A stretch of 14,793 nucleotides of DNA. It comes from a virus. Positions 1-14,793 of the stretch are shown one piece after another; positions within the stretch are counted from its first letter, which is position 1, and the number at the start of each line of letters is the position of its first letter. The notes below the pieces were generated by a model, which did not search any database, was not told where the DNA came from, and saw only the letters and a list, made by a program, of their open reading frames with translations. The stretch lies in the UHGV virus genome UHGV-0120184. One strand, 5' to 3'. The position numbers and the translations under genes were made by a program.

Positions 1-2
1 CC

Positions 3-404
3 ATCAGCCCGGAAAAAGCCAGAGAACTCAAAACCGCCGGGATCAACGCCTGGCGGAACAGAATGGAATCAGCCAGTTATATTTTCAGCTTTAATGGCCG
101 TAACTGGGATTATGGAAAGGAAACACAGGATCGCCTTGGCCCATCAGTTATCGCAGCAAAAGAAGGCAATCTCCCGGAGAAGTTTTTCTGGACAGACGCA
201 GACAACAACGACGTCCCCATGACTGCGGAAGAACTGATTGCGCTGAGTGAAGCCGCGCAACAGGCAATGTTCGCGAAGGGAATGGAAATTCATGTGCGCC
301 AGCGCAACATGAAAAAAGAGATTGCAGAACTTCAGGATGCGGAGGCCATTCAGCGTTACGTTGTGGGCTGGCCCACAACGGAAGAACCCGCCACCGAAAG
401 ATGA
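3..404 (+). CDS. Phage tail-fibre-associated protein, 3' part (5' end lies outside the window). It resembles the DUF4376-type domain proteins found beside tail fibre/assembly genes of P2-like prophages.
   Basis: The frame of the 63..404 ORF stays open to the window edge (ISPEKARELKTAGINAWRNR precedes the first Met). Stop TGA is at 402-404. The gene sits directly next to the tail module. The family call is from memory and was not searched. Confidence 0.55.
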   Translation: MSPEKARELKTAGINAWRNRMESASYIFSFNGRNWDYGKETQDRLGPSVIAAKEGNLPEKFFWTDADNNDVPMTAEELIALSEAAQQAMFAKGMEIHVRQRNMKKEIAELQDAEAIQRYVVGWPTTEEPATER

Positions 405-407
405 ACA

Positions 408-440
408 GCAAAAACGCCCTGACACCAGGGCGTTATTATT
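408..440. terminator. Bidirectional rho-independent terminator between convergent operons
   Basis: A 9-bp perfect stem AACGCCCTG (413-421) / CAGGGCGTT (426-434) with loop ACAC. It is preceded by an A-run (gcaaaaa) and followed by ttattattt. It lies between the stop at 404 (+) and the gpU stop at 440 (-). Confidence 0.7.
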
Positions 441-913
441 TAAACCGGAATGGACAGATTATTCAGGGCACCTTTGACGTTATTCGCAAGATCACCAAGC
501 GACGAGGACTGAAGACGTTCACGCAGATCTTCATCCACACGCTCAAAAGTGACAGTAAACTCAATCTTTCTTGCCCGACCATAGCGATCAAGTTCAGAGC
601 GGGTGGTGTTAAGCCCGGTAATGACATACATCCCGTAAATCTGCCCTACCCCATCAATCAGCGGCCATGGTCGCCCGACGTAAGCCTGGCTGGTCAGTGC
701 GGTCAGGGAGACTTCACCGCCCGTAATTTCCGGGTAGAGCAAACCCGAAAGCGTGATGGTATCGTCACCCGCGCCGATATACTGCCAGCTGGCTGAGCGG
801 TTGATTCGCTCGTTCTTTACATGCCTCCAGTTACGGGACTGTTGTATTTGTTGGTATGGCAGTGTGCTTAACTGAAAAACAAACATGCCGTAAATCATCA
901 TCATAACCATCAC
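440..913 (-). CDS. U: Tail protein gpU (P2 gpU family)
   Basis: The translation shows gpU-like features: a Met cluster then G.FVF.L.TLPYQ at the N-terminus, ITLSG.LYPE.TGG, and WPLIDG.G.IYGMYVI. It starts 3 nt after the tape-measure stop (916-918). The exact ATG among 898-913 is uncertain. Confidence 0.9.
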   Translation of the reverse strand: MMVMMMIYGMFVFQLSTLPYQQIQQSRNWRHVKNERINRSASWQYIGAGDDTITLSGLLYPEITGGEVSLTALTSQAYVGRPWPLIDGVGQIYGMYVITGLNTTRSELDRYGRARKIEFTVTFERVDEDLRERLQSSSLGDLANNVKGALNNLSIPV

Positions 914-915
914 TC

Positions 916-3747
916 CTAATCACGATCGCGGAAACTGTTCATACCGCCGGATTGTCTGCGAATTTCTTCCCGTACCGCCTCCCCCACCATTCTGGCAAGG
1001 TCGCGAGGGTTCTGCGTAACCACGTTGTGAAGGTGAACATGAATATCACCACCGTACACAGGCGGCGGTTCAGGAGAGCGCGAAGGCCCCCGGGGTGTCG
1101 GGGACACCGGATCCCACCGCTTAACCTCCACAGGACGGGAAGAATCCGGGGAAACCGCCGGAGACACAGGCGAAAACGCTGGCATAAGCGGAAGCCCGGG
1201 TGCAACAGTCGGTTCATTCCACTGCCCGCGAACAGCCAGCGCACGGGGGAGATTTTTAAACACGATATCGCCAGGACCGATACGCTTGCGGGCTTCCTGA
1301 AGCATACCCGACGTATTACCCTCGATACCTTTGAGCCTGCGAAGAACGCCACTGGTGCCGTCGTTTATGACAGAAGGCTTGCCACCATTATTACCTTTAT
1401 CATTGCCATCAACTGGCTTAGCGGGCGAGATAATGGCATTAACATCCCCCTGAAGCAGGGAGAGCTTGCCCTGAAGAAGCGAAGCCCGCTGTGCATCCTC
1501 CAGTTTCCGGCGCGCCCTTTCAGCTTCATCAGGCAGCACGCCAAGCTTTTCCAGTACCCAGGCAAGTCCATCCATCAGCGCCTTCAGCGGCGTAAGCGCA
1601 AGCGATATCGCCCCACTAAGTACACGACCGAAGCTTTCTCCCGCAGACGTACACCGTTCAAGAGATTCGTTGCTGGCCTGAACAGGCGTGAGTAACCGGG
1701 TAAACCAGTCAAACACCGTGGACACCGCACCCGACACCAGATCAAACAACGGCGCAAACTGAGCAATACTTTCACGAACAGGCGCAAGGCCAGCCCACAG
1801 CGACCGGAATGTGCCGAGCATGAACGCCTTAACCTGTTCCCAGTGACGCCATATGAGCAGCGCCCCACCGGCAAGAGCAGCAATCACGAGACCAACAGGA
1901 CTGAGAAGACCGGAAAGCACCCCGCCCAGCACAGAAACCGCACCGGAGACCATCCCCCACAGTGCCGGAAGGCCGGACAGGCGAAGAGCAAGACCACCAA
2001 CACCGTTTGTAAGCGAGGATAGCCCGCCACCAAGAAGCGCAGAGCCAAGCTGAAGTTTTGCAAAAATCCCCGTCAGTAACCCACCTCCGACAGACAACGC
2101 ACCAATGGCCGTTGTGGCCGCAAGCACGCCACCCACGGTAAGGGTCAGCGTGCGTACAAGCTGCGGGTTTTCCTGAACCCACGACCTGAAGCGTTCACCC
2201 ACAGAAGCAACAGCCTGTACAAGCTCGCGGATATCATCAGTAACCAGCGACACAACATCACTGCGAATACCGGAGAAAATGCCGGACAGACGATCGGTGT
2301 CGCCGCCGAGGTTGTCACGCAGAACATCCCCCATTCGCCGGGCGGTTCCCTGAACCAGCCCCATACGGTCAGATACCGTTGCAAGCGACCGGAGAAAATC
2401 CGGGATCTGGTCAACAGCCAGATCTTCAATGGGTGTGCCGAACAGCGCTATCGCCGCATTGGCCCGTTCTGCAGGATCCTGAATCTGTAACAGACCTGAC
2501 GCGGTGCGACGCATCGCTTCACGCGCGGCCGCGCCGCCACTGGCGATCGCTGACGACATTCTTTCAGCGTTAAGGCCAATCAGCTCATAGGCTTCAACGC
2601 TGGATTTGGACATATCCGAGCCGCGAATACTGAATTCTTTGACAGCATCGCCGGTTTTATCCAGGGCGAATTTCCCCTGCTGCGCCATGCTGACAAGCAG
2701 CGTCATGGTTTCAGAGCCGGATAGCCCCATATTGCGGAAATGCGTGGAATACTCATGCAGAATTTCAGGAAGTTCGCCGCGCATTTCGGCAGACATTTTC
2801 TGCATCCCTGCCGCCATCAGGTCGACGGCCTCACCTGCATTTGCGGCAAGCCCGTTTTTCAGCATAATGCCAGCAGCCTGAACCTGTTCAGCCACATTAC
2901 CGCCGGTGACCTGAGCAAGATCGATTGCCTGCCGTGTCACCCTTTCCAGTTCTTCAGTCCCTACGGTACCCAGTGCGCCAAGCGTGCTTTGCGCCGCAGC
3001 TGCTGCTTCCGAAATCATCGCGATATCCGTGGCCGCACCTGACGCACGGATGCTCTGAATCATACGGCTGTAGCGCTGGCCGTCTTCTGCGCTGCCGCCA
3101 CTCTGTGCCGCAATGAGCGCACCCTGCCGTTGCTCTTCAACAACAGGTGCAACCGCGCGACCGGCAGCATACAGACCGGCACTGCCAGCCGCCATGGCAA
3201 CAGCACCGCGCTGACTGAGCTTACCGGCAATATCCTGAACACGGTCATAGCGTTGCTGCGCCTGCGTGACGCGTGCAAGCTGGCCCCGCTGGCGTTCGAG
3301 CTGATCGTTGTATTCCTGCGTCCGCCTGATTGCCCTCTCGACCGCACGGTTACTTCCGTCCGCCCGTATACCGTGAGATTCCAGTTCGCGACTGGCTTCG
3401 CTAAGTCGGGATTTGTGGAGGGAATAAACCGTATTAAGGCGATCAATCTTCACAGTCAGCGAGCGTATAGCTTCCTGCTGTTTTTCCGTTAGTGTTGTGC
3501 CTGTACGCTGGGCCTCCTGGAGGCGCTGAAGTCGCGCACGCGCCTCGTTCAGACTGTTTTCAGTCGAGGTCACCTGCTGGCGGGCACGGGAAAACGCATC
3601 ACTGCTTCGCTGGAGTGACTTAAGAGCGTTCTGCGTGGAGGAAAGAGATTCGGAAAGCGCGCCGGTCATTTCCCGGGCGCGCCTGACGGGTTGAGTGAGA
3701 CGGTCGACCGCAGTAAGGGCTACACGTATCTGGAGATTATTACTCAT
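916..3747 (-). CDS. T: Tail tape measure protein (P2 gpT family), 943 aa from Met19 of the 961-codon ORF
   Basis: This is the longest ORF. It has a helical, Q/R/E-rich N-terminal half, Gly/Ala/Leu hydrophobic segments in the middle, and a position between E/E+E' and U. I prefer ATG 3747-3745 (MSNNLQIRV...) because the E+E' stop overlaps it as ATGAGTAA. Confidence 0.9.
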   Translation of the reverse strand: MSNNLQIRVALTAVDRLTQPVRRAREMTGALSESLSSTQNALKSLQRSSDAFSRARQQVTSTENSLNEARARLQRLQEAQRTGTTLTEKQQEAIRSLTVKIDRLNTVYSLHKSRLSEASRELESHGIRADGSNRAVERAIRRTQEYNDQLERQRGQLARVTQAQQRYDRVQDIAGKLSQRGAVAMAAGSAGLYAAGRAVAPVVEEQRQGALIAAQSGGSAEDGQRYSRMIQSIRASGAATDIAMISEAAAAAQSTLGALGTVGTEELERVTRQAIDLAQVTGGNVAEQVQAAGIMLKNGLAANAGEAVDLMAAGMQKMSAEMRGELPEILHEYSTHFRNMGLSGSETMTLLVSMAQQGKFALDKTGDAVKEFSIRGSDMSKSSVEAYELIGLNAERMSSAIASGGAAAREAMRRTASGLLQIQDPAERANAAIALFGTPIEDLAVDQIPDFLRSLATVSDRMGLVQGTARRMGDVLRDNLGGDTDRLSGIFSGIRSDVVSLVTDDIRELVQAVASVGERFRSWVQENPQLVRTLTLTVGGVLAATTAIGALSVGGGLLTGIFAKLQLGSALLGGGLSSLTNGVGGLALRLSGLPALWGMVSGAVSVLGGVLSGLLSPVGLVIAALAGGALLIWRHWEQVKAFMLGTFRSLWAGLAPVRESIAQFAPLFDLVSGAVSTVFDWFTRLLTPVQASNESLERCTSAGESFGRVLSGAISLALTPLKALMDGLAWVLEKLGVLPDEAERARRKLEDAQRASLLQGKLSLLQGDVNAIISPAKPVDGNDKGNNGGKPSVINDGTSGVLRRLKGIEGNTSGMLQEARKRIGPGDIVFKNLPRALAVRGQWNEPTVAPGLPLMPAFSPVSPAVSPDSSRPVEVKRWDPVSPTPRGPSRSPEPPPVYGGDIHVHLHNVVTQNPRDLARMVGEAVREEIRRQSGGMNSFRDRD

Positions 3748-4275
3748 CGTTATGATTCCCGGTTCTGACGGCCGCCCGTTCTCGCCAGGCAACCAGTTCA
3801 CCGGGAGTCATCACAAAGATTTCAGAGGGCGACCAGTGAAATACAACGGCTATATCAGCGACAATATCTTCAACGTAATCAAAAGCAAGAAGCGTTACGC
3901 GCCGCCCGCCTCCTGCGCCTTCTTCGCTGACGAGGGAAGCAAAAAACCGACTGCCACCTCGTACAGTTTAAAGAAGTCTTCCGGGCACATTGACATAAGT
4001 GCCGCGCGGCTGAGGTGAGGTTCAGTTACGCGTTCCAGAAAAATGGCGGCAGCATCAACATCGGTGTTGAACAGGTCCGTCATGCGGATCCCTCGAAGCG
4101 AGCCCACCTGACGCGCAAGCGCCCCAATCTTCACGCTGGAAACCGTCTTATTACCGCAGACAACAGGAACCCTGAGATTAACCGTGTCATTTGCGATCGC
4201 CTCTGCGTTTTCCGTGTCGCCATTCGTCACAGCATCTGTGTCATTCGTCACGATATTTTCTTCAGTCTGATCCAT
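3740..4275 (-). CDS. E+E': Tail assembly chaperone gpE+E', a -1 frameshift fusion product (about 178 aa: 112 zero-frame codons plus 66 codons in the -1 frame)
   Basis: After the slip at 3946-3940, the -1 frame stays open for 66 codons (..FASLVSEEGAGGGRRVTLLAFDYVEDIVADIAVVFHWSPSEIFVMTPGELVAWRERAAVRTGNHNDE). It ends at TAA 3742-3740, which overlaps the T start codon. Confidence 0.8.
3895..4275 (-). CDS. E: Tail assembly chaperone gpE (zero-frame product), 126 aa
   Basis: The ORF lies between the tube gene and the tape-measure gene. GGGAG sits 8 nt upstream of ATG 4275. The slippery heptamer lies near its 3' end, as in P2 E. Confidence 0.85.
   Translation of the reverse strand: MDQTEENIVTNDTDAVTNGDTENAEAIANDTVNLRVPVVCGNKTVSSVKIGALARQVGSLRGIRMTDLFNTDVDAAAIFLERVTEPHLSRAALMSMCPEDFFKLYEVAVGFLLPSSAKKAQEAGGA
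3940..3946 (-). promoter_or_regulatory. Programmed -1 ribosomal frameshift slippery heptamer T TTT TTG
   Basis: The minus strand reads GGT TTT TTG in the E frame (plus strand caaaaaa at 3940-3946). This is the heptamer known from the P2 E/E+E' chaperone pair. Confidence 0.8.
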
Positions 4276-4326
4276 TATTTTTCTCCCGGGGCAACAGGAC
4301 GCCGCCCCTGTTATCAGATTTAACTA

Positions 4327-4839
4327 TCAGCCAAGCCCCAGCATGGAGCGGGTGCGGTCAGGAAGAACATCCTTACCATCAATGCGCCAGATGAAGTTCA
4401 GCACGTCGATTTCAATAACATCGCTGTTATCAACGCTGAGCTTGTACCAGGTGCATTTCATCGCATAGGTATGTTCGGTATCTTCACCCTGTTTGGCCTC
4501 GCCCTTGTCGATTTCGACAATGCGACCACGGGCTTCAATATCGACGTACTCAATCCCTTCTTCGGAATAGTATTCACCCGAGAAGCGAACACGCACGGCA
4601 TCAATACCGGCGGCGTATTTGGCAAAGATGTGACGATCGACGCCACCAACCGCAAAGGAGAGATCCAGTGCACCATCATCAAGACCGAGATCCACCGACG
4701 CAGAGCCTGGCATCCCCGCCCCGCGATACGACTCTGTTTTACGGGTCAGTTTTGGCGGGGTAAAAGACGCCACCTTGCCCAGCTTGTTGTCACCGTCCAC
4801 AAAGACGGTAAACACACGAAGTTTTTTTGGTACGGCCAT
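4327..4839 (-). CDS. FII: Major tail tube protein gpFII
   Basis: A 170-aa ORF (MAVPKKLRVFTVFVDG...) with typical P2 FII size and position. Its ATG overlaps the sheath stop as TAATG at 4837-4841. Confidence 0.9.
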   Translation of the reverse strand: MAVPKKLRVFTVFVDGDNKLGKVASFTPPKLTRKTESYRGAGMPGSASVDLGLDDGALDLSFAVGGVDRHIFAKYAAGIDAVRVRFSGEYYSEEGIEYVDIEARGRIVEIDKGEAKQGEDTEHTYAMKCTWYKLSVDNSDVIEIDVLNFIWRIDGKDVLPDRTRSMLGLG

Positions 4840-6032
4840 TAGCTACCTCCAAGAGATGCAAAAGCAGAGCCAAAGAACTCGTCGGTAAACGTCTGATAGA
4901 GTTCCATACACTCCATCGGCGGAACAGGCGTGTATTTGTAGCGAATACGCACAATGCCCTGACGAAGACTGGTTGTGCCGTTGTCGATGATATCGAACCA
5001 GCACTCAGCCCCGATGAGTTTTCCGGCTGTCACCAGTGCATCCAGCTTTGCCTTGATAGCGCTCACGGCATCCTTAGCATTGGCAGGCGTAAGCGGTGAA
5101 TCCACTATCTGAAGTTGCGCCTCCGCAATGGTGTCAGCCAGTTGCTGCGCCGTACGTGTGTACACCTCAAAGATGTACTCCGCAGTTTCCGGCGTACGGT
5201 TACCCCAGAAACGGAAGGAGCCGTCGCCCTGGTGAATAAGAGTGGTCACCTCGCTATTGTTCAGCGTGTTGGCATCGCTGTTTTCATCCTGAAGTGACCA
5301 GGAAACAGACGCTGACACCCCAAGAACATTTTTCACAGGCATGTTAGAAAGGGAGCGATGCCAGCCCTGTTCATGGTCGAGTCGGGCACGAAGACCGCAC
5401 GCATACGCCGCAGCCGGGAAGGTTTCGTTTTTACCGGACACCGGGTTGAACGCAATGAAATCAGGCCACAGAAGCATGATTTCGCGACCGGAAATCTTTT
5501 TACGGAACGCAATAGCATCGGACGGTTTTGTGCAGCCAGGGCAGCCGGAATACGCAAATGCGCGCATTTTTCCGGCAACAGTCACCAGTGCAGCCGTGAC
5601 AGCATCCGATTCAAGGCCCGGAGCGGCAAGAATGCGGGGTCGGTAACCAATACCTTCCATCTGTTCGGCAACCAGAAGCGCCTGCATACCGCTGTAGCTT
5701 CCGTCTTCTTCCGTGGTACCAATGACCAGTTGATCCTGTGTTTTATTCTCAGCCCCCTCTTTTGCCGCCTCCACGCGAACGACAATCACCCGTGTACTGA
5801 CCTGGTCAGATATCGCTTTAAGGGCCTTATAAAGCGTGCCCGCTTTCCCGGCCTTCCCCAGAACAGAAGATACACGGGTAATCAGCACAGGCTTGTTAAG
5901 GGGGAACTGCCCGGTATCCGCATCATCTGCAACGGCAACAATACCAATGACGCTGGAATCAACGTCATTAATGGCCGTCACAAGGTCGGTATTCTCCGTG
6001 ACGCGCACACCGTGAAATCGTTTTTCAGCCAT
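4839..6032 (-). CDS. FI: Contractile tail sheath protein gpFI (397 aa from MAEKRFHGVRVTE)
   Basis: Strong resemblance to P2 FI: HGV.V.E near the N-terminus, FPLNKPVLIT, GW H.SLSN, TTLI...G.FRFWGNRT, YTRTAQ, and Y.YTPVPP near the C-terminus. I prefer the internal ATG 6032 over 6044, based on GGTGA upstream and alignment to the P2 N-terminus. Confidence 0.92.
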   Translation of the reverse strand: MAEKRFHGVRVTENTDLVTAINDVDSSVIGIVAVADDADTGQFPLNKPVLITRVSSVLGKAGKAGTLYKALKAISDQVSTRVIVVRVEAAKEGAENKTQDQLVIGTTEEDGSYSGMQALLVAEQMEGIGYRPRILAAPGLESDAVTAALVTVAGKMRAFAYSGCPGCTKPSDAIAFRKKISGREIMLLWPDFIAFNPVSGKNETFPAAAYACGLRARLDHEQGWHRSLSNMPVKNVLGVSASVSWSLQDENSDANTLNNSEVTTLIHQGDGSFRFWGNRTPETAEYIFEVYTRTAQQLADTIAEAQLQIVDSPLTPANAKDAVSAIKAKLDALVTAGKLIGAECWFDIIDNGTTSLRQGIVRIRYKYTPVPPMECMELYQTFTDEFFGSAFASLGGS

Positions 6033-6084
6033 ACGATTCACCATCAGTTGTGTTTATGCTCGCCTGAATAATCCACCATTGGCG

Positions 6085-6125
6085 CACAGCCCTCACCTGA
6101 TGCGGGCTGTGGGGATTTTTTTACA
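6085..6125. promoter_or_regulatory. Divergent late-promoter region: a TGT-N12-ACA dyad (6108-6125) overlapping a GC-rich hairpin plus T7 run
   Basis: TGT(6108-6110)-ggggattttttt-ACA(6123-6125) matches the dyad reported for Ogr-dependent P2 late promoters. It sits between the divergent FI (start 6032) and D (start 6186) genes. The same DNA forms the stem CACAGCCC (6085-6092) / GGGCTGTG (6104-6111), followed by ggga and TTTTTTT (6116-6122). Confidence 0.4.
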
Positions 6126-6185
6126 ACAGAGCCGGACAGAAACGACAAGGTACGCGTGGGATGATACGCACACGGGAGGGATATC

Positions 6186-7331
6186 ATGAGCATCACTGAA
6201 TCAGTAACACATCACATCAACAGCGCACTGGATGCAGCGGAAGATACCGTTAGGGTGCCAGACTTCACTATCACACTGGAAGGGAAAGATGCCAGCCTGA
6301 AGAACATCACGCAGCGCATCATGAGCCTGACCATGACAGACAACAGGGGTTTTGAGGCTGACAGGGTGACACTGGAAATCGACGACGCCGACGGCGGGGT
6401 GGTACTTCCGGAGCGCGGAACACGATTATCGCTGGCGATGGGATGGAAAGGTGAAAGCCTCACTCGCAAGGGGGCGTTTGTGGTGGACGAAGTGAGCCAC
6501 GAAGGTCCGCCGGATAAGCTGACCATATCCGCGAACAGTGCGGATTTTCGCGAAGAGTTTAACGTGAAACGCGAAGTCTCCTGGCATGACGTGACCGTTG
6601 AGCGTGTGGTATCTGCCATCGCGCACCGTTACGGACTGAAAGCACAAATCAGCGAAATGCTGATGAATATCGAAATCGACCATGCAGACCAGACAGAGGA
6701 AAGCGACATCTCGTTCCTCACGCGTATGGCTGACATGCTGGGTGCAATAACCACCGTAAAAAACGGGTGCCTGCTGTTCATTCTGCCGGGTGGCGGTGTG
6801 ACAGCCAGCGGGCGCGCCCTCCCCTCATTCGCCCTGACCCGCTCGGATGGCGACAGTCATCGCTTTCGCATTGCTGACAGAAAAGCCTATACCGGAGTGA
6901 AAGCTTACTGGCTGGATTTAAAGTTCGGCCAGAAGAAGGCCGTGAACGTGAAAAAGCGAAACGCGAAAACCACACAGAAGCCGGAGAAAAGCAGTTCACG
7001 GGAGGGTGGATACATGGAAGGCGCAGAAGGCAATGTGTATGTGCTGAGAAAAACCTACCCGAACGAAGAAGCCGCGCGTCGCGCAGCTGCCGCACGCTGG
7101 CAGCAACTTCAGCGGGGTGCAGCAGAATTCAGCATCACGCTGGCGCGCGGACGCGCCGACCTGTATCCGGAGATGCACGGCACGGTATCCGGGTTCAAGA
7201 GCGACATTGACAATCAGGACTGGATTATTTCGCGCATTGAGCACGTCATCGACGACAGCGGCTTCACCACCAGACTGGAGCTGGAAGCAAAAATCGCAGA
7301 CTGGATAGCAGAGCGCGCCACGACTGGCTAG
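6186..7331 (+). CDS. D: Phage late control/tail protein gpD
   Basis: A 381-aa ORF with GGGAGGG upstream. It contains the P2 gpD motifs LTMTDNRGFEAD, GWKG, F.VDEV.H.G.PD...I.A.SADF, SWHD, VTASG, ITRSDGD.H.F.IADR.AYTGV.A.W, QRG.AEFSI.LA.GRAD.Y and SGFK..ID.QDW.I..V.H...SGFTT.LELE. Confidence 0.93.
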   Translation: MSITESVTHHINSALDAAEDTVRVPDFTITLEGKDASLKNITQRIMSLTMTDNRGFEADRVTLEIDDADGGVVLPERGTRLSLAMGWKGESLTRKGAFVVDEVSHEGPPDKLTISANSADFREEFNVKREVSWHDVTVERVVSAIAHRYGLKAQISEMLMNIEIDHADQTEESDISFLTRMADMLGAITTVKNGCLLFILPGGGVTASGRALPSFALTRSDGDSHRFRIADRKAYTGVKAYWLDLKFGQKKAVNVKKRNAKTTQKPEKSSSREGGYMEGAEGNVYVLRKTYPNEEAARRAAAARWQQLQRGAAEFSITLARGRADLYPEMHGTVSGFKSDIDNQDWIISRIEHVIDDSGFTTRLELEAKIADWIAERATTG

Positions 7332-7372
7332 AATGAGCGCGAGCCCACCCCGTTTCAGCCAGGGGGACCATC

Positions 7373-7675
7373 ATGCATCCTTGCCCATACTGCGGAGCAA
7401 GTACCCGCACCAGAACAAGCCGCGACGCCAACGATACAGGAACAATCAGGGAGAAATATTACCAGTGCAACAACATTGAATGCAGCGCCACCTTTGTGAC
7501 GCACGAGTTTGTCGTGAGAACCGTATGCCGTCCGCAACCCACCGAAGAACGGGGAGTCGTCCCCGCAGACGCTTTCAAATCATGCCACCGGGGAAGGGAT
7601 CAACTCAGCCTCCCCCTGGGCGATTGCGCCTCCCAGTCAAAAACTGTACATTACGCGCGGGTGCCTTTCGGCTGA
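7373..7675 (+). CDS. ogr: Ogr/Delta-type zinc-finger late transcription activator, with a C-terminal extension relative to the ~72-aa P2 Ogr
   Basis: MHPCPYCG...(22 residues)...CNNIECSATF reproduces the CxxC-N22-CxxxxC Ogr finger (P2: CPLCQ...CQNVNCSATF). GGGGGA lies upstream of the ATG. The gene follows gpD directly, as in P2. Confidence 0.88.
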   Translation: MHPCPYCGASTRTRTSRDANDTGTIREKYYQCNNIECSATFVTHEFVVRTVCRPQPTEERGVVPADAFKSCHRGRDQLSLPLGDCASQSKTVHYARVPFG

Positions 7676-7805
7676 CGGCTGGAAGGATTACCTGAAGGCC
7701 GGATGTGGAAAGGCCCCGGAAAACATCTCTGTTTAGCCGAGGCCCTAATCTACATATCTTTAGCAAGTAGAAGGTTAGCGCCTCTTTGAAAAAGGAGCAA
7801 GCGCT

Positions 7806-7946
7806 ATGCCGCAAAAAACGATCATCGTGAGCATTTTATGCTTAACCATGTTGTTGACCGTCTGGATGATACATCGTTCACCATGTGAATTCAGACTTAA
7901 CATCATGTGGTCAGAATTTGCGGCGTTCTTGCAGTGTAAACCGTAA
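7806..7946 (+). CDS. Hok/Gef/PndA-family type I toxin-like small membrane peptide (46 aa), below the ORF-track length threshold
   Basis: The translation is MPQKTIIVSILCLTMLLTVWMIHRSPCEFRLNIMWSEFAAFLQCKP. AGGAG lies 8 nt upstream. It has an N-terminal TM helix followed by S.CE.R and ..AAF. Compare PndA (MPQRT...VWMVRDSLCGLRL) and Hok ([21 protein letters not shown]), both recalled from memory. Confidence 0.7.
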   Translation: MPQKTIIVSILCLTMLLTVWMIHRSPCEFRLNIMWSEFAAFLQCKP

Positions 7947-8041
7947 GAAACCGCAGCGGGGGTGAAAGCCCCCGCTATCCGGTTGCCGAAGGTTCGGTCG
8001 AAAGCCGCACCCGTGCATGCAAGTGACAAAGAAAAAACAAA

Positions 8042-8071
8042 GCCCGCAGCGTAAAAACTGCGGGCTTTTTT
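8042..8071 (+). terminator. Rho-independent terminator closing the hok-like transcription unit
   Basis: Stem GCCCGCAG (8042-8049) / CTGCGGGC (8058-8065) with an 8-nt loop, followed by TTTTTT (8066-8071). The A-rich run upstream (8031-8041) could let it work on the minus strand too. Confidence 0.75.
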
Positions 8072-8112
8072 ATTCACATACCGAAGGTGTGGTAACTGCC
8101 TGGGTTCAGACC

Positions 8113-8136
8113 AAAAAAAGCCCCATAAAATGGGGC
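8113..8136 (-). terminator. Rho-independent terminator on the minus strand
   Basis: Stem GCCCCA (8120-8125) / TGGGGC (8131-8136) with a 5-nt loop. On the minus strand it is followed by TTTTTTT (complement of the A-run 8113-8119). It lies about 300 nt downstream of the minus-strand AT-rich operon. Confidence 0.55.
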
Positions 8137-8432
8137 TGAAGATTCTGTAAGGAATTTCACAGCAATGAGATTCTAGTCTCTTCCAATGATATATGAGTCT
8201 TCAGCCTGAATCAATGGGGCATGACTGTGAATCCACCGACGATCAAAACTTGCACAATGCCTGAAGTTGAGTTAGAAAAGTACCGGGCGCGATATCCGGT
8301 TTATTTTTTGTTGCTGTGTTTTGCCTCGTGCCGGATATCGCGTCCACCGTTTTTCTGATGATTCTTATGAAATCGTACTTTATTGATTTACTGCCATCCT
8401 GGTTTGTCTTTTTATGTTCATTATTGCGACAG

Positions 8433-8828
8433 TCATTTCCTGTTTCTGGTGATGTTTTGATAAAAGTGAAAGAATAAAACGATCATTGCAGAAGGTATTG
8501 CTAAAACCATACATATCATTATATAAACAAGATGAAAATGATATATACCATAAGACCAGAAAAAAGGTTTTTTCCAGAATGATATGGATGTGTATTTTAG
8601 TGTAATTGTTTTTGTCAGGTATATTGAACAAGGAAGAGCCAGGCCACTGAGTATCAGAAATAAGTCAACTTTTATCGATGCTTCTGTTGGTGTGTCATAT
8701 ATAAGATGCAATATGGATATTATAATGGGGCACATTCCCCACAGGATATTTTTGAAATAGAATTTCCGGTTCATATGTTTATGCTCTTTGGTTTTATCCC
8801 GGGAATTGGCGCTTTGTTTTTTATTCAT
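8433..8828 (-). CDS. Small integral membrane protein (131 aa, about 4 predicted TM segments), function unknown
   Basis: Hydrophobic segments include ILWGMCPIIISILHLIY, LFLILSGLALPCSIYL, FFWSYGIYHFHLVYIMICMVLAI and PSAMIVLFFHF. Its ATG (8828-8826) overlaps the upstream stop as ATGAATAA. Composition is very AT-rich. Confidence 0.6.
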   Translation of the reverse strand: MNKKQSANSRDKTKEHKHMNRKFYFKNILWGMCPIIISILHLIYDTPTEASIKVDLFLILSGLALPCSIYLTKTITLKYTSISFWKKPFFWSYGIYHFHLVYIMICMVLAIPSAMIVLFFHFYQNITRNRK

Positions 8829-9492
8829 GAACGTTTTCGTTGTTTAATAACCATGGGGTATTATGATTATCCTTTATTTTTGATATGTAATTGTCAATAG
8901 TGGATTTCGTTTCATTATTGTGGTTATAGTAATCATGAAGAGTGCAAAACACATCATCTTTTATTGTGGCGATTAATGGGGCTTGTGTGAGGGTAAAATA
9001 TAAAGAACGATTACTTAGTGTCCTGAAATAAATTTTTTCGCCAATGACCAGATCGGTGTTCATTATATTGTAGCCTATTTCAAATATATTGTTTGATGGC
9101 ATGTGTAATACATATGTGGGGTATTTGTTGTGTTTTTTCATTAAATAATAAATAAAATCAGATACAGGCATCTGTTTTAGTTTTTTTTGCATCTTCCTTA
9201 TGTGTTGTGACATTAATATCATTTTCGAGAGAATGCATAAGAGACTAAACAAGAGATTAAATACTATGTTCAGTACTATCAGAGTAACAAACAGGCCAAT
9301 GCTCCTTAGCGCTGAAAATATATTGTCATTGTAAATATACTGGAATGTATATCCGGCTGATAAAAATGCCAATATATATAACACTATGTCTGTTTTATTT
9401 CGCTTTTTTATTTTGTAGGTTATTGCTGATTTTAAGAATAAGATGGCAATAAGAGCAGTGATAACCCAGAAAAATATAACGGAAACTTCCAT
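8821..9492 (-). CDS. Membrane-anchored protein (223 aa: three N-terminal TM segments plus a soluble C-terminal domain of about 125 aa), function unknown
   Basis: The TM segments are VIFFWVITALIAILFL, IVLYILAFLSAGYTF and LFVTLIVLNIVFNLLFSLLCIL. An N/K/Y-rich domain follows. AAAGG lies 7 nt upstream of ATG 9492. This is the first gene of the two-gene operon. Confidence 0.6.
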   Translation of the reverse strand: MEVSVIFFWVITALIAILFLKSAITYKIKKRNKTDIVLYILAFLSAGYTFQYIYNDNIFSALRSIGLFVTLIVLNIVFNLLFSLLCILSKMILMSQHIRKMQKKLKQMPVSDFIYYLMKKHNKYPTYVLHMPSNNIFEIGYNIMNTDLVIGEKIYFRTLSNRSLYFTLTQAPLIATIKDDVFCTLHDYYNHNNETKSTIDNYISKIKDNHNTPWLLNNENVHE

Positions 9493-9542
9493 AATTATAC
9501 CTTTATCGTGTTTTCAGGGAGGTAATTTATCATTGTGCTGAT

Positions 9543-9562
9543 ATGCATGTAAATACATGCAT
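9543..9562. promoter_or_regulatory. Perfect 20-bp palindrome ATGCATGTAAATACATGCAT in the leader of the AT-rich operon (operator or 5'-UTR hairpin candidate)
   Basis: Two 9-bp arms ATGCATGTA / TACATGCAT separated by 2 nt. The palindrome begins 51 bp upstream of ATG 9492. Confidence 0.4.
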
Positions 9563-9694
9563 TATCTGTTTCTTATATTCTTTTTATGAAGTTACTGATT
9601 AATTTATATTAAAACAACACATTCATAATGAAATCAACATGTTCATATGGTTGACGGCAGATTTCTCTTTTTGTTAACCTGCATCTGCATTAAC

Positions 9695-9939
9695 TGTCGC
9701 TTCGGCGACCACCAATGTTCCATAGTGGCCTGTGAGGAACGCCTTCGGGTGGCCCATGTCGCTCCGGCGACCACCAATGCTCCATATGACCTGTGAGGAG
9801 CGCCTTCGGGTGGTCAGTTTTACACCTCCGTAGCCTGAAAGGAGCTGTGAGTACTGAAGGGAAACATCCCTGATGTATGGGCAAATCTGCACACCTTTGA
9901 GAGCAGATGTCACTACGGTTTTACGTGATGATGAAGGCA
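9695..9939. repeat. Direct repeat copy A (245 nt) containing tandem units 9696-9757 (62 nt) and 9758-9817 (60 nt)
   Basis: It aligns base-for-base with 12489-12733 and differs by 3 T/C transitions (9702, 9878, 9914). The shared motif taac lies just upstream of both copies. Confidence 0.95.
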
Positions 9940-9941
9940 TT

Positions 9942-9971
9942 CCGGATTCCGTTCCGGTACTTTTATTTTTT
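9942..9971 (+). terminator. Small rho-independent terminator immediately 3' of repeat copy A
   Basis: Stem CCGGA (9942-9946) / TCCGG (9953-9957) with a 6-nt loop, then tac and TTTTATTTTTT (9961-9971). The stem is short, so confidence is modest. Confidence 0.45.
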
Positions 9972-10117
9972 CTCAGCAGACAGGCATAAAAACGCCTTTA
10001 AAATCTGCGTCTTAAGATATTTTCTGACTTTCCGCATGAGCTTCTTATGACTGTGCGCACGGCATAAGACCATTTGAAATTTGGTCGCTTGCGTGTGCAT
10101 GTGGAGTTTGAAGCTGT

Positions 10118-10163
10118 GCGGCGTCACTTGCGTGCGACCGAAGGGAACACCAAGTGACGCCGC
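10118..10163. other. 13-bp perfect inverted repeat (long hairpin) in the 743-nt untranslated region upstream of the recombinase gene
   Basis: GCGGCGTCACTTG (10118-10130) / CAAGTGACGCCGC (10151-10163) with a 20-nt loop. A second composite hairpin lies at 10285-10320. Confidence 0.6.
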
Positions 10164-10682
10164 GGCCATCTGCCCTGAAGGCAGCATCACGTAAGGTCTG
10201 GCAGAAAATCGTCGCTCGTGACAAGCGTCCTGATGCTCGTTTTGTCGCTCTGACAACGTCTTTCGGTGACGTATCCACGCCTTTCCGGCGCGTCCGTTTT
10301 CACACGGACGGCCACGCCGGAATGTCTTCTTAAACTTCGTAATACATGAGAGGTAAGTGTATTAACTGACTGAAATAAAGGAATAAAAATGAAAAATCGT
10401 TCTGATGTCGGGAGGCGTCATCGTAAGGTGACGGGGAGTATTCCTCAACAATCGCCCTGGTGCACAGGTAGCGAACTCCTGTAAGAACTCAACATGTGCA
10501 AGCTCTGCTACATCGACATCAAACGAGCCAGGAAGGCGAACAACCGCGTTACAGAGCCGTCCGTGATGACGAAAAACTAACAATATCAACGAACTTTTCT
10601 GTTTACCGGAAGGGCTGCGTATGCAGTTTTACTTTGTGAACGGAAGGGGGCTGCATCTGATTTTTACAGGGAGAATGACTTT

Positions 10683-11600
10683 ATGGCCCGGAAATCGTCA
10701 CGTTCTAAAGTTGAACTGTTTCGCAAGTCTTTCATCTCACTTGCCCGTGAGTGTGGTGGCAGTTACGCAACAACAGCTGACAGAATGAGAATTGCAAAGT
10801 ACTTCCTGAATTATTTACGTGAAAATGGAATTAAACTTCGCCAGACGAGCAGTATTAAAACCAGACATATTTCTGGTTACCTTCTCAGCAGGAAAGCAGC
10901 GGGTATTTCTCACCGGACTATTCAGAATGAACGGGCGGTTATGCGTGCCATTTTAGAAAAAGATGGACGACTTAAAATCGCAGATCCTTCTAACCCATTA
11001 TTGAGTAATGAAGCGCTCGGCCTAAAGGATACATGCCGTGATGGAAAGAAAATAGCATTGTCACCGGATGAATTCTGGAAAGCATTTGCTAAAGTGGAAA
11101 AAAAGAATCCTGGTGTGGCAGCTGCAATGCAGCTTTCTTATGTTCTGGGTTTAAGAACAAAAGAAGCCGTTCAGTCATGTAAGTCTGTTCAGTCATGGCT
11201 ACGGGAACTGAATTCAGGGTGCGATTCTCTTTCGGTCGTTTTTGGTACGAAAGGTGGAAGACCAAGAAATACCACAATTATTGACAGAGATGCGGTAAGA
11301 CATGCTTTGCTTTATGCTCAAAAAATAATGGATGAACACGACGGAAAACTTATTGACCGTCCAAATATAAAACAGGCTATCAATGTTTTTCGTTATCATG
11401 CCCGTAAAGCGGGATTGTCAGGAGTGAAATCTCCGCACAGTATGCGTTATCATTTTTCTCAGGAAGCCAGAAAATTTTATCGAAAAAATGGATATGGAGA
11501 GTCGGAAATCTACGCTCGTGTTTCTATGGATCTTGGCCATGGTGACGGAAGAGGTCGTTATGTAAAACAGGTTTATTTTAACGGTTCTGATGAAAGTTGA
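10683..11600 (+). CDS. Tyrosine recombinase / integrase-like protein (305 aa) with a SAM-like N-terminal domain
   Basis: The full catalytic signature is readable: R in YVLGLRTKEA, K in FGTKGGRPR, H-x-x-R in HSMRYHF, H in LGHGDGRG, and candidate nucleophile Tyr in GRYVKQVY. It resembles the proteobacterial family annotated as integrase domain-containing protein (from memory, not searched). Confidence 0.8.
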   Translation: MARKSSRSKVELFRKSFISLARECGGSYATTADRMRIAKYFLNYLRENGIKLRQTSSIKTRHISGYLLSRKAAGISHRTIQNERAVMRAILEKDGRLKIADPSNPLLSNEALGLKDTCRDGKKIALSPDEFWKAFAKVEKKNPGVAAAMQLSYVLGLRTKEAVQSCKSVQSWLRELNSGCDSLSVVFGTKGGRPRNTTIIDRDAVRHALLYAQKIMDEHDGKLIDRPNIKQAINVFRYHARKAGLSGVKSPHSMRYHFSQEARKFYRKNGYGESEIYARVSMDLGHGDGRGRYVKQVYFNGSDES

Positions 11601-11603
11601 TAT

Positions 11604-12341
11604 TTAAAATGAATCTGGAGGATATGTGTTTTTGTTAATTTCGGTTATGATGATTTCTGATGCGCGATTACACATATCTTCATCAAAATACCCAATATGA
11701 CATTCATGAATGTGACAATTCAGTTTTCTGGATAGCCATATATTTGCCTCGTTACGGGATATGTTGGCTCTTTGCTGATAATTGTCAAAAAGTTTACGTA
11801 CTTTTGTTCTGAGTATTCTCAGGTTTTCTTTAGCCGGAGTACCTAATGGTCTTCCTGAGTTTTTATGGCATCCAACCCATGCATTGCATGGGGGACAAAT
11901 CCAGTAATATTTGTTTTCTGTCGCGGCTGAAATGGAAAATGGCATGAGAGCCCCTTTTATAAGATTCGTCTTATTTCCACAGTATGGGCAGATAACAATT
12001 GGTCGGACATCTGCAATATTCAGTGATGTATAAGTCAGTCGTTCATTTTTAACGATGTTTCTCTTTCCGCAATGGGTGAGAACATGCTTTATTGTATCTA
12101 ATTCTTCTCGTAGTATTTTGGAACTGACGCCAGTGCGATAACGTTGTTGAAAATAGCATTCAATATGACGTAGTTTTATGCTATTTGCTGAGCTTATCTG
12201 TATATTGGCATCTTTAAGAAATGAAGCAAGTCTTCTGGCTCTTCCCGTATATACCAACATATCTTCTGGCGTCGGGGCGCATGCTTTGGCTATTCTGAGT
12301 AGTTCATCTTTTAATTTTTTGTATTTCGATTTCATTTTCAC
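11604..12341 (-). CDS. Recombinase N-domain paralogue fused to a Cys4 zinc ribbon (245 aa); no catalytic domain
   Basis: Its N-terminal part aligns with the N-terminal part of the 305-aa protein: NSIKLRHIECYF vs SSIKTRHISGYL, and GVSSKILREELDTIKHVL vs GISHRTIQNERAVMRAIL. The C-terminal half has CPYCG..(29 residues)..CPPCNAWVGCH, then RPLGTPA..LR..R. This resembles the zinc-ribbon family I recall as DUF3268 (needs an HMM check). Confidence 0.7.
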   Translation of the reverse strand: MKMKSKYKKLKDELLRIAKACAPTPEDMLVYTGRARRLASFLKDANIQISSANSIKLRHIECYFQQRYRTGVSSKILREELDTIKHVLTHCGKRNIVKNERLTYTSLNIADVRPIVICPYCGNKTNLIKGALMPFSISAATENKYYWICPPCNAWVGCHKNSGRPLGTPAKENLRILRTKVRKLFDNYQQRANISRNEANIWLSRKLNCHIHECHIGYFDEDMCNRASEIIITEINKNTYPPDSF

Positions 12342-12488
12342 ATCTCTCTTACAGGTTCATAAAGAGTGTTACTGAATTAAAAAATATCAAATTGAGCTGG
12401 CCTTGTCAGTCAGCTGTAGGTTATTACCATAGCCACGACAACAACTTGAAGTTTTATGTTGTTTATGATTATATTTTAGACGCTAACT

Positions 12489-12733
12489 TGTCGCTCCGGC
12501 GACCACCAATGTTCCATAGTGGCCTGTGAGGAACGCCTTCGGGTGGCCCATGTCGCTCCGGCGACCACCAATGCTCCATATGACCTGTGAGGAGCGCCTT
12601 CGGGTGGTCAGTTTTACACCTCCGTAGCCTGAAAGGAGCTGTGAGTACTGAAGGGAAACATCCCTGATGTACGGGCAAATCTGCACACCTTTGAGAGCAG
12701 ATGTCACCACGGTTTTACGTGATGATGAAGGCA
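12489..12733. repeat. Direct repeat copy B (245 nt) containing tandem units 12490-12551 and 12552-12611
   Basis: Same orientation as copy A, with 242 of 245 positions identical by manual alignment. Confidence 0.95.
12489..12733 (+). ncRNA. Candidate structured ncRNA or leader, copy B
   Basis: Same structure as copy A. There is a sigma70-like TTGAAG (12446-12451), an 18-nt spacer, then TATATT (12470-12475). This predicts a start within a few nt of the repeat's 5' boundary. No terminator follows this copy. Confidence 0.4.
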
Positions 12734-12866
12734 CTTTGTATACAATGTGACTATGAGTTGTCTCTGGTCTTCTTAAGCGCATCGTGCTGACGCATTGATG
12801 TGTTCACCTGACGGATTTTCCAGTCCGTCAGGGCGGAACGTCCGTCTTTTTCATTCGGAGGTTCCG

Positions 12867-13268
12867 ATGTTTATACCACTTTTGTTACGTGCAGATATGC
12901 GCATAACGCCTTTCTTTCATCTTCTCAGACAATGTCTGTTTAATCAGAAGCGTTGTGTTCACCCACAACAGCCCTGGTCCGCTCCACAACTGAGGCATCT
13001 GTACTGCACTCCGTGGTTTATTAACGCCACCGGCAATCTGTCAGTCAGAGCCTGCATTGTTTCCACCAACGGTGCATTGCGACACTGCTTTGAGTTCCGT
13101 GAAGGCTCTCACAGCCGTGAATATCGTTACTGGTTTGAGGCACTTCCGCTGTCTGTCGTGCGGTTTAATGTCTTTACCGGTCGAATATCTGCTCGCCGCA
13201 CGCTTTCTGCTGCCTCCCGTATGGCCGTGCAGCTTACTTCTTTTCGCTATCGCTTCGGTCTTCGCTGA
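12867..13268 (+). CDS. Hypothetical basic, Cys/Trp/Arg-rich protein (133 aa from the internal Met); coding status doubtful
   Basis: GGAGG lies 5 nt upstream of ATG 12867. A hairpin (13278-13296) follows the stop. The composition is odd and the region is hairpin-rich, so it may be non-coding. Confidence 0.3.
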   Translation: MFIPLLLRADMRITPFFHLLRQCLFNQKRCVHPQQPWSAPQLRHLYCTPWFINATGNLSVRACIVSTNGALRHCFEFREGSHSREYRYWFEALPLSVVRFNVFTGRISARRTLSAASRMAVQLTSFRYRFGLR

Positions 13269-13379
13269 AGCCTGTTGAACGGTCGTCATGACCGTTGAAA
13301 GGTTTATCACACAACGCCCGGATCTGTCTGACCGTACCACGCGTGCGCGATGACAAATCTGAGTTTTCCTTAACCCGTC

Positions 13380-13417
13380 CGGGACCGCTCCCGTTCGGGG
13401 ACGGTCCCGCTGTTTTT
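13380..13417 (+). terminator. Strong GC hairpin plus T5 run immediately upstream of the next gene's RBS (terminator or attenuator)
   Basis: CGGGACCG (13380-13387) / CGGTCCCG (13402-13409), with an inner UCCC-GUUC-GGGG helix. It is followed by ctgTTTTTa. AGGAG at 13421-13425 and ATG 13433 follow. Confidence 0.55.
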
Positions 13418-13432
13418 ATCAGGAGATTGTTT

Positions 13433-13813
13433 ATGGGACTCGATATTTTTTTCCTTGGGCGTGATCGTGTTACCGACGCGGTAGTATCGGTACCGGAAAC
13501 GCGGGAAGTGGGTTACTTTCGCAAGGTTAACCCACTGATTGCCTGGTTTGAGACGCATTGTGGACCGGTTGAAAATGCCGTGGAGCGTCCGGTTTCCAGA
13601 ACGGAACTGGAGGCACTACTGAGCGATCTTGAATGCCTTACGCCGGAGAACTGCCGGGAATTCTTCCCCACAACAGAAGGATTCTTTTTTGGTTCTCAGG
13701 AGTATGACCAGTATTACTGGAAGGATGTTGAGATCGTGAAATCGTGGGTCAGAAGCACGCTTGATTCGTTTGATTTTGAACGAAAAATACTGTTGCTCTG
13801 GGCATGGTGGTAA
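13433..13813 (+). CDS. Hypothetical protein (126 aa, MGLDIFFLGRD...LLLWAWW)
   Basis: I chose the internal Met of the 13295..13813 ORF because AGGAG lies 7 nt upstream and the upstream part is occupied by the hairpin/terminator. A terminator follows. A remnant paralogue of its C-terminus lies at 14434-14508. Confidence 0.65.
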   Translation: MGLDIFFLGRDRVTDAVVSVPETREVGYFRKVNPLIAWFETHCGPVENAVERPVSRTELEALLSDLECLTPENCREFFPTTEGFFFGSQEYDQYYWKDVEIVKSWVRSTLDSFDFERKILLLWAWW

Positions 13814-13851
13814 TTATTTTTCTGTCCTTGTTTTTAACCTTATTACCCTGT

Positions 13852-13896
13852 CGGGAACATGTGTCCCGTAGGGCAGGTGTGTTCCCGTAATTTTTT
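13852..13896 (+). terminator. Rho-independent terminator after the 126-aa gene
   Basis: CGGGAACA (13852-13859) / TGTTCCCG (13880-13887) followed by taaTTTTTT (13888-13896). An alternative inner pairing uses TGTCCCG. Confidence 0.55.
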
Positions 13897-13913
13897 GTAT
13901 CTGAGGTGAACAC

Positions 13914-14393
13914 ATGAATAGTCTGTTAATACTCCTTTACGTTGTTGTATGCCGTGCCTGCACCATTCTTCGGGTAATCGCACCAGTGTCGTCTGTCCGT
14001 GCGTGGTGTGAGTATCAACTGGAAGGTATGACGATACTTCGTGATGCGTACAGCTCGCTGGCTAAGGCGGCTGGAATGCAGAATGATGCATTTGAATATC
14101 TTGAAAGTATTGCTCGTCATCTGGGCTACGAAAGCGGTGGTGACCAACTGAAATCAGGACTTTTCCGGCCGTTTCTGTGGCATATACGTGCGAAAGGCCA
14201 CAGGCTGGGAGCTGTCATGGAAATGGCGGTATGGCAGGCATGGAAGAATGGCTGTAACGATGTCTGCAATCCATGGGAGGATGTCTACAATCCATGGGAC
14301 CGTGGATGGAACGATGGCTGGACTGAATGTCTGGATCAACGTATAGCCGGTCTCCTGAAGGCGGTCTGTATTGACTTTTCCGACGCCGACTGA
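13914..14393 (+). CDS. Hypothetical protein (159 aa) with a hydrophobic N-terminus and a W/N/P-rich C-terminal segment (CNPWEDVYNPWDRGWNDGW)
   Basis: GAGGTG lies 5 nt upstream of ATG 13914. I recognise no family. Confidence 0.5.
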   Translation: MNSLLILLYVVVCRACTILRVIAPVSSVRAWCEYQLEGMTILRDAYSSLAKAAGMQNDAFEYLESIARHLGYESGGDQLKSGLFRPFLWHIRAKGHRLGAVMEMAVWQAWKNGCNDVCNPWEDVYNPWDRGWNDGWTECLDQRIAGLLKAVCIDFSDAD

Positions 14394-14433
14394 ACGGTTT
14401 TTCTTTTACTTACTGTACCGTGTACCTGCGTCG

Positions 14434-14508
14434 GTGGCGTGGGTCAGCGATACGCTGAAGACGTTTGATTTTGAGCGTCATTCACTGGTGATGCTGGCGT
14501 TGTGGTAA
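14434..14508 (+). pseudogene. Remnant of a paralogue of the 13433..13813 gene (C-terminal ~24 codons only)
   Basis: The translation VAWVSDTLKTFDFERHSLVMLALW* matches VKSWVRSTLDSFDFERKILLLWAWW* at the end of the 126-aa protein. The frame is open only from 14359 and has no start codon. Confidence 0.55.
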
Positions 14509-14600
14509 GTCCGGCCAGTCTGATTTTCGTTATTAATTTAACCGTATGGTGCATGTTCACCGTACGGGGAGCATGCATCTTTTTTATGGAGCGTGCTCTT

Positions 14601-14753
14601 ATGAAAACGAAAAAACATACTTCATGTCCCGTGAACAAAACCCCGGAGCGTGACCTGTATCAGCTGGTGACGGACAGGGTGATTGAGGCCATCGAAAAGG
14701 GCGTAGCCCCCTGGCAACGTCCATGGCGCTCAGTACGGTGTCAGCGCCAGTGA
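14601..14753 (+). pseudogene. ArdC-like (DUF1738-type) anti-restriction/ssDNA-binding protein, N-terminal ~50 codons only; truncated
   Basis: MKTKKHTSCPVNKTPERDLYQLVTDRVIEAIEKGVAPWQRPW matches the hallmark DLYQ.VT..II..LE.G..PW..PW N-terminus. A stop occurs at 14751-14753, whereas full-length proteins are about 300 aa. No frame continues to the window edge. Confidence 0.5.
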
Positions 14754-14793
14754 TATAAGACGGTAATTCACCATTTGGATTGTCCGCTCCACC

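Follow-up and report, generated by a model that had tools for sequence, protein, structure and literature searches.

A complete hok/sok-type toxin–antitoxin cassette of the HokA-like 46-residue lineage, lacking a conserved mok frame, in the virus genome UHGV-0120184

We analysed a 14,793-nt stretch of the virus genome UHGV-0120184 (the window) and confirmed by sequence comparison that positions 7622–8075 hold a complete, intact hok/sok-type type I toxin–antitoxin cassette of the HokA-like 46-residue lineage. The overall explanation, which we consider very probable, is an intact hok/sok system without mok, whose folded mRNA would be silenced by Sok and which travels as hybrid mobile cargo; its mode of action is modelled on the anatomy of the locus and on the R1 and hokW paradigms. 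The cassette (plus strand) behaves as a discrete mobile module of ~455 bp: homology to the ICE copy starts at 7622, homology to the prophage copy stops at 8074–8076, and distant copies of 71–86% identity are alignable across 7647–8074. The original prediction had placed the locus at 7700–8075, just beyond ogr. This 3′ end stands and the start moves upstream, with the promoter beginning at ~7622 and the mRNA 5′ end at 7659; the 100-codon ogr ORF (7373–7675) covers with its 3′ end both the hok promoter and the opening 17 nt of the transcript. A homologue of the region is present in 1750 of 5426 complete E. coli genomes. The cassette is already known, and its lineage is catalogued in the survey by Escalera-Maurer et al. 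(10.1101/2025.08.07.668861), which distinguishes 61–79 Hok clusters; since it is a frequent component of E. coli prophages and has a RefSeq annotation, the finding is correct but ordinary.

The hok coding sequence, assigned from the ORF list, profile matches and RefSeq identity, runs on the plus strand from the ATG at 7806 to the TAA at 7944–7946 and encodes the 46-residue, HokA-like peptide MPQKTIIVSILCLTMLLTVWMIHRSPCEFRLNIMWSEFAAFLQCKP with Cys12, Cys27 and Cys44. Three features noted in the original prediction are found in it: a good Shine–Dalgarno (SD) sequence, AAGGAG (7792–7797), 8 nt ahead of the ATG; an N-terminal transmembrane helix, visible as a hydrophobic stretch with a Kyte–Doolittle maximum of 2.57 at residues 5–19; and the Hok signature S25-x-C27-E28-x-R30 ... 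A39-A40-F41. The prediction named lack of similarity to Hok-family HMMs as evidence against it, and on this count the Hok-family assignment holds, well outside what chance would give: Pfam HOK_GEF (PF01848) matches above its curated cut-off (27.8 bits vs a gathering threshold of 22; residues 9–44 on profile positions 7–42 of 42), and PHROG 251 matches with 69 bits (E 4.6e-19). The peptide is identical to RefSeq WP_001135720.1, labelled by PGAP as ‘Hok/Gef family protein’ and annotated in prophage and ICE contexts, and the same hok gene is routinely annotated in RefSeq. The NCBIfam cut-offs were reached neither for the HokA equivalog NF007290 (37.9 vs 89) nor for the Hok subfamily NF007279 (27.3 vs 73), and a score so far under the equivalog cut-off argues for a HokA-like protein and not a HokA orthologue.

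K-12 HokA (hokA/mokA/sokA) is the best NCBIfam match, with 45% identity over the whole peptide and a shared MPQK N-terminus, (T)WMI motif, S-x-CE, AAFL-x-CK C-terminus and hard-coded second cysteine; the two differ in length (46 aa in the window, 50 aa in K-12). The FLQCKP C-terminus, at first read as deviant, is a normal HokA-type ending with its second cysteine, comparable to the ...AAFLACKLKE of K-12 HokA, and the peptide ends in ...AAFLQCKP because it is HokA-like. According to the survey, a cysteine at that C-terminal position occurs in 34% of all Hok peptides, and its logo gives M1, C16, T18, L30, C31, E32 and E41 as residues present in >80% of them (10.1101/2025.08.07.668861). These family residues are kept in the window Hok as M1, C12, T14, C27, E28 and E37, the logo L30 being replaced by P26 at a position where relatives within the lineage have L. 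The length of 46 aa is preserved in 25 of 27 distinct cassettes, down to an identity of ~48%, and 5815 blocks of the contig index, from thousands of assemblies, carry precisely this protein.

Toxicity of the window Hok can be argued by proxy. Its homologue 82_1289, the O157-island copy, is 80% identical, and in the survey both 82_1289 and peptides of cluster 72, the P88/P2-like type, are among 45 tested homologues, of which the three non-toxic ones are others; a search of the supplementary text available for that survey did not turn up the window peptide itself (10.1101/2025.08.07.668861).

Promoters were located by conservation and by homology to phage 933W, not by consensus scan; a sigma-70 consensus scan of both strands returned 0 sites, the predicted hok and Sok promoters both lying under its threshold. 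The predicted hok promoter (7624–7652, plus strand) combines a -35 TTGCGC (7624–7629), a 17-nt spacer and a -10 TACATT (7647–7652). ATTGC and TA.A.T are conserved across 17 copies, and the spacing from the -10 to the leader is the same as in 933W hokW. From the Rfam sok alignment, the fold and pair conservation, we predict a full-length hok mRNA of 416 nt (7659–8074, plus strand), with position 1 of the Rfam sok model falling on GGGTGCC at 7659 and on the same motif at 6 other loci. The Rfam check proposed with the original prediction gave a split answer: a search with gathering thresholds returned no hok/sok, and only the permissive mode surfaced a match of the full-length sok model RF01794 to the upstream leader (45.9 bits vs gathering 59, E 4.7e-9). 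The whole 46-aa lineage scores 37.5–50.5 bits on this model, 933W hokW 113.5.

The full-length mRNA folds with a minimum free energy (MFE) of -175.2 kcal/mol and a z-score of -9.8. Across 17 homologues 79% of pair cells are kept, compared with 37–47% for slid partners, and the fold contains 25 compensatory pairs at a covariation of 0.149 (vs 0.05–0.07). A tac-like 5′ element (7659–7675) pairs in the MFE structure with an fbi-like element (7994–8012, …CGGUCGAAAGCCGCACCC), the complement of the mRNA 5′ end, giving the long-range tac/fbi fold-back of the R1 type. Nucleotide 1 pairs 351–357 nt downstream in 17/17 homologues and helix 1 is 80% paired; the sequence of the fbi-like partner varies among homologues with pairing retained, and helix 1 is free of double-sided changes because its 5′ arm is invariant. 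The adjoining leader hairpin (7676–7701; helices 2 and 3, 7676–7680/7697–7701 and 7684–7686/7691–7693) is 98% paired, each helix with one compensatory pair (UA/CG and GC/AU).

Around the start codon, a predicted hairpin (7777–7805) sequesters the SD: AGCGC (7777–7781) and GCGCU (7801–7805) close a helix between the anti-SD CUCUUU (7782–7787) and the SD AAGGAG (helices 8 and 9; helix 8 98.8% paired; local ΔG -11.2 kcal/mol). In partition-function models the SD has a probability of being unpaired of ~0.01 in all forms, and its accessibility is changed neither by 3′ truncation nor by Sok occupancy; on in-silico 3′ truncation the 5′ end re-pairs locally in most homologues and the SD stays shut. 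Since the SD is closed in every modelled form, the activation step is unexplained by thermodynamic models. A dcb-like downstream box (7917–7926) pairs with the ucb-like hok start region (7806–7815) in the 10-bp helix 10, which is present in 97.6% of cells in 17 homologues. These ucb/dcb pairs are mostly invariant, and the support they give is therefore one of conservation and not of covariation. The GC-rich 3′-UTR hairpin of the original prediction (7955–7976; AGCGGGGG at 7955–7962 and CCCCCGCT at 7969–7976) coincides with helix 16, which is 97.4% paired and has 4 pairs with compensatory double changes, and the strong terminator was recovered as an intrinsic terminator (8039–8074) with a stem at 8039–8068, a T-run to 8074 and compensatory pairs in helices 20–21.

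A Sok promoter, which the original prediction had been unable to pin down, could be placed on the minus strand together with its RNA by means of 933W sokW and conservation. The predicted promoter (7800–7772) has a -35 TTGCTC (7800–7795) that overlaps the hok SD, a 17-nt spacer and a -10 TAACCT (7777–7772); AGGTTAGCGCCTC is invariant in 17 copies and CGCTAACCT in 15. The sokW of 933W has the same TAACCT hexamer, the same 17-nt spacing and the same 7 nt to its annotated 5′ end, and by analogy with this annotation we set the ends of Sok at ~7765 and ~7708. The resulting predicted RNA of ~58 nt (7765–7708, minus strand) consists of a 19-nt single-stranded 5′ tail, a hairpin with arms 7744–7737/7719–7712 and a terminal UUUC, and folds with -21.5 kcal/mol. 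RNAalifold on the Sok strand found no covariation, the outer stem being invariant and the inner part containing indels. A U:G pair in 14/15 copies and a G:U pair in 7/15 would correspond to A·C mismatches in the mRNA, which argues that the hairpin is selected on the antisense strand. Judged from its sequence, the region thus appears to encode a cis-antisense Sok, with a promoter in the hok initiation region, a 5′ tail and a terminal hairpin. Two private SNPs, at 7757 and 7769, lie in the Sok region of the window, and the T7757/A7769 allele was absent from the viral contigs and complete E. coli genomes searched.

Several known systems resemble the cassette. Like the window, the experimentally characterised hokW-mokW-sokW of 933W/Sp5 (PMC8621323) is a prophage-borne hok/sok with a leader starting in GGGTGC, a ...GCACCC fbi-like element and a product of the same PHROG family, whereas HokW has 51 aa, is only 26% identical to the window Hok and occupies another position in the phage; we rejected Sp5 HokW as a member of the lineage and regard it as a different, canonical paralogue. 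933W also has an annotated 70-aa in-frame mokW with an ATG under the Sok 5′ end, where the window has no start codon. The hok/mok/sok (parB) locus of plasmid R1 shares with the window the long structured leader, the 5′–3′ fold-back, the pairing of start region and downstream box, the Sok promoter overlapping the hok initiation region, the order of fbi and then terminator, and a small transmembrane toxin with conserved C, T, CE and E residues. It differs in the length of the leader up to the hok AUG (173 nt vs 147 nt in the window) and in a C-terminus ending ...AYE instead of ...CK. Protein identity between the two toxins is ~35%, calculated with what we take to be the R1 Hok sequence, supported by a 98% phage match and a published 44% identity to HokW. 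In tisB/istR-1, the antitoxin pairs far upstream of a sequestered toxin SD, with no overlap of the initiation region (PMC4147584), and its standby-site repression offers a possible functional analogy for a mok-less hok; the two share no sequence or family kinship, and IstR-1 is divergently encoded whereas the window Sok overlaps in antisense.

Taking R1 hok/sok as paradigm (PMC4147584, PMC9841398), we propose that a weak constitutive promoter (7624–7652) would yield a stable 416-nt mRNA (7659–8074) kept from translation in three ways: its 5′ end is clamped to the fbi-like element, its SD lies in a local hairpin and its start codon is paired to the downstream box. The unstable ~58-nt Sok, transcribed from the minus-strand promoter (7800–7772), would pair with the leader at least 27 nt upstream of the SD, thereby silencing the mRNA and marking it for RNase III decay. 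Should Sok synthesis cease, either because the element is lost or because the prophage is induced, as shown for hokW, Sok would decay and the 3′-trimmed mRNA would be translated; the peptide would insert into the inner membrane by its N-terminal helix, with a periplasmic Cys27–Cys44 pair, and the membrane potential would collapse. For hokW-sokW of Sp5, toxicity, neutralisation by sokW and activation on prophage induction have been described (PMC8621323).

P2-like and lambdoid prophages, plasmids and conjugative elements all carry the cassette as mobile cargo. The lineage is widespread: in P2-like prophages its members occupy the ogr end, in lambdoid prophages they follow lom or J, and they also occur in ICEs and on plasmids, with active mobile elements such as phage P88 among the carriers. 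Natural cassettes show evident shuffling and stacking; the survey reports prophage enrichment, tandem ‘islets’ and a cysteine at logo position 48 (10.1101/2025.08.07.668861). The window itself is 98.7% identical to a P2-like prophage over 5500–8075 and 100% identical to the S19-651 ICE over 7900–9900. Before 7708 it has no differences from the prophage copy, and after 7645 it differs from the ICE copy only at 7757 and 7769, which places a crossover interval, prophage-type on the left and ICE-type on the right, at 7646–7707. By this comparison, the cassette is hybrid, its promoter being of the P2-like-prophage type and its body of the ICE type; the earlier idea that the locus marks the edge of an element is true in a stronger sense, as the prophage/ICE junction lies inside the cassette. 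At three chromosomal sites prophage-to-host junctions fall directly after the hok terminator (~8074–8076). An att site inside the cassette was rejected as the cause of tandem hok units near serS, since each internal unit is a full cassette that includes a terminator; for the junction in the window, such a site is a possible explanation.

The hybrid could also be an assembly chimera in which two ~450-bp hok repeats of one genome were collapsed. Consistent with this, the hybrid junction is absent from the complete E. coli genomes searched, several strains hold both a prophage copy and an ICE copy, and the crossover falls in a 62-bp stretch identical in both. Homologous recombination between such repeats is, however, equally expected, and natural shuffling and stacking of cassettes is seen; strains G1/2 and UCPROB-002 carry the two copies in opposite orientation, which means that an exchange would yield a viable inversion. 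We hold a chimera to be possible but doubtful, and it would touch only the context, leaving the identity of the hok locus unaffected. Another reading makes the locus a relic, recognisably hok-like yet non-toxic or dead in its regulation, a status suggested for the chromosomal hok loci of K-12, which are reported inactive in post-segregational killing (cited in 10.1101/2025.08.07.668861). Such a reading can invoke the missing mok, an SD predicted closed in all forms, sub-threshold Rfam RNA and NCBIfam scores and a hybrid promoter. Against it, thousands of assemblies hold the same intact ORF, and the conserved length and compensatory RNA changes point to ongoing selection; on the Rfam model all members of the lineage obtain similar scores, which makes divergence, not decay, the reason for the low value. 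The cassette is moreover retained on active mobile elements, phage P88 included, and in the survey the tested cluster 82 and 72 representatives are not among the non-toxic ones (10.1101/2025.08.07.668861). Given an intact ORF, the conservation of all RNA elements and the 5815 index blocks that list this same protein, we abandon the suggestion of a decayed locus and regard a relic as highly improbable.

The missing mok bears on a further alternative. The original prediction was correct that no overlapping mok-like frame exists, and this holds throughout the lineage: 27 related cassettes were searched for a mok frame, covering frame 0, the two alternative frames and the position equivalent to that in R1 and 933W, and none was conserved. 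Frame 0 is closed by an invariant TAG (7776–7778) inside the Sok -10, whereas the annotated K-12 mokA is an in-frame upstream extension truncated by IS150; no start codon stands at the R1/933W-equivalent mok position, the alternative frames lack conserved starts, and a coupled mok leader ORF of the R1 type was not found. The ORF list does contain an unconserved upstream ORF of 28 codons (7703–7789, plus strand; ATG 7703, TGA 7787–7789) that might be a functional mok, its translation melting the anti-SD and being blocked by Sok, with coupling as in R1. Its frame is equivalent to that of R1 mok, whose AUG lies at -58 and which need be translated only as far as the hok SD; its stop falls exactly over the anti-SD, 16 nt ahead of the hok ATG; neither the ATG nor a GAAGG upstream of it varies across the lineage, and the Sok footprint (7708–7765) spans most of the ORF. 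The ORF is nevertheless unconstrained. From the position of ATG 7703 it extends over 1–78 codons in the 27 cassettes, with an immediate stop in five and the SD reached in only five, and seven cassettes with identical Hok have lengths of 1, 1, 6, 15, 19, 28 and 28 codons. The prophage copy at serS shows such an immediate stop, ATG-TGA. ATG 7703 is part of a conserved RNA helix, which accounts for its conservation, so that coding need not be invoked. A functional mok in this frame is thus unlikely.

Judged by these comparisons, the cassette truly departs from the R1 plasmid model in one respect, the absence of a conserved mok; in R1, mok translation is mandatory for Hok synthesis (PMC9841398). 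Without a conserved mok leader ORF in the lineage, Sok would have to act without leader-peptide coupling, and we tentatively suggest that the 46-residue HokA-like lineage (clusters 82 and 72) may be a naturally mok-less branch of hok under this form of Sok control. Sok might then remove an alternative fold that frees the SD, or a ribosome standby region, or act mainly through mRNA decay. It could, for example, sequester a GAGGC anti-anti-SD at 7739–7743, so that the anti-SD holds the SD closed; IstR-1-like competition for a standby site or purely RNase III-mediated decay could serve as alternative routes.

As the recent survey already covers the lineage, its prophage association, tandem arrays and toxicity, the finding itself matters little; mok, Sok and the mRNA were deliberately outside the analysis of that survey (10.1101/2025.08.07.668861), and the absence of mok in the lineage seems not to have been analysed previously. 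One practical consequence is that the RNA components of this lineage as a whole escape detection at the Rfam gathering threshold. The hok leader, near-invariant even where the cassettes have otherwise diverged, serves as a portable patch of homology linking prophages, ICEs and plasmids; one such exchange seems to be recorded in the window, and leader-mediated exchange could drive inversions or element fusions. Keeping every RNA hallmark with no selection for a mok frame, the lineage offers a natural test of obligatory leader-peptide coupling: if the mok-less reading is true, a step deemed mandatory in the 30-year-old R1 paradigm would be dispensable in a large natural clade.

We located the 46-codon hok ORF at 7806–7946 on the plus strand (product MPQKTIIVSILCLTMLLTVWMIHRSPCEFRLNIMWSEFAAFLQCKP), preceded by the Shine–Dalgarno sequence (SD) AAGGAG (7792–7797, 8 nt 5′ of the ATG) and followed, on the same strand, by a GC hairpin (7955–7962 with 7969–7976) and an intrinsic terminator (stem 8039–8068, T-run to 8074). 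The hydrophobic peak of Hok spans residues 5–19 (Kyte–Doolittle 2.57), and cysteines occupy positions 12, 27 and 44. The original prediction had described ORF, SD, transmembrane helix, GC hairpin and terminator accurately, each at its site, and its Hok-family assignment is borne out by Pfam HOK_GEF (27.8 bits vs. a curated cut-off of 22) and PHROG 251 ('MokW-like host killing', 69 bits). The Pfam score above threshold and the conserved residues identify the protein as a Hok/Gef family member. The sole NCBIfam matches are the HokA and Hok-subfamily models, each far under its own cut-off. RefSeq WP_001135720.1 ('Hok/Gef family protein') is identical, 5815 blocks of the contig index list an identical protein, and the protein search returned E. 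coli entries only, every one named Hok/Gef. Identity amounts to 45% to K-12 HokA, ~35% to plasmid R1 Hok and 26% to phage 933W HokW; window Hok is HokA-like and no HokA orthologue. The C-terminus, previously considered deviant, does differ from the usual ending (…AAFLQCKP vs. …AYE) but is of HokA type (…AAFLACKLKE) rather than aberrant. According to a recent survey of Hok diversity, 34% of Hok peptides have a cysteine at the equivalent C-terminal position, and the disulfide between the two cysteines is functionally important (10.1101/2025.08.07.668861).

The conserved unit is a whole cassette rather than an ORF. Homology to a copy in a conjugative element (ICE) begins at 7622, homology to prophage copies stops at 8074–8076, and alignments to DNA homologues at 71–86% identity cover 7647–8074. 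Therefore, we place the module at ~7622–8075; of the 7700–8075 originally proposed, the right end stands and the left moves outward. A default Rfam scan is silent because RF01794, the 'sok' model that in fact represents the hok leader strand, matches 7659–7816 over its full length (E 4.7e-9) with 45.9 bits, under the gathering score of 59. The Rfam search suggested for this locus thus yields nothing at the gathering score, and a match below it. Five other members of the lineage score 37.5–50.5 bits, and the canonical 933W hokW locus 113.5; on these scores, falling below the threshold is a trait of the lineage.

A predicted hok promoter (−35 TTGCGC, 7624–7629; 17-nt spacer; −10 TACATT, 7647–7652; plus strand) precedes a leader that starts with GGGUGCC at 7659, at the same −10-to-start spacing as in 933W hokW. 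The predicted 416-nt transcript folds with −175.2 kcal/mol (z = −9.8), and its first 17 nt pair with 7994–8012 in the MFE fold. In 17/17 aligned homologues, nucleotide 1 pairs with a …GCACCC element 351–357 nt downstream, while the partner sequences vary. We mapped the window MFE structure onto the 17-sequence alignment, using slid partners as controls: standard pairs occupy 79.1% of pair cells vs. 37–47% in controls, 25 pairs show compensatory double changes, and the covariation score is 0.149 vs. 0.05–0.07. Well-supported helices include the leader hairpin (7676–7701, with compensatory pairs), the SD hairpin (anti-SD 7782–7787 with SD 7792–7797, closed by 7777–7781/7801–7805), the helix of start region and downstream box (7806–7815 with 7917–7926, 97.6% paired), the GC hairpin (four compensatory pairs) and the terminator. 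Earlier descriptions of hok mRNAs give the same architecture (PMC4147584, PMC9841398).

The Sok-like antisense promoter, which the original prediction could not locate, can now be placed. All homologues share, without variation, the minus-strand sequence CGCTAACCT, which contains the predicted Sok −10 TAACCT (7777–7772); the predicted −35 TTGCTC (7800–7795) lies 17 nt upstream and overlaps the hok SD. Annotated sokW of 933W has the same hexamer and the same 17-nt spacer (after TTGCCT), with its 5′ end 7 nt downstream. Measured against sokW, window Sok is predicted to start at 7765/7764 and to end after a hairpin near 7708 (~58 nt). In a consensus promoter scan, both the hok and the Sok promoters are weaker than the scan threshold. 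The predicted Sok fold comprises a 19-nt free 5′ tail and a hairpin of −21.5 kcal/mol, whose outer stem contains U:G in 14/15 and G:U in 7/15 sequences. As these positions would be A·C mismatches in the mRNA, selection seems to act on the hairpin of the antisense strand. No other part of the leader varies as much as the stretch beneath the Sok tail and loop (~7725–7769; column entropy 0.5–0.8 bits among cassettes), and its flanks (7650–7724 and 7770–7814) are nearly invariant (0.15–0.37 bits), consistent with antitoxin specificity diversifying among co-resident cassettes.

As originally reported, the window lacks an overlapping mok-like frame. The mok AUG of R1 precedes the hok AUG by 58 nt, and translation of mok has to proceed to the hok SD or beyond; in 933W, in-frame mokW begins 57 nt upstream of hokW, whereas the window has no start codon there (CCCUAAUC). 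Frame 0 is shut by TAG 7776–7778, which belongs to the invariant Sok −10, and in most homologues the two other frames contain no ATG, GTG or TTG. From a conserved ATG at 7703 runs an ORF that has 28 codons in the window allele, where its stop codon lies exactly over the anti-SD (7787–7789). The equivalent ORF measures 1–78 codons and reaches the SD in 5/27 distinct cassettes; in seven cassettes with identical Hok it has 1, 1, 6, 15, 19, 28 and 28 codons. By this comparison, a mok-like frame is not under selection in the lineage. The locus carries hok/sok RNA hallmarks but fails formally on two counts: it scores below the Rfam gathering threshold and lacks mok.

Partition-function models keep the SD closed (P unpaired ~0.01) in nascent, full-length and 3′-trimmed forms, with or without Sok. 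The local SD hairpin contributes −11.2 kcal/mol. The SD is freed, at a price of only ~3 kcal/mol, in an alternative fold that pairs GAGGC 7739–7743 with GCCUC 7780–7784 as the Rfam consensus does; Sok binding would abolish this fold.

The original suggestion that the locus marks an element edge holds, with the prophage/ICE junction inside the cassette. Window 5500–8075 matches a P2-like prophage at 98.7% identity, and 7900–9900 matches the ICE of E. coli S19-651 at 100%. SNPs map the switch to a shared 62-bp leader stretch (7646–7707): left of it, window and prophage copy show zero differences; right of it, window and ICE copy differ at 7757 and 7769 only. By these SNPs, the window cassette is a hybrid whose sequence is of prophage type as far as the leader and of ICE type from ~7708. 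Both substitutions are private vs. all 13 ICE copies and fall within the Sok gene, T7757 in the 5′ recognition tail and A7769 between −10 and Sok start. Neither junction nor allele occurs in complete E. coli genomes, and a search of viral contigs for the allele was negative too. The simplest reading is homologous exchange between two co-resident cassettes, of P2-like prophage and ICE, via their common hok leader. Prophage and ICE copies co-occur in several strains and are inverted in some. The junction could instead be an assembly chimera at the hok repeat, which we consider less likely.

Two STAXI RNA motifs (9695–9868, 12489–12662) and one EFASI motif (10397–10525), all plus-strand and above Rfam gathering scores, fit the ICE identity of the right half of the window; the O157 island copy has the identical hok–STAXI–EFASI order. 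A second terminator-like hairpin (8119–8137, minus; AGCCCCATTTTATGGGGCT, then a T-run) faces the hok terminator, is conserved in ICE and O157-island copies, and presumably ends a minus-strand ICE gene further downstream.

The cassette is mobile cargo. It resides (i) 3′ of ogr in many P2-like prophages (phage P88 among them), at their right end, (ii) in lambdoid prophages after lom or between J and the tail-fibre gene, (iii) on an IncI plasmid, (iv) in an ICE downstream of an L31 paralogue and (v) in the O157 urease/tellurite island. The same prophage with identical Ogr carries it beside serS, pgsA–uvrC and tamB/ytfP. In comparison loci L029–L038, prophages with identical Ogr, D and hok cassette occupy these three chromosomal sites; because the host junction in each immediately follows the hok terminator, the phage att core may lie across that terminator or directly beside it. 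Between prophage end and serS, two or three complete hok/sok cassettes stand in tandem (L019/L028, 5358–6268; L026, 4644–6271; L021, 4897–6272). Every cassette has a promoter, a 46-aa ORF, an fbi-like element and a terminator of its own, and the spacers measure ~35 nt, or ~300 nt with a small reverse ORF; these arrays match the 'islets' of the survey. The window ogr ORF (7373–7675) has 100 codons, and Pfam Ogr_Delta spans residues 4–51 only. Since its last ~18 codons are cassette DNA (promoter and first 17 nt of hok mRNA) and ogr ends before the cassette in other P2-like prophages (e.g. L006), the C-terminal tail seems to have arisen incidentally when the cassette inserted.

The lineage corresponds to clusters 82 and 72 of the 2025–26 survey, which also describes prophage enrichment and tandem 'islets' (10.1101/2025.08.07.668861). 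Its tested peptide 82_1289, the O157-island copy, is 80% identical to window Hok and is outside the three non-toxic homologues (10.1101/2025.08.07.668861). The survey's analysis leaves out mok, Sok and mRNA (10.1101/2025.08.07.668861), and we found no literature account of mok status in the 46-aa HokA-like lineage; the lineage-wide absence of mok is the only potentially new angle.

Sequence and comparative evidence document a Hok-family toxin gene with a closed, highly structured mRNA and a conserved antisense promoter and hairpin. Following the R1 and hokW paradigms (PMC4147584, PMC9841398, PMC8621323), the hok mRNA would be stable and inert and Sok unstable; Sok would pair with the leader, leading to blocked expression and RNase III decay. 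Upon element loss or prophage induction, Sok would be lost and the 3′-processed mRNA translated, and Hok would insert into the inner membrane and cause depolarisation. Because the Sok footprint stops 27 nt 5′ of the SD and mok is absent, repression would proceed via structure (anti-anti-SD sequestration by Sok), standby-type competition, as for tisB/IstR-1, or decay. The cassette may stabilise its carrier element. Alternatively, by analogy to hokW in Sp5, which was shown to assist lysis upon prophage induction (PMC8621323), it may serve as a lysis aid when the prophage is induced.

Follow-up and report, generated by a model that had tools for sequence, protein, structure and literature searches.

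Introduction

Immunity proteins of the E1 type act inside the inner membrane, by binding the channel domain of the colicin. The PF03526 immunity proteins, which include Cei, Iia and the alveicin A immunity protein of Hafnia alvei plasmid pAlvA, are encoded on Col plasmids together with a convergent colicin gene. Small inner-membrane proteins also serve as entry-exclusion proteins of conjugative elements, such as Eex of SXT/R391 and TraS of F, whose genes lie near traG, and as superinfection-exclusion proteins of phages, such as T4 Imm and P22 SieA, which are AT-rich and horizontally acquired. E. coli plasmids often carry orphan immunity genes against pore-formers, which form the commonest orphan class and have been read as protection against competitors, in a survey limited to plasmids and to genes with >99% identity to known-colicin immunities (bioRxiv 10.1101/2024.11.06.622277).

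Here, we focus on a pair of genes, ORF1 and ORF2, in a 14,793-nucleotide stretch of DNA catalogued as virus genome UHGV-0120184 (the whole stretch is termed the window). A reading of the letters alone, referred to here as the original prediction, had taken the AT-rich region 8380–9690 for a candidate phage-exclusion, abortive-infection or immunity cassette close to a prophage end. The cassette is instead cargo of an integrative conjugative element (ICE), not of the neighbouring prophage, and by homology ORF2 is a diverged stand-alone relative of the colicin E1/Ia immunity proteins.

Composition and gene layout

The G+C content of 8380–9690 is 0.31, against 0.55 in the prophage part of the window (1–7638) and 0.46–0.47 in the flanks. 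The sharp drop that had singled out this region is thus real, and recounting the 60-nt lines that start at 9001, 9061 and 9121 gives exactly the quoted 21, 18 and 14 G+C. Both predicted open reading frames exist and lie on the minus strand (8821–9492, 223 aa; 8433–8828, 131 aa), and dN/dS across three alleles places both under purifying selection. The features of the cassette and its surroundings are collected in table 1.

Table 1. Features of the cassette and its surroundings, in window coordinates.
Feature	Position	Strand	Description
Prophage/ICE junction	7638..7639	.	P2-like prophage to the left, ICE DNA to the right
hok/gef-family toxin ORF	7807..7947	+	Read from sequence; ICE-side context, outside the cassette
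Terminator-like hairpin and T-run	8119..8137	-	About 300 nt downstream of ORF2; pattern match only
ORF2	8433..8774	-	113 aa plus stop; three-TM colicin E1/Ia-type immunity homologue
Spacer, ORF1 stop to conserved ORF2 start	8775..8820	-	46 nt; sequence and three-allele alignment
ORF1	8821..9492	-	Predicted 223-aa inner-membrane protein; three TM helices at the N-terminus, then a C-terminal alpha/beta domain (about 125 aa)
Promoter-like site upstream of ORF1	9524..9553	-	TTTACA, 18 nt, TAAATT, TG motif; consensus scan, pattern match only
Inverted repeat ATGCATGTA-AA-TACATGCAT	9543..9562	.	9+2+9; overlaps the -35 hexamer
STAXI RNA motif	9695..9868	+	Rfam, 78.2 bits against a gathering score of 40.5

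The mechanical form of ORF2, extending to 8828, begins at a start codon that is not conserved. The sequence ATGAATAA, on which translational coupling of the two genes had been proposed, is present at 8821–8828, but it is not a conserved coupling signal: at 8828 the O111/O157-type allele has AGG in place of ATG and the third allele AGA, and one nucleotide, at 8816, is missing from the O111-type allele. All three alleles share the ATG at 8774, and the colicin-immunity homology begins there, which makes a 113-aa product, starting 46 nt downstream of the ORF1 stop, likely. A weak Shine–Dalgarno-like AAGAG precedes this ATG by 9 nt, and a pattern scan of the spacer found no terminator-like site between the genes, which are presumably co-transcribed.

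In the promoter-like site, the -35 hexamer is conserved in 4/4 aligned sequences and the -10 hexamer in 3/4. The inverted repeat that overlaps it had been described as a perfect 20-bp palindrome; its two 9-bp arms are separated by AA, which is not self-complementary. Comparison with three other loci, representing two other alleles, shows the right arm to be mutated in each, and this lack of conservation makes a function for the repeat doubtful. Compared by eye, it showed no fit to the LexA, TyrR, Fur and CRP consensus sites. The predicted minus-strand terminator corresponds to the hairpin at 8137–8119, past the ORF2 stop.

The cassette is carried by an integrative conjugative element

A distance of 0.8 kb separates the cassette from the P2-like prophage, and matches to the phage database begin at window position 7638, in the hok region. 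From 7639 to 14738 the window corresponds to positions 11540–18639 of an ICE sequence that has no prophage (L001), at 99.7% identity. The ICE gene set of L001 comprises TIGR037xx conjugation genes, TraG_N, ribosomal L31 type-B, hok, the cassette, STAXI, an integrase-like gene and ArdC; TraG_N, L31B and hok stand on one side of the cassette, and STAXI, the integrase-like gene and ArdC on the other. The STAXI motif diverges from the promoter-like site of the cassette and marks the start of the ICE integrase-like/ArdC region. The position orthologous to the hok/gef-family frame is annotated as Hok/Gef in L001 and in two further loci (L002 and L023), and a sok-like RNA match to Rfam at 7659–7816 has an E-value of 1.4e-8, under the gathering score.

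The same cassette is present in the urease/ter island of O111 and in additional ICE copies, its flanks are identical in prophage-free genomes, and in STEC strains it sits within the urease/tellurite island. Among complete E. coli genomes, 589/5426 have a match, so that about 11% carry the module, including O157:H7 and O111, and 604/605 of the matching places are chromosomal. On plasmids, relatives of ORF1 were found only in three E. coli records of 0.2–1.4 Mb that contain the island, and these records are probably chromosomal or mis-assigned.

As is characteristic of ICE or genomic-island cargo, backbone genes flank the cassette in several independent genomes and other genes occupy the slot elsewhere. 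One related ICE holds there a 41%-identical ORF1 allele followed by an unrelated 105-aa ORF, and another an unrelated 106-aa membrane ORF, which partly agrees with the expectation that the cassette would be a variable occupant of its locus. Proximity to a prophage end is correct as a matter of coordinates; membership of the prophage is not, since the cassette lies beyond the junction. It does not lie between prophage attachment sites and it is present in genomes without the prophage. The association with the prophage is a positional accident.

ORF2 and the colicin immunity proteins

Comparison of ORF2 with six annotated immunity proteins by hhalign gave a probability of 98.5% and an E-value of 2.5e-15 over 103 columns. 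The alignment spans the full lengths, beginning at residue 1 of the 113-aa form, with the colicin Ia, alveicin and E1-family immunity proteins as partners. A reversed-sequence control gave an E-value of 0.15; it was used because block-shuffled controls were uninformative, the blocks retaining true homologous segments. Searches with tblastn against the six immunity loci gave E-values of 1e-6 to 1e-7 each. Against plasmids, tblastn returned 534 weak matches at <60% identity, with at least 80% of the query covered in 536/537 matched records; of the 39 matches listed, 36 coincide with genes annotated as colicin Ia or E1-family immunity and the other three with ‘hypothetical protein’ genes at the same locus.

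ORF2 resembles the PF03526 proteins in size (113 aa, against 81–119 aa in the references) and in its three hydrophobic segments, at residues 7–25, 33–54 and 75–106 of the 113-aa form by the Kyte–Doolittle scale, where about four TM segments had been predicted. The alignment opens at MNRK(F/Y)YF, and the multiple alignment has WG, a proline in TM2, L(K/R), FW and a proline in TM3 common to both. There are also differences: the glutamate invariant in the six references (IE[KD]xAL) is replaced by threonine or lysine in ORF2 (LTKTITL), and identity does not exceed 31% to any immunity protein that has a known partner colicin. The PF03526 model scores ORF2 at 14.7 bits (E 0.027), under its gathering threshold of 25, and covers only residues 52–88 of the 131-aa form, so that ORF2 is a divergent member missed by the curated model. 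A profile search against PDB sequences gave no match. NCBI and UniRef name the protein ‘colicin immunity protein’, while RefSeq PGAP leaves it unannotated in several complete genomes. Its dN/dS across three alleles is 0.26–0.36. Among the functions originally considered, bacteriocin immunity is thus the one that full-length homology supports for ORF2.

No cognate toxin gene had been seen in the window, and tblastn with four pore-forming colicins bears this out: neither a colicin gene nor a remnant was detected in the window or in the two other alleles. Matches of the pore-formers within the tape-measure gene are alanine-rich and spurious. With no colicin gene or remnant nearby, ORF2 is classed as an orphan immunity gene. 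All of the reference immunity loci have a convergent colicin–immunity pair, whereas ORF2 is chromosomal, on an ICE or island, and has a non-canonical arrangement, on the same strand as, and behind, an unrelated membrane-protein gene. The convergent neighbour is a mark of the cognate pair and not of the protein family, and orphan immunity copies adjoining an integrase occur on Klebsiella plasmids. The toxin is absent from the ORF2 locus, as it is from the orphan genes of the plasmid survey (bioRxiv 10.1101/2024.11.06.622277), but ORF2, as a distant homologue on an ICE or island, would be missed by so strict a plasmid screen. Literature searches found nothing on the ORF1 and ORF2 protein accessions, and the sole colicin immunity protein mentioned in the literature found on OI-43/48 is a different, plasmid-borne gene.

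ORF1, a membrane protein of a small unnamed family

An AlphaFold2 (AF2) model of ORF1 built on 14 sequences has an overall pLDDT of 75.9, with values of about 70–92 per 10-residue block in the C-terminal domain; it replaced a model on a 4-sequence alignment that was unusable (pLDDT 46.8). The model bears out the predicted architecture of three TM helices with a soluble domain of about 125 aa. By the positive-inside rule applied to the loops, the N-terminus would be outside and the C-terminus inside, making the domain cytoplasmic.

The family is a small, unnamed one of the Enterobacterales, with 27 representatives among 1.84 billion proteins. Homologues reach down to 20% identity and the C-terminal domain is conserved. 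Scanning genome contigs with the Atlantibacter member gave four loci, and a degenerate-pattern scan of metagenomes for ORF1 relatives gave two. In Serratia, in Atlantibacter and on one metagenome contig the homologues occur singly, with a G+C content below that of the flanking DNA. The sites, between argA and recD in Serratia and after rplS in Atlantibacter, have no conjugation genes. Homologues stand alone, without an ORF2-like neighbour, in at least four unrelated contexts, and the function of ORF1 would therefore be independent of ORF2. A second ICE lineage has the 41%-identical allele at the same position and in the same orientation, against 87–88% identity for TraG_N and the integrase-like protein; the homologue is a pseudogene in one related ICE, and the slot of a third lineage holds nothing homologous to ORF1.

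ORF1 has no match in Pfam, NCBIfam or PADLOC and a marginal one in PHROGs, through its TM region, to the generic membrane-protein family phrog_12739 (E 6.7e-4). Searching Pfam, NCBIfam, PHROGs and PADLOC with ORF1 and 22 family members yielded nothing recurrent, the PADLOC result for these 22 being just two isolated matches (E 0.011 and 0.021). Foldseek with the ORF1 model returned only Tudor/SH3-like scraps from the PDB (best E 0.36) and a best E-value of 0.41 from BFVD. A profile search of PDB sequences picked up a short ubiquitin beta-hairpin motif, judged to be chance. As neither sequence nor fold gives an informative match, the role of ORF1 is a guess from context, and immunity or exclusion is our guess.

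Alternative explanations

The original framing would make the cassette a prophage-borne moron pair, acting in superinfection exclusion or aborted infection in the manner of Sie, Imm and RexAB. Small membrane proteins of foreign composition beside a prophage end invite this comparison; ORF1 and ORF2 would be analogous to T4 Imm and P22 SieA as small, AT-rich, horizontally acquired inner-membrane proteins, the C-terminal domain of ORF1, if cytoplasmic as predicted, could sense or block an incoming macromolecule, and the solitary low-G+C islets formed by its relatives are as seen for many exclusion genes. Against this, no homology to Imm or SieA was found, and the cassette is unchanged where the prophage is absent. 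A tblastn search of 50,697 phage genomes gave no match to ORF1, and for ORF2 only colicin-immunity-like genes in three Klebsiella phage records of 110–120 kb. The single IMG/VR match, to an 8.4-kb contig whose ORF1 is 100% identical, is explained most simply as a prophage call overrunning into the flank. With PADLOC-DB 2.0, neither ORF1 nor ORF2 matches any defence-system model at E ≤1, and the homology of ORF2 points to colicins, not phages. Since the cassette lies outside the prophage and keeps the same ICE or island context in prophage-free genomes, the phage framing is not supported, and we regard a moron pair as quite improbable. A role in conjugation, with ORF1 as an entry-exclusion determinant of the ICE family, placed in the recipient inner membrane and recognised by donor TraG, and ORF2 as unrelated cargo, is unlikely. 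A TraG_N gene lies about 2.5 kb from ORF1, so that ORF1, as a predicted inner-membrane protein with a cytoplasmic domain, would be analogous to Eex and TraS in location and in its strong divergence between similar elements: the contrast of ORF1 with its backbone in the second lineage is typical of specificity determinants, and the N-terminal membrane part evolves faster (dN/dS 0.54–0.72). Eex and TraS belong to conjugative elements, however, whereas members of the ORF1 family also stand alone in core chromosomes at the Serratia and Atlantibacter sites; moreover, ORF1 is retained in the non-conjugative urease/ter island and missing from the slot of the third ICE lineage.

The two genes might also form an addiction pair that stabilises the ICE, with ORF1 as a membrane-damaging toxin and ORF2 as its recruited antidote. 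They are adjacent on one strand, uninterrupted by a terminator and next to a second stability locus, hok/sok, and the ORF2 family neutralises membrane-inserting toxins. The solitary homologues lack such an antidote, the related ICE pairs its ORF1 homologue with the soluble 105-aa product instead, and ORF1 is unlike colicin pore-forming domains; we consider the pairing highly improbable. That one or both frames are open by chance in AT-rich intergenic DNA might be suggested by the missing PGAP annotation of ORF2 and by the ORF1 dN/dS of 0.65 between the closest alleles (range 0.34–0.65 over three alleles). This reading is effectively refuted: a frame of 223 codons stays open, without indels, in three alleles with protein identities of 77–87% at 31% G+C, dN/dS is below 1 for both genes, the distant homologues of ORF1 share its C-terminal domain, and ORF2 is significantly homologous, over its full length, to a known family.

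Proposed function

The explanation that we favour, and hold to be reasonably probable, is that the cassette is a low-G+C cargo module of an ICE encoding two inner-membrane proteins, ORF2 being an orphan colicin immunity protein and ORF1 a second protective or exclusion determinant. The element would be a pKLC102/ICEEc2-like ICE of type MPF-G, and a related element, in decayed form, would make up the urease/tellurite island that O157, O111 and other STEC carry. The P2-like prophage would have inserted later, to the left of the cassette and unrelated to it. A single minus-strand transcript, starting from a promoter near 9524–9553, probably encodes both membrane proteins. From its homology we infer immunity activity for ORF2: as a three-helix protein of the inner membrane, it would bind an incoming pore-forming colicin at the channel domain, as this inserts, so that no open channel forms, and as an orphan or ‘cheater’ immunity gene it would shield the ICE host from a competitor's colicin. 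ORF1 would most likely add a second determinant of protection or exclusion at the level of the membrane.

A bolder version is conceivable, and we put it forward only tentatively. ORF1 may found a new Enterobacterales family of membrane-anchored protective determinants, built of three TM helices and a cytoplasmic domain, that act alone as immunity, phage-exclusion or ICE entry-exclusion factors; together with ORF2 it would then make up a ‘protection operon’.

Significance

The finding is real but fairly ordinary, and neither gene opens a long-standing question. ORF1 represents a compact, well-conserved and wholly unannotated membrane-protein family, with a confidently modelled domain that has no match in the PDB or BFVD. 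ORF2 is a diverged colicin-immunity gene with no known cognate toxin, carried both by an ICE and by the urease/tellurite island of major STEC lineages. It makes a small addition to the view that immunity genes persist for protection in bacterial competition, and it points to an undiscovered pore-forming colicin.

Setting and spread of the cassette

The AT-rich segment at 8380–9690 is best read as a cargo module of an integrative conjugative element (ICE) or genomic island encoding two inner-membrane proteins. It is filled by two minus-strand open reading frames, ORF1 and ORF2 (see table), as originally predicted, and its G+C content (31%, versus 55% in the prophage and 46–47% in the flanks) bears out the sharp drop reported; the counts of 21, 18 and 14 G+C per 60 nt are exact. 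The association with the prophage does not hold. A different element begins at window 7639, and the cassette lies past this 7638/7639 junction, in the ICE. E. coli S19-651, in which no prophage occupies this point, carries a stretch matching window 7639–14738 at 99.7% identity. Its gene order runs from ICE conjugation genes (TIGR03749/52/51/57/56 families, conjugative ATPase and TraG_N) through the L31 type-B gene, hok, ORF1 and ORF2, a STAXI RNA, an integrase-like gene (PF12835), a DUF3268 zinc-finger gene and a second STAXI to ArdC, LPD29 and DUF1281 genes. This prophage-free copy shows that the P2-like phage has inserted into the ICE, 135 nt past the L31B gene and 20 nt ahead of the sok-like RNA match.

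The prophage thus sits within the ICE, with the L31 type-B gene on one side and hok/sok on the other. The Ogr ORF (7373–7675; 100 aa; Pfam domain residues 4–51) continues across the junction into ICE DNA, so that its C-terminal tail and stop codon come from the insertion site. When 50,697 phage records were searched by megablast, the gpD/ogr end of the prophage (6100–7638) matched none of them, and no deposited phage is therefore a close relative of this one at the DNA level; matches, to Stx phages, are confined to the hok part on the right. The hok/sok-type locus shares about 84% identity with mok/hok loci of Stx2 phages. On the other side of the cassette, STAXI and EFASI motifs bracket the Integrase_1 and Phage_int_SAM_2/DUF3268 genes, the STAXI copies falling within direct repeats of about 250 bp (9691–9939 and 12484–12733). 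The layout is the same in two related ICEs (L021, from E. coli MS15052, and L022), and the motifs lie just ahead of establishment-type genes, ArdC or ArdA among them; in the leading region of the ICE they might serve as single-strand promoters or ssi-like elements.

Features of the window in and around the cassette
Feature	Position	Strand	Remarks
P2-like prophage tail end	1–7638		includes tube and sheath genes
Tape-measure gene	916–3801		P2-like prophage
gpD-like gene	6186–7331		P2-like prophage
Ogr/Delta zinc-finger gene	at 7373		P2-like prophage; Pfam E 1e-15
sok-like RNA	7659–7816		Rfam E 1.4e-8, below gathering
Hok ORF	7807–7947		hok/sok-type locus 7659–7947
Bidirectional terminator	8039–8068		3' of hok/sok-type locus
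Terminator-like hairpin	8137–8119	minus	nearest on minus strand
ORF2	8433–8828	minus	mechanical ORF, 131 aa
ORF1	8821–9492	minus	223 aa
Promoter-like site	9553–9524	minus	TTTACA, 18 nt, TAAATT, with TG; pattern match
Palindrome	9543–9562		9+2+9, non-pairing AA centre; overlaps promoter-like -35 hexamer
STAXI RNA motifs	9695–9868; 12489–12662	plus	two copies
EFASI motif	10397–10525	plus	
Integrase_1 gene	10683–11600		PF12835
Phage_int_SAM_2 + DUF3268 zinc-finger gene	11604–12341		

Of 5426 complete E. coli genomes searched by megablast, 589 match the cassette, at 605 places, 604 of them chromosomal. The best place per record has at least 99% identity in 13 records and 90–95% in 572, the latter group including O157:H7 and O111. 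The urease/tellurite island houses the cassette in O111 strain 11128, where it is flanked by L31B-hok and, at its other end, by IS66 elements and ter genes; a third allele is found in other ICE copies. None of 50,697 phage genomes contains a match to ORF1, and the one IMG/VR contig (8.4 kb) with a 100%-identical ORF1 is most simply explained as a prophage call overrunning into its flank.

The slot between hok and STAXI holds other genes in related ICEs and is therefore variable. The MS15052 ICE, whose backbone shares 87–88% protein identity with that of the window (TraG_N, integrase-like protein), carries an ORF1 homologue of 41% identity in the same position and orientation; here (L021 4469–5562) a stop codon breaks the homologue after about 150 codons, and ORF2's place, 3' of it, is taken by an unrelated soluble ORF of 105–111 aa (MNSTRKEKYSAF...) that matches no Pfam family. 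In a third ICE lineage the slot is occupied by a membrane ORF of 106 aa, again unrelated. The idea of a variable occupant is thus borne out in part, by other small genes in two related ICE lineages.

No terminator-like site was found between ORF1 and ORF2, and the -35 hexamer of the promoter-like site is kept in four of four aligned sequences; judged from these sequence features, co-transcription is plausible. The palindrome was described as a perfect 20 bp, which its unpaired centre contradicts; its right arm is ACACACAT in three other loci compared (standing for two other alleles), and it can be given little functional weight. Alleles diverge most at 8100–8430. This part contains a plus-strand hairpin with a T-run (8282–8300) and, by eye, a second, inverted CCGGATATCGCG copy at about 8332–8343, and no gene or Rfam family accounts for them. 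Across 8433–9492 (window versus the O111-type locus L002 and a further locus, L012), dS is 0.06–0.09 in ORF2 and 0.10–0.31 in ORF1; the 2–4 times lower value in ORF2 suggests a recombination boundary within the cassette or extra constraint on ORF2 DNA.

ORF2, a putative orphan colicin immunity protein

The predicted ORF2 start, the ATG at 8828 in 'ATGAATAA' that overlaps ORF1, is specific to the window allele; the position reads AGG in the O111-type allele, which also has a 1-nt deletion at 8816, and AGA in the third. All three alleles agree in the ATG at 8774 and the codons that follow, and translation from there gives a protein of 113 aa, with three hydrophobic segments rather than the four or so suggested.

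The best-supported reading of ORF2 is as a divergent orphan member of the colicin E1/Ia immunity family. Pfam gives only a sub-threshold match to PF03526, 'Colicin E1 (microcin) immunity protein' (E 0.027). A tblastn search of 72,556 plasmids returned 534 weak matches (<60% identity), with at least 80% of the query covered in 536 of 537 matched records; among the 39 matches listed, 36 fall on annotated colicin Ia or E1-family immunity genes and three on 'hypothetical protein' genes of the same Klebsiella locus. Six reference immunity genes were compared: alveicin A (Hafnia pAlvA), one colicin Ia, one Ia-linked E1-family, two Klebsiella E1-family orphans and one Serratia. The profile of ORF2 alleles aligns to them from residue 1 over 103 columns (hhalign probability 98.5%, E 2.5e-15; E 0.15 with reversed target sequences). 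In the multiple alignment the N-termini are alike (MNRKFYFKNILWG in ORF2, MNRKYYFNNMWWGW in the Ia immunity protein), and WG, P, L(K/R), FW and TM3 P positions are common to ORF2 and the references, which also have three hydrophobic segments; however, one Glu that is invariant in the references is not conserved in ORF2. ORF2 is under purifying selection (dN/dS 0.26–0.36). It is a new diverged family member, but some databases label it already: the exact 113-aa sequence, on 980 contigs, is 'colicin immunity protein' or 'putative colicin immunity protein [E. coli Xuzhou21]' in NCBI and UniRef. RefSeq PGAP leaves it unannotated in the complete genomes inspected.

Where a reference locus includes the toxin gene, as four do, the immunity gene is oriented towards a gene for a pore-forming colicin, whereas no colicin gene or remnant was found in any of the three cassette alleles searched, in agreement with the original prediction. 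Immunity proteins whose partner is known share no more than 31% identity with ORF2, so no cognate colicin can be named. Other orphan E1-family immunity genes, likewise with no colicin gene, lie beside integrase and YafO toxin genes on Klebsiella IncFIB plasmids (L004, L007; ~110 kb) and in Klebsiella phage records (H74–H76); such genes therefore travel also on plasmid and phage records of about this size.

ORF1 and the function of the pair

ORF1 is a real but uncharacterised membrane protein of an unnamed family, and functions without ORF2. Searching 1.84 billion representatives exhaustively with HMMER turned up 27 relatives, with named sources in E. coli, Serratia and Atlantibacter; full-length members (198–228 aa) have in common an N-terminal MDRSLxFFY motif, three hydrophobic helices and a conserved C-terminal domain (WYVLY.PS.N..EIG.N ... 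KTL(S/T)GR ... FY ... Y..IK...PW). The AF2 model (14-sequence alignment; pLDDT 75.9 overall, about 70–92 per 10-residue block in the C-terminal domain) predicts helices at 3–29, 34–55 and 58–107, followed by five strands and two helices. Clusters of basic residues follow TM1 and TM3, so by the positive-inside rule the C-terminal domain is probably cytoplasmic. The model has no meaningful structural match in PDB or BFVD, no family in Pfam, NCBIfam or PADLOC recurs across members, and PHROGs yields a single, marginal match that covers the TM region only (phrog_12739, E 6.7e-4). ORF1 diverges much faster than the ICE backbone, with dN/dS of 0.54–0.72 in the membrane half versus 0.20–0.60 in the C-terminal domain. 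Residues about 152–167 (window about 8992–9039) form a conserved hairpin, K(F/I)Y.KTL(S/T)GR...(F/I).P; this and the family profile give weak, repeat-summed matches to ubiquitin residues 1–28 (IFVKTLTGKTITLEV), probably a chance beta-hairpin likeness since the predicted strand order departs from the beta-grasp fold.

The distant homologues each stand as a lone gene inserted among core or unrelated genes, with G+C 6–17 points below their flanks: argA/X/recD in Serratia sp. L9, rplS/X/ydcA in Atlantibacter, and beside a sugar-utilisation cluster on a metagenome contig. None has an ORF2-like neighbour. That homologues occur outside ICEs makes it unlikely that ORF1 or the pair provides ICE entry exclusion, and that they occur alone makes a toxin–immunity pair of ORF1 and ORF2 improbable, the least likely of these readings. 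Phage exclusion or abortive infection, which had framed the original prediction, is not supported, neither the phage nor any known defence system being linked to ORF1 or the pair, and ranks slightly below entry exclusion in likelihood. With low confidence, ORF1 can be proposed to act alone in protection or exclusion.

The original observation is largely real, with corrections to the ORF2 start, its TM count, the palindrome and the prophage association, and its bacteriocin-immunity option is upheld for ORF2 by full-length homology to E1/Ia immunity proteins. E. coli plasmids are already known to carry orphan immunity genes, chiefly for pore-formers, and these have been read as protection against competitors (bioRxiv 10.1101/2024.11.06.622277). 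By homology, ORF2 would block an incoming pore-forming colicin in the inner membrane.

Follow-up and report, generated by a model that had tools for sequence, protein, structure and literature searches.

What are two long and nearly identical direct repeats doing on either side of a recombinase-like gene? The question arises in UHGV virus genome UHGV-0120184, of which one stretch of 14,793 nucleotides was analyzed, called the window here. The original prediction offered three readings: (a) a minimal integrative element that sits inside a structured-RNA gene and carries a replacement copy of it, (b) a cassette that excises by recombination between the repeats, and (c) a reusable regulatory element placed in front of different cargo.

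The repeats are copies of a known RNA

A repeat search of UHGV-0120184 finds one repeat family, with 2 direct copies of 245 nt and a start-to-start spacing of 2,794 nt.

9695-9939, plus strand: STAXI copy 1; Rfam match at 9695-9868, two 62-nt hairpin-plus-pseudoknot units, a third stem-loop, and a 3′ extension
12489-12733, plus strand: STAXI copy 2; Rfam match at 12489-12662, heading a small-ORF operon that runs into ardC

Base comparison of copy 1 with copy 2 gives 3 differences, at repeat positions 8, 184, and 220, each T>C (99% identity), so the 2 same-orientation copies, 3 transitions apart, are as first claimed. A 245-nt match at 99% is not a chance event within 14.8 kb. The edges are sharp, with identity extending 0 bases past either end. 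The repeat has 54% G+C and the DNA between the copies 42%; the G+C counts given at the outset, 38 of 62 nt in the first unit and 20 of 60 nt at 10801-10860, are correct.

Both repeats are copies of STAXI RNA (Rfam RF01728), a known structured RNA element. Copy 1 scores 78.2 bits and copy 2 75.5 bits against a gathering score of 40.5 bits, both over model positions 1-153 of 153, and our own covariance model scores copy 1 at 113.5 bits. The motif was described by Weinberg et al. in 2010 (PMC2864571), and MPF_G islands are said to hold many copies of it (PMC5587801). Its architecture, a pseudoknot unit in two or three tandem repeats, is found here, the stems and both pseudoknots covarying across 116 distinct sequences; pair 31-58, for example, is CG in 35, GC in 33, and AT in 29, and pseudoknot pair 24-43 is AT in 44, TA in 28, and CG in 27. 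This covariation, together with the excess of G.U over A.C pairs in the well-aligned stems (171 versus 24), places the structure on the plus, gene-sense strand. In the alignment the tetraloops are mostly UUCG. Compared with the Rfam model the repeat here is about 70 nt longer, and the 3′ extension carries an extra hairpin, ATCTGC...GCAGAT at 9885-9908 of copy 1, that is present in Xenorhabdus copies too.

Each copy has its own promoter and its own genes

9651-9680, plus strand: sigma-70-type promoter of STAXI copy 1 read from the sequence; -35 TTGACG at 9651-9656, 18-nt spacer, -10 TAACCT at 9675-9680
9942-9971, plus strand: terminator-like hairpin, CCGGATTCCGTTCCGG plus a T-run, directly 3′ of STAXI copy 1; from a consensus scan, checked in the sequence
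12446-12475, plus strand: sigma-70-type promoter of STAXI copy 2 from a consensus scan; TTGAAG, 18-nt spacer, TATATT
12830-12857, plus strand: terminator-like hairpin plus a T-run, after STAXI copy 2 and before the first ORF; from a consensus scan, checked in the sequence

The predicted transcription start of the copy 1 promoter lies about 8 nt before STAXI, and a TTGAC(G/A)-17/18-TAnnnT pattern stands about 14 nt upstream of STAXI copies, at the same distance in many genera. Because this fixed-distance promoter is conserved, the fold is on the sense strand, and RT-qPCR in another E. coli strain (PMC12370729) picked up STAXI RNA along with the EFASI RNA described below, we take STAXI to be transcribed as a sense-strand leader. 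The hairpin directly after copy 1 may act as a terminator, in analogy to the terminator-like repeat that follows the P5 promoter of SGI1 (PMC9299015); its conservation does not reach beyond the E. coli lineage. Downstream of the hairpin at 12830-12857 come a GGAGG ribosome-binding site and an ATG at 12867.

The 2 copies in the window are not the only ones. In the same island of strain JE86-ST05, topB and the STY4534-ssb genes are separated by a third near-identical copy whose ends are equally sharp. It has no recombinase nearby, and repeats of this kind are what the original prediction had named as grounds for its refutation. The 3 copies head 3 gene sets, all rightward, which run STAXI-hairpin-EFASI-PF12835 gene (the recombinase-like gene, int), STAXI-small ORFs-ardC, and STAXI-STY4534-ssb; in copies 2 and 3, the hairpin and EFASI are missing, and a leader role for these 2 copies is suggested by position and promoter. 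With one copy ahead of int, one ahead of the ardC operon, and one separating topB from ssb, the island also reproduces the neighborhood described for STAXI, that of ssb, topoisomerase, anti-restriction, or XerDC-type integrase genes. With a conserved promoter for each copy and 3 different gene sets behind them, reading (c) is the one of the original three that is supported.

The repeats are not attachment sites of a cassette

The locus is part of an SPI-7-type (MPF_G) integrative conjugative element of E. coli. The island has its own integrase and a MOBH relaxase (TraI) at its tRNA-Phe end, and this integrase/att end is 38 kb from the STAXI-flanked module. The recombinase-like gene comes after traG and cargo, with ardC downstream of STAXI copy 2 in the same island, which also carries dnaB, parA/parB, and replication genes.

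Islands that target tRNA or tmRNA genes offer a likeness, since here too a same-strand tyrosine-recombinase gene is flanked by direct copies of a structured-RNA element. A minimal mobile recombinase cassette, which either duplicated a STAXI gene on inserting into it or excises between the copies, would account for repeats that are near-identical, direct, and sharp-ended. It also draws on Xenorhabdus, whose genomes have recurring STAXI-EFASI-int units of about 1.75 kb that are 82-93% identical, some pairs having unrelated flanks, and on 17 loci in which a second STAXI begins 60-111 nt past int. An empty site, though, could not be found: a synthetic query joining 9295-9939 to 12734-13400 was covered to at least 80% by 0 of 20,395 records, and single-copy junctions, the check that had been proposed for this case, number 0 across 5,426 complete E. 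coli genomes. The flanking STAXI copies of 39 related loci are 38-99% identical with a median of 68%, against a background median of 53%, a spread that makes the near-identity peculiar to this lineage; it is lineage-specific homogenization and not an att duplication. A second copy lies within 2.5 kb in just half of the loci, and the Xenorhabdus paralogues are old at their 82-93% identity, several of them inside larger duplicated islands. The contrast with the tRNA- and tmRNA-targeting islands is then that here there are more than 2 copies, free to diverge in relatives, each promoter-driven and heading an operon of its own, and that the true integrase with its att site is at tRNA-Phe.

An att duplication or self-excising cassette was rejected on the missing empty site, the third copy, the divergent flanking copies, and the separate integrase; readings (a) and (b) are not supported, the zinc-finger gene enclosed by the repeats being also confined to the E. 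coli lineage. The cassette is largely refuted already, and we give it next to no credence. The promoters, the sense-strand fold, the 38-99% identity, and the lack of an empty site point to the repeats as reusable 5′ leaders, not att sites.

A second RNA and a conserved hairpin precede the gene

The original prediction placed exactly 2 genes between the repeats. These are both there, and the same interval also holds a second RNA and a conserved inverted repeat.

10118-10163, no strand assigned: inverted-repeat hairpin, GCGGCGTCACTTG, 20-nt loop, CAAGTGACGCCGC; candidate oriT core
10397-10525, plus strand: EFASI RNA (Rfam RF02957), 72.3 bits, model positions 1-133 of 133

Since the gathering score of RF02957 is 51.2 bits, the curated thresholds are passed over the full models by both repeats and by the element between them. 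The distance from the 245-nt repeat to EFASI is 458 nt, and that from EFASI to the ATG of the recombinase-like gene is 157 nt. It is found upstream of nearly every int homologue that was fetched, and its stems covary. In about 80 loci the order on one strand is STAXI (530-950 nt upstream), EFASI (100-300 nt upstream), and int; the genera are Escherichia, Salmonella, Klebsiella, Serratia, Erwinia, Yersinia, Edwardsiella, Cedecea, and Xenorhabdus. That the pairing of recombinase and repeat matches nothing described, as was first thought, is not so: the Rfam entry of EFASI, “Frequently Around STAXI and Integrases” (quoted in PMC12370729), already gives STAXI, then a few hundred bp, then EFASI and an integrase gene, and the gene order here is identical. 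Both motifs are thus already catalogued, and in the literature searched we found no function assigned to either.

The inner arms of the hairpin, GTCACTTG and CAAGTGAC, are invariant in 12 genera and the outer pairs covary; a variant exists with the compensatory change CACTTT/AAAGTG. The loop contains a GCGAAGC-type mini-hairpin. In 88 of 96 loci each int module has a single hairpin core, and 0 of the other STAXI copies have one beside them.

The two enclosed proteins

10683-11600, plus strand: 305-aa tyrosine-recombinase-fold protein with PF12834 and PF12835 (Integrase_1); candidate MpsA-type (MOB_M) relaxase
11604-12341, minus strand: 245-aa protein with a PF12834-like N-terminal domain (E = 9.2 × 10−12) and a DUF3268 zinc-finger (E = 5.3 × 10−27)

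The 305-aa protein matches PF12835 with E = 3.6 × 10−53 over profile positions 1-149 of 149, and PF12834 (Phage_int_SAM_2) with E = 1.1 × 10−23 at residues 15-100; it has 0 sequence matches among solved structures. In 12 homologues (53-68% identity), R158, K190, H252, R255, H286, Y293, and Y298 are invariant, catalytic roles being assigned by motif position. Judged by its sequence, it has the marks of a tyrosine recombinase, namely the R-K-H-R-H/W set with a tyrosine and a core-binding domain at the N-terminus.

The 245-aa protein had been called a non-catalytic paralogue. All that it shares with the recombinase is the N-terminal PF12834 domain; the C-terminal half is a DUF3268 zinc-finger and not a degenerate catalytic domain. 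Among 84 sequences (UHGV-0120184 and 83 loci) this C-terminal domain occurs only in UHGV-0120184, L001, and L003. The protein is lineage-specific and possibly an accessory DNA-binding partner, and bears a resemblance, by analogy, to MpsB (PMC6414798). Its gene is convergent with the recombinase gene.

A candidate relaxase with a putative transfer origin

A further question is what the 305-aa protein does, if it is not the island integrase. PF12835 has been given as the “INT_DTR_like” signature of MpsA-type atypical relaxases (PMC10484663), and the 305-aa protein matches this signature over the whole model, the connection between signature and MpsA being that of the cited paper. A preprint (10.64898/2026.01.13.699239) states that MOB_M relaxases are often labelled integrases, are specifically associated with MPF_G islands, and have an oriT in the interval that separates the mating-pore operon from the relaxase gene. 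The gene here is likewise annotated as an integrase, with the mating-pore operon on one side and the establishment genes on the other, in an island with a separate true integrase.

The closest parallel in layout is the mobilization module of SGI1 (PMC6414798, PMC9299015), in which mobSGI1 has the order promoter, terminator-like repeat, oriT, essential sRNA, mpsA, mpsB, and which the present module matches element by element. Compared in this way, both have a sigma-70 promoter, an early terminator-like repeat, a G+C-rich inverted-repeat region, a structured RNA of about 130-280 nt just before a tyrosine-recombinase-fold gene, and a second protein resembling the N-terminal DNA-binding domain of an integrase. 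They differ in that mpsB follows mpsA and is transcribed together with it, in contrast to the convergent, lineage-specific zinc-finger gene here, that MpsA is reported to have no core-binding domain and the 305-aa protein has one, and that SGI1 is mobilizable and IncC-dependent, while the module here is in a self-transmissible island with a MOBH TraI.

We therefore lean, with some reserve, towards the repeats being 2 of at least 3 STAXI leaders of an SPI-7-type (MPF_G) element and the enclosed gene encoding an MpsA-type relaxase with a block of cis and RNA elements. The gene between the repeats is probably that of a DNA-transfer enzyme with a putative transfer-origin and RNA region, and not a self-excising cassette. 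In the proposed mechanism, the enclosed “recombinase” would be not the island integrase but an MpsA-type (MOB_M), tyrosine-recombinase-like relaxase, and the non-coding block of about 1 kb before the gene would be its cis and RNA apparatus. A primary transcript led by STAXI would run through the inverted repeat, the presumed oriT core, and through EFASI, which would be an RNA cofactor comparable to the sgm-sRNA of SGI1; the ssb and anti-restriction operons may be co-regulated by way of the other STAXI copies, having the same leader.

Several observations go against the relaxase reading. The protein has an N-terminal SAM-like domain with a complete catalytic set, as in a true recombinase, and the island already encodes the MOBH-type TraI. 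MpsA, MobK, and TcpM are described as having no core-binding domain and as mutually dissimilar (PMC8152469), and the 305-aa protein departs from the first of these traits, residues 15-100 matching PF12834. Between TcpM of pCW3 and the 305-aa protein family, similarity is undetectable (hhalign probability 0.45%), and TcpM matches PF00589, not PF12835.

Other uses for the hairpin and the RNAs

The same domains lead to an alternative that we consider unlikely, in which the protein would be a genuine site-specific recombinase. Multimers of the excised island, which would replicate like a plasmid, would be resolved by it at the inverted repeat, with STAXI and EFASI only regulating expression. The core-binding-like domain, the catalytic domain, and all the catalytic residues fit this, as do a single invariant inverted repeat with 13-bp arms per module and the dnaB, parA/parB, and replication genes on the island. 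In known tyrosine-recombinase core sites, 6-8 bp separate the arms, and the 20-nt spacer here is far longer. The covarying outer stem and the compensatory change in the inner stem also favor single-stranded folding over a double-stranded binding site, and the published class for PF12835 and the regions upstream of int is relaxase plus oriT. That small plasmids would borrow the resolution site, as ColE1 borrows cer for XerCD, we think just as unlikely, though the block without the gene is found on plasmids that differ in their replication proteins, one of them a rolling-circle plasmid.

A folded single strand could also be meant to work as DNA. STAXI, the hairpin, and EFASI would then be priming or single-strand-promoter signals that convert transferred DNA to duplex, comparable to Frpo/ssi of F-like plasmids and sso of rolling-circle plasmids. 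STAXI copies near ssb, topB, and anti-restriction genes suit this, as does a block on a Rep_1 rolling-circle plasmid, a type that requires an sso. The mini-hairpin in the hairpin loop points the same way, GCGAAGC-type mini-hairpins being very stable in DNA. Weinberg et al. (PMC2864571) raised the possibility for STAXI. The dominant UUCG tetraloops of STAXI, which stabilize RNA rather than DNA, go against it. The conserved promoter directly upstream of STAXI favors transcription, and it is the gene-sense strand that folds; block and rep have opposite orientations on the Rep_1 plasmid, so the displaced strand, with the nick site not found, would probably carry the non-folding complement. We regard this role as quite improbable.

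Blocks without the gene

To come back to the relaxase with its cis and RNA block, the block also occurs without int on 3 small plasmids of 3.1 kb (Rep_1), 4.4 kb (Rep3), and 5.3 kb, where it begins with the STAXI 5′ end and stops shortly ahead of the position of the int start codon. The same preprint (10.64898/2026.01.13.699239) describes TAI islands, such as that of E. coli O157:H7, as oriT-only elements, with an oriT like that of SGI-4. Around this module, the match between the TAI locus (L002) and UHGV-0120184 is limited to the upstream flank, STAXI, and the hairpin. Mobilization in trans would then serve the O157 TAI and the small plasmids, which carry the block without the gene.

Going further, and here we are doubtful, STAXI and EFASI may supply the RNA of a MOB_M relaxase module that is widespread in Enterobacterales, with the transcript processed to EFASI as an essential trans-acting cofactor for relaxosome assembly or delivery at the hairpin, and with block-only plasmids and islands mobilized by the island enzyme. 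Nothing linking STAXI or EFASI to relaxase or oriT modules was found in the literature searched, and the accessible part of the preprint (10.64898/2026.01.13.699239) has no mention of either RNA. What the analysis contributes is a testable link between subjects treated apart until now, namely STAXI and EFASI, the PF12835 “integrases” of SPI-7-type islands, and the recently recognized tyrosine-recombinase-like relaxases with an upstream oriT and, in SGI1, an essential sRNA. If the proposal is true, 2 orphan RNA families gain a function, and the need for an RNA in conjugative DNA processing, known from one case so far, is extended to many islands, in Escherichia, Salmonella, Klebsiella, Serratia, Yersinia, and Xenorhabdus. 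It would also explain a mobilization route for small plasmids and for the O157 tellurite/adherence island. Strain TUM9803 apparently has 2 of the block plasmids together with a chromosomal island that includes int, the link to one strain being made by adjacent accession numbers only.

The repeats are STAXI RNA elements

The window contains one outstanding direct repeat, 245 nt long, with a start-to-start spacing of 2794 nt. A repeat search and a comparison of the two copies bear out the original prediction of two near-identical direct repeats, and its base counts were exact on recount. The copies differ at three positions, all T>C, their identity ends sharply on both sides, and the G+C content of the repeat is 54% versus 42% for the enclosed DNA. 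Rfam identifies both copies as complete STAXI RNA (RF01728), scoring 78.2 and 75.5 bits where the gathering score is 40.5, and finds a complete EFASI RNA (RF02957) between copy 1 and the recombinase gene, scoring 72.3 bits (gathering score 51.2). The features of the region are as follows.

9651-9680, plus strand: predicted promoter of copy 1, TTGACG-18-TAACCT, from reading the sequence
9695-9939: STAXI copy 1
10118-10163: conserved hairpin, GCGGCGTCACTTG, 20-nt loop, CAAGTGACGCCGC; inner arms invariant in twelve genera, outer pairs covarying
10397-10525: EFASI
10683-11600, plus strand: recombinase gene (int), 305 aa
11604-12341, minus strand: zinc-finger gene, DUF3268
12446-12475, plus strand: predicted promoter of copy 2, TTGAAG-18-TATATT, from a consensus scan
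12489-12733: STAXI copy 2

The interval had been described as holding exactly two genes, a recombinase and its paralogue. It additionally holds the second structured RNA element and the hairpin; the paralogy stands for the N-terminal domain only, and the second gene is on the opposite strand.

STAXI was named from its neighbors, Ssbp, Topoisomerase, Antirestriction and XerDC Integrase (PMC2864571). EFASI stands for "Enterobacteriaceae, Frequently Around STAXI and Integrases", and is described as lying several hundred bp 3' of STAXI and 5' of integrase genes, with function unknown (Rfam text quoted in PMC12370729). Because Rfam describes EFASI near STAXI and before integrase genes, the pairing of this recombinase family with such an element, thought at first to resemble nothing described, is already catalogued. 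The repeats represent a leader element, already known, that a conjugative island carries in multiple copies, and the gene they enclose, together with the block upstream of it, adds one more example of the known STAXI-EFASI-"integrase" arrangement.

Genomic setting

E. coli DNA makes up the window, which is a composite of two parts: positions 1-8074 match a P2-like prophage tail region at 99.6%, and positions 7639-14738 match a conjugative island at 99.8%. The parts overlap only in a 436-nt hok/sok stretch, inside which lies an ORF for a 46-aa Hok/Gef-family toxin (7806-7946). The junction of prophage and island occurs in 0 of 5,426 complete E. coli genomes, and the phage collection searched gave no match to the window; the composite arose either by recombination within hok/sok, the locus common to both parts, or as an artefact of chimeric assembly.

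The same island in E. coli JE86-ST05 spans about 81 kb from parA to tRNA-Phe; it is an MPF_G element of SPI-7 type, and at its tRNA end it encodes a TraI-type nickase/helicase and a tyrosine integrase of its own. To the left of the repeat-flanked module are traG, which is the last mating-pore gene, cargo, rpmE and hok, and to the right are a run of small ORFs, ardC, and LPD29 and DUF1281 genes. The final 55 nt of the window depart from island homology within ardC, bringing in a stop codon. The ORF at 13914-14393 contains a 21-nt tandem duplication, GATGTCT[G/A]CAATCCATGGGA twice, at 14259-14299. Two small ORFs of the operon that follows STAXI have as their 3' ends the copies of a 71-nt repeat with 70% identity (13743-13813 and 14438-14508), which suggests that they encode paralogous small proteins.

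A covariance model made from 16 STAXI copies was used to scan 144 kb around the JE86-ST05 island, finding exactly three copies, all on one strand: the window's two, and a third that has topB on one side and the STY4534-ssb genes on the other (42335-42508 of our extract of NZ_AP022815.1), with no recombinase near. All three share the 245-nt block, ends included, so that the repeat is not confined to a flanking pair.

STAXI as a probable transcribed leader

STAXI copies of many genera are preceded by a TTGAC(G/A) hexamer at about 43 nt and TAnnnT at about 20 nt. With this placement transcription probably starts about 8 nt upstream of STAXI, and a promoter-adjacent start accounts for the STAXI 5' end being the constant, exact start of homology. 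The stems and both pseudoknots were defined by hand on an alignment of 116 distinct copies, and in the well-aligned helices there are 171 G.U versus 24 A.C pairs with abundant compensatory changes, indicating that the strand that folds is the sense strand of the downstream genes. For STAXI, these pair-type counts replaced minimum-free-energy asymmetry as the basis of the strand call; the asymmetry gave p=0.08 for STAXI and, for EFASI, favored the minus strand, where the additional helix is in an invariant stretch and has a single compensatory change. UUCG-type tetraloops are present in STAXI (our alignment; also PMC2864571), and both RNAs were detected by RT-qPCR in another strain (PMC12370729). 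The sense-strand structure, the tetraloops and the RT-qPCR detection together favor STAXI being an RNA leader. Among the three readings in the original prediction, the best is that of a reusable element placed before different cargo, since the same promoter-plus-leader cassette heads three different gene sets.

A resemblance to integrons, with structured attC-like repeats heading cassettes beside a tyrosine recombinase, was considered and set aside because each copy has its own promoter, the tetraloops are of RNA type, and the repeat ends show no sign of cassette turnover.

Flanking copies in relatives

The other two readings held the module to be an integrative element inside an RNA gene, or a cassette excising by recombination between the repeats. 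The single-repeat empty site was built synthetically from the left flank, one repeat and the right flank, and it was covered to at least 80% in 0 of 20,395 records, representing 5,426 complete E. coli genomes. For the association of homologues with the repeat, 80 loci were taken from species-representative genomes out of 313 confirmed recombinase matches, which are all from Enterobacterales except for one short MAG contig labelled Oliverpabstia. An upstream STAXI is present in 61 of the 76 loci having enough flank, and a downstream STAXI within 2.5 kb in 36 of 72, often beginning 60-111 nt past the recombinase stop codon. The flanking pairs are 38-99% identical (median 68%), unrelated copies having a median of 53%. 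The window is at the extreme of this range, with identity over 95% in only two other lineages, so the near-identity of its repeats is local homogenization and does not come with the arrangement as such. Only the E. coli lineage has the zinc-finger gene.

Several STAXI-EFASI-int units, each of about 1.75 kb, are present in Xenorhabdus genomes. They are 82-93% identical and partly inside larger duplicated, decayed islands, and are old paralogues, not recent insertions. The empty-site search, the divergence of the copies, the distribution of the zinc-finger gene and the Xenorhabdus paralogues leave both readings unsupported, as does, for each, the third copy lacking a recombinase, and we consider it extremely improbable that recombinase and repeats form a mobile cassette.

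The units number three to five per Xenorhabdus genome, four of the sampled loci (L012, L014, L015 and L050) being from Xenorhabdus hominickii. Some adjoin NRPS clusters, autotransporters and traG remnants, as if each genome held many decayed islands.

The block between STAXI and int

RefSeq annotates a 59-aa ORF between STAXI and EFASI; a conserved ORF was sought there across genera and none was kept. The most conserved non-coding feature of the module is the hairpin, of the form GTCACTTG-N20-CAAGTGAC, with the core GTCACTT[G/T]-N20-[C/A]AAGTGAC. In 88 of 96 loci each module has a single core, which invariably lies 400-560 nt upstream of the gene; none is found beside the other STAXI copies. 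Its loop contains a mini-hairpin that itself covaries (GCGAAGC, CCGAAGG or ACGAAGT), and its arms have a compensatory variant, CACTTT/AAAGTG. In EFASI, the octamer AACTCAAC in a single-stranded part (10470-10490) is invariant in the 14 aligned sequences from distant genera, and may serve for binding or base pairing.

A recurrent breakpoint near 10133, seen in small plasmids and in the O157:H7 tellurite/adherence island (TAI), might be taken as a recombination crossover in the hairpin loop. This was rejected because, on alignment, these sequences prove to be a divergent variant of the module, one that has a hairpin and a terminator of its own. The variant block (4639-5550 in E. coli TUM9803, L098; 9389-9930 in TAI, L002; and plasmid L084) has four STAXI units, the CACTTT/AAAGTG arms, and an EFASI-like element at 46-49 bits, just under the Rfam threshold. 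It is the version kept by TAI and pGF43-E, and it is also found 5' of an int gene in another island, that of TUM9803, whose chromosomal int is 43% identical to that of the window.

The block without the gene

The whole block, but not int, is found on three small E. coli plasmids that have little else beyond a replication gene.

Small plasmids with the STAXI-hairpin-EFASI block
L086, NZ_CP059920.1, 3140 bp: Rep_1, rolling-circle type
L085, NZ_CP100506.1, 5319 bp: replication gene
L084, NZ_CP172132.1, 4394 bp: Rep3; EFASI-like element

The block in these runs from the STAXI 5' end to just before the start codon, with EFASI or the EFASI-like element included. In TAI the upstream flank, STAXI and the hairpin are retained, and a terminator comes next. 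TUM9803 appears to have two of the small plasmids, linked to the strain by adjacent accession numbers only. No pC194-type nick motif CTTGATA was found in the Rep_1 plasmid, so its displaced strand is an assumption; that the STAXI, hairpin and EFASI structures have a role as single-stranded DNA seems quite improbable.

The 305-aa protein as a candidate relaxase

In the 305-aa protein the match to PF12835 (Integrase_1) spans the full model, PF12834 matches the N-terminus, and all of the catalytic-type residues are invariant among homologues. PF12835 has been used as the signature for "INT_DTR_like" proteins, including MpsA of SGI1, an atypical relaxase of the tyrosine recombinase family (PMC10484663). 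The SGI1 module begins with a sigma-70 promoter and, about 66 nt downstream, a terminator-like repeat, followed by a G+C-rich oriT with inverted repeats, an essential trans-acting sRNA derived from the 3' portion of a primary transcript of 650-700 nt, and mpsA and then mpsB, whose product resembles an integrase core-binding domain (PMC6414798, PMC9299015). In the window the same order is promoter, STAXI, terminator-like hairpin (9942-9971), inverted repeat, EFASI and PF12835 gene, and as with mpsB there is a neighboring protein with an integrase N-terminal-like domain. The SGI1 module is a close architectural parallel.

According to a 2026 preprint (10.64898/2026.01.13.699239), no relaxases are commoner in the chromosomes of its focal species than those of the MOB_M class. 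It states that these frequently bear an integrase annotation, lie near a true integrase, are specifically associated with MPF_G islands, and have their oriT between the mating-pore operon and the relaxase gene; and that TAI islands of O157:H7 are oriT-only, with an oriT resembling the experimentally localized one of SGI-4. The present locus fits all of these statements. The 305-aa "recombinase" is probably an MpsA-type tyrosine-recombinase-like relaxase, and we infer roles of relaxase, oriT and RNA cofactor for the protein, the hairpin and EFASI. That the protein is a true site-specific recombinase, such as a multimer resolvase acting at the hairpin, we regard as unlikely. What interest remains is the putative link of the orphan RNA motifs STAXI and EFASI to relaxase modules of the tyrosine recombinase type.

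The island additionally encodes a MOBH TraI. TcpM, the one characterized MOB_M member compared, has no detectable similarity to the 305-aa protein, and characterized MOB_M members are likewise reported not to be detectably similar to each other (PMC8152469). Unlike them, the 305-aa protein has its own core-binding-type domain.

Follow-up and report, generated by a model that had tools for sequence, protein, structure and literature searches.

Both copies of a repeat in the window are copies of a known RNA, STAXI (Rfam RF01728). The window is the whole stretch of DNA that was analysed, 14,793 nt of the virus genome UHGV-0120184. An Rfam scan at gathering thresholds gave three matches, two to STAXI and one to EFASI (RF02957). 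The STAXI matches lie on the plus strand at 9695-9868 (copy A; 78.2 bits, E = 2.4e-15) and 12489-12662 (copy B; 75.5 bits, E = 1.1e-14), against a gathering score of 40.5, and both span model positions 1-153 of 153. Together with the covariation in homologues, these scores put the feature far beyond chance. Other Rfam families gave only noise in a permissive-threshold scan of the window. An initial annotation, made from the sequence alone, had proposed a novel structured RNA. Its observation is confirmed, as the units, the hairpins, the repeat and their coordinates are all present in the sequence. Its interpretation is partly supported, and the claim of novelty falls to the Rfam scores.

STAXI was described by Weinberg et al. 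(2010; Genome Biol 11:R31, PMC2864571). It is presented there as a pseudoknot in two or three repeats, and its neighbours include genes for Ssb, topoisomerase, anti-restriction proteins and XerDC-type integrases. By that account, it might function as single-stranded DNA, yet its UUCG loops favour RNA, and the question was left open. The window copies agree with the family in their full-length matches, pseudoknot units, UUCG loops, Enterobacterales host and gene neighbourhood. Each copy has two full pseudoknot units and a degenerate third, and a sense-strand UUCG loop closes P2b in all four window units. The neighbouring genes are an Integrase_1 gene (10683-11600), ArdC after copy B, and topB and DUF3577-ssb at a third copy outside the window. 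Three features differ from RF01728: the E. coli copies keep a P1 hairpin in unit 2, which is an insertion relative to the Rfam model, the element is ~75 nt longer, and each copy has its own promoter.

EFASI is found where Rfam describes it (quoted in PMC12370729), several hundred bases 3' of STAXI and 5' of integrase genes: STAXI at 9695-9940 is followed by EFASI at 10397-10525 and by the integrase gene from 10683. It is a separate structure, and only copy A has one. As copy B lacks EFASI, STAXI does not depend on it.

As the motif has been catalogued since its 2010 description and is present in Rfam, the repeat is not a discovery. Its remaining value is that it bears on the question of RNA or single-stranded DNA, through three results: a promoter at fixed distance, a 12-to-1 excess of G-U over A-C, and a fold on the sense strand. 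In addition, a fuller anatomy (3' domain, three operon classes, concerted evolution, G-poor linker and leaders that sequester the Shine-Dalgarno sequence) makes STAXI experimentally testable. This anatomy is relevant to the control of ssb, integrase and anti-restriction genes in widespread enterobacterial islands. The features of the window are as follows.

9651..9680 (+): predicted sigma-70 promoter of copy A, TTGACG at 9651-9656, 18-nt spacer, TAACCT at 9675-9680
9695..9940 (+): STAXI copy A, full element (Rfam match, covariation, 3' domain conserved across genera)
9695-9756 (+): copy A unit 1 (62 nt), with P1, pseudoknot stem, P2a and P2b
9696-9700/9705-9709 (+): unit 1 P1, GTCGC-TTCG-GCGAC
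9717-9721/9736-9740 (+): unit 1 pseudoknot stem, GTTCC/GGAAC
9727-9730/9751-9754 (+): unit 1 P2a
9741-9743/9748-9750 (+): unit 1 P2b, with UUCG loop
9757-9817 (+): copy A unit 2 (~60 nt), pseudoknot stem GCTCC 9779-9783 / GGAGC 9797-9801
~9823-9882 (+): copy A degenerate unit 3
9885-9890/9903-9908 (+): copy A P4
9910-9917/9924-9931 (+): copy A P5
9933-9938 (+): copy A 3' tail, GAAGGC
9941-9960 and 12734-12753: G-poor linkers after copies A and B
9942..9971 (+): terminator-like hairpin after copy A, CCGGA-TTCCGT-TCCGG (9942-9957), then a T-rich run
10397..10525 (+): EFASI motif RF02957, 72.3 bits against a gathering score of 51.2, 5' of the integrase gene
10683..11600 (+): Integrase_1 (PF12835) + Phage_int_SAM_2 gene, 305 aa, downstream of copy A and EFASI
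12446..12475 (+): predicted sigma-70 promoter of copy B, TTGAAG, 18-nt spacer, TATATT
12489..12733 (+): STAXI copy B, architecture of copy A at an offset of +2794
12807..12866 (+): gene-specific part of the copy B leader, hairpin 12807-12815/12824-12832, terminator-like hairpin 12830-12848 with T-run
12867 (ATG) to 13268 (+): gene after copy B, start per RefSeq annotation
9674..9940 (-): open reading frame over copy A, 88 aa, RefSeq hypothetical protein WP_016237203.1 in NZ_CP075852
12483-12782 (-): open reading frame over copy B, counterpart of 9674-9940

Secondary structure and covariation

Homologues were collected in two ways. A pattern scan of species-representative genomes gave 103 loci in ~25 enterobacterial genera, and iterated nhmmer gave ~142 elements. 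Their common architecture is a short 5' tail, P1 with one pseudoknot unit, a degenerate third unit and a 3' domain of ~75 nt. A hand-drawn structure of 53 pairs in 11 helices was scored on 34 diverse elements. The paired cells reached 93.0%, compared with 35-54% when the partners were slid. Compensatory changes occurred in 38 of the 53 pairs, and 0 of 500 shuffles reached the observed values; because the aligned sequences have common ancestors, these shuffle statistics exaggerate how independent the changes are. Even so, the comparison with slid partners and the range of pair types remain persuasive. The covariation yields a fold with a P1 hairpin and an H-type pseudoknot unit, the degenerate third unit, P4 and P5.

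Pseudoknot stem: The initial annotation had pointed to a 5-bp stem which covaries between the two units, GTTCC/GGAAC in unit 1 and GCTCC/GGAGC in unit 2, where C9780-G9800 replaces the U-A pair. The 'C80-G800' of that annotation is a misprint for C9780-G9800. This stem is the published pseudoknot of STAXI. In the 34 homologues, 98.8% of its cells are paired and four of the five pairs show compensatory changes, with variants including GUCAG/CUGAC, GCCUG/CAGGC, GUUUC/GAAAC and GAUCC/GGAUC. The proposed covariation is borne out by these homologues.

P2a, P4 and P5: These helices are paired in 99.4%, 97.1% and 94.7% of cells, respectively, and the majority of their pairs covary. P4 and P5 belong, together with the loop-tail pairing described next, to the conserved 3' domain of ~75 nt, which lies outside the reach of the Rfam model. 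Neither this domain nor the fixed-distance promoter was found in the 2010 text (PMC2864571).

P4 loop and 3' tail: The P4 loop (ACCUUU) is complementary to the 3' tail (GAAGGY), with 90.9% of cells paired. One position covaries, U-A to C-G in 12 of 105 aligned cores. The P2b loop is a possible competitor for the tail. The cases that discriminate between the two loops, namely these 12 sequences and nine with AAAGG tails, favour the P4 loop. A pseudoknot between the P4 loop and the 3' tail is hence probable from the alignment.

Tandem units: Units of 62 and ~60 nt, each with the hairpins GUCGC-UNCG-GCGAC and CGCC-UUCG-GGUG, are present as had been noted. The loop of the first hairpin is TTCG in copy A unit 1 and TCCG in the remaining three units, and the second hairpin (CGCC-TTCG-GGTG) occurs in all of them. 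The tandem duplication itself holds for the window but is lineage-specific, as most homologues have a single hairpin-plus-pseudoknot unit and a further unit occurs in some lineages.

Unpaired motifs: CCAAUG and CUGNGA are unpaired and invariant across genera in the alignment. The AUG within CCAAUG lacks a Shine-Dalgarno sequence and opens only short reading frames of varying length and frame in the alignment, inspected by eye. A hammerhead-like core (CUGANGA) was also considered and rejected, as the GAAA and the three-stem layout are missing in the alignment.

Together with the tandem pseudoknots, the strong promoter and the terminator after copy A, the invariant unpaired motifs would suit a decoy or antitoxin-like RNA, in which repeated pseudoknots sequester a protein as in ToxI-ToxN or CsrB-CsrA. 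ToxI shares the promoter, the tandem pseudoknot repeats and the terminator. In ToxI, nearly identical units of ~36 nt precede the gene of a ToxN-type nuclease. STAXI units, in contrast, measure ~45-62 nt and are usually single, with one full unit in most homologues. Among the scanned genes downstream of STAXI, the proteins belong to DUF3577, to Integrase_1 or to no family; no nuclease family and no ToxN/AbiQ-type endoribonuclease gene was found after the repeats. CsrA binding was rejected as well, as the GGA triplets lie paired inside the pseudoknot stem and are not conserved (GACUGAC and GACAGGC at the equivalent place). We consider a decoy function improbable.

Long-range pairing: The pairing GACCACC/GGUGGUC had been put forward as an alternative to the local hairpins, with switch-like potential. 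The complementarity is real in the window copy and appears in its minimum-energy fold, and a riboswitch-like element would set downstream expression by exchanging the two states. Across homologues, however, the pairing lacks covariation: 76.7% of cells are paired compared with 76.9% in shuffles, and 312 of 500 shuffles reach the observed value. The helices with which it would compete covary strongly, and the expression platforms downstream differ among operons. A table in PMC2864571 rates STAXI 'n' in the last of three columns, taken as the riboswitch column. A switch of this kind is very doubtful. The sequence CACCUCC, earlier read as anti-Shine-Dalgarno-like, is specific to the E. coli variant and forms the 5' strand of the pseudoknot stem of the third unit.

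Minus-strand reading frames: No Pfam family was found for the minus-strand reading frames over STAXI. What is conserved is the RNA pairing, while indels occur and the number of units varies; this argues against a protein-coding reading of this strand and agrees with the earlier view that conservation is at the nucleotide and not the protein level. The overlapping minus-strand frames are probably false gene calls.

Promoter position and folded strand

We anchored 113 unique elements on the first hairpin and sought the best sigma-70 match from -100 to +10. In 108 of the 113, this match ends 12-15 nt 5' of P1; the distance is 14 nt in 72 elements and 15 nt in 23. The -35 hexamer is TTGACA, TTGACG or TTGACC in ~73% of elements, and the spacer is 17-18 nt long. 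The mean promoter score of 11.2 exceeds those of random windows (4.4) and of the reverse complement (6.6), and 90% of elements scored above the random 95th percentile. Per position, the -35 hexamer carries 1.57 bits of information and the -10 hexamer 1.14, whereas the spacer has 0.17 and the sequence upstream 0.14. Among the 55 distinct spacers, mean identity is 30%. The hexamers are conserved amid surroundings whose similarity does not exceed that of random sequence. In copy A, the -10 hexamer ends 15 nt upstream of the first hairpin and the predicted start is at ~9687. The promoter earlier suggested at the 5' boundary of copy B is likewise found (TTGAAG-18-TATATT). From the position and orientation of these matches, rightward transcription is predicted for each window copy, driven by a sigma-70 promoter of its own whose end lies 14-15 nt 5' of the first hairpin.

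The structural alignment of the 34 elements contains 166 G-U or U-G cells compared with 14 A-C or C-A cells, and P2b has one G-U pair that never varies. UUCG forms the loop of P2b in 32 of the 34 sequences. The G-U excess and the promoter orientation both support the plus-strand structured RNA of the initial annotation. As the promoter position, the G-U excess and the UUCG loops agree, STAXI would form the extreme 5' domain of a plus-strand RNA. The evidence argues for a 5'-terminal RNA rather than single-stranded DNA.

Frpo and ssi single-stranded DNA promoters of F-like and IncI plasmids belong to the leading region, beside oriT, and precede ssb, anti-restriction and similar establishment genes. 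Both they and STAXI are repeated non-coding elements of ~250-330 nt ahead of establishment genes of conjugative elements. A function of STAXI as such a promoter, or as a priming site in conjugative transfer, would fit its place ahead of ssb, integrase and anti-restriction operons, and the island genes point toward the relaxase end. Frpo, however, rebuilds a promoter by means of a long hairpin in the DNA of the transferred (template) strand. STAXI folds on the sense strand, in agreement with the promoter orientation, whereas a single-stranded DNA promoter must lie on the template strand. Moreover, it is an RNA driven by a normal duplex promoter, which lies at fixed distance outside the conserved structure, and no inverted repeat was found over the -35 and -10 hexamers at 9651-9680 or 12446-12475. 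C(UUCG)G loops stabilize RNA (PMC2864571). A single-stranded DNA function is accordingly the reading to which we give the least credence, bordering on none.

Two reports touch on expression. In RNA from E. coli vesicles, both STAXI and EFASI were detected by RT-qPCR, with strand specificity not stated (PMC12370729), which is weak evidence for STAXI expression. Two cDNA clones described from SPI-7 of S. Typhi (PMC2943607) could be STAXI fragments: StyR-137 is 46 nt long, has two copies and is called 'antisense to ORF t4317', and StyR-101 is 45 nt long.

Sequences downstream of the element

In the first 20 nt 3' of the tail, G is scarce (8-15%) and U and C abound; C exceeds G in 89% of 82 unique homologues. 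This linker could be a site for processing, for Rho loading or for binding of a chaperone. A terminator-like site within 60 nt is present in 13 of 105 elements, copy A (9942-9971) included, where the terminator proposed earlier is confirmed as a hairpin at 9942-9957 with its T-run. In 48 further elements, such a site lies at 61-150 nt. For most elements, what follows is a leader particular to the gene and, 40-750 nt away, a gene on the same strand.

The main rival of a cis-acting leader is a free-standing small RNA, the type that Rfam assigns, which would arise through termination or through cleavage within the G-poor linker and would act in trans on RNAs or proteins. The terminator-like hairpin directly after copy A fits a free-standing RNA and counts against the leader, and so do the small ColE1-like plasmids on which no same-strand gene follows. 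The strong, near-consensus promoter, the G-poor, U/C-rich linker suited to processing and the detection in vesicle RNA also speak for a free-standing RNA. On the other hand, only 13 of 105 elements have the terminator-like site close by, the majority run straight into a gene leader, and a conserved unpaired seed with an identifiable target was not found. We regard the free-standing RNA as unlikely but worth keeping in view; the decoy, switch and single-stranded DNA readings are less likely still.

In minimum-energy folds of several downstream leaders, the Shine-Dalgarno region is paired with an upstream complement, e.g. GUGUUUCC...GGAGAAACAC. Copy B has a comparable arrangement, in which CGGAAC (12834-12839) is complementary to GUUCCG (12861-12866), which adjoins the Shine-Dalgarno sequence GGAGG (12857-12861). 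By these predicted folds, the leaders look like a translational on/off device. An earlier GGGAAACAC in such leaders is a possible competitor for the complement of the Shine-Dalgarno region. The leaders concerned are as follows.

L088, ~2101-2210: predicted leader with sequestered Shine-Dalgarno region
L007, ~10959-11050: predicted leader with sequestered Shine-Dalgarno region
Window, 12834-12866: comparable arrangement after copy B

Genomic context and concerted evolution

Window positions 7639-14738 are 99.7% identical to part of an SPI-7-type island in E. coli S19-651 (NZ_CP075852). This island, inserted at a tRNA-Phe gene, is ~82 kb long if its length is estimated from where ParA and the integrase are encoded. 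It carries parA, an SPI-7-type dnaB, parB, topB, ssb, UvrD, relaxase and integrase genes, together with a TIGR037xx-type transfer system and type IV pilus genes. Three STAXI copies are present, all on the gene strand, and the genes are oriented toward the relaxase end. Copy A is followed by the terminator-like site, EFASI and the Integrase_1 gene. Copy B is followed by a run of small genes without assigned family, for which protein family searches gave no matches, and then by ArdC in the matching E. coli island. The third copy lies between topB and the DUF3577-ssb operon. Copies A and B differ at four positions over ~245 nt in the alignment, and their flanks are unrelated.

Across homologues, three classes of operon lie downstream: DUF3577-ssb, in which the DUF3577 protein is named STY4534-family ICE replication protein by NCBI; Integrase_1, at 560-745 nt with EFASI between; and small proteins without family. 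All three classes occur within one genome in E. coli, Serratia (two species), Pectobacterium and Trabulsiella. The order STAXI then EFASI is repeated at further loci, L002, L003 and L004 among them, with Citrobacter, Cronobacter and Pantoea represented. Gene order in these genomes shows STAXI as a putative modular leader, which heads up to three operons of SPI-7/ICEclc-type conjugative islands.

Of 5426 complete E. coli genomes, 606 contain STAXI-like DNA, each at 1-6 places, and some plasmids of Klebsiella, Pantoea, Erwinia, Serratia and Salmonella carry it too. No STAXI match was found in phage records. A REP/ERIC-like repetitive DNA family, which the initial annotation named as an explanation to be checked, was rejected: STAXI was found in conjugative islands or plasmids in every case examined, at 1-6 places per genome, and is not dispersed through the core chromosome.

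Identity is 79-85% between copies which head different operons within one genome, and 57-62% between copies from different genomes which head the same type of operon. The within-genome value was the higher one in 162 of 169 quartets (L001, L009 and 20 or more other genomes). Judged from these identities, the STAXI copies of an element undergo concerted evolution, which points to gene conversion, to selection for a match with a shared partner, or to a combination of the two.

The left part of the window, from 1 to ~7640, holds P2-like phage tail genes. Positions 7639-8074 are common to the phage and island contexts, and a hok/gef gene maps there in L001. A prophage adjoins the island segment in the source genome, at the side where S19-651 has transfer genes. 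Between the Integrase_1 gene and copy B, one further gene is encoded on the opposite strand.

11604-12341 (-): 245-aa protein with N-terminal Phage_int_SAM_2 and a DUF3268 zinc-finger domain

Proposed role of STAXI

STAXI would most likely exert its effect in cis once transcription has begun, as a module for control or protection that the long untranslated leaders have in common. Action after initiation is suggested because the promoters lack a conserved operator and the conserved part is transcribed. In enterobacteria, long, untranslated RNAs with a sequestered Shine-Dalgarno sequence are exposed to Rho and RNase E. As the leaders downstream of STAXI are of this kind, we favour a role in cis in which the element keeps RNA polymerase moving or the transcript intact in the face of Rho, intrinsic termination or decay, or docks one common factor. 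We give a cis-acting leader about an even chance of being correct. Its anti-termination version specifically is a tentative proposal, to which we attach clearly less confidence.

For anti-termination, the nearest comparison is with processive antitermination RNAs such as HK022 put and Bacillus EAR. These are also promoter-proximal structured RNAs heading long operons with terminator-like sites, and EAR has a pseudoknot. They share no sequence or structure similarity with STAXI, so the comparison would be by analogy only. Two further points weigh against the cis-acting leader. About 7-8 unpaired nt precede P1, whereas classical 5'-end protective hairpins have shorter unpaired tails. In addition, the concerted evolution could be plain gene conversion.

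More speculatively, STAXI may be a promoter-coupled RNA tag common to replication, establishment and anti-restriction operons of SPI-7/ICEclc-type islands, by which one factor, or the RNA itself through RNA polymerase, would switch all of them together, with anti-termination or an anti-Rho effect as examples; we hold this to be possible but unlikely. If true, STAXI would be the RNA counterpart of the single-stranded DNA promoters which F-like plasmids use for similar genes. A linked possibility is that the module, when carried on ColE1-like plasmids of 4-8 kb, lets them hitch-hike on islands.

Modules on small plasmids

The whole module of promoter, STAXI, spacer and EFASI occurs on ColE1-like plasmids of 4.4-8.4 kb which are typed 'non-mobilizable'. 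Their hosts are Cronobacter, Pantoea and Mixta, and a near-identical match is listed on a Kosakonia plasmid. The plasmid-borne modules are located as follows.

L002, 4150-4950: plasmid-borne module
L003, 1560-2380: plasmid-borne module
L005, 1950-2790: plasmid-borne module
L006, 6370-7160: plasmid-borne module

No Integrase_1 gene and no same-strand gene downstream was found with these modules. As a hitch-hiking device for islands, the module may serve as att or oriT. No mapped oriT for this island family was found in the literature, and the relaxase gene lies far to the right. The module is flanked by a DUF2442 gene and an HTH_17 (excisionase-like) gene. The spacer between STAXI and EFASI contains an inverted repeat in the window.

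10118-10163 (+): inverted repeat GCGGCGTCACTT / AAGTGACGCCGC in the STAXI-EFASI spacer

Six modules (E. coli, Citrobacter, Erwinia and three small plasmids) keep the arms of this repeat unchanged, while its loop varies. As the arms are invariant and do not covary, they suggest a protein-binding DNA site or a very constrained RNA.

Follow-up and report, generated by a model that had tools for sequence, protein, structure and literature searches.

What does a protein do that joins the DNA-binding domain of a tyrosine recombinase to an unrelated zinc finger, and whose gene lies tail to tail with a gene of the recombinase type? The question is raised by the UHGV virus genome UHGV-0120184, of which a stretch of 14,793 nucleotides (referred to below as the window) was analyzed. 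A reading made from the sequence alone had described the protein as a catalytically dead recombinase paralogue, and had proposed that it acts as a directionality factor, a regulator or a competitor of its neighbor. The gene has been annotated in RefSeq without a function, and its two Pfam domains are on record in the protein database. We examined its domains, its neighbor, the adjacent non-coding DNA and its occurrence in other genomes, and suggest that the protein may be an accessory factor in DNA transfer.

Domain structure of the zinc-finger protein

The gene occupies positions 11604–12341 on the minus strand, as given by the ORF call, the Pfam matches and an identical gene in RefSeq. The ORF begins with a GTG at 12341 and encodes 245 amino acids. 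The identical RefSeq gene of E. coli JE86-ST05, with the product name 'zinc-finger-containing protein', starts at an ATG two codons downstream (window position 12335), giving 243 amino acids, and this ATG is probably the start codon. Residues 9–96 (12054–12317, minus strand) match the core-binding (CB) domain Phage_int_SAM_2 (PF12834, E = 9.2e-12, 45.8 bits against a cutoff of 22). Residues 116–231 (11649–11996, minus strand) match DUF3268 (PF11672, E = 5.3e-27, 95 bits against a cutoff of 28.4) over model positions 3–118 of 121, and comprise a four-Cys zinc ribbon, a GCH...CH motif and a three-helix bundle. An AlphaFold2 model of the whole protein (pLDDT 93.2) has the four-helix CB fold, which together with the score above the Pfam gathering threshold places the N-terminal domain among the CB domains of tyrosine recombinases. 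In the same model residues 113–245 form the zinc ribbon and helices, with three strands and three helices (pLDDT 93).

The motifs CPYCG, CPPC, GCH and RPLGTPA..LR..R, picked out by the sequence-only reading, are real features of the family. Residues C118, C121, C149 and C152, G157-C158-H159 and C214-H215 are invariant or nearly so among 100–107 sequences, and the helix residues P165, G167, A170, L174 and R175 are likewise conserved in at least 100 homologues. The C-terminal 130 residues thus correspond to a full-length DUF3268 protein of the stand-alone kind found in phages, plasmids and ICEs, with all conserved Cys, His and helix residues; the stand-alone proteins differ in being typically single-domain proteins of 120–180 amino acids, to which the window protein adds the CB domain.

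Profile searches of both convergent genes' products, as that reading had proposed, gave significant Phage_int_SAM_2 matches for the N-termini (E = 9.2e-12 and 1e-23), and BLASTP aligned the two N-termini with 24% identity over 126 columns (E = 8e-9). The similarity claimed for the first 100 or so residues therefore holds. No match to Phage_integrase or Integrase_1 was found by Pfam in the 245-aa protein, and neither a competent nor a degenerate R-K-H-R-H/W-Y domain is present; as had been claimed, the zinc ribbon stands where the catalytic domain would be, and the protein cannot catalyze recombination. The description as a dead recombinase paralogue is right as to the CB domain, which is truly paralogous, but 'dead' overstates the case, since there is no degenerate catalytic domain.

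The CB half is more similar to the N-terminal domains of Integrase_1 proteins of other clades (33–38% identity, E ~1e-11) than to that of its own neighbor (24%), and is therefore an old paralogue derived from the PF12835 enzyme family, which did not arise by recent duplication of the adjacent gene. The two halves are each basic (CB half, pI 10.0; DUF3268 half, pI 8.95) and evolve under purifying selection. Compared with an E. coli allele of 82.5% identity, dN/dS was 0.14 for the whole gene (CB half 0.18, zinc-finger half 0.12). Similar values were obtained against two relatives at ~54% identity, the CB half ranging from 0.13 to 0.18 in the three comparisons. Because dN/dS is low in both, neither half is a decaying remnant, and the idea of a decaying pseudogene for the CB half was ruled out. 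A PDB search by sequence with the zinc-finger profile gave no solved structure, and the viral structures matching the protein were all uncharacterized.

The neighboring enzyme belongs to the family of MpsA

The convergent gene (10683–11600, plus strand; assigned by Pfam, residues and hhalign) encodes a protein of 305 amino acids with Phage_int_SAM_2 (E = 1e-23) and Integrase_1 (PF12835, E = 3.6e-53, 180 bits) domains. R158, K190, H252, R255, H286 and Y293/Y298 are invariant in 22 homologues. PF12835 has been used as the signature of 'DTR-like' integrases in a classification of genomic islands, with mpsA of Salmonella Genomic Island 1 (SGI1) as an example (PMC10484663), and MpsA of SGI1 is a tyrosine-recombinase-like atypical relaxase (PMC6414798).

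For comparison, an SGI1-like contig with MpsA was found in metagenomes through the published mpsA primer; the published primer for SGI1 had no match in the E. coli collection. MpsA of this contig scored above the PF12835 cutoff (42.7 bits against 23). The Integrase_1 profile built from 22 sequences aligned to MpsA with an hhalign probability of 94.4% (E = 9e-8) over 171 columns, including the N-terminal domain, and BLASTP of MpsA against the window enzyme gave E = 1e-5, around a common GTKGGRxR motif. In tblastn, MpsA recovered the Integrase_1 genes of four related loci (L006, L022, L025 and L032) over 184–322 residues. A PDB search with the partner-integrase profile returned noise only.

The partner thus combines homology to MpsA with retention of the catalytic residues, as expected of an MpsA-type relaxase. 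Its sequence places it in the PF12835 family of MpsA, whose one characterized member acts in DNA transfer, and on the same grounds it is probably a MOB_M (MpsA-like) conjugative relaxase of an MPF_G element and not a conventional integrase. It resembles the MOB_M relaxases MpsA, MobK and TcpM in its PF12835 domain and catalytic residues, and in its location, next to an MPF_G transfer operon and preceded by conserved non-coding DNA. It differs in that the PF12835 enzymes of the window and related loci are only ~25–38% identical to MpsA, and in that, compared with MpsA (Nowak et al.), the window enzyme has a clear CB domain of its own. MOB_M relaxases have been reported to be abundant in chromosomes and often misannotated as integrases; 44% of them go with MPF_G elements, and the oriT of MOB_M elements is flanked by the transfer operon on one side and the relaxase gene on the other (10.64898/2026.01.13.699239). 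An MPF_G plasmid of Pantoea, on which MOB-suite recognized no relaxase, carries a PF12835 protein. SGI-4, another MPF_G ICE, has a TraI-type relaxase in its annotation (PMC6543542), which leaves room for a recombinase role of the PF12835 protein.

Genomic setting and a candidate oriT region

E. coli JE86-ST05 has a chromosomal integrative conjugative element with transfer genes of the TIGR037xx/PFL_4xxx type (MPF_G), and positions 7639–14738 of the window match part of it at 99.7% identity. Left of 7639, genes for P2-like tail proteins and for an Ogr/Delta zinc finger take its place in the window. In JE86-ST05, the last part of the transfer operon (TraG_N), then an L31 paralogue and hok, come directly before the gene pair, which is followed by an array of small genes in the same direction that leads to ArdC and DUF1281. 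The zinc-finger gene is on the strand opposite to this surrounding array.

The enzyme gene is accompanied by structured non-coding elements. Two copies of a 245-nt direct repeat (D1), 99% identical to each other, lie on the plus strand at 9695–9939 and 12489–12733, each containing the Rfam motif STAXI (RF01728) at 9695–9868 (78.2 bits) and 12489–12662 (75.5 bits), respectively; the second copy is divergent from the zinc-finger gene. The motif EFASI (RF02957, 72.3 bits against a gathering score of 51.2) lies at 10397–10525 on the plus strand, 158 nt upstream of the PF12835 gene, a position unchanged in every related locus. Between the first repeat copy and EFASI is a non-coding stretch (9940–10396, plus strand) recognized by its sequence conservation. 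STAXI is an acronym of 'Ssbp, Topoisomerase, Antirestriction, XerDC Integrase' (PMC2864571) and EFASI of 'Enterobacteriaceae, Frequently Around STAXI and Integrases' (as quoted in a passage of PMC12370729). From these names, the order STAXI, EFASI, integrase is an already known association; neither text names the zinc-finger partner. The sequence-only reading had mentioned an RNA motif linked to DUF3268 in Clostridia. An RNA motif of the name 'DUF3268' has indeed been described (PMC10573300); the window does not contain it, its RNA motifs being the two STAXI copies and EFASI.

The non-coding region is distributed more widely than the enzyme. The stretch 9940–10396 is ~90% identical in the 82.5% allele and in two small plasmids of E. 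coli (3.1 and 5.3 kb), which lack a relaxase and consist of little more than a rep gene. These plasmids carry the entire STAXI-spacer-EFASI sequence at ~90% identity, up to just before the start codon of the enzyme, and the 3.1-kb one, p3, is from strain 64.1, whose chromosome has an element with both genes. Window positions 9600–10133, which include the 5' part of the conserved stretch, occur in ~590 E. coli genomes lacking the enzyme, mostly O157, O26, O111, O121 and O145. Some part of the STAXI-EFASI region is present in 668 E. coli genomes, compared with 73 with the enzyme. The cis region thus spreads independently of the enzyme gene. Tellurite-resistance islands of O157:H7 have been described as oriT-only hitchers of a MOB_M element (10.64898/2026.01.13.699239), and the ~590 enzyme-less genomes fit this statement. 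We infer that the STAXI-EFASI non-coding region is a candidate oriT.

This would give the orphan motifs STAXI and EFASI a testable role, perhaps as oriT region and as a transfer RNA, and such a role would account for the many STAXI-bearing islands and tiny plasmids without a relaxase.

We also considered that the 99%-identical 245-nt repeats delimit a cassette integrated by recombination between two STAXI copies. This was rejected as a general feature, as the copies differ from each other elsewhere and no 'empty' form with one STAXI was seen.

Linkage of the fusion gene to PF12835 genes

Among 5,426 complete E. coli genomes, a PF12835 gene was found in 73, of which 51 have the zinc-finger gene as well and 22 have the enzyme only; the zinc-finger gene occurred without a PF12835 gene in none. 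All fusion clades that could be placed lie within 2 kb of a PF12835 gene, always in conjugative elements of the MPF_G type. The zinc-finger gene is thus strictly linked to PF12835 genes, and the possibility that the two families never co-occur outside the window, which would have told against a functional pair, falls away: the fusion accompanies a PF12835 gene in every clade placed. As a control, nine distant loci with stand-alone DUF3268 genes from other phyla were inspected, and none (0/9) had a PF12835 gene within 6 kb. These nine were all that the profile scan of genome contigs returned, with no fusions among them.

The earlier remark that the two genes converge with 3 nt between their stop codons and no terminator was borne out. 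The stop codons are at 11598–11600 and 11604–11606, the spacer is 11601–11603, a consensus scan found no terminator-like site between the genes, and folding of the junction is unremarkable (z = −0.6). The same 3-nt gap is present in the 82.5% allele (locus L021). Convergent pairs were also observed in a K. oxytoca locus (39-nt gap) and a metagenome scaffold (10-nt gap), both from the group at 53–55% identity, and in clade P0013 (<50% identity, 44-nt gap). In clade P0012 (<50% identity), the fusion gene is upstream of the unit formed by STAXI, EFASI, the PF12835 gene and the second STAXI, on the strand of the enzyme and with one gene between. The nearest stand-alone DUF3268 gene (P0160 of Salmonella, 43% identical to the C-terminal half) occupies the same slot of the element beside the same unit, upstream of the first STAXI and on the opposite strand. 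The convergent 3-nt layout is therefore no defining feature, as the gap is 10–44 nt elsewhere or the gene is upstream, on either strand.

The STAXI-EFASI-PF12835 gene-STAXI unit itself is constant in the related loci, barring three: the K. oxytoca locus L003, with no STAXI over the threshold, and L005 and L025, short contigs that cut the unit. The two flanking STAXI copies are usually unlike each other in the other loci. The zinc-finger gene either follows the enzyme gene within the unit or lies a short way outside. In ~4 E. coli strains it is broken into two ORFs, and truncated forms occur in several clusters of the protein database, so at least some elements can do without the protein.

Upstream of the zinc-finger gene, the consensus scan gave a promoter-like site, CTGACA-17-TATTTT with TG (12381–12409, minus strand); such sites are no more frequent in the region than expected from shuffled sequence.

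Comparison with MpsB of SGI1

The arrangement recalls that of SGI1, in which MpsB, a CB-like protein of 98 amino acids, is encoded one codon past mpsA and is essential for transfer, and in which oriT is a GC-rich region of 125 bp with inverted repeats, located close upstream (PMC6414798). Between oriT and mpsA lies the gene of a small RNA that is likewise essential (PMC9299015). Both systems have a separate CB-like domain without a catalytic domain, encoded directly after a PF12835-family gene (one codon in SGI1, 3 nt in the window), and both have a structured non-coding region and a small-RNA-like element ahead of the enzyme gene. No EFASI or STAXI homologue was found in the mobilization region of SGI1, and the likeness of EFASI to the sgm small RNA is therefore positional only.

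The layout of a non-catalytic CB-like protein directly beside a PF12835/MpsA-family gene is thus shared, with a difference in strand: mpsB is on the strand of mpsA, in an operon, whereas the zinc-finger gene is on the opposite strand. MpsB has 98–99 amino acids and no zinc finger, whereas the window protein has DUF3268; and MpsB is essential for transfer of SGI1, whereas the window-type protein is missing from many related elements. Alignment of the N-terminal domain to MpsB gave an hhalign probability of 5.5% (E = 0.007) over 44 columns in CB helices 3–4, and BLASTP gave E = 0.058; MpsB itself matches no Pfam family above threshold. The parallel is best described as a resemblance in design and not as family membership. 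A literature search found nothing on the CB-DUF3268 fusion, its linkage to PF12835 genes or the parallel with MpsB. If the partner is a MOB_M relaxase, this would add a second, structurally different case to that of SGI1, the only one known in which a relaxase is paired with a separate core-binding protein.

Occurrence of DUF3268 and its fusions

A profile search over 1.84 billion representative sequences (E ≤ 1e-10, clustered at 50% identity) yielded 3,570 clusters, a count that may include some matches to the CB half of the query profile. In the best 150 of the ~3,570, all but a few are stand-alone DUF3268 proteins of 120–180 amino acids. The CB fusion was found in only ~5 clusters at 50% identity (P0003, P0012, P0013, P0016 and the window's own); other fusions join a YqaJ exonuclease to DUF3268, DUF3268 to DUF7173, or two DUF3268 domains in tandem. 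DUF3268 is also present in 561 phage genomes, virulent and temperate, in unrelated contexts; in Salmonella virus VSiA it is an insert on the opposite strand within the tail module. We found no functional literature on the DUF3268 protein family. The CB and YqaJ fusions suggest that DUF3268 acts on DNA in reactions of the recombination or transfer type, and are a first contextual clue to the role of this very large family.

Possible functions of the zinc-finger protein

With somewhat less than even confidence, our analysis favors the CB-DUF3268 protein as an MpsB-like accessory protein of the relaxosome, equipped with an extra DUF3268 module. It would be a non-catalytic DNA-binding subunit of the adjacent PF12835 enzyme. 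Its CB domain would either recognize sites like those of the enzyme within the STAXI-EFASI region, the candidate oriT, or sit next to the enzyme on that DNA; the basic DUF3268 module would make a further contact, with nucleic acid or protein; and the two proteins together would help to assemble or tune the nicking complex, as MpsB does for MpsA. In this scheme we infer the relaxase activity of the partner, the oriT function of the region, its binding by the zinc-finger protein and an effect on transfer. A second CB protein is not obviously needed, because the enzyme has a CB domain of its own, and the fusion is missing from 22 of the 73 E. coli elements, from the Pantoea plasmid and from the Salmonella elements.

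The main competing view, which we consider unlikely, makes the PF12835 protein a genuine site-specific recombinase that might, for example, resolve multimers, or excise or invert the segment between the STAXI copies; the CB-zinc-finger protein would then occupy its core sites and serve as directionality factor, inhibitor or regulator. The partner does have all of R-K-H-R-H-Y, as a recombinase would, but relaxases keep their catalytic residues too, and MpsA, the relative studied by experiment, works in DNA transfer and not in recombination. The paralogy of the two CB domains and the TraI-type relaxase annotated in SGI-4 would also suit this view, as would the direct STAXI repeats that flank the unit in the related loci other than L003, L005 and L025. 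However, these copies usually differ from each other, STAXI is also found alone on plasmids and in the ~590 genomes, and no excised or empty-site variant, with a single STAXI and the unit gone, was found among the related loci. Known recombination directionality factors are small winged-helix proteins and not CB domains. The fold of the window protein, CB domain plus zinc ribbon plus helix bundle, is not that of a Xis/Cox-type winged-helix or HTH DNA bender, which tells against the directionality factor proposed in the sequence-only reading. Because PF12835 includes MpsA, a relaxosome accessory factor is better grounded than a directionality factor or competitor. A role as a transcriptional repressor, of the kind evolved from recombinases, is improbable. 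Its targets would be its own gene, the divergent STAXI-led array or, through convergent transcription, the PF12835 gene, and it could draw on the lack of a terminator between the two genes and on the short distance from the gene start to the divergent STAXI copy (147 nt in the window, ~520 nt in Salmonella). Yet no operator-like motif of at least 10 nt is conserved between the region upstream of the zinc-finger gene and the STAXI-EFASI region, and the position of the gene relative to the unit varies among clades. Moreover, the recombinase-derived proteins MrpR/YopR of SPbeta and SroF of phi3T have both domains of the recombinase fold, with the active site disabled, whereas the window protein keeps the CB domain only and has an unrelated zinc-finger domain in place of the catalytic one.

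It is also unlikely, in our estimate, that DUF3268 serves a general function for incoming mobile DNA, binding single-stranded or structured DNA or countering defense, with the CB domain only tethering it to the DNA of the element near the entry point in the recipient. The breadth of the family, mostly stand-alone among its best-matching clusters, its presence in virulent as well as temperate phages, the insert in the VSiA tail module, the YqaJ exonuclease fusions and the location of the zinc-finger gene beside genes of the ArdC, ArdA and SSB type are consistent with such a function. PADLOC, whose library holds defense and not anti-defense models, gave no match for the protein; the gene runs against the surrounding array; and the choice of the CB domain of the neighboring enzyme family as fusion partner would be left unexplained.

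The accessory-factor reading can be extended, more speculatively, to an undescribed relaxosome of three parts: a tyrosine-recombinase-like relaxase, a CB-DUF3268 specificity subunit and a structured nucleic acid, in which STAXI would be the oriT region or part of it, EFASI the counterpart of the SGI1 sgm small RNA, and DUF3268 a zinc-dependent binder of single-stranded or hairpin DNA or of RNA. As a whole this proposal is decidedly unlikely; if true, it would provide a first function for thousands of phage and plasmid DUF3268 proteins and explain two orphan Rfam motifs. In E. coli, Klebsiella and Salmonella, the MPF_G islands that contain this module have virulence and resistance genes as cargo.

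A candidate oriT next to the enzyme gene

The stretch at 9695-10682 comprises a STAXI RNA motif (9695-9868), a spacer of about 530 nt and an EFASI motif (10397-10525); both motifs are orphans in Rfam. Together they occupy the position expected of the oriT of a MOB_M relaxase, and we regard them as a candidate oriT for the probable MOB_M relaxase encoded by the PF12835 gene (10683-11600). With the candidate oriT on one side and the enzyme gene on the other, EFASI is positioned like the essential sgm small RNA of Salmonella Genomic Island 1 (SGI1); neither sequence nor Rfam similarity was found between the SGI1 region and the STAXI-EFASI stretch. The entire 9695-10682 stretch is also present, at ~90% identity, on two rep-only plasmids, 3.1 and 5.3 kb in size.

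The STAXI motif lies within a 245-nt repeat, the two copies of which (9695-9939 and 12489-12733) are 99% identical. Because the copies match so closely here, whereas the two STAXI copies of a closely related locus (L002) differ (133.6 and 82.1 bits), recent conversion or recombination between the repeats is suggested for the lineage of the window.

Occurrence of STAXI with and without the enzyme

The STAXI motif with its flank (9600-10133) recurs at ~92% identity in ~590 complete genomes of E. coli that lack a PF12835 gene in its vicinity, chiefly those of O157:H7, O26, O111, O121 and O145; the enzyme itself occurs in just 73. The genomes carrying the segment without the enzyme are consistent with oriT-only hitcher islands.

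STAXI was also observed on plasmids. The IncK2/Z plasmid NZ_CP029742.1, a MOBP/MPF_I conjugative plasmid, carries a copy at 3756-3913, near trbC, and no PF12835 gene was found in the stretch examined around it. About 15 large E. coli plasmids, mostly conjugative, match 10003-10114. STAXI and its flank are thus not confined to MPF_G elements.

The MPF_G plasmid pROTS050421_D of Pantoea agglomerans was typed as 'non-mobilizable' because no relaxase was recognised. It encodes a PF12835 protein with 44% identity to that of the window, and the gene is followed by an array of small genes of the kind found in the window, ending with ArdC-like and DUF1281 genes.

Flanking regions and other DUF3268 proteins

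Positions 1-7639 hold a P2-like tail module, with genes U, tape measure, E, FII and sheath on the minus strand, and gene D (6186-7331) on the plus strand, as is an Ogr/Delta zinc finger gene (7373-7675). Identity to the JE86-ST05 conjugative element begins at 7639, within the end of the ogr-like ORF, and therefore a P2-like prophage abuts or interrupts the conjugative element.

Directly upstream of the first STAXI, two AT-rich ORFs of 131 and 223 aa (8433-9492, minus strand) are predicted to encode membrane-like sequences. Neither matched Pfam or PADLOC, and the 223-aa ORF is annotated as 'hypothetical' in related elements.

Other architectures of DUF3268, the domain present in the convergent zinc-finger gene (11604-12341), include fusion with a YqaJ-like exonuclease, repetition of the domain in tandem, and fusion with DUF7173 (clusters P0208 and P0230 (434 aa); P0014 and P0015; P0082). 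These architectures may offer additional clues to DUF3268 function.
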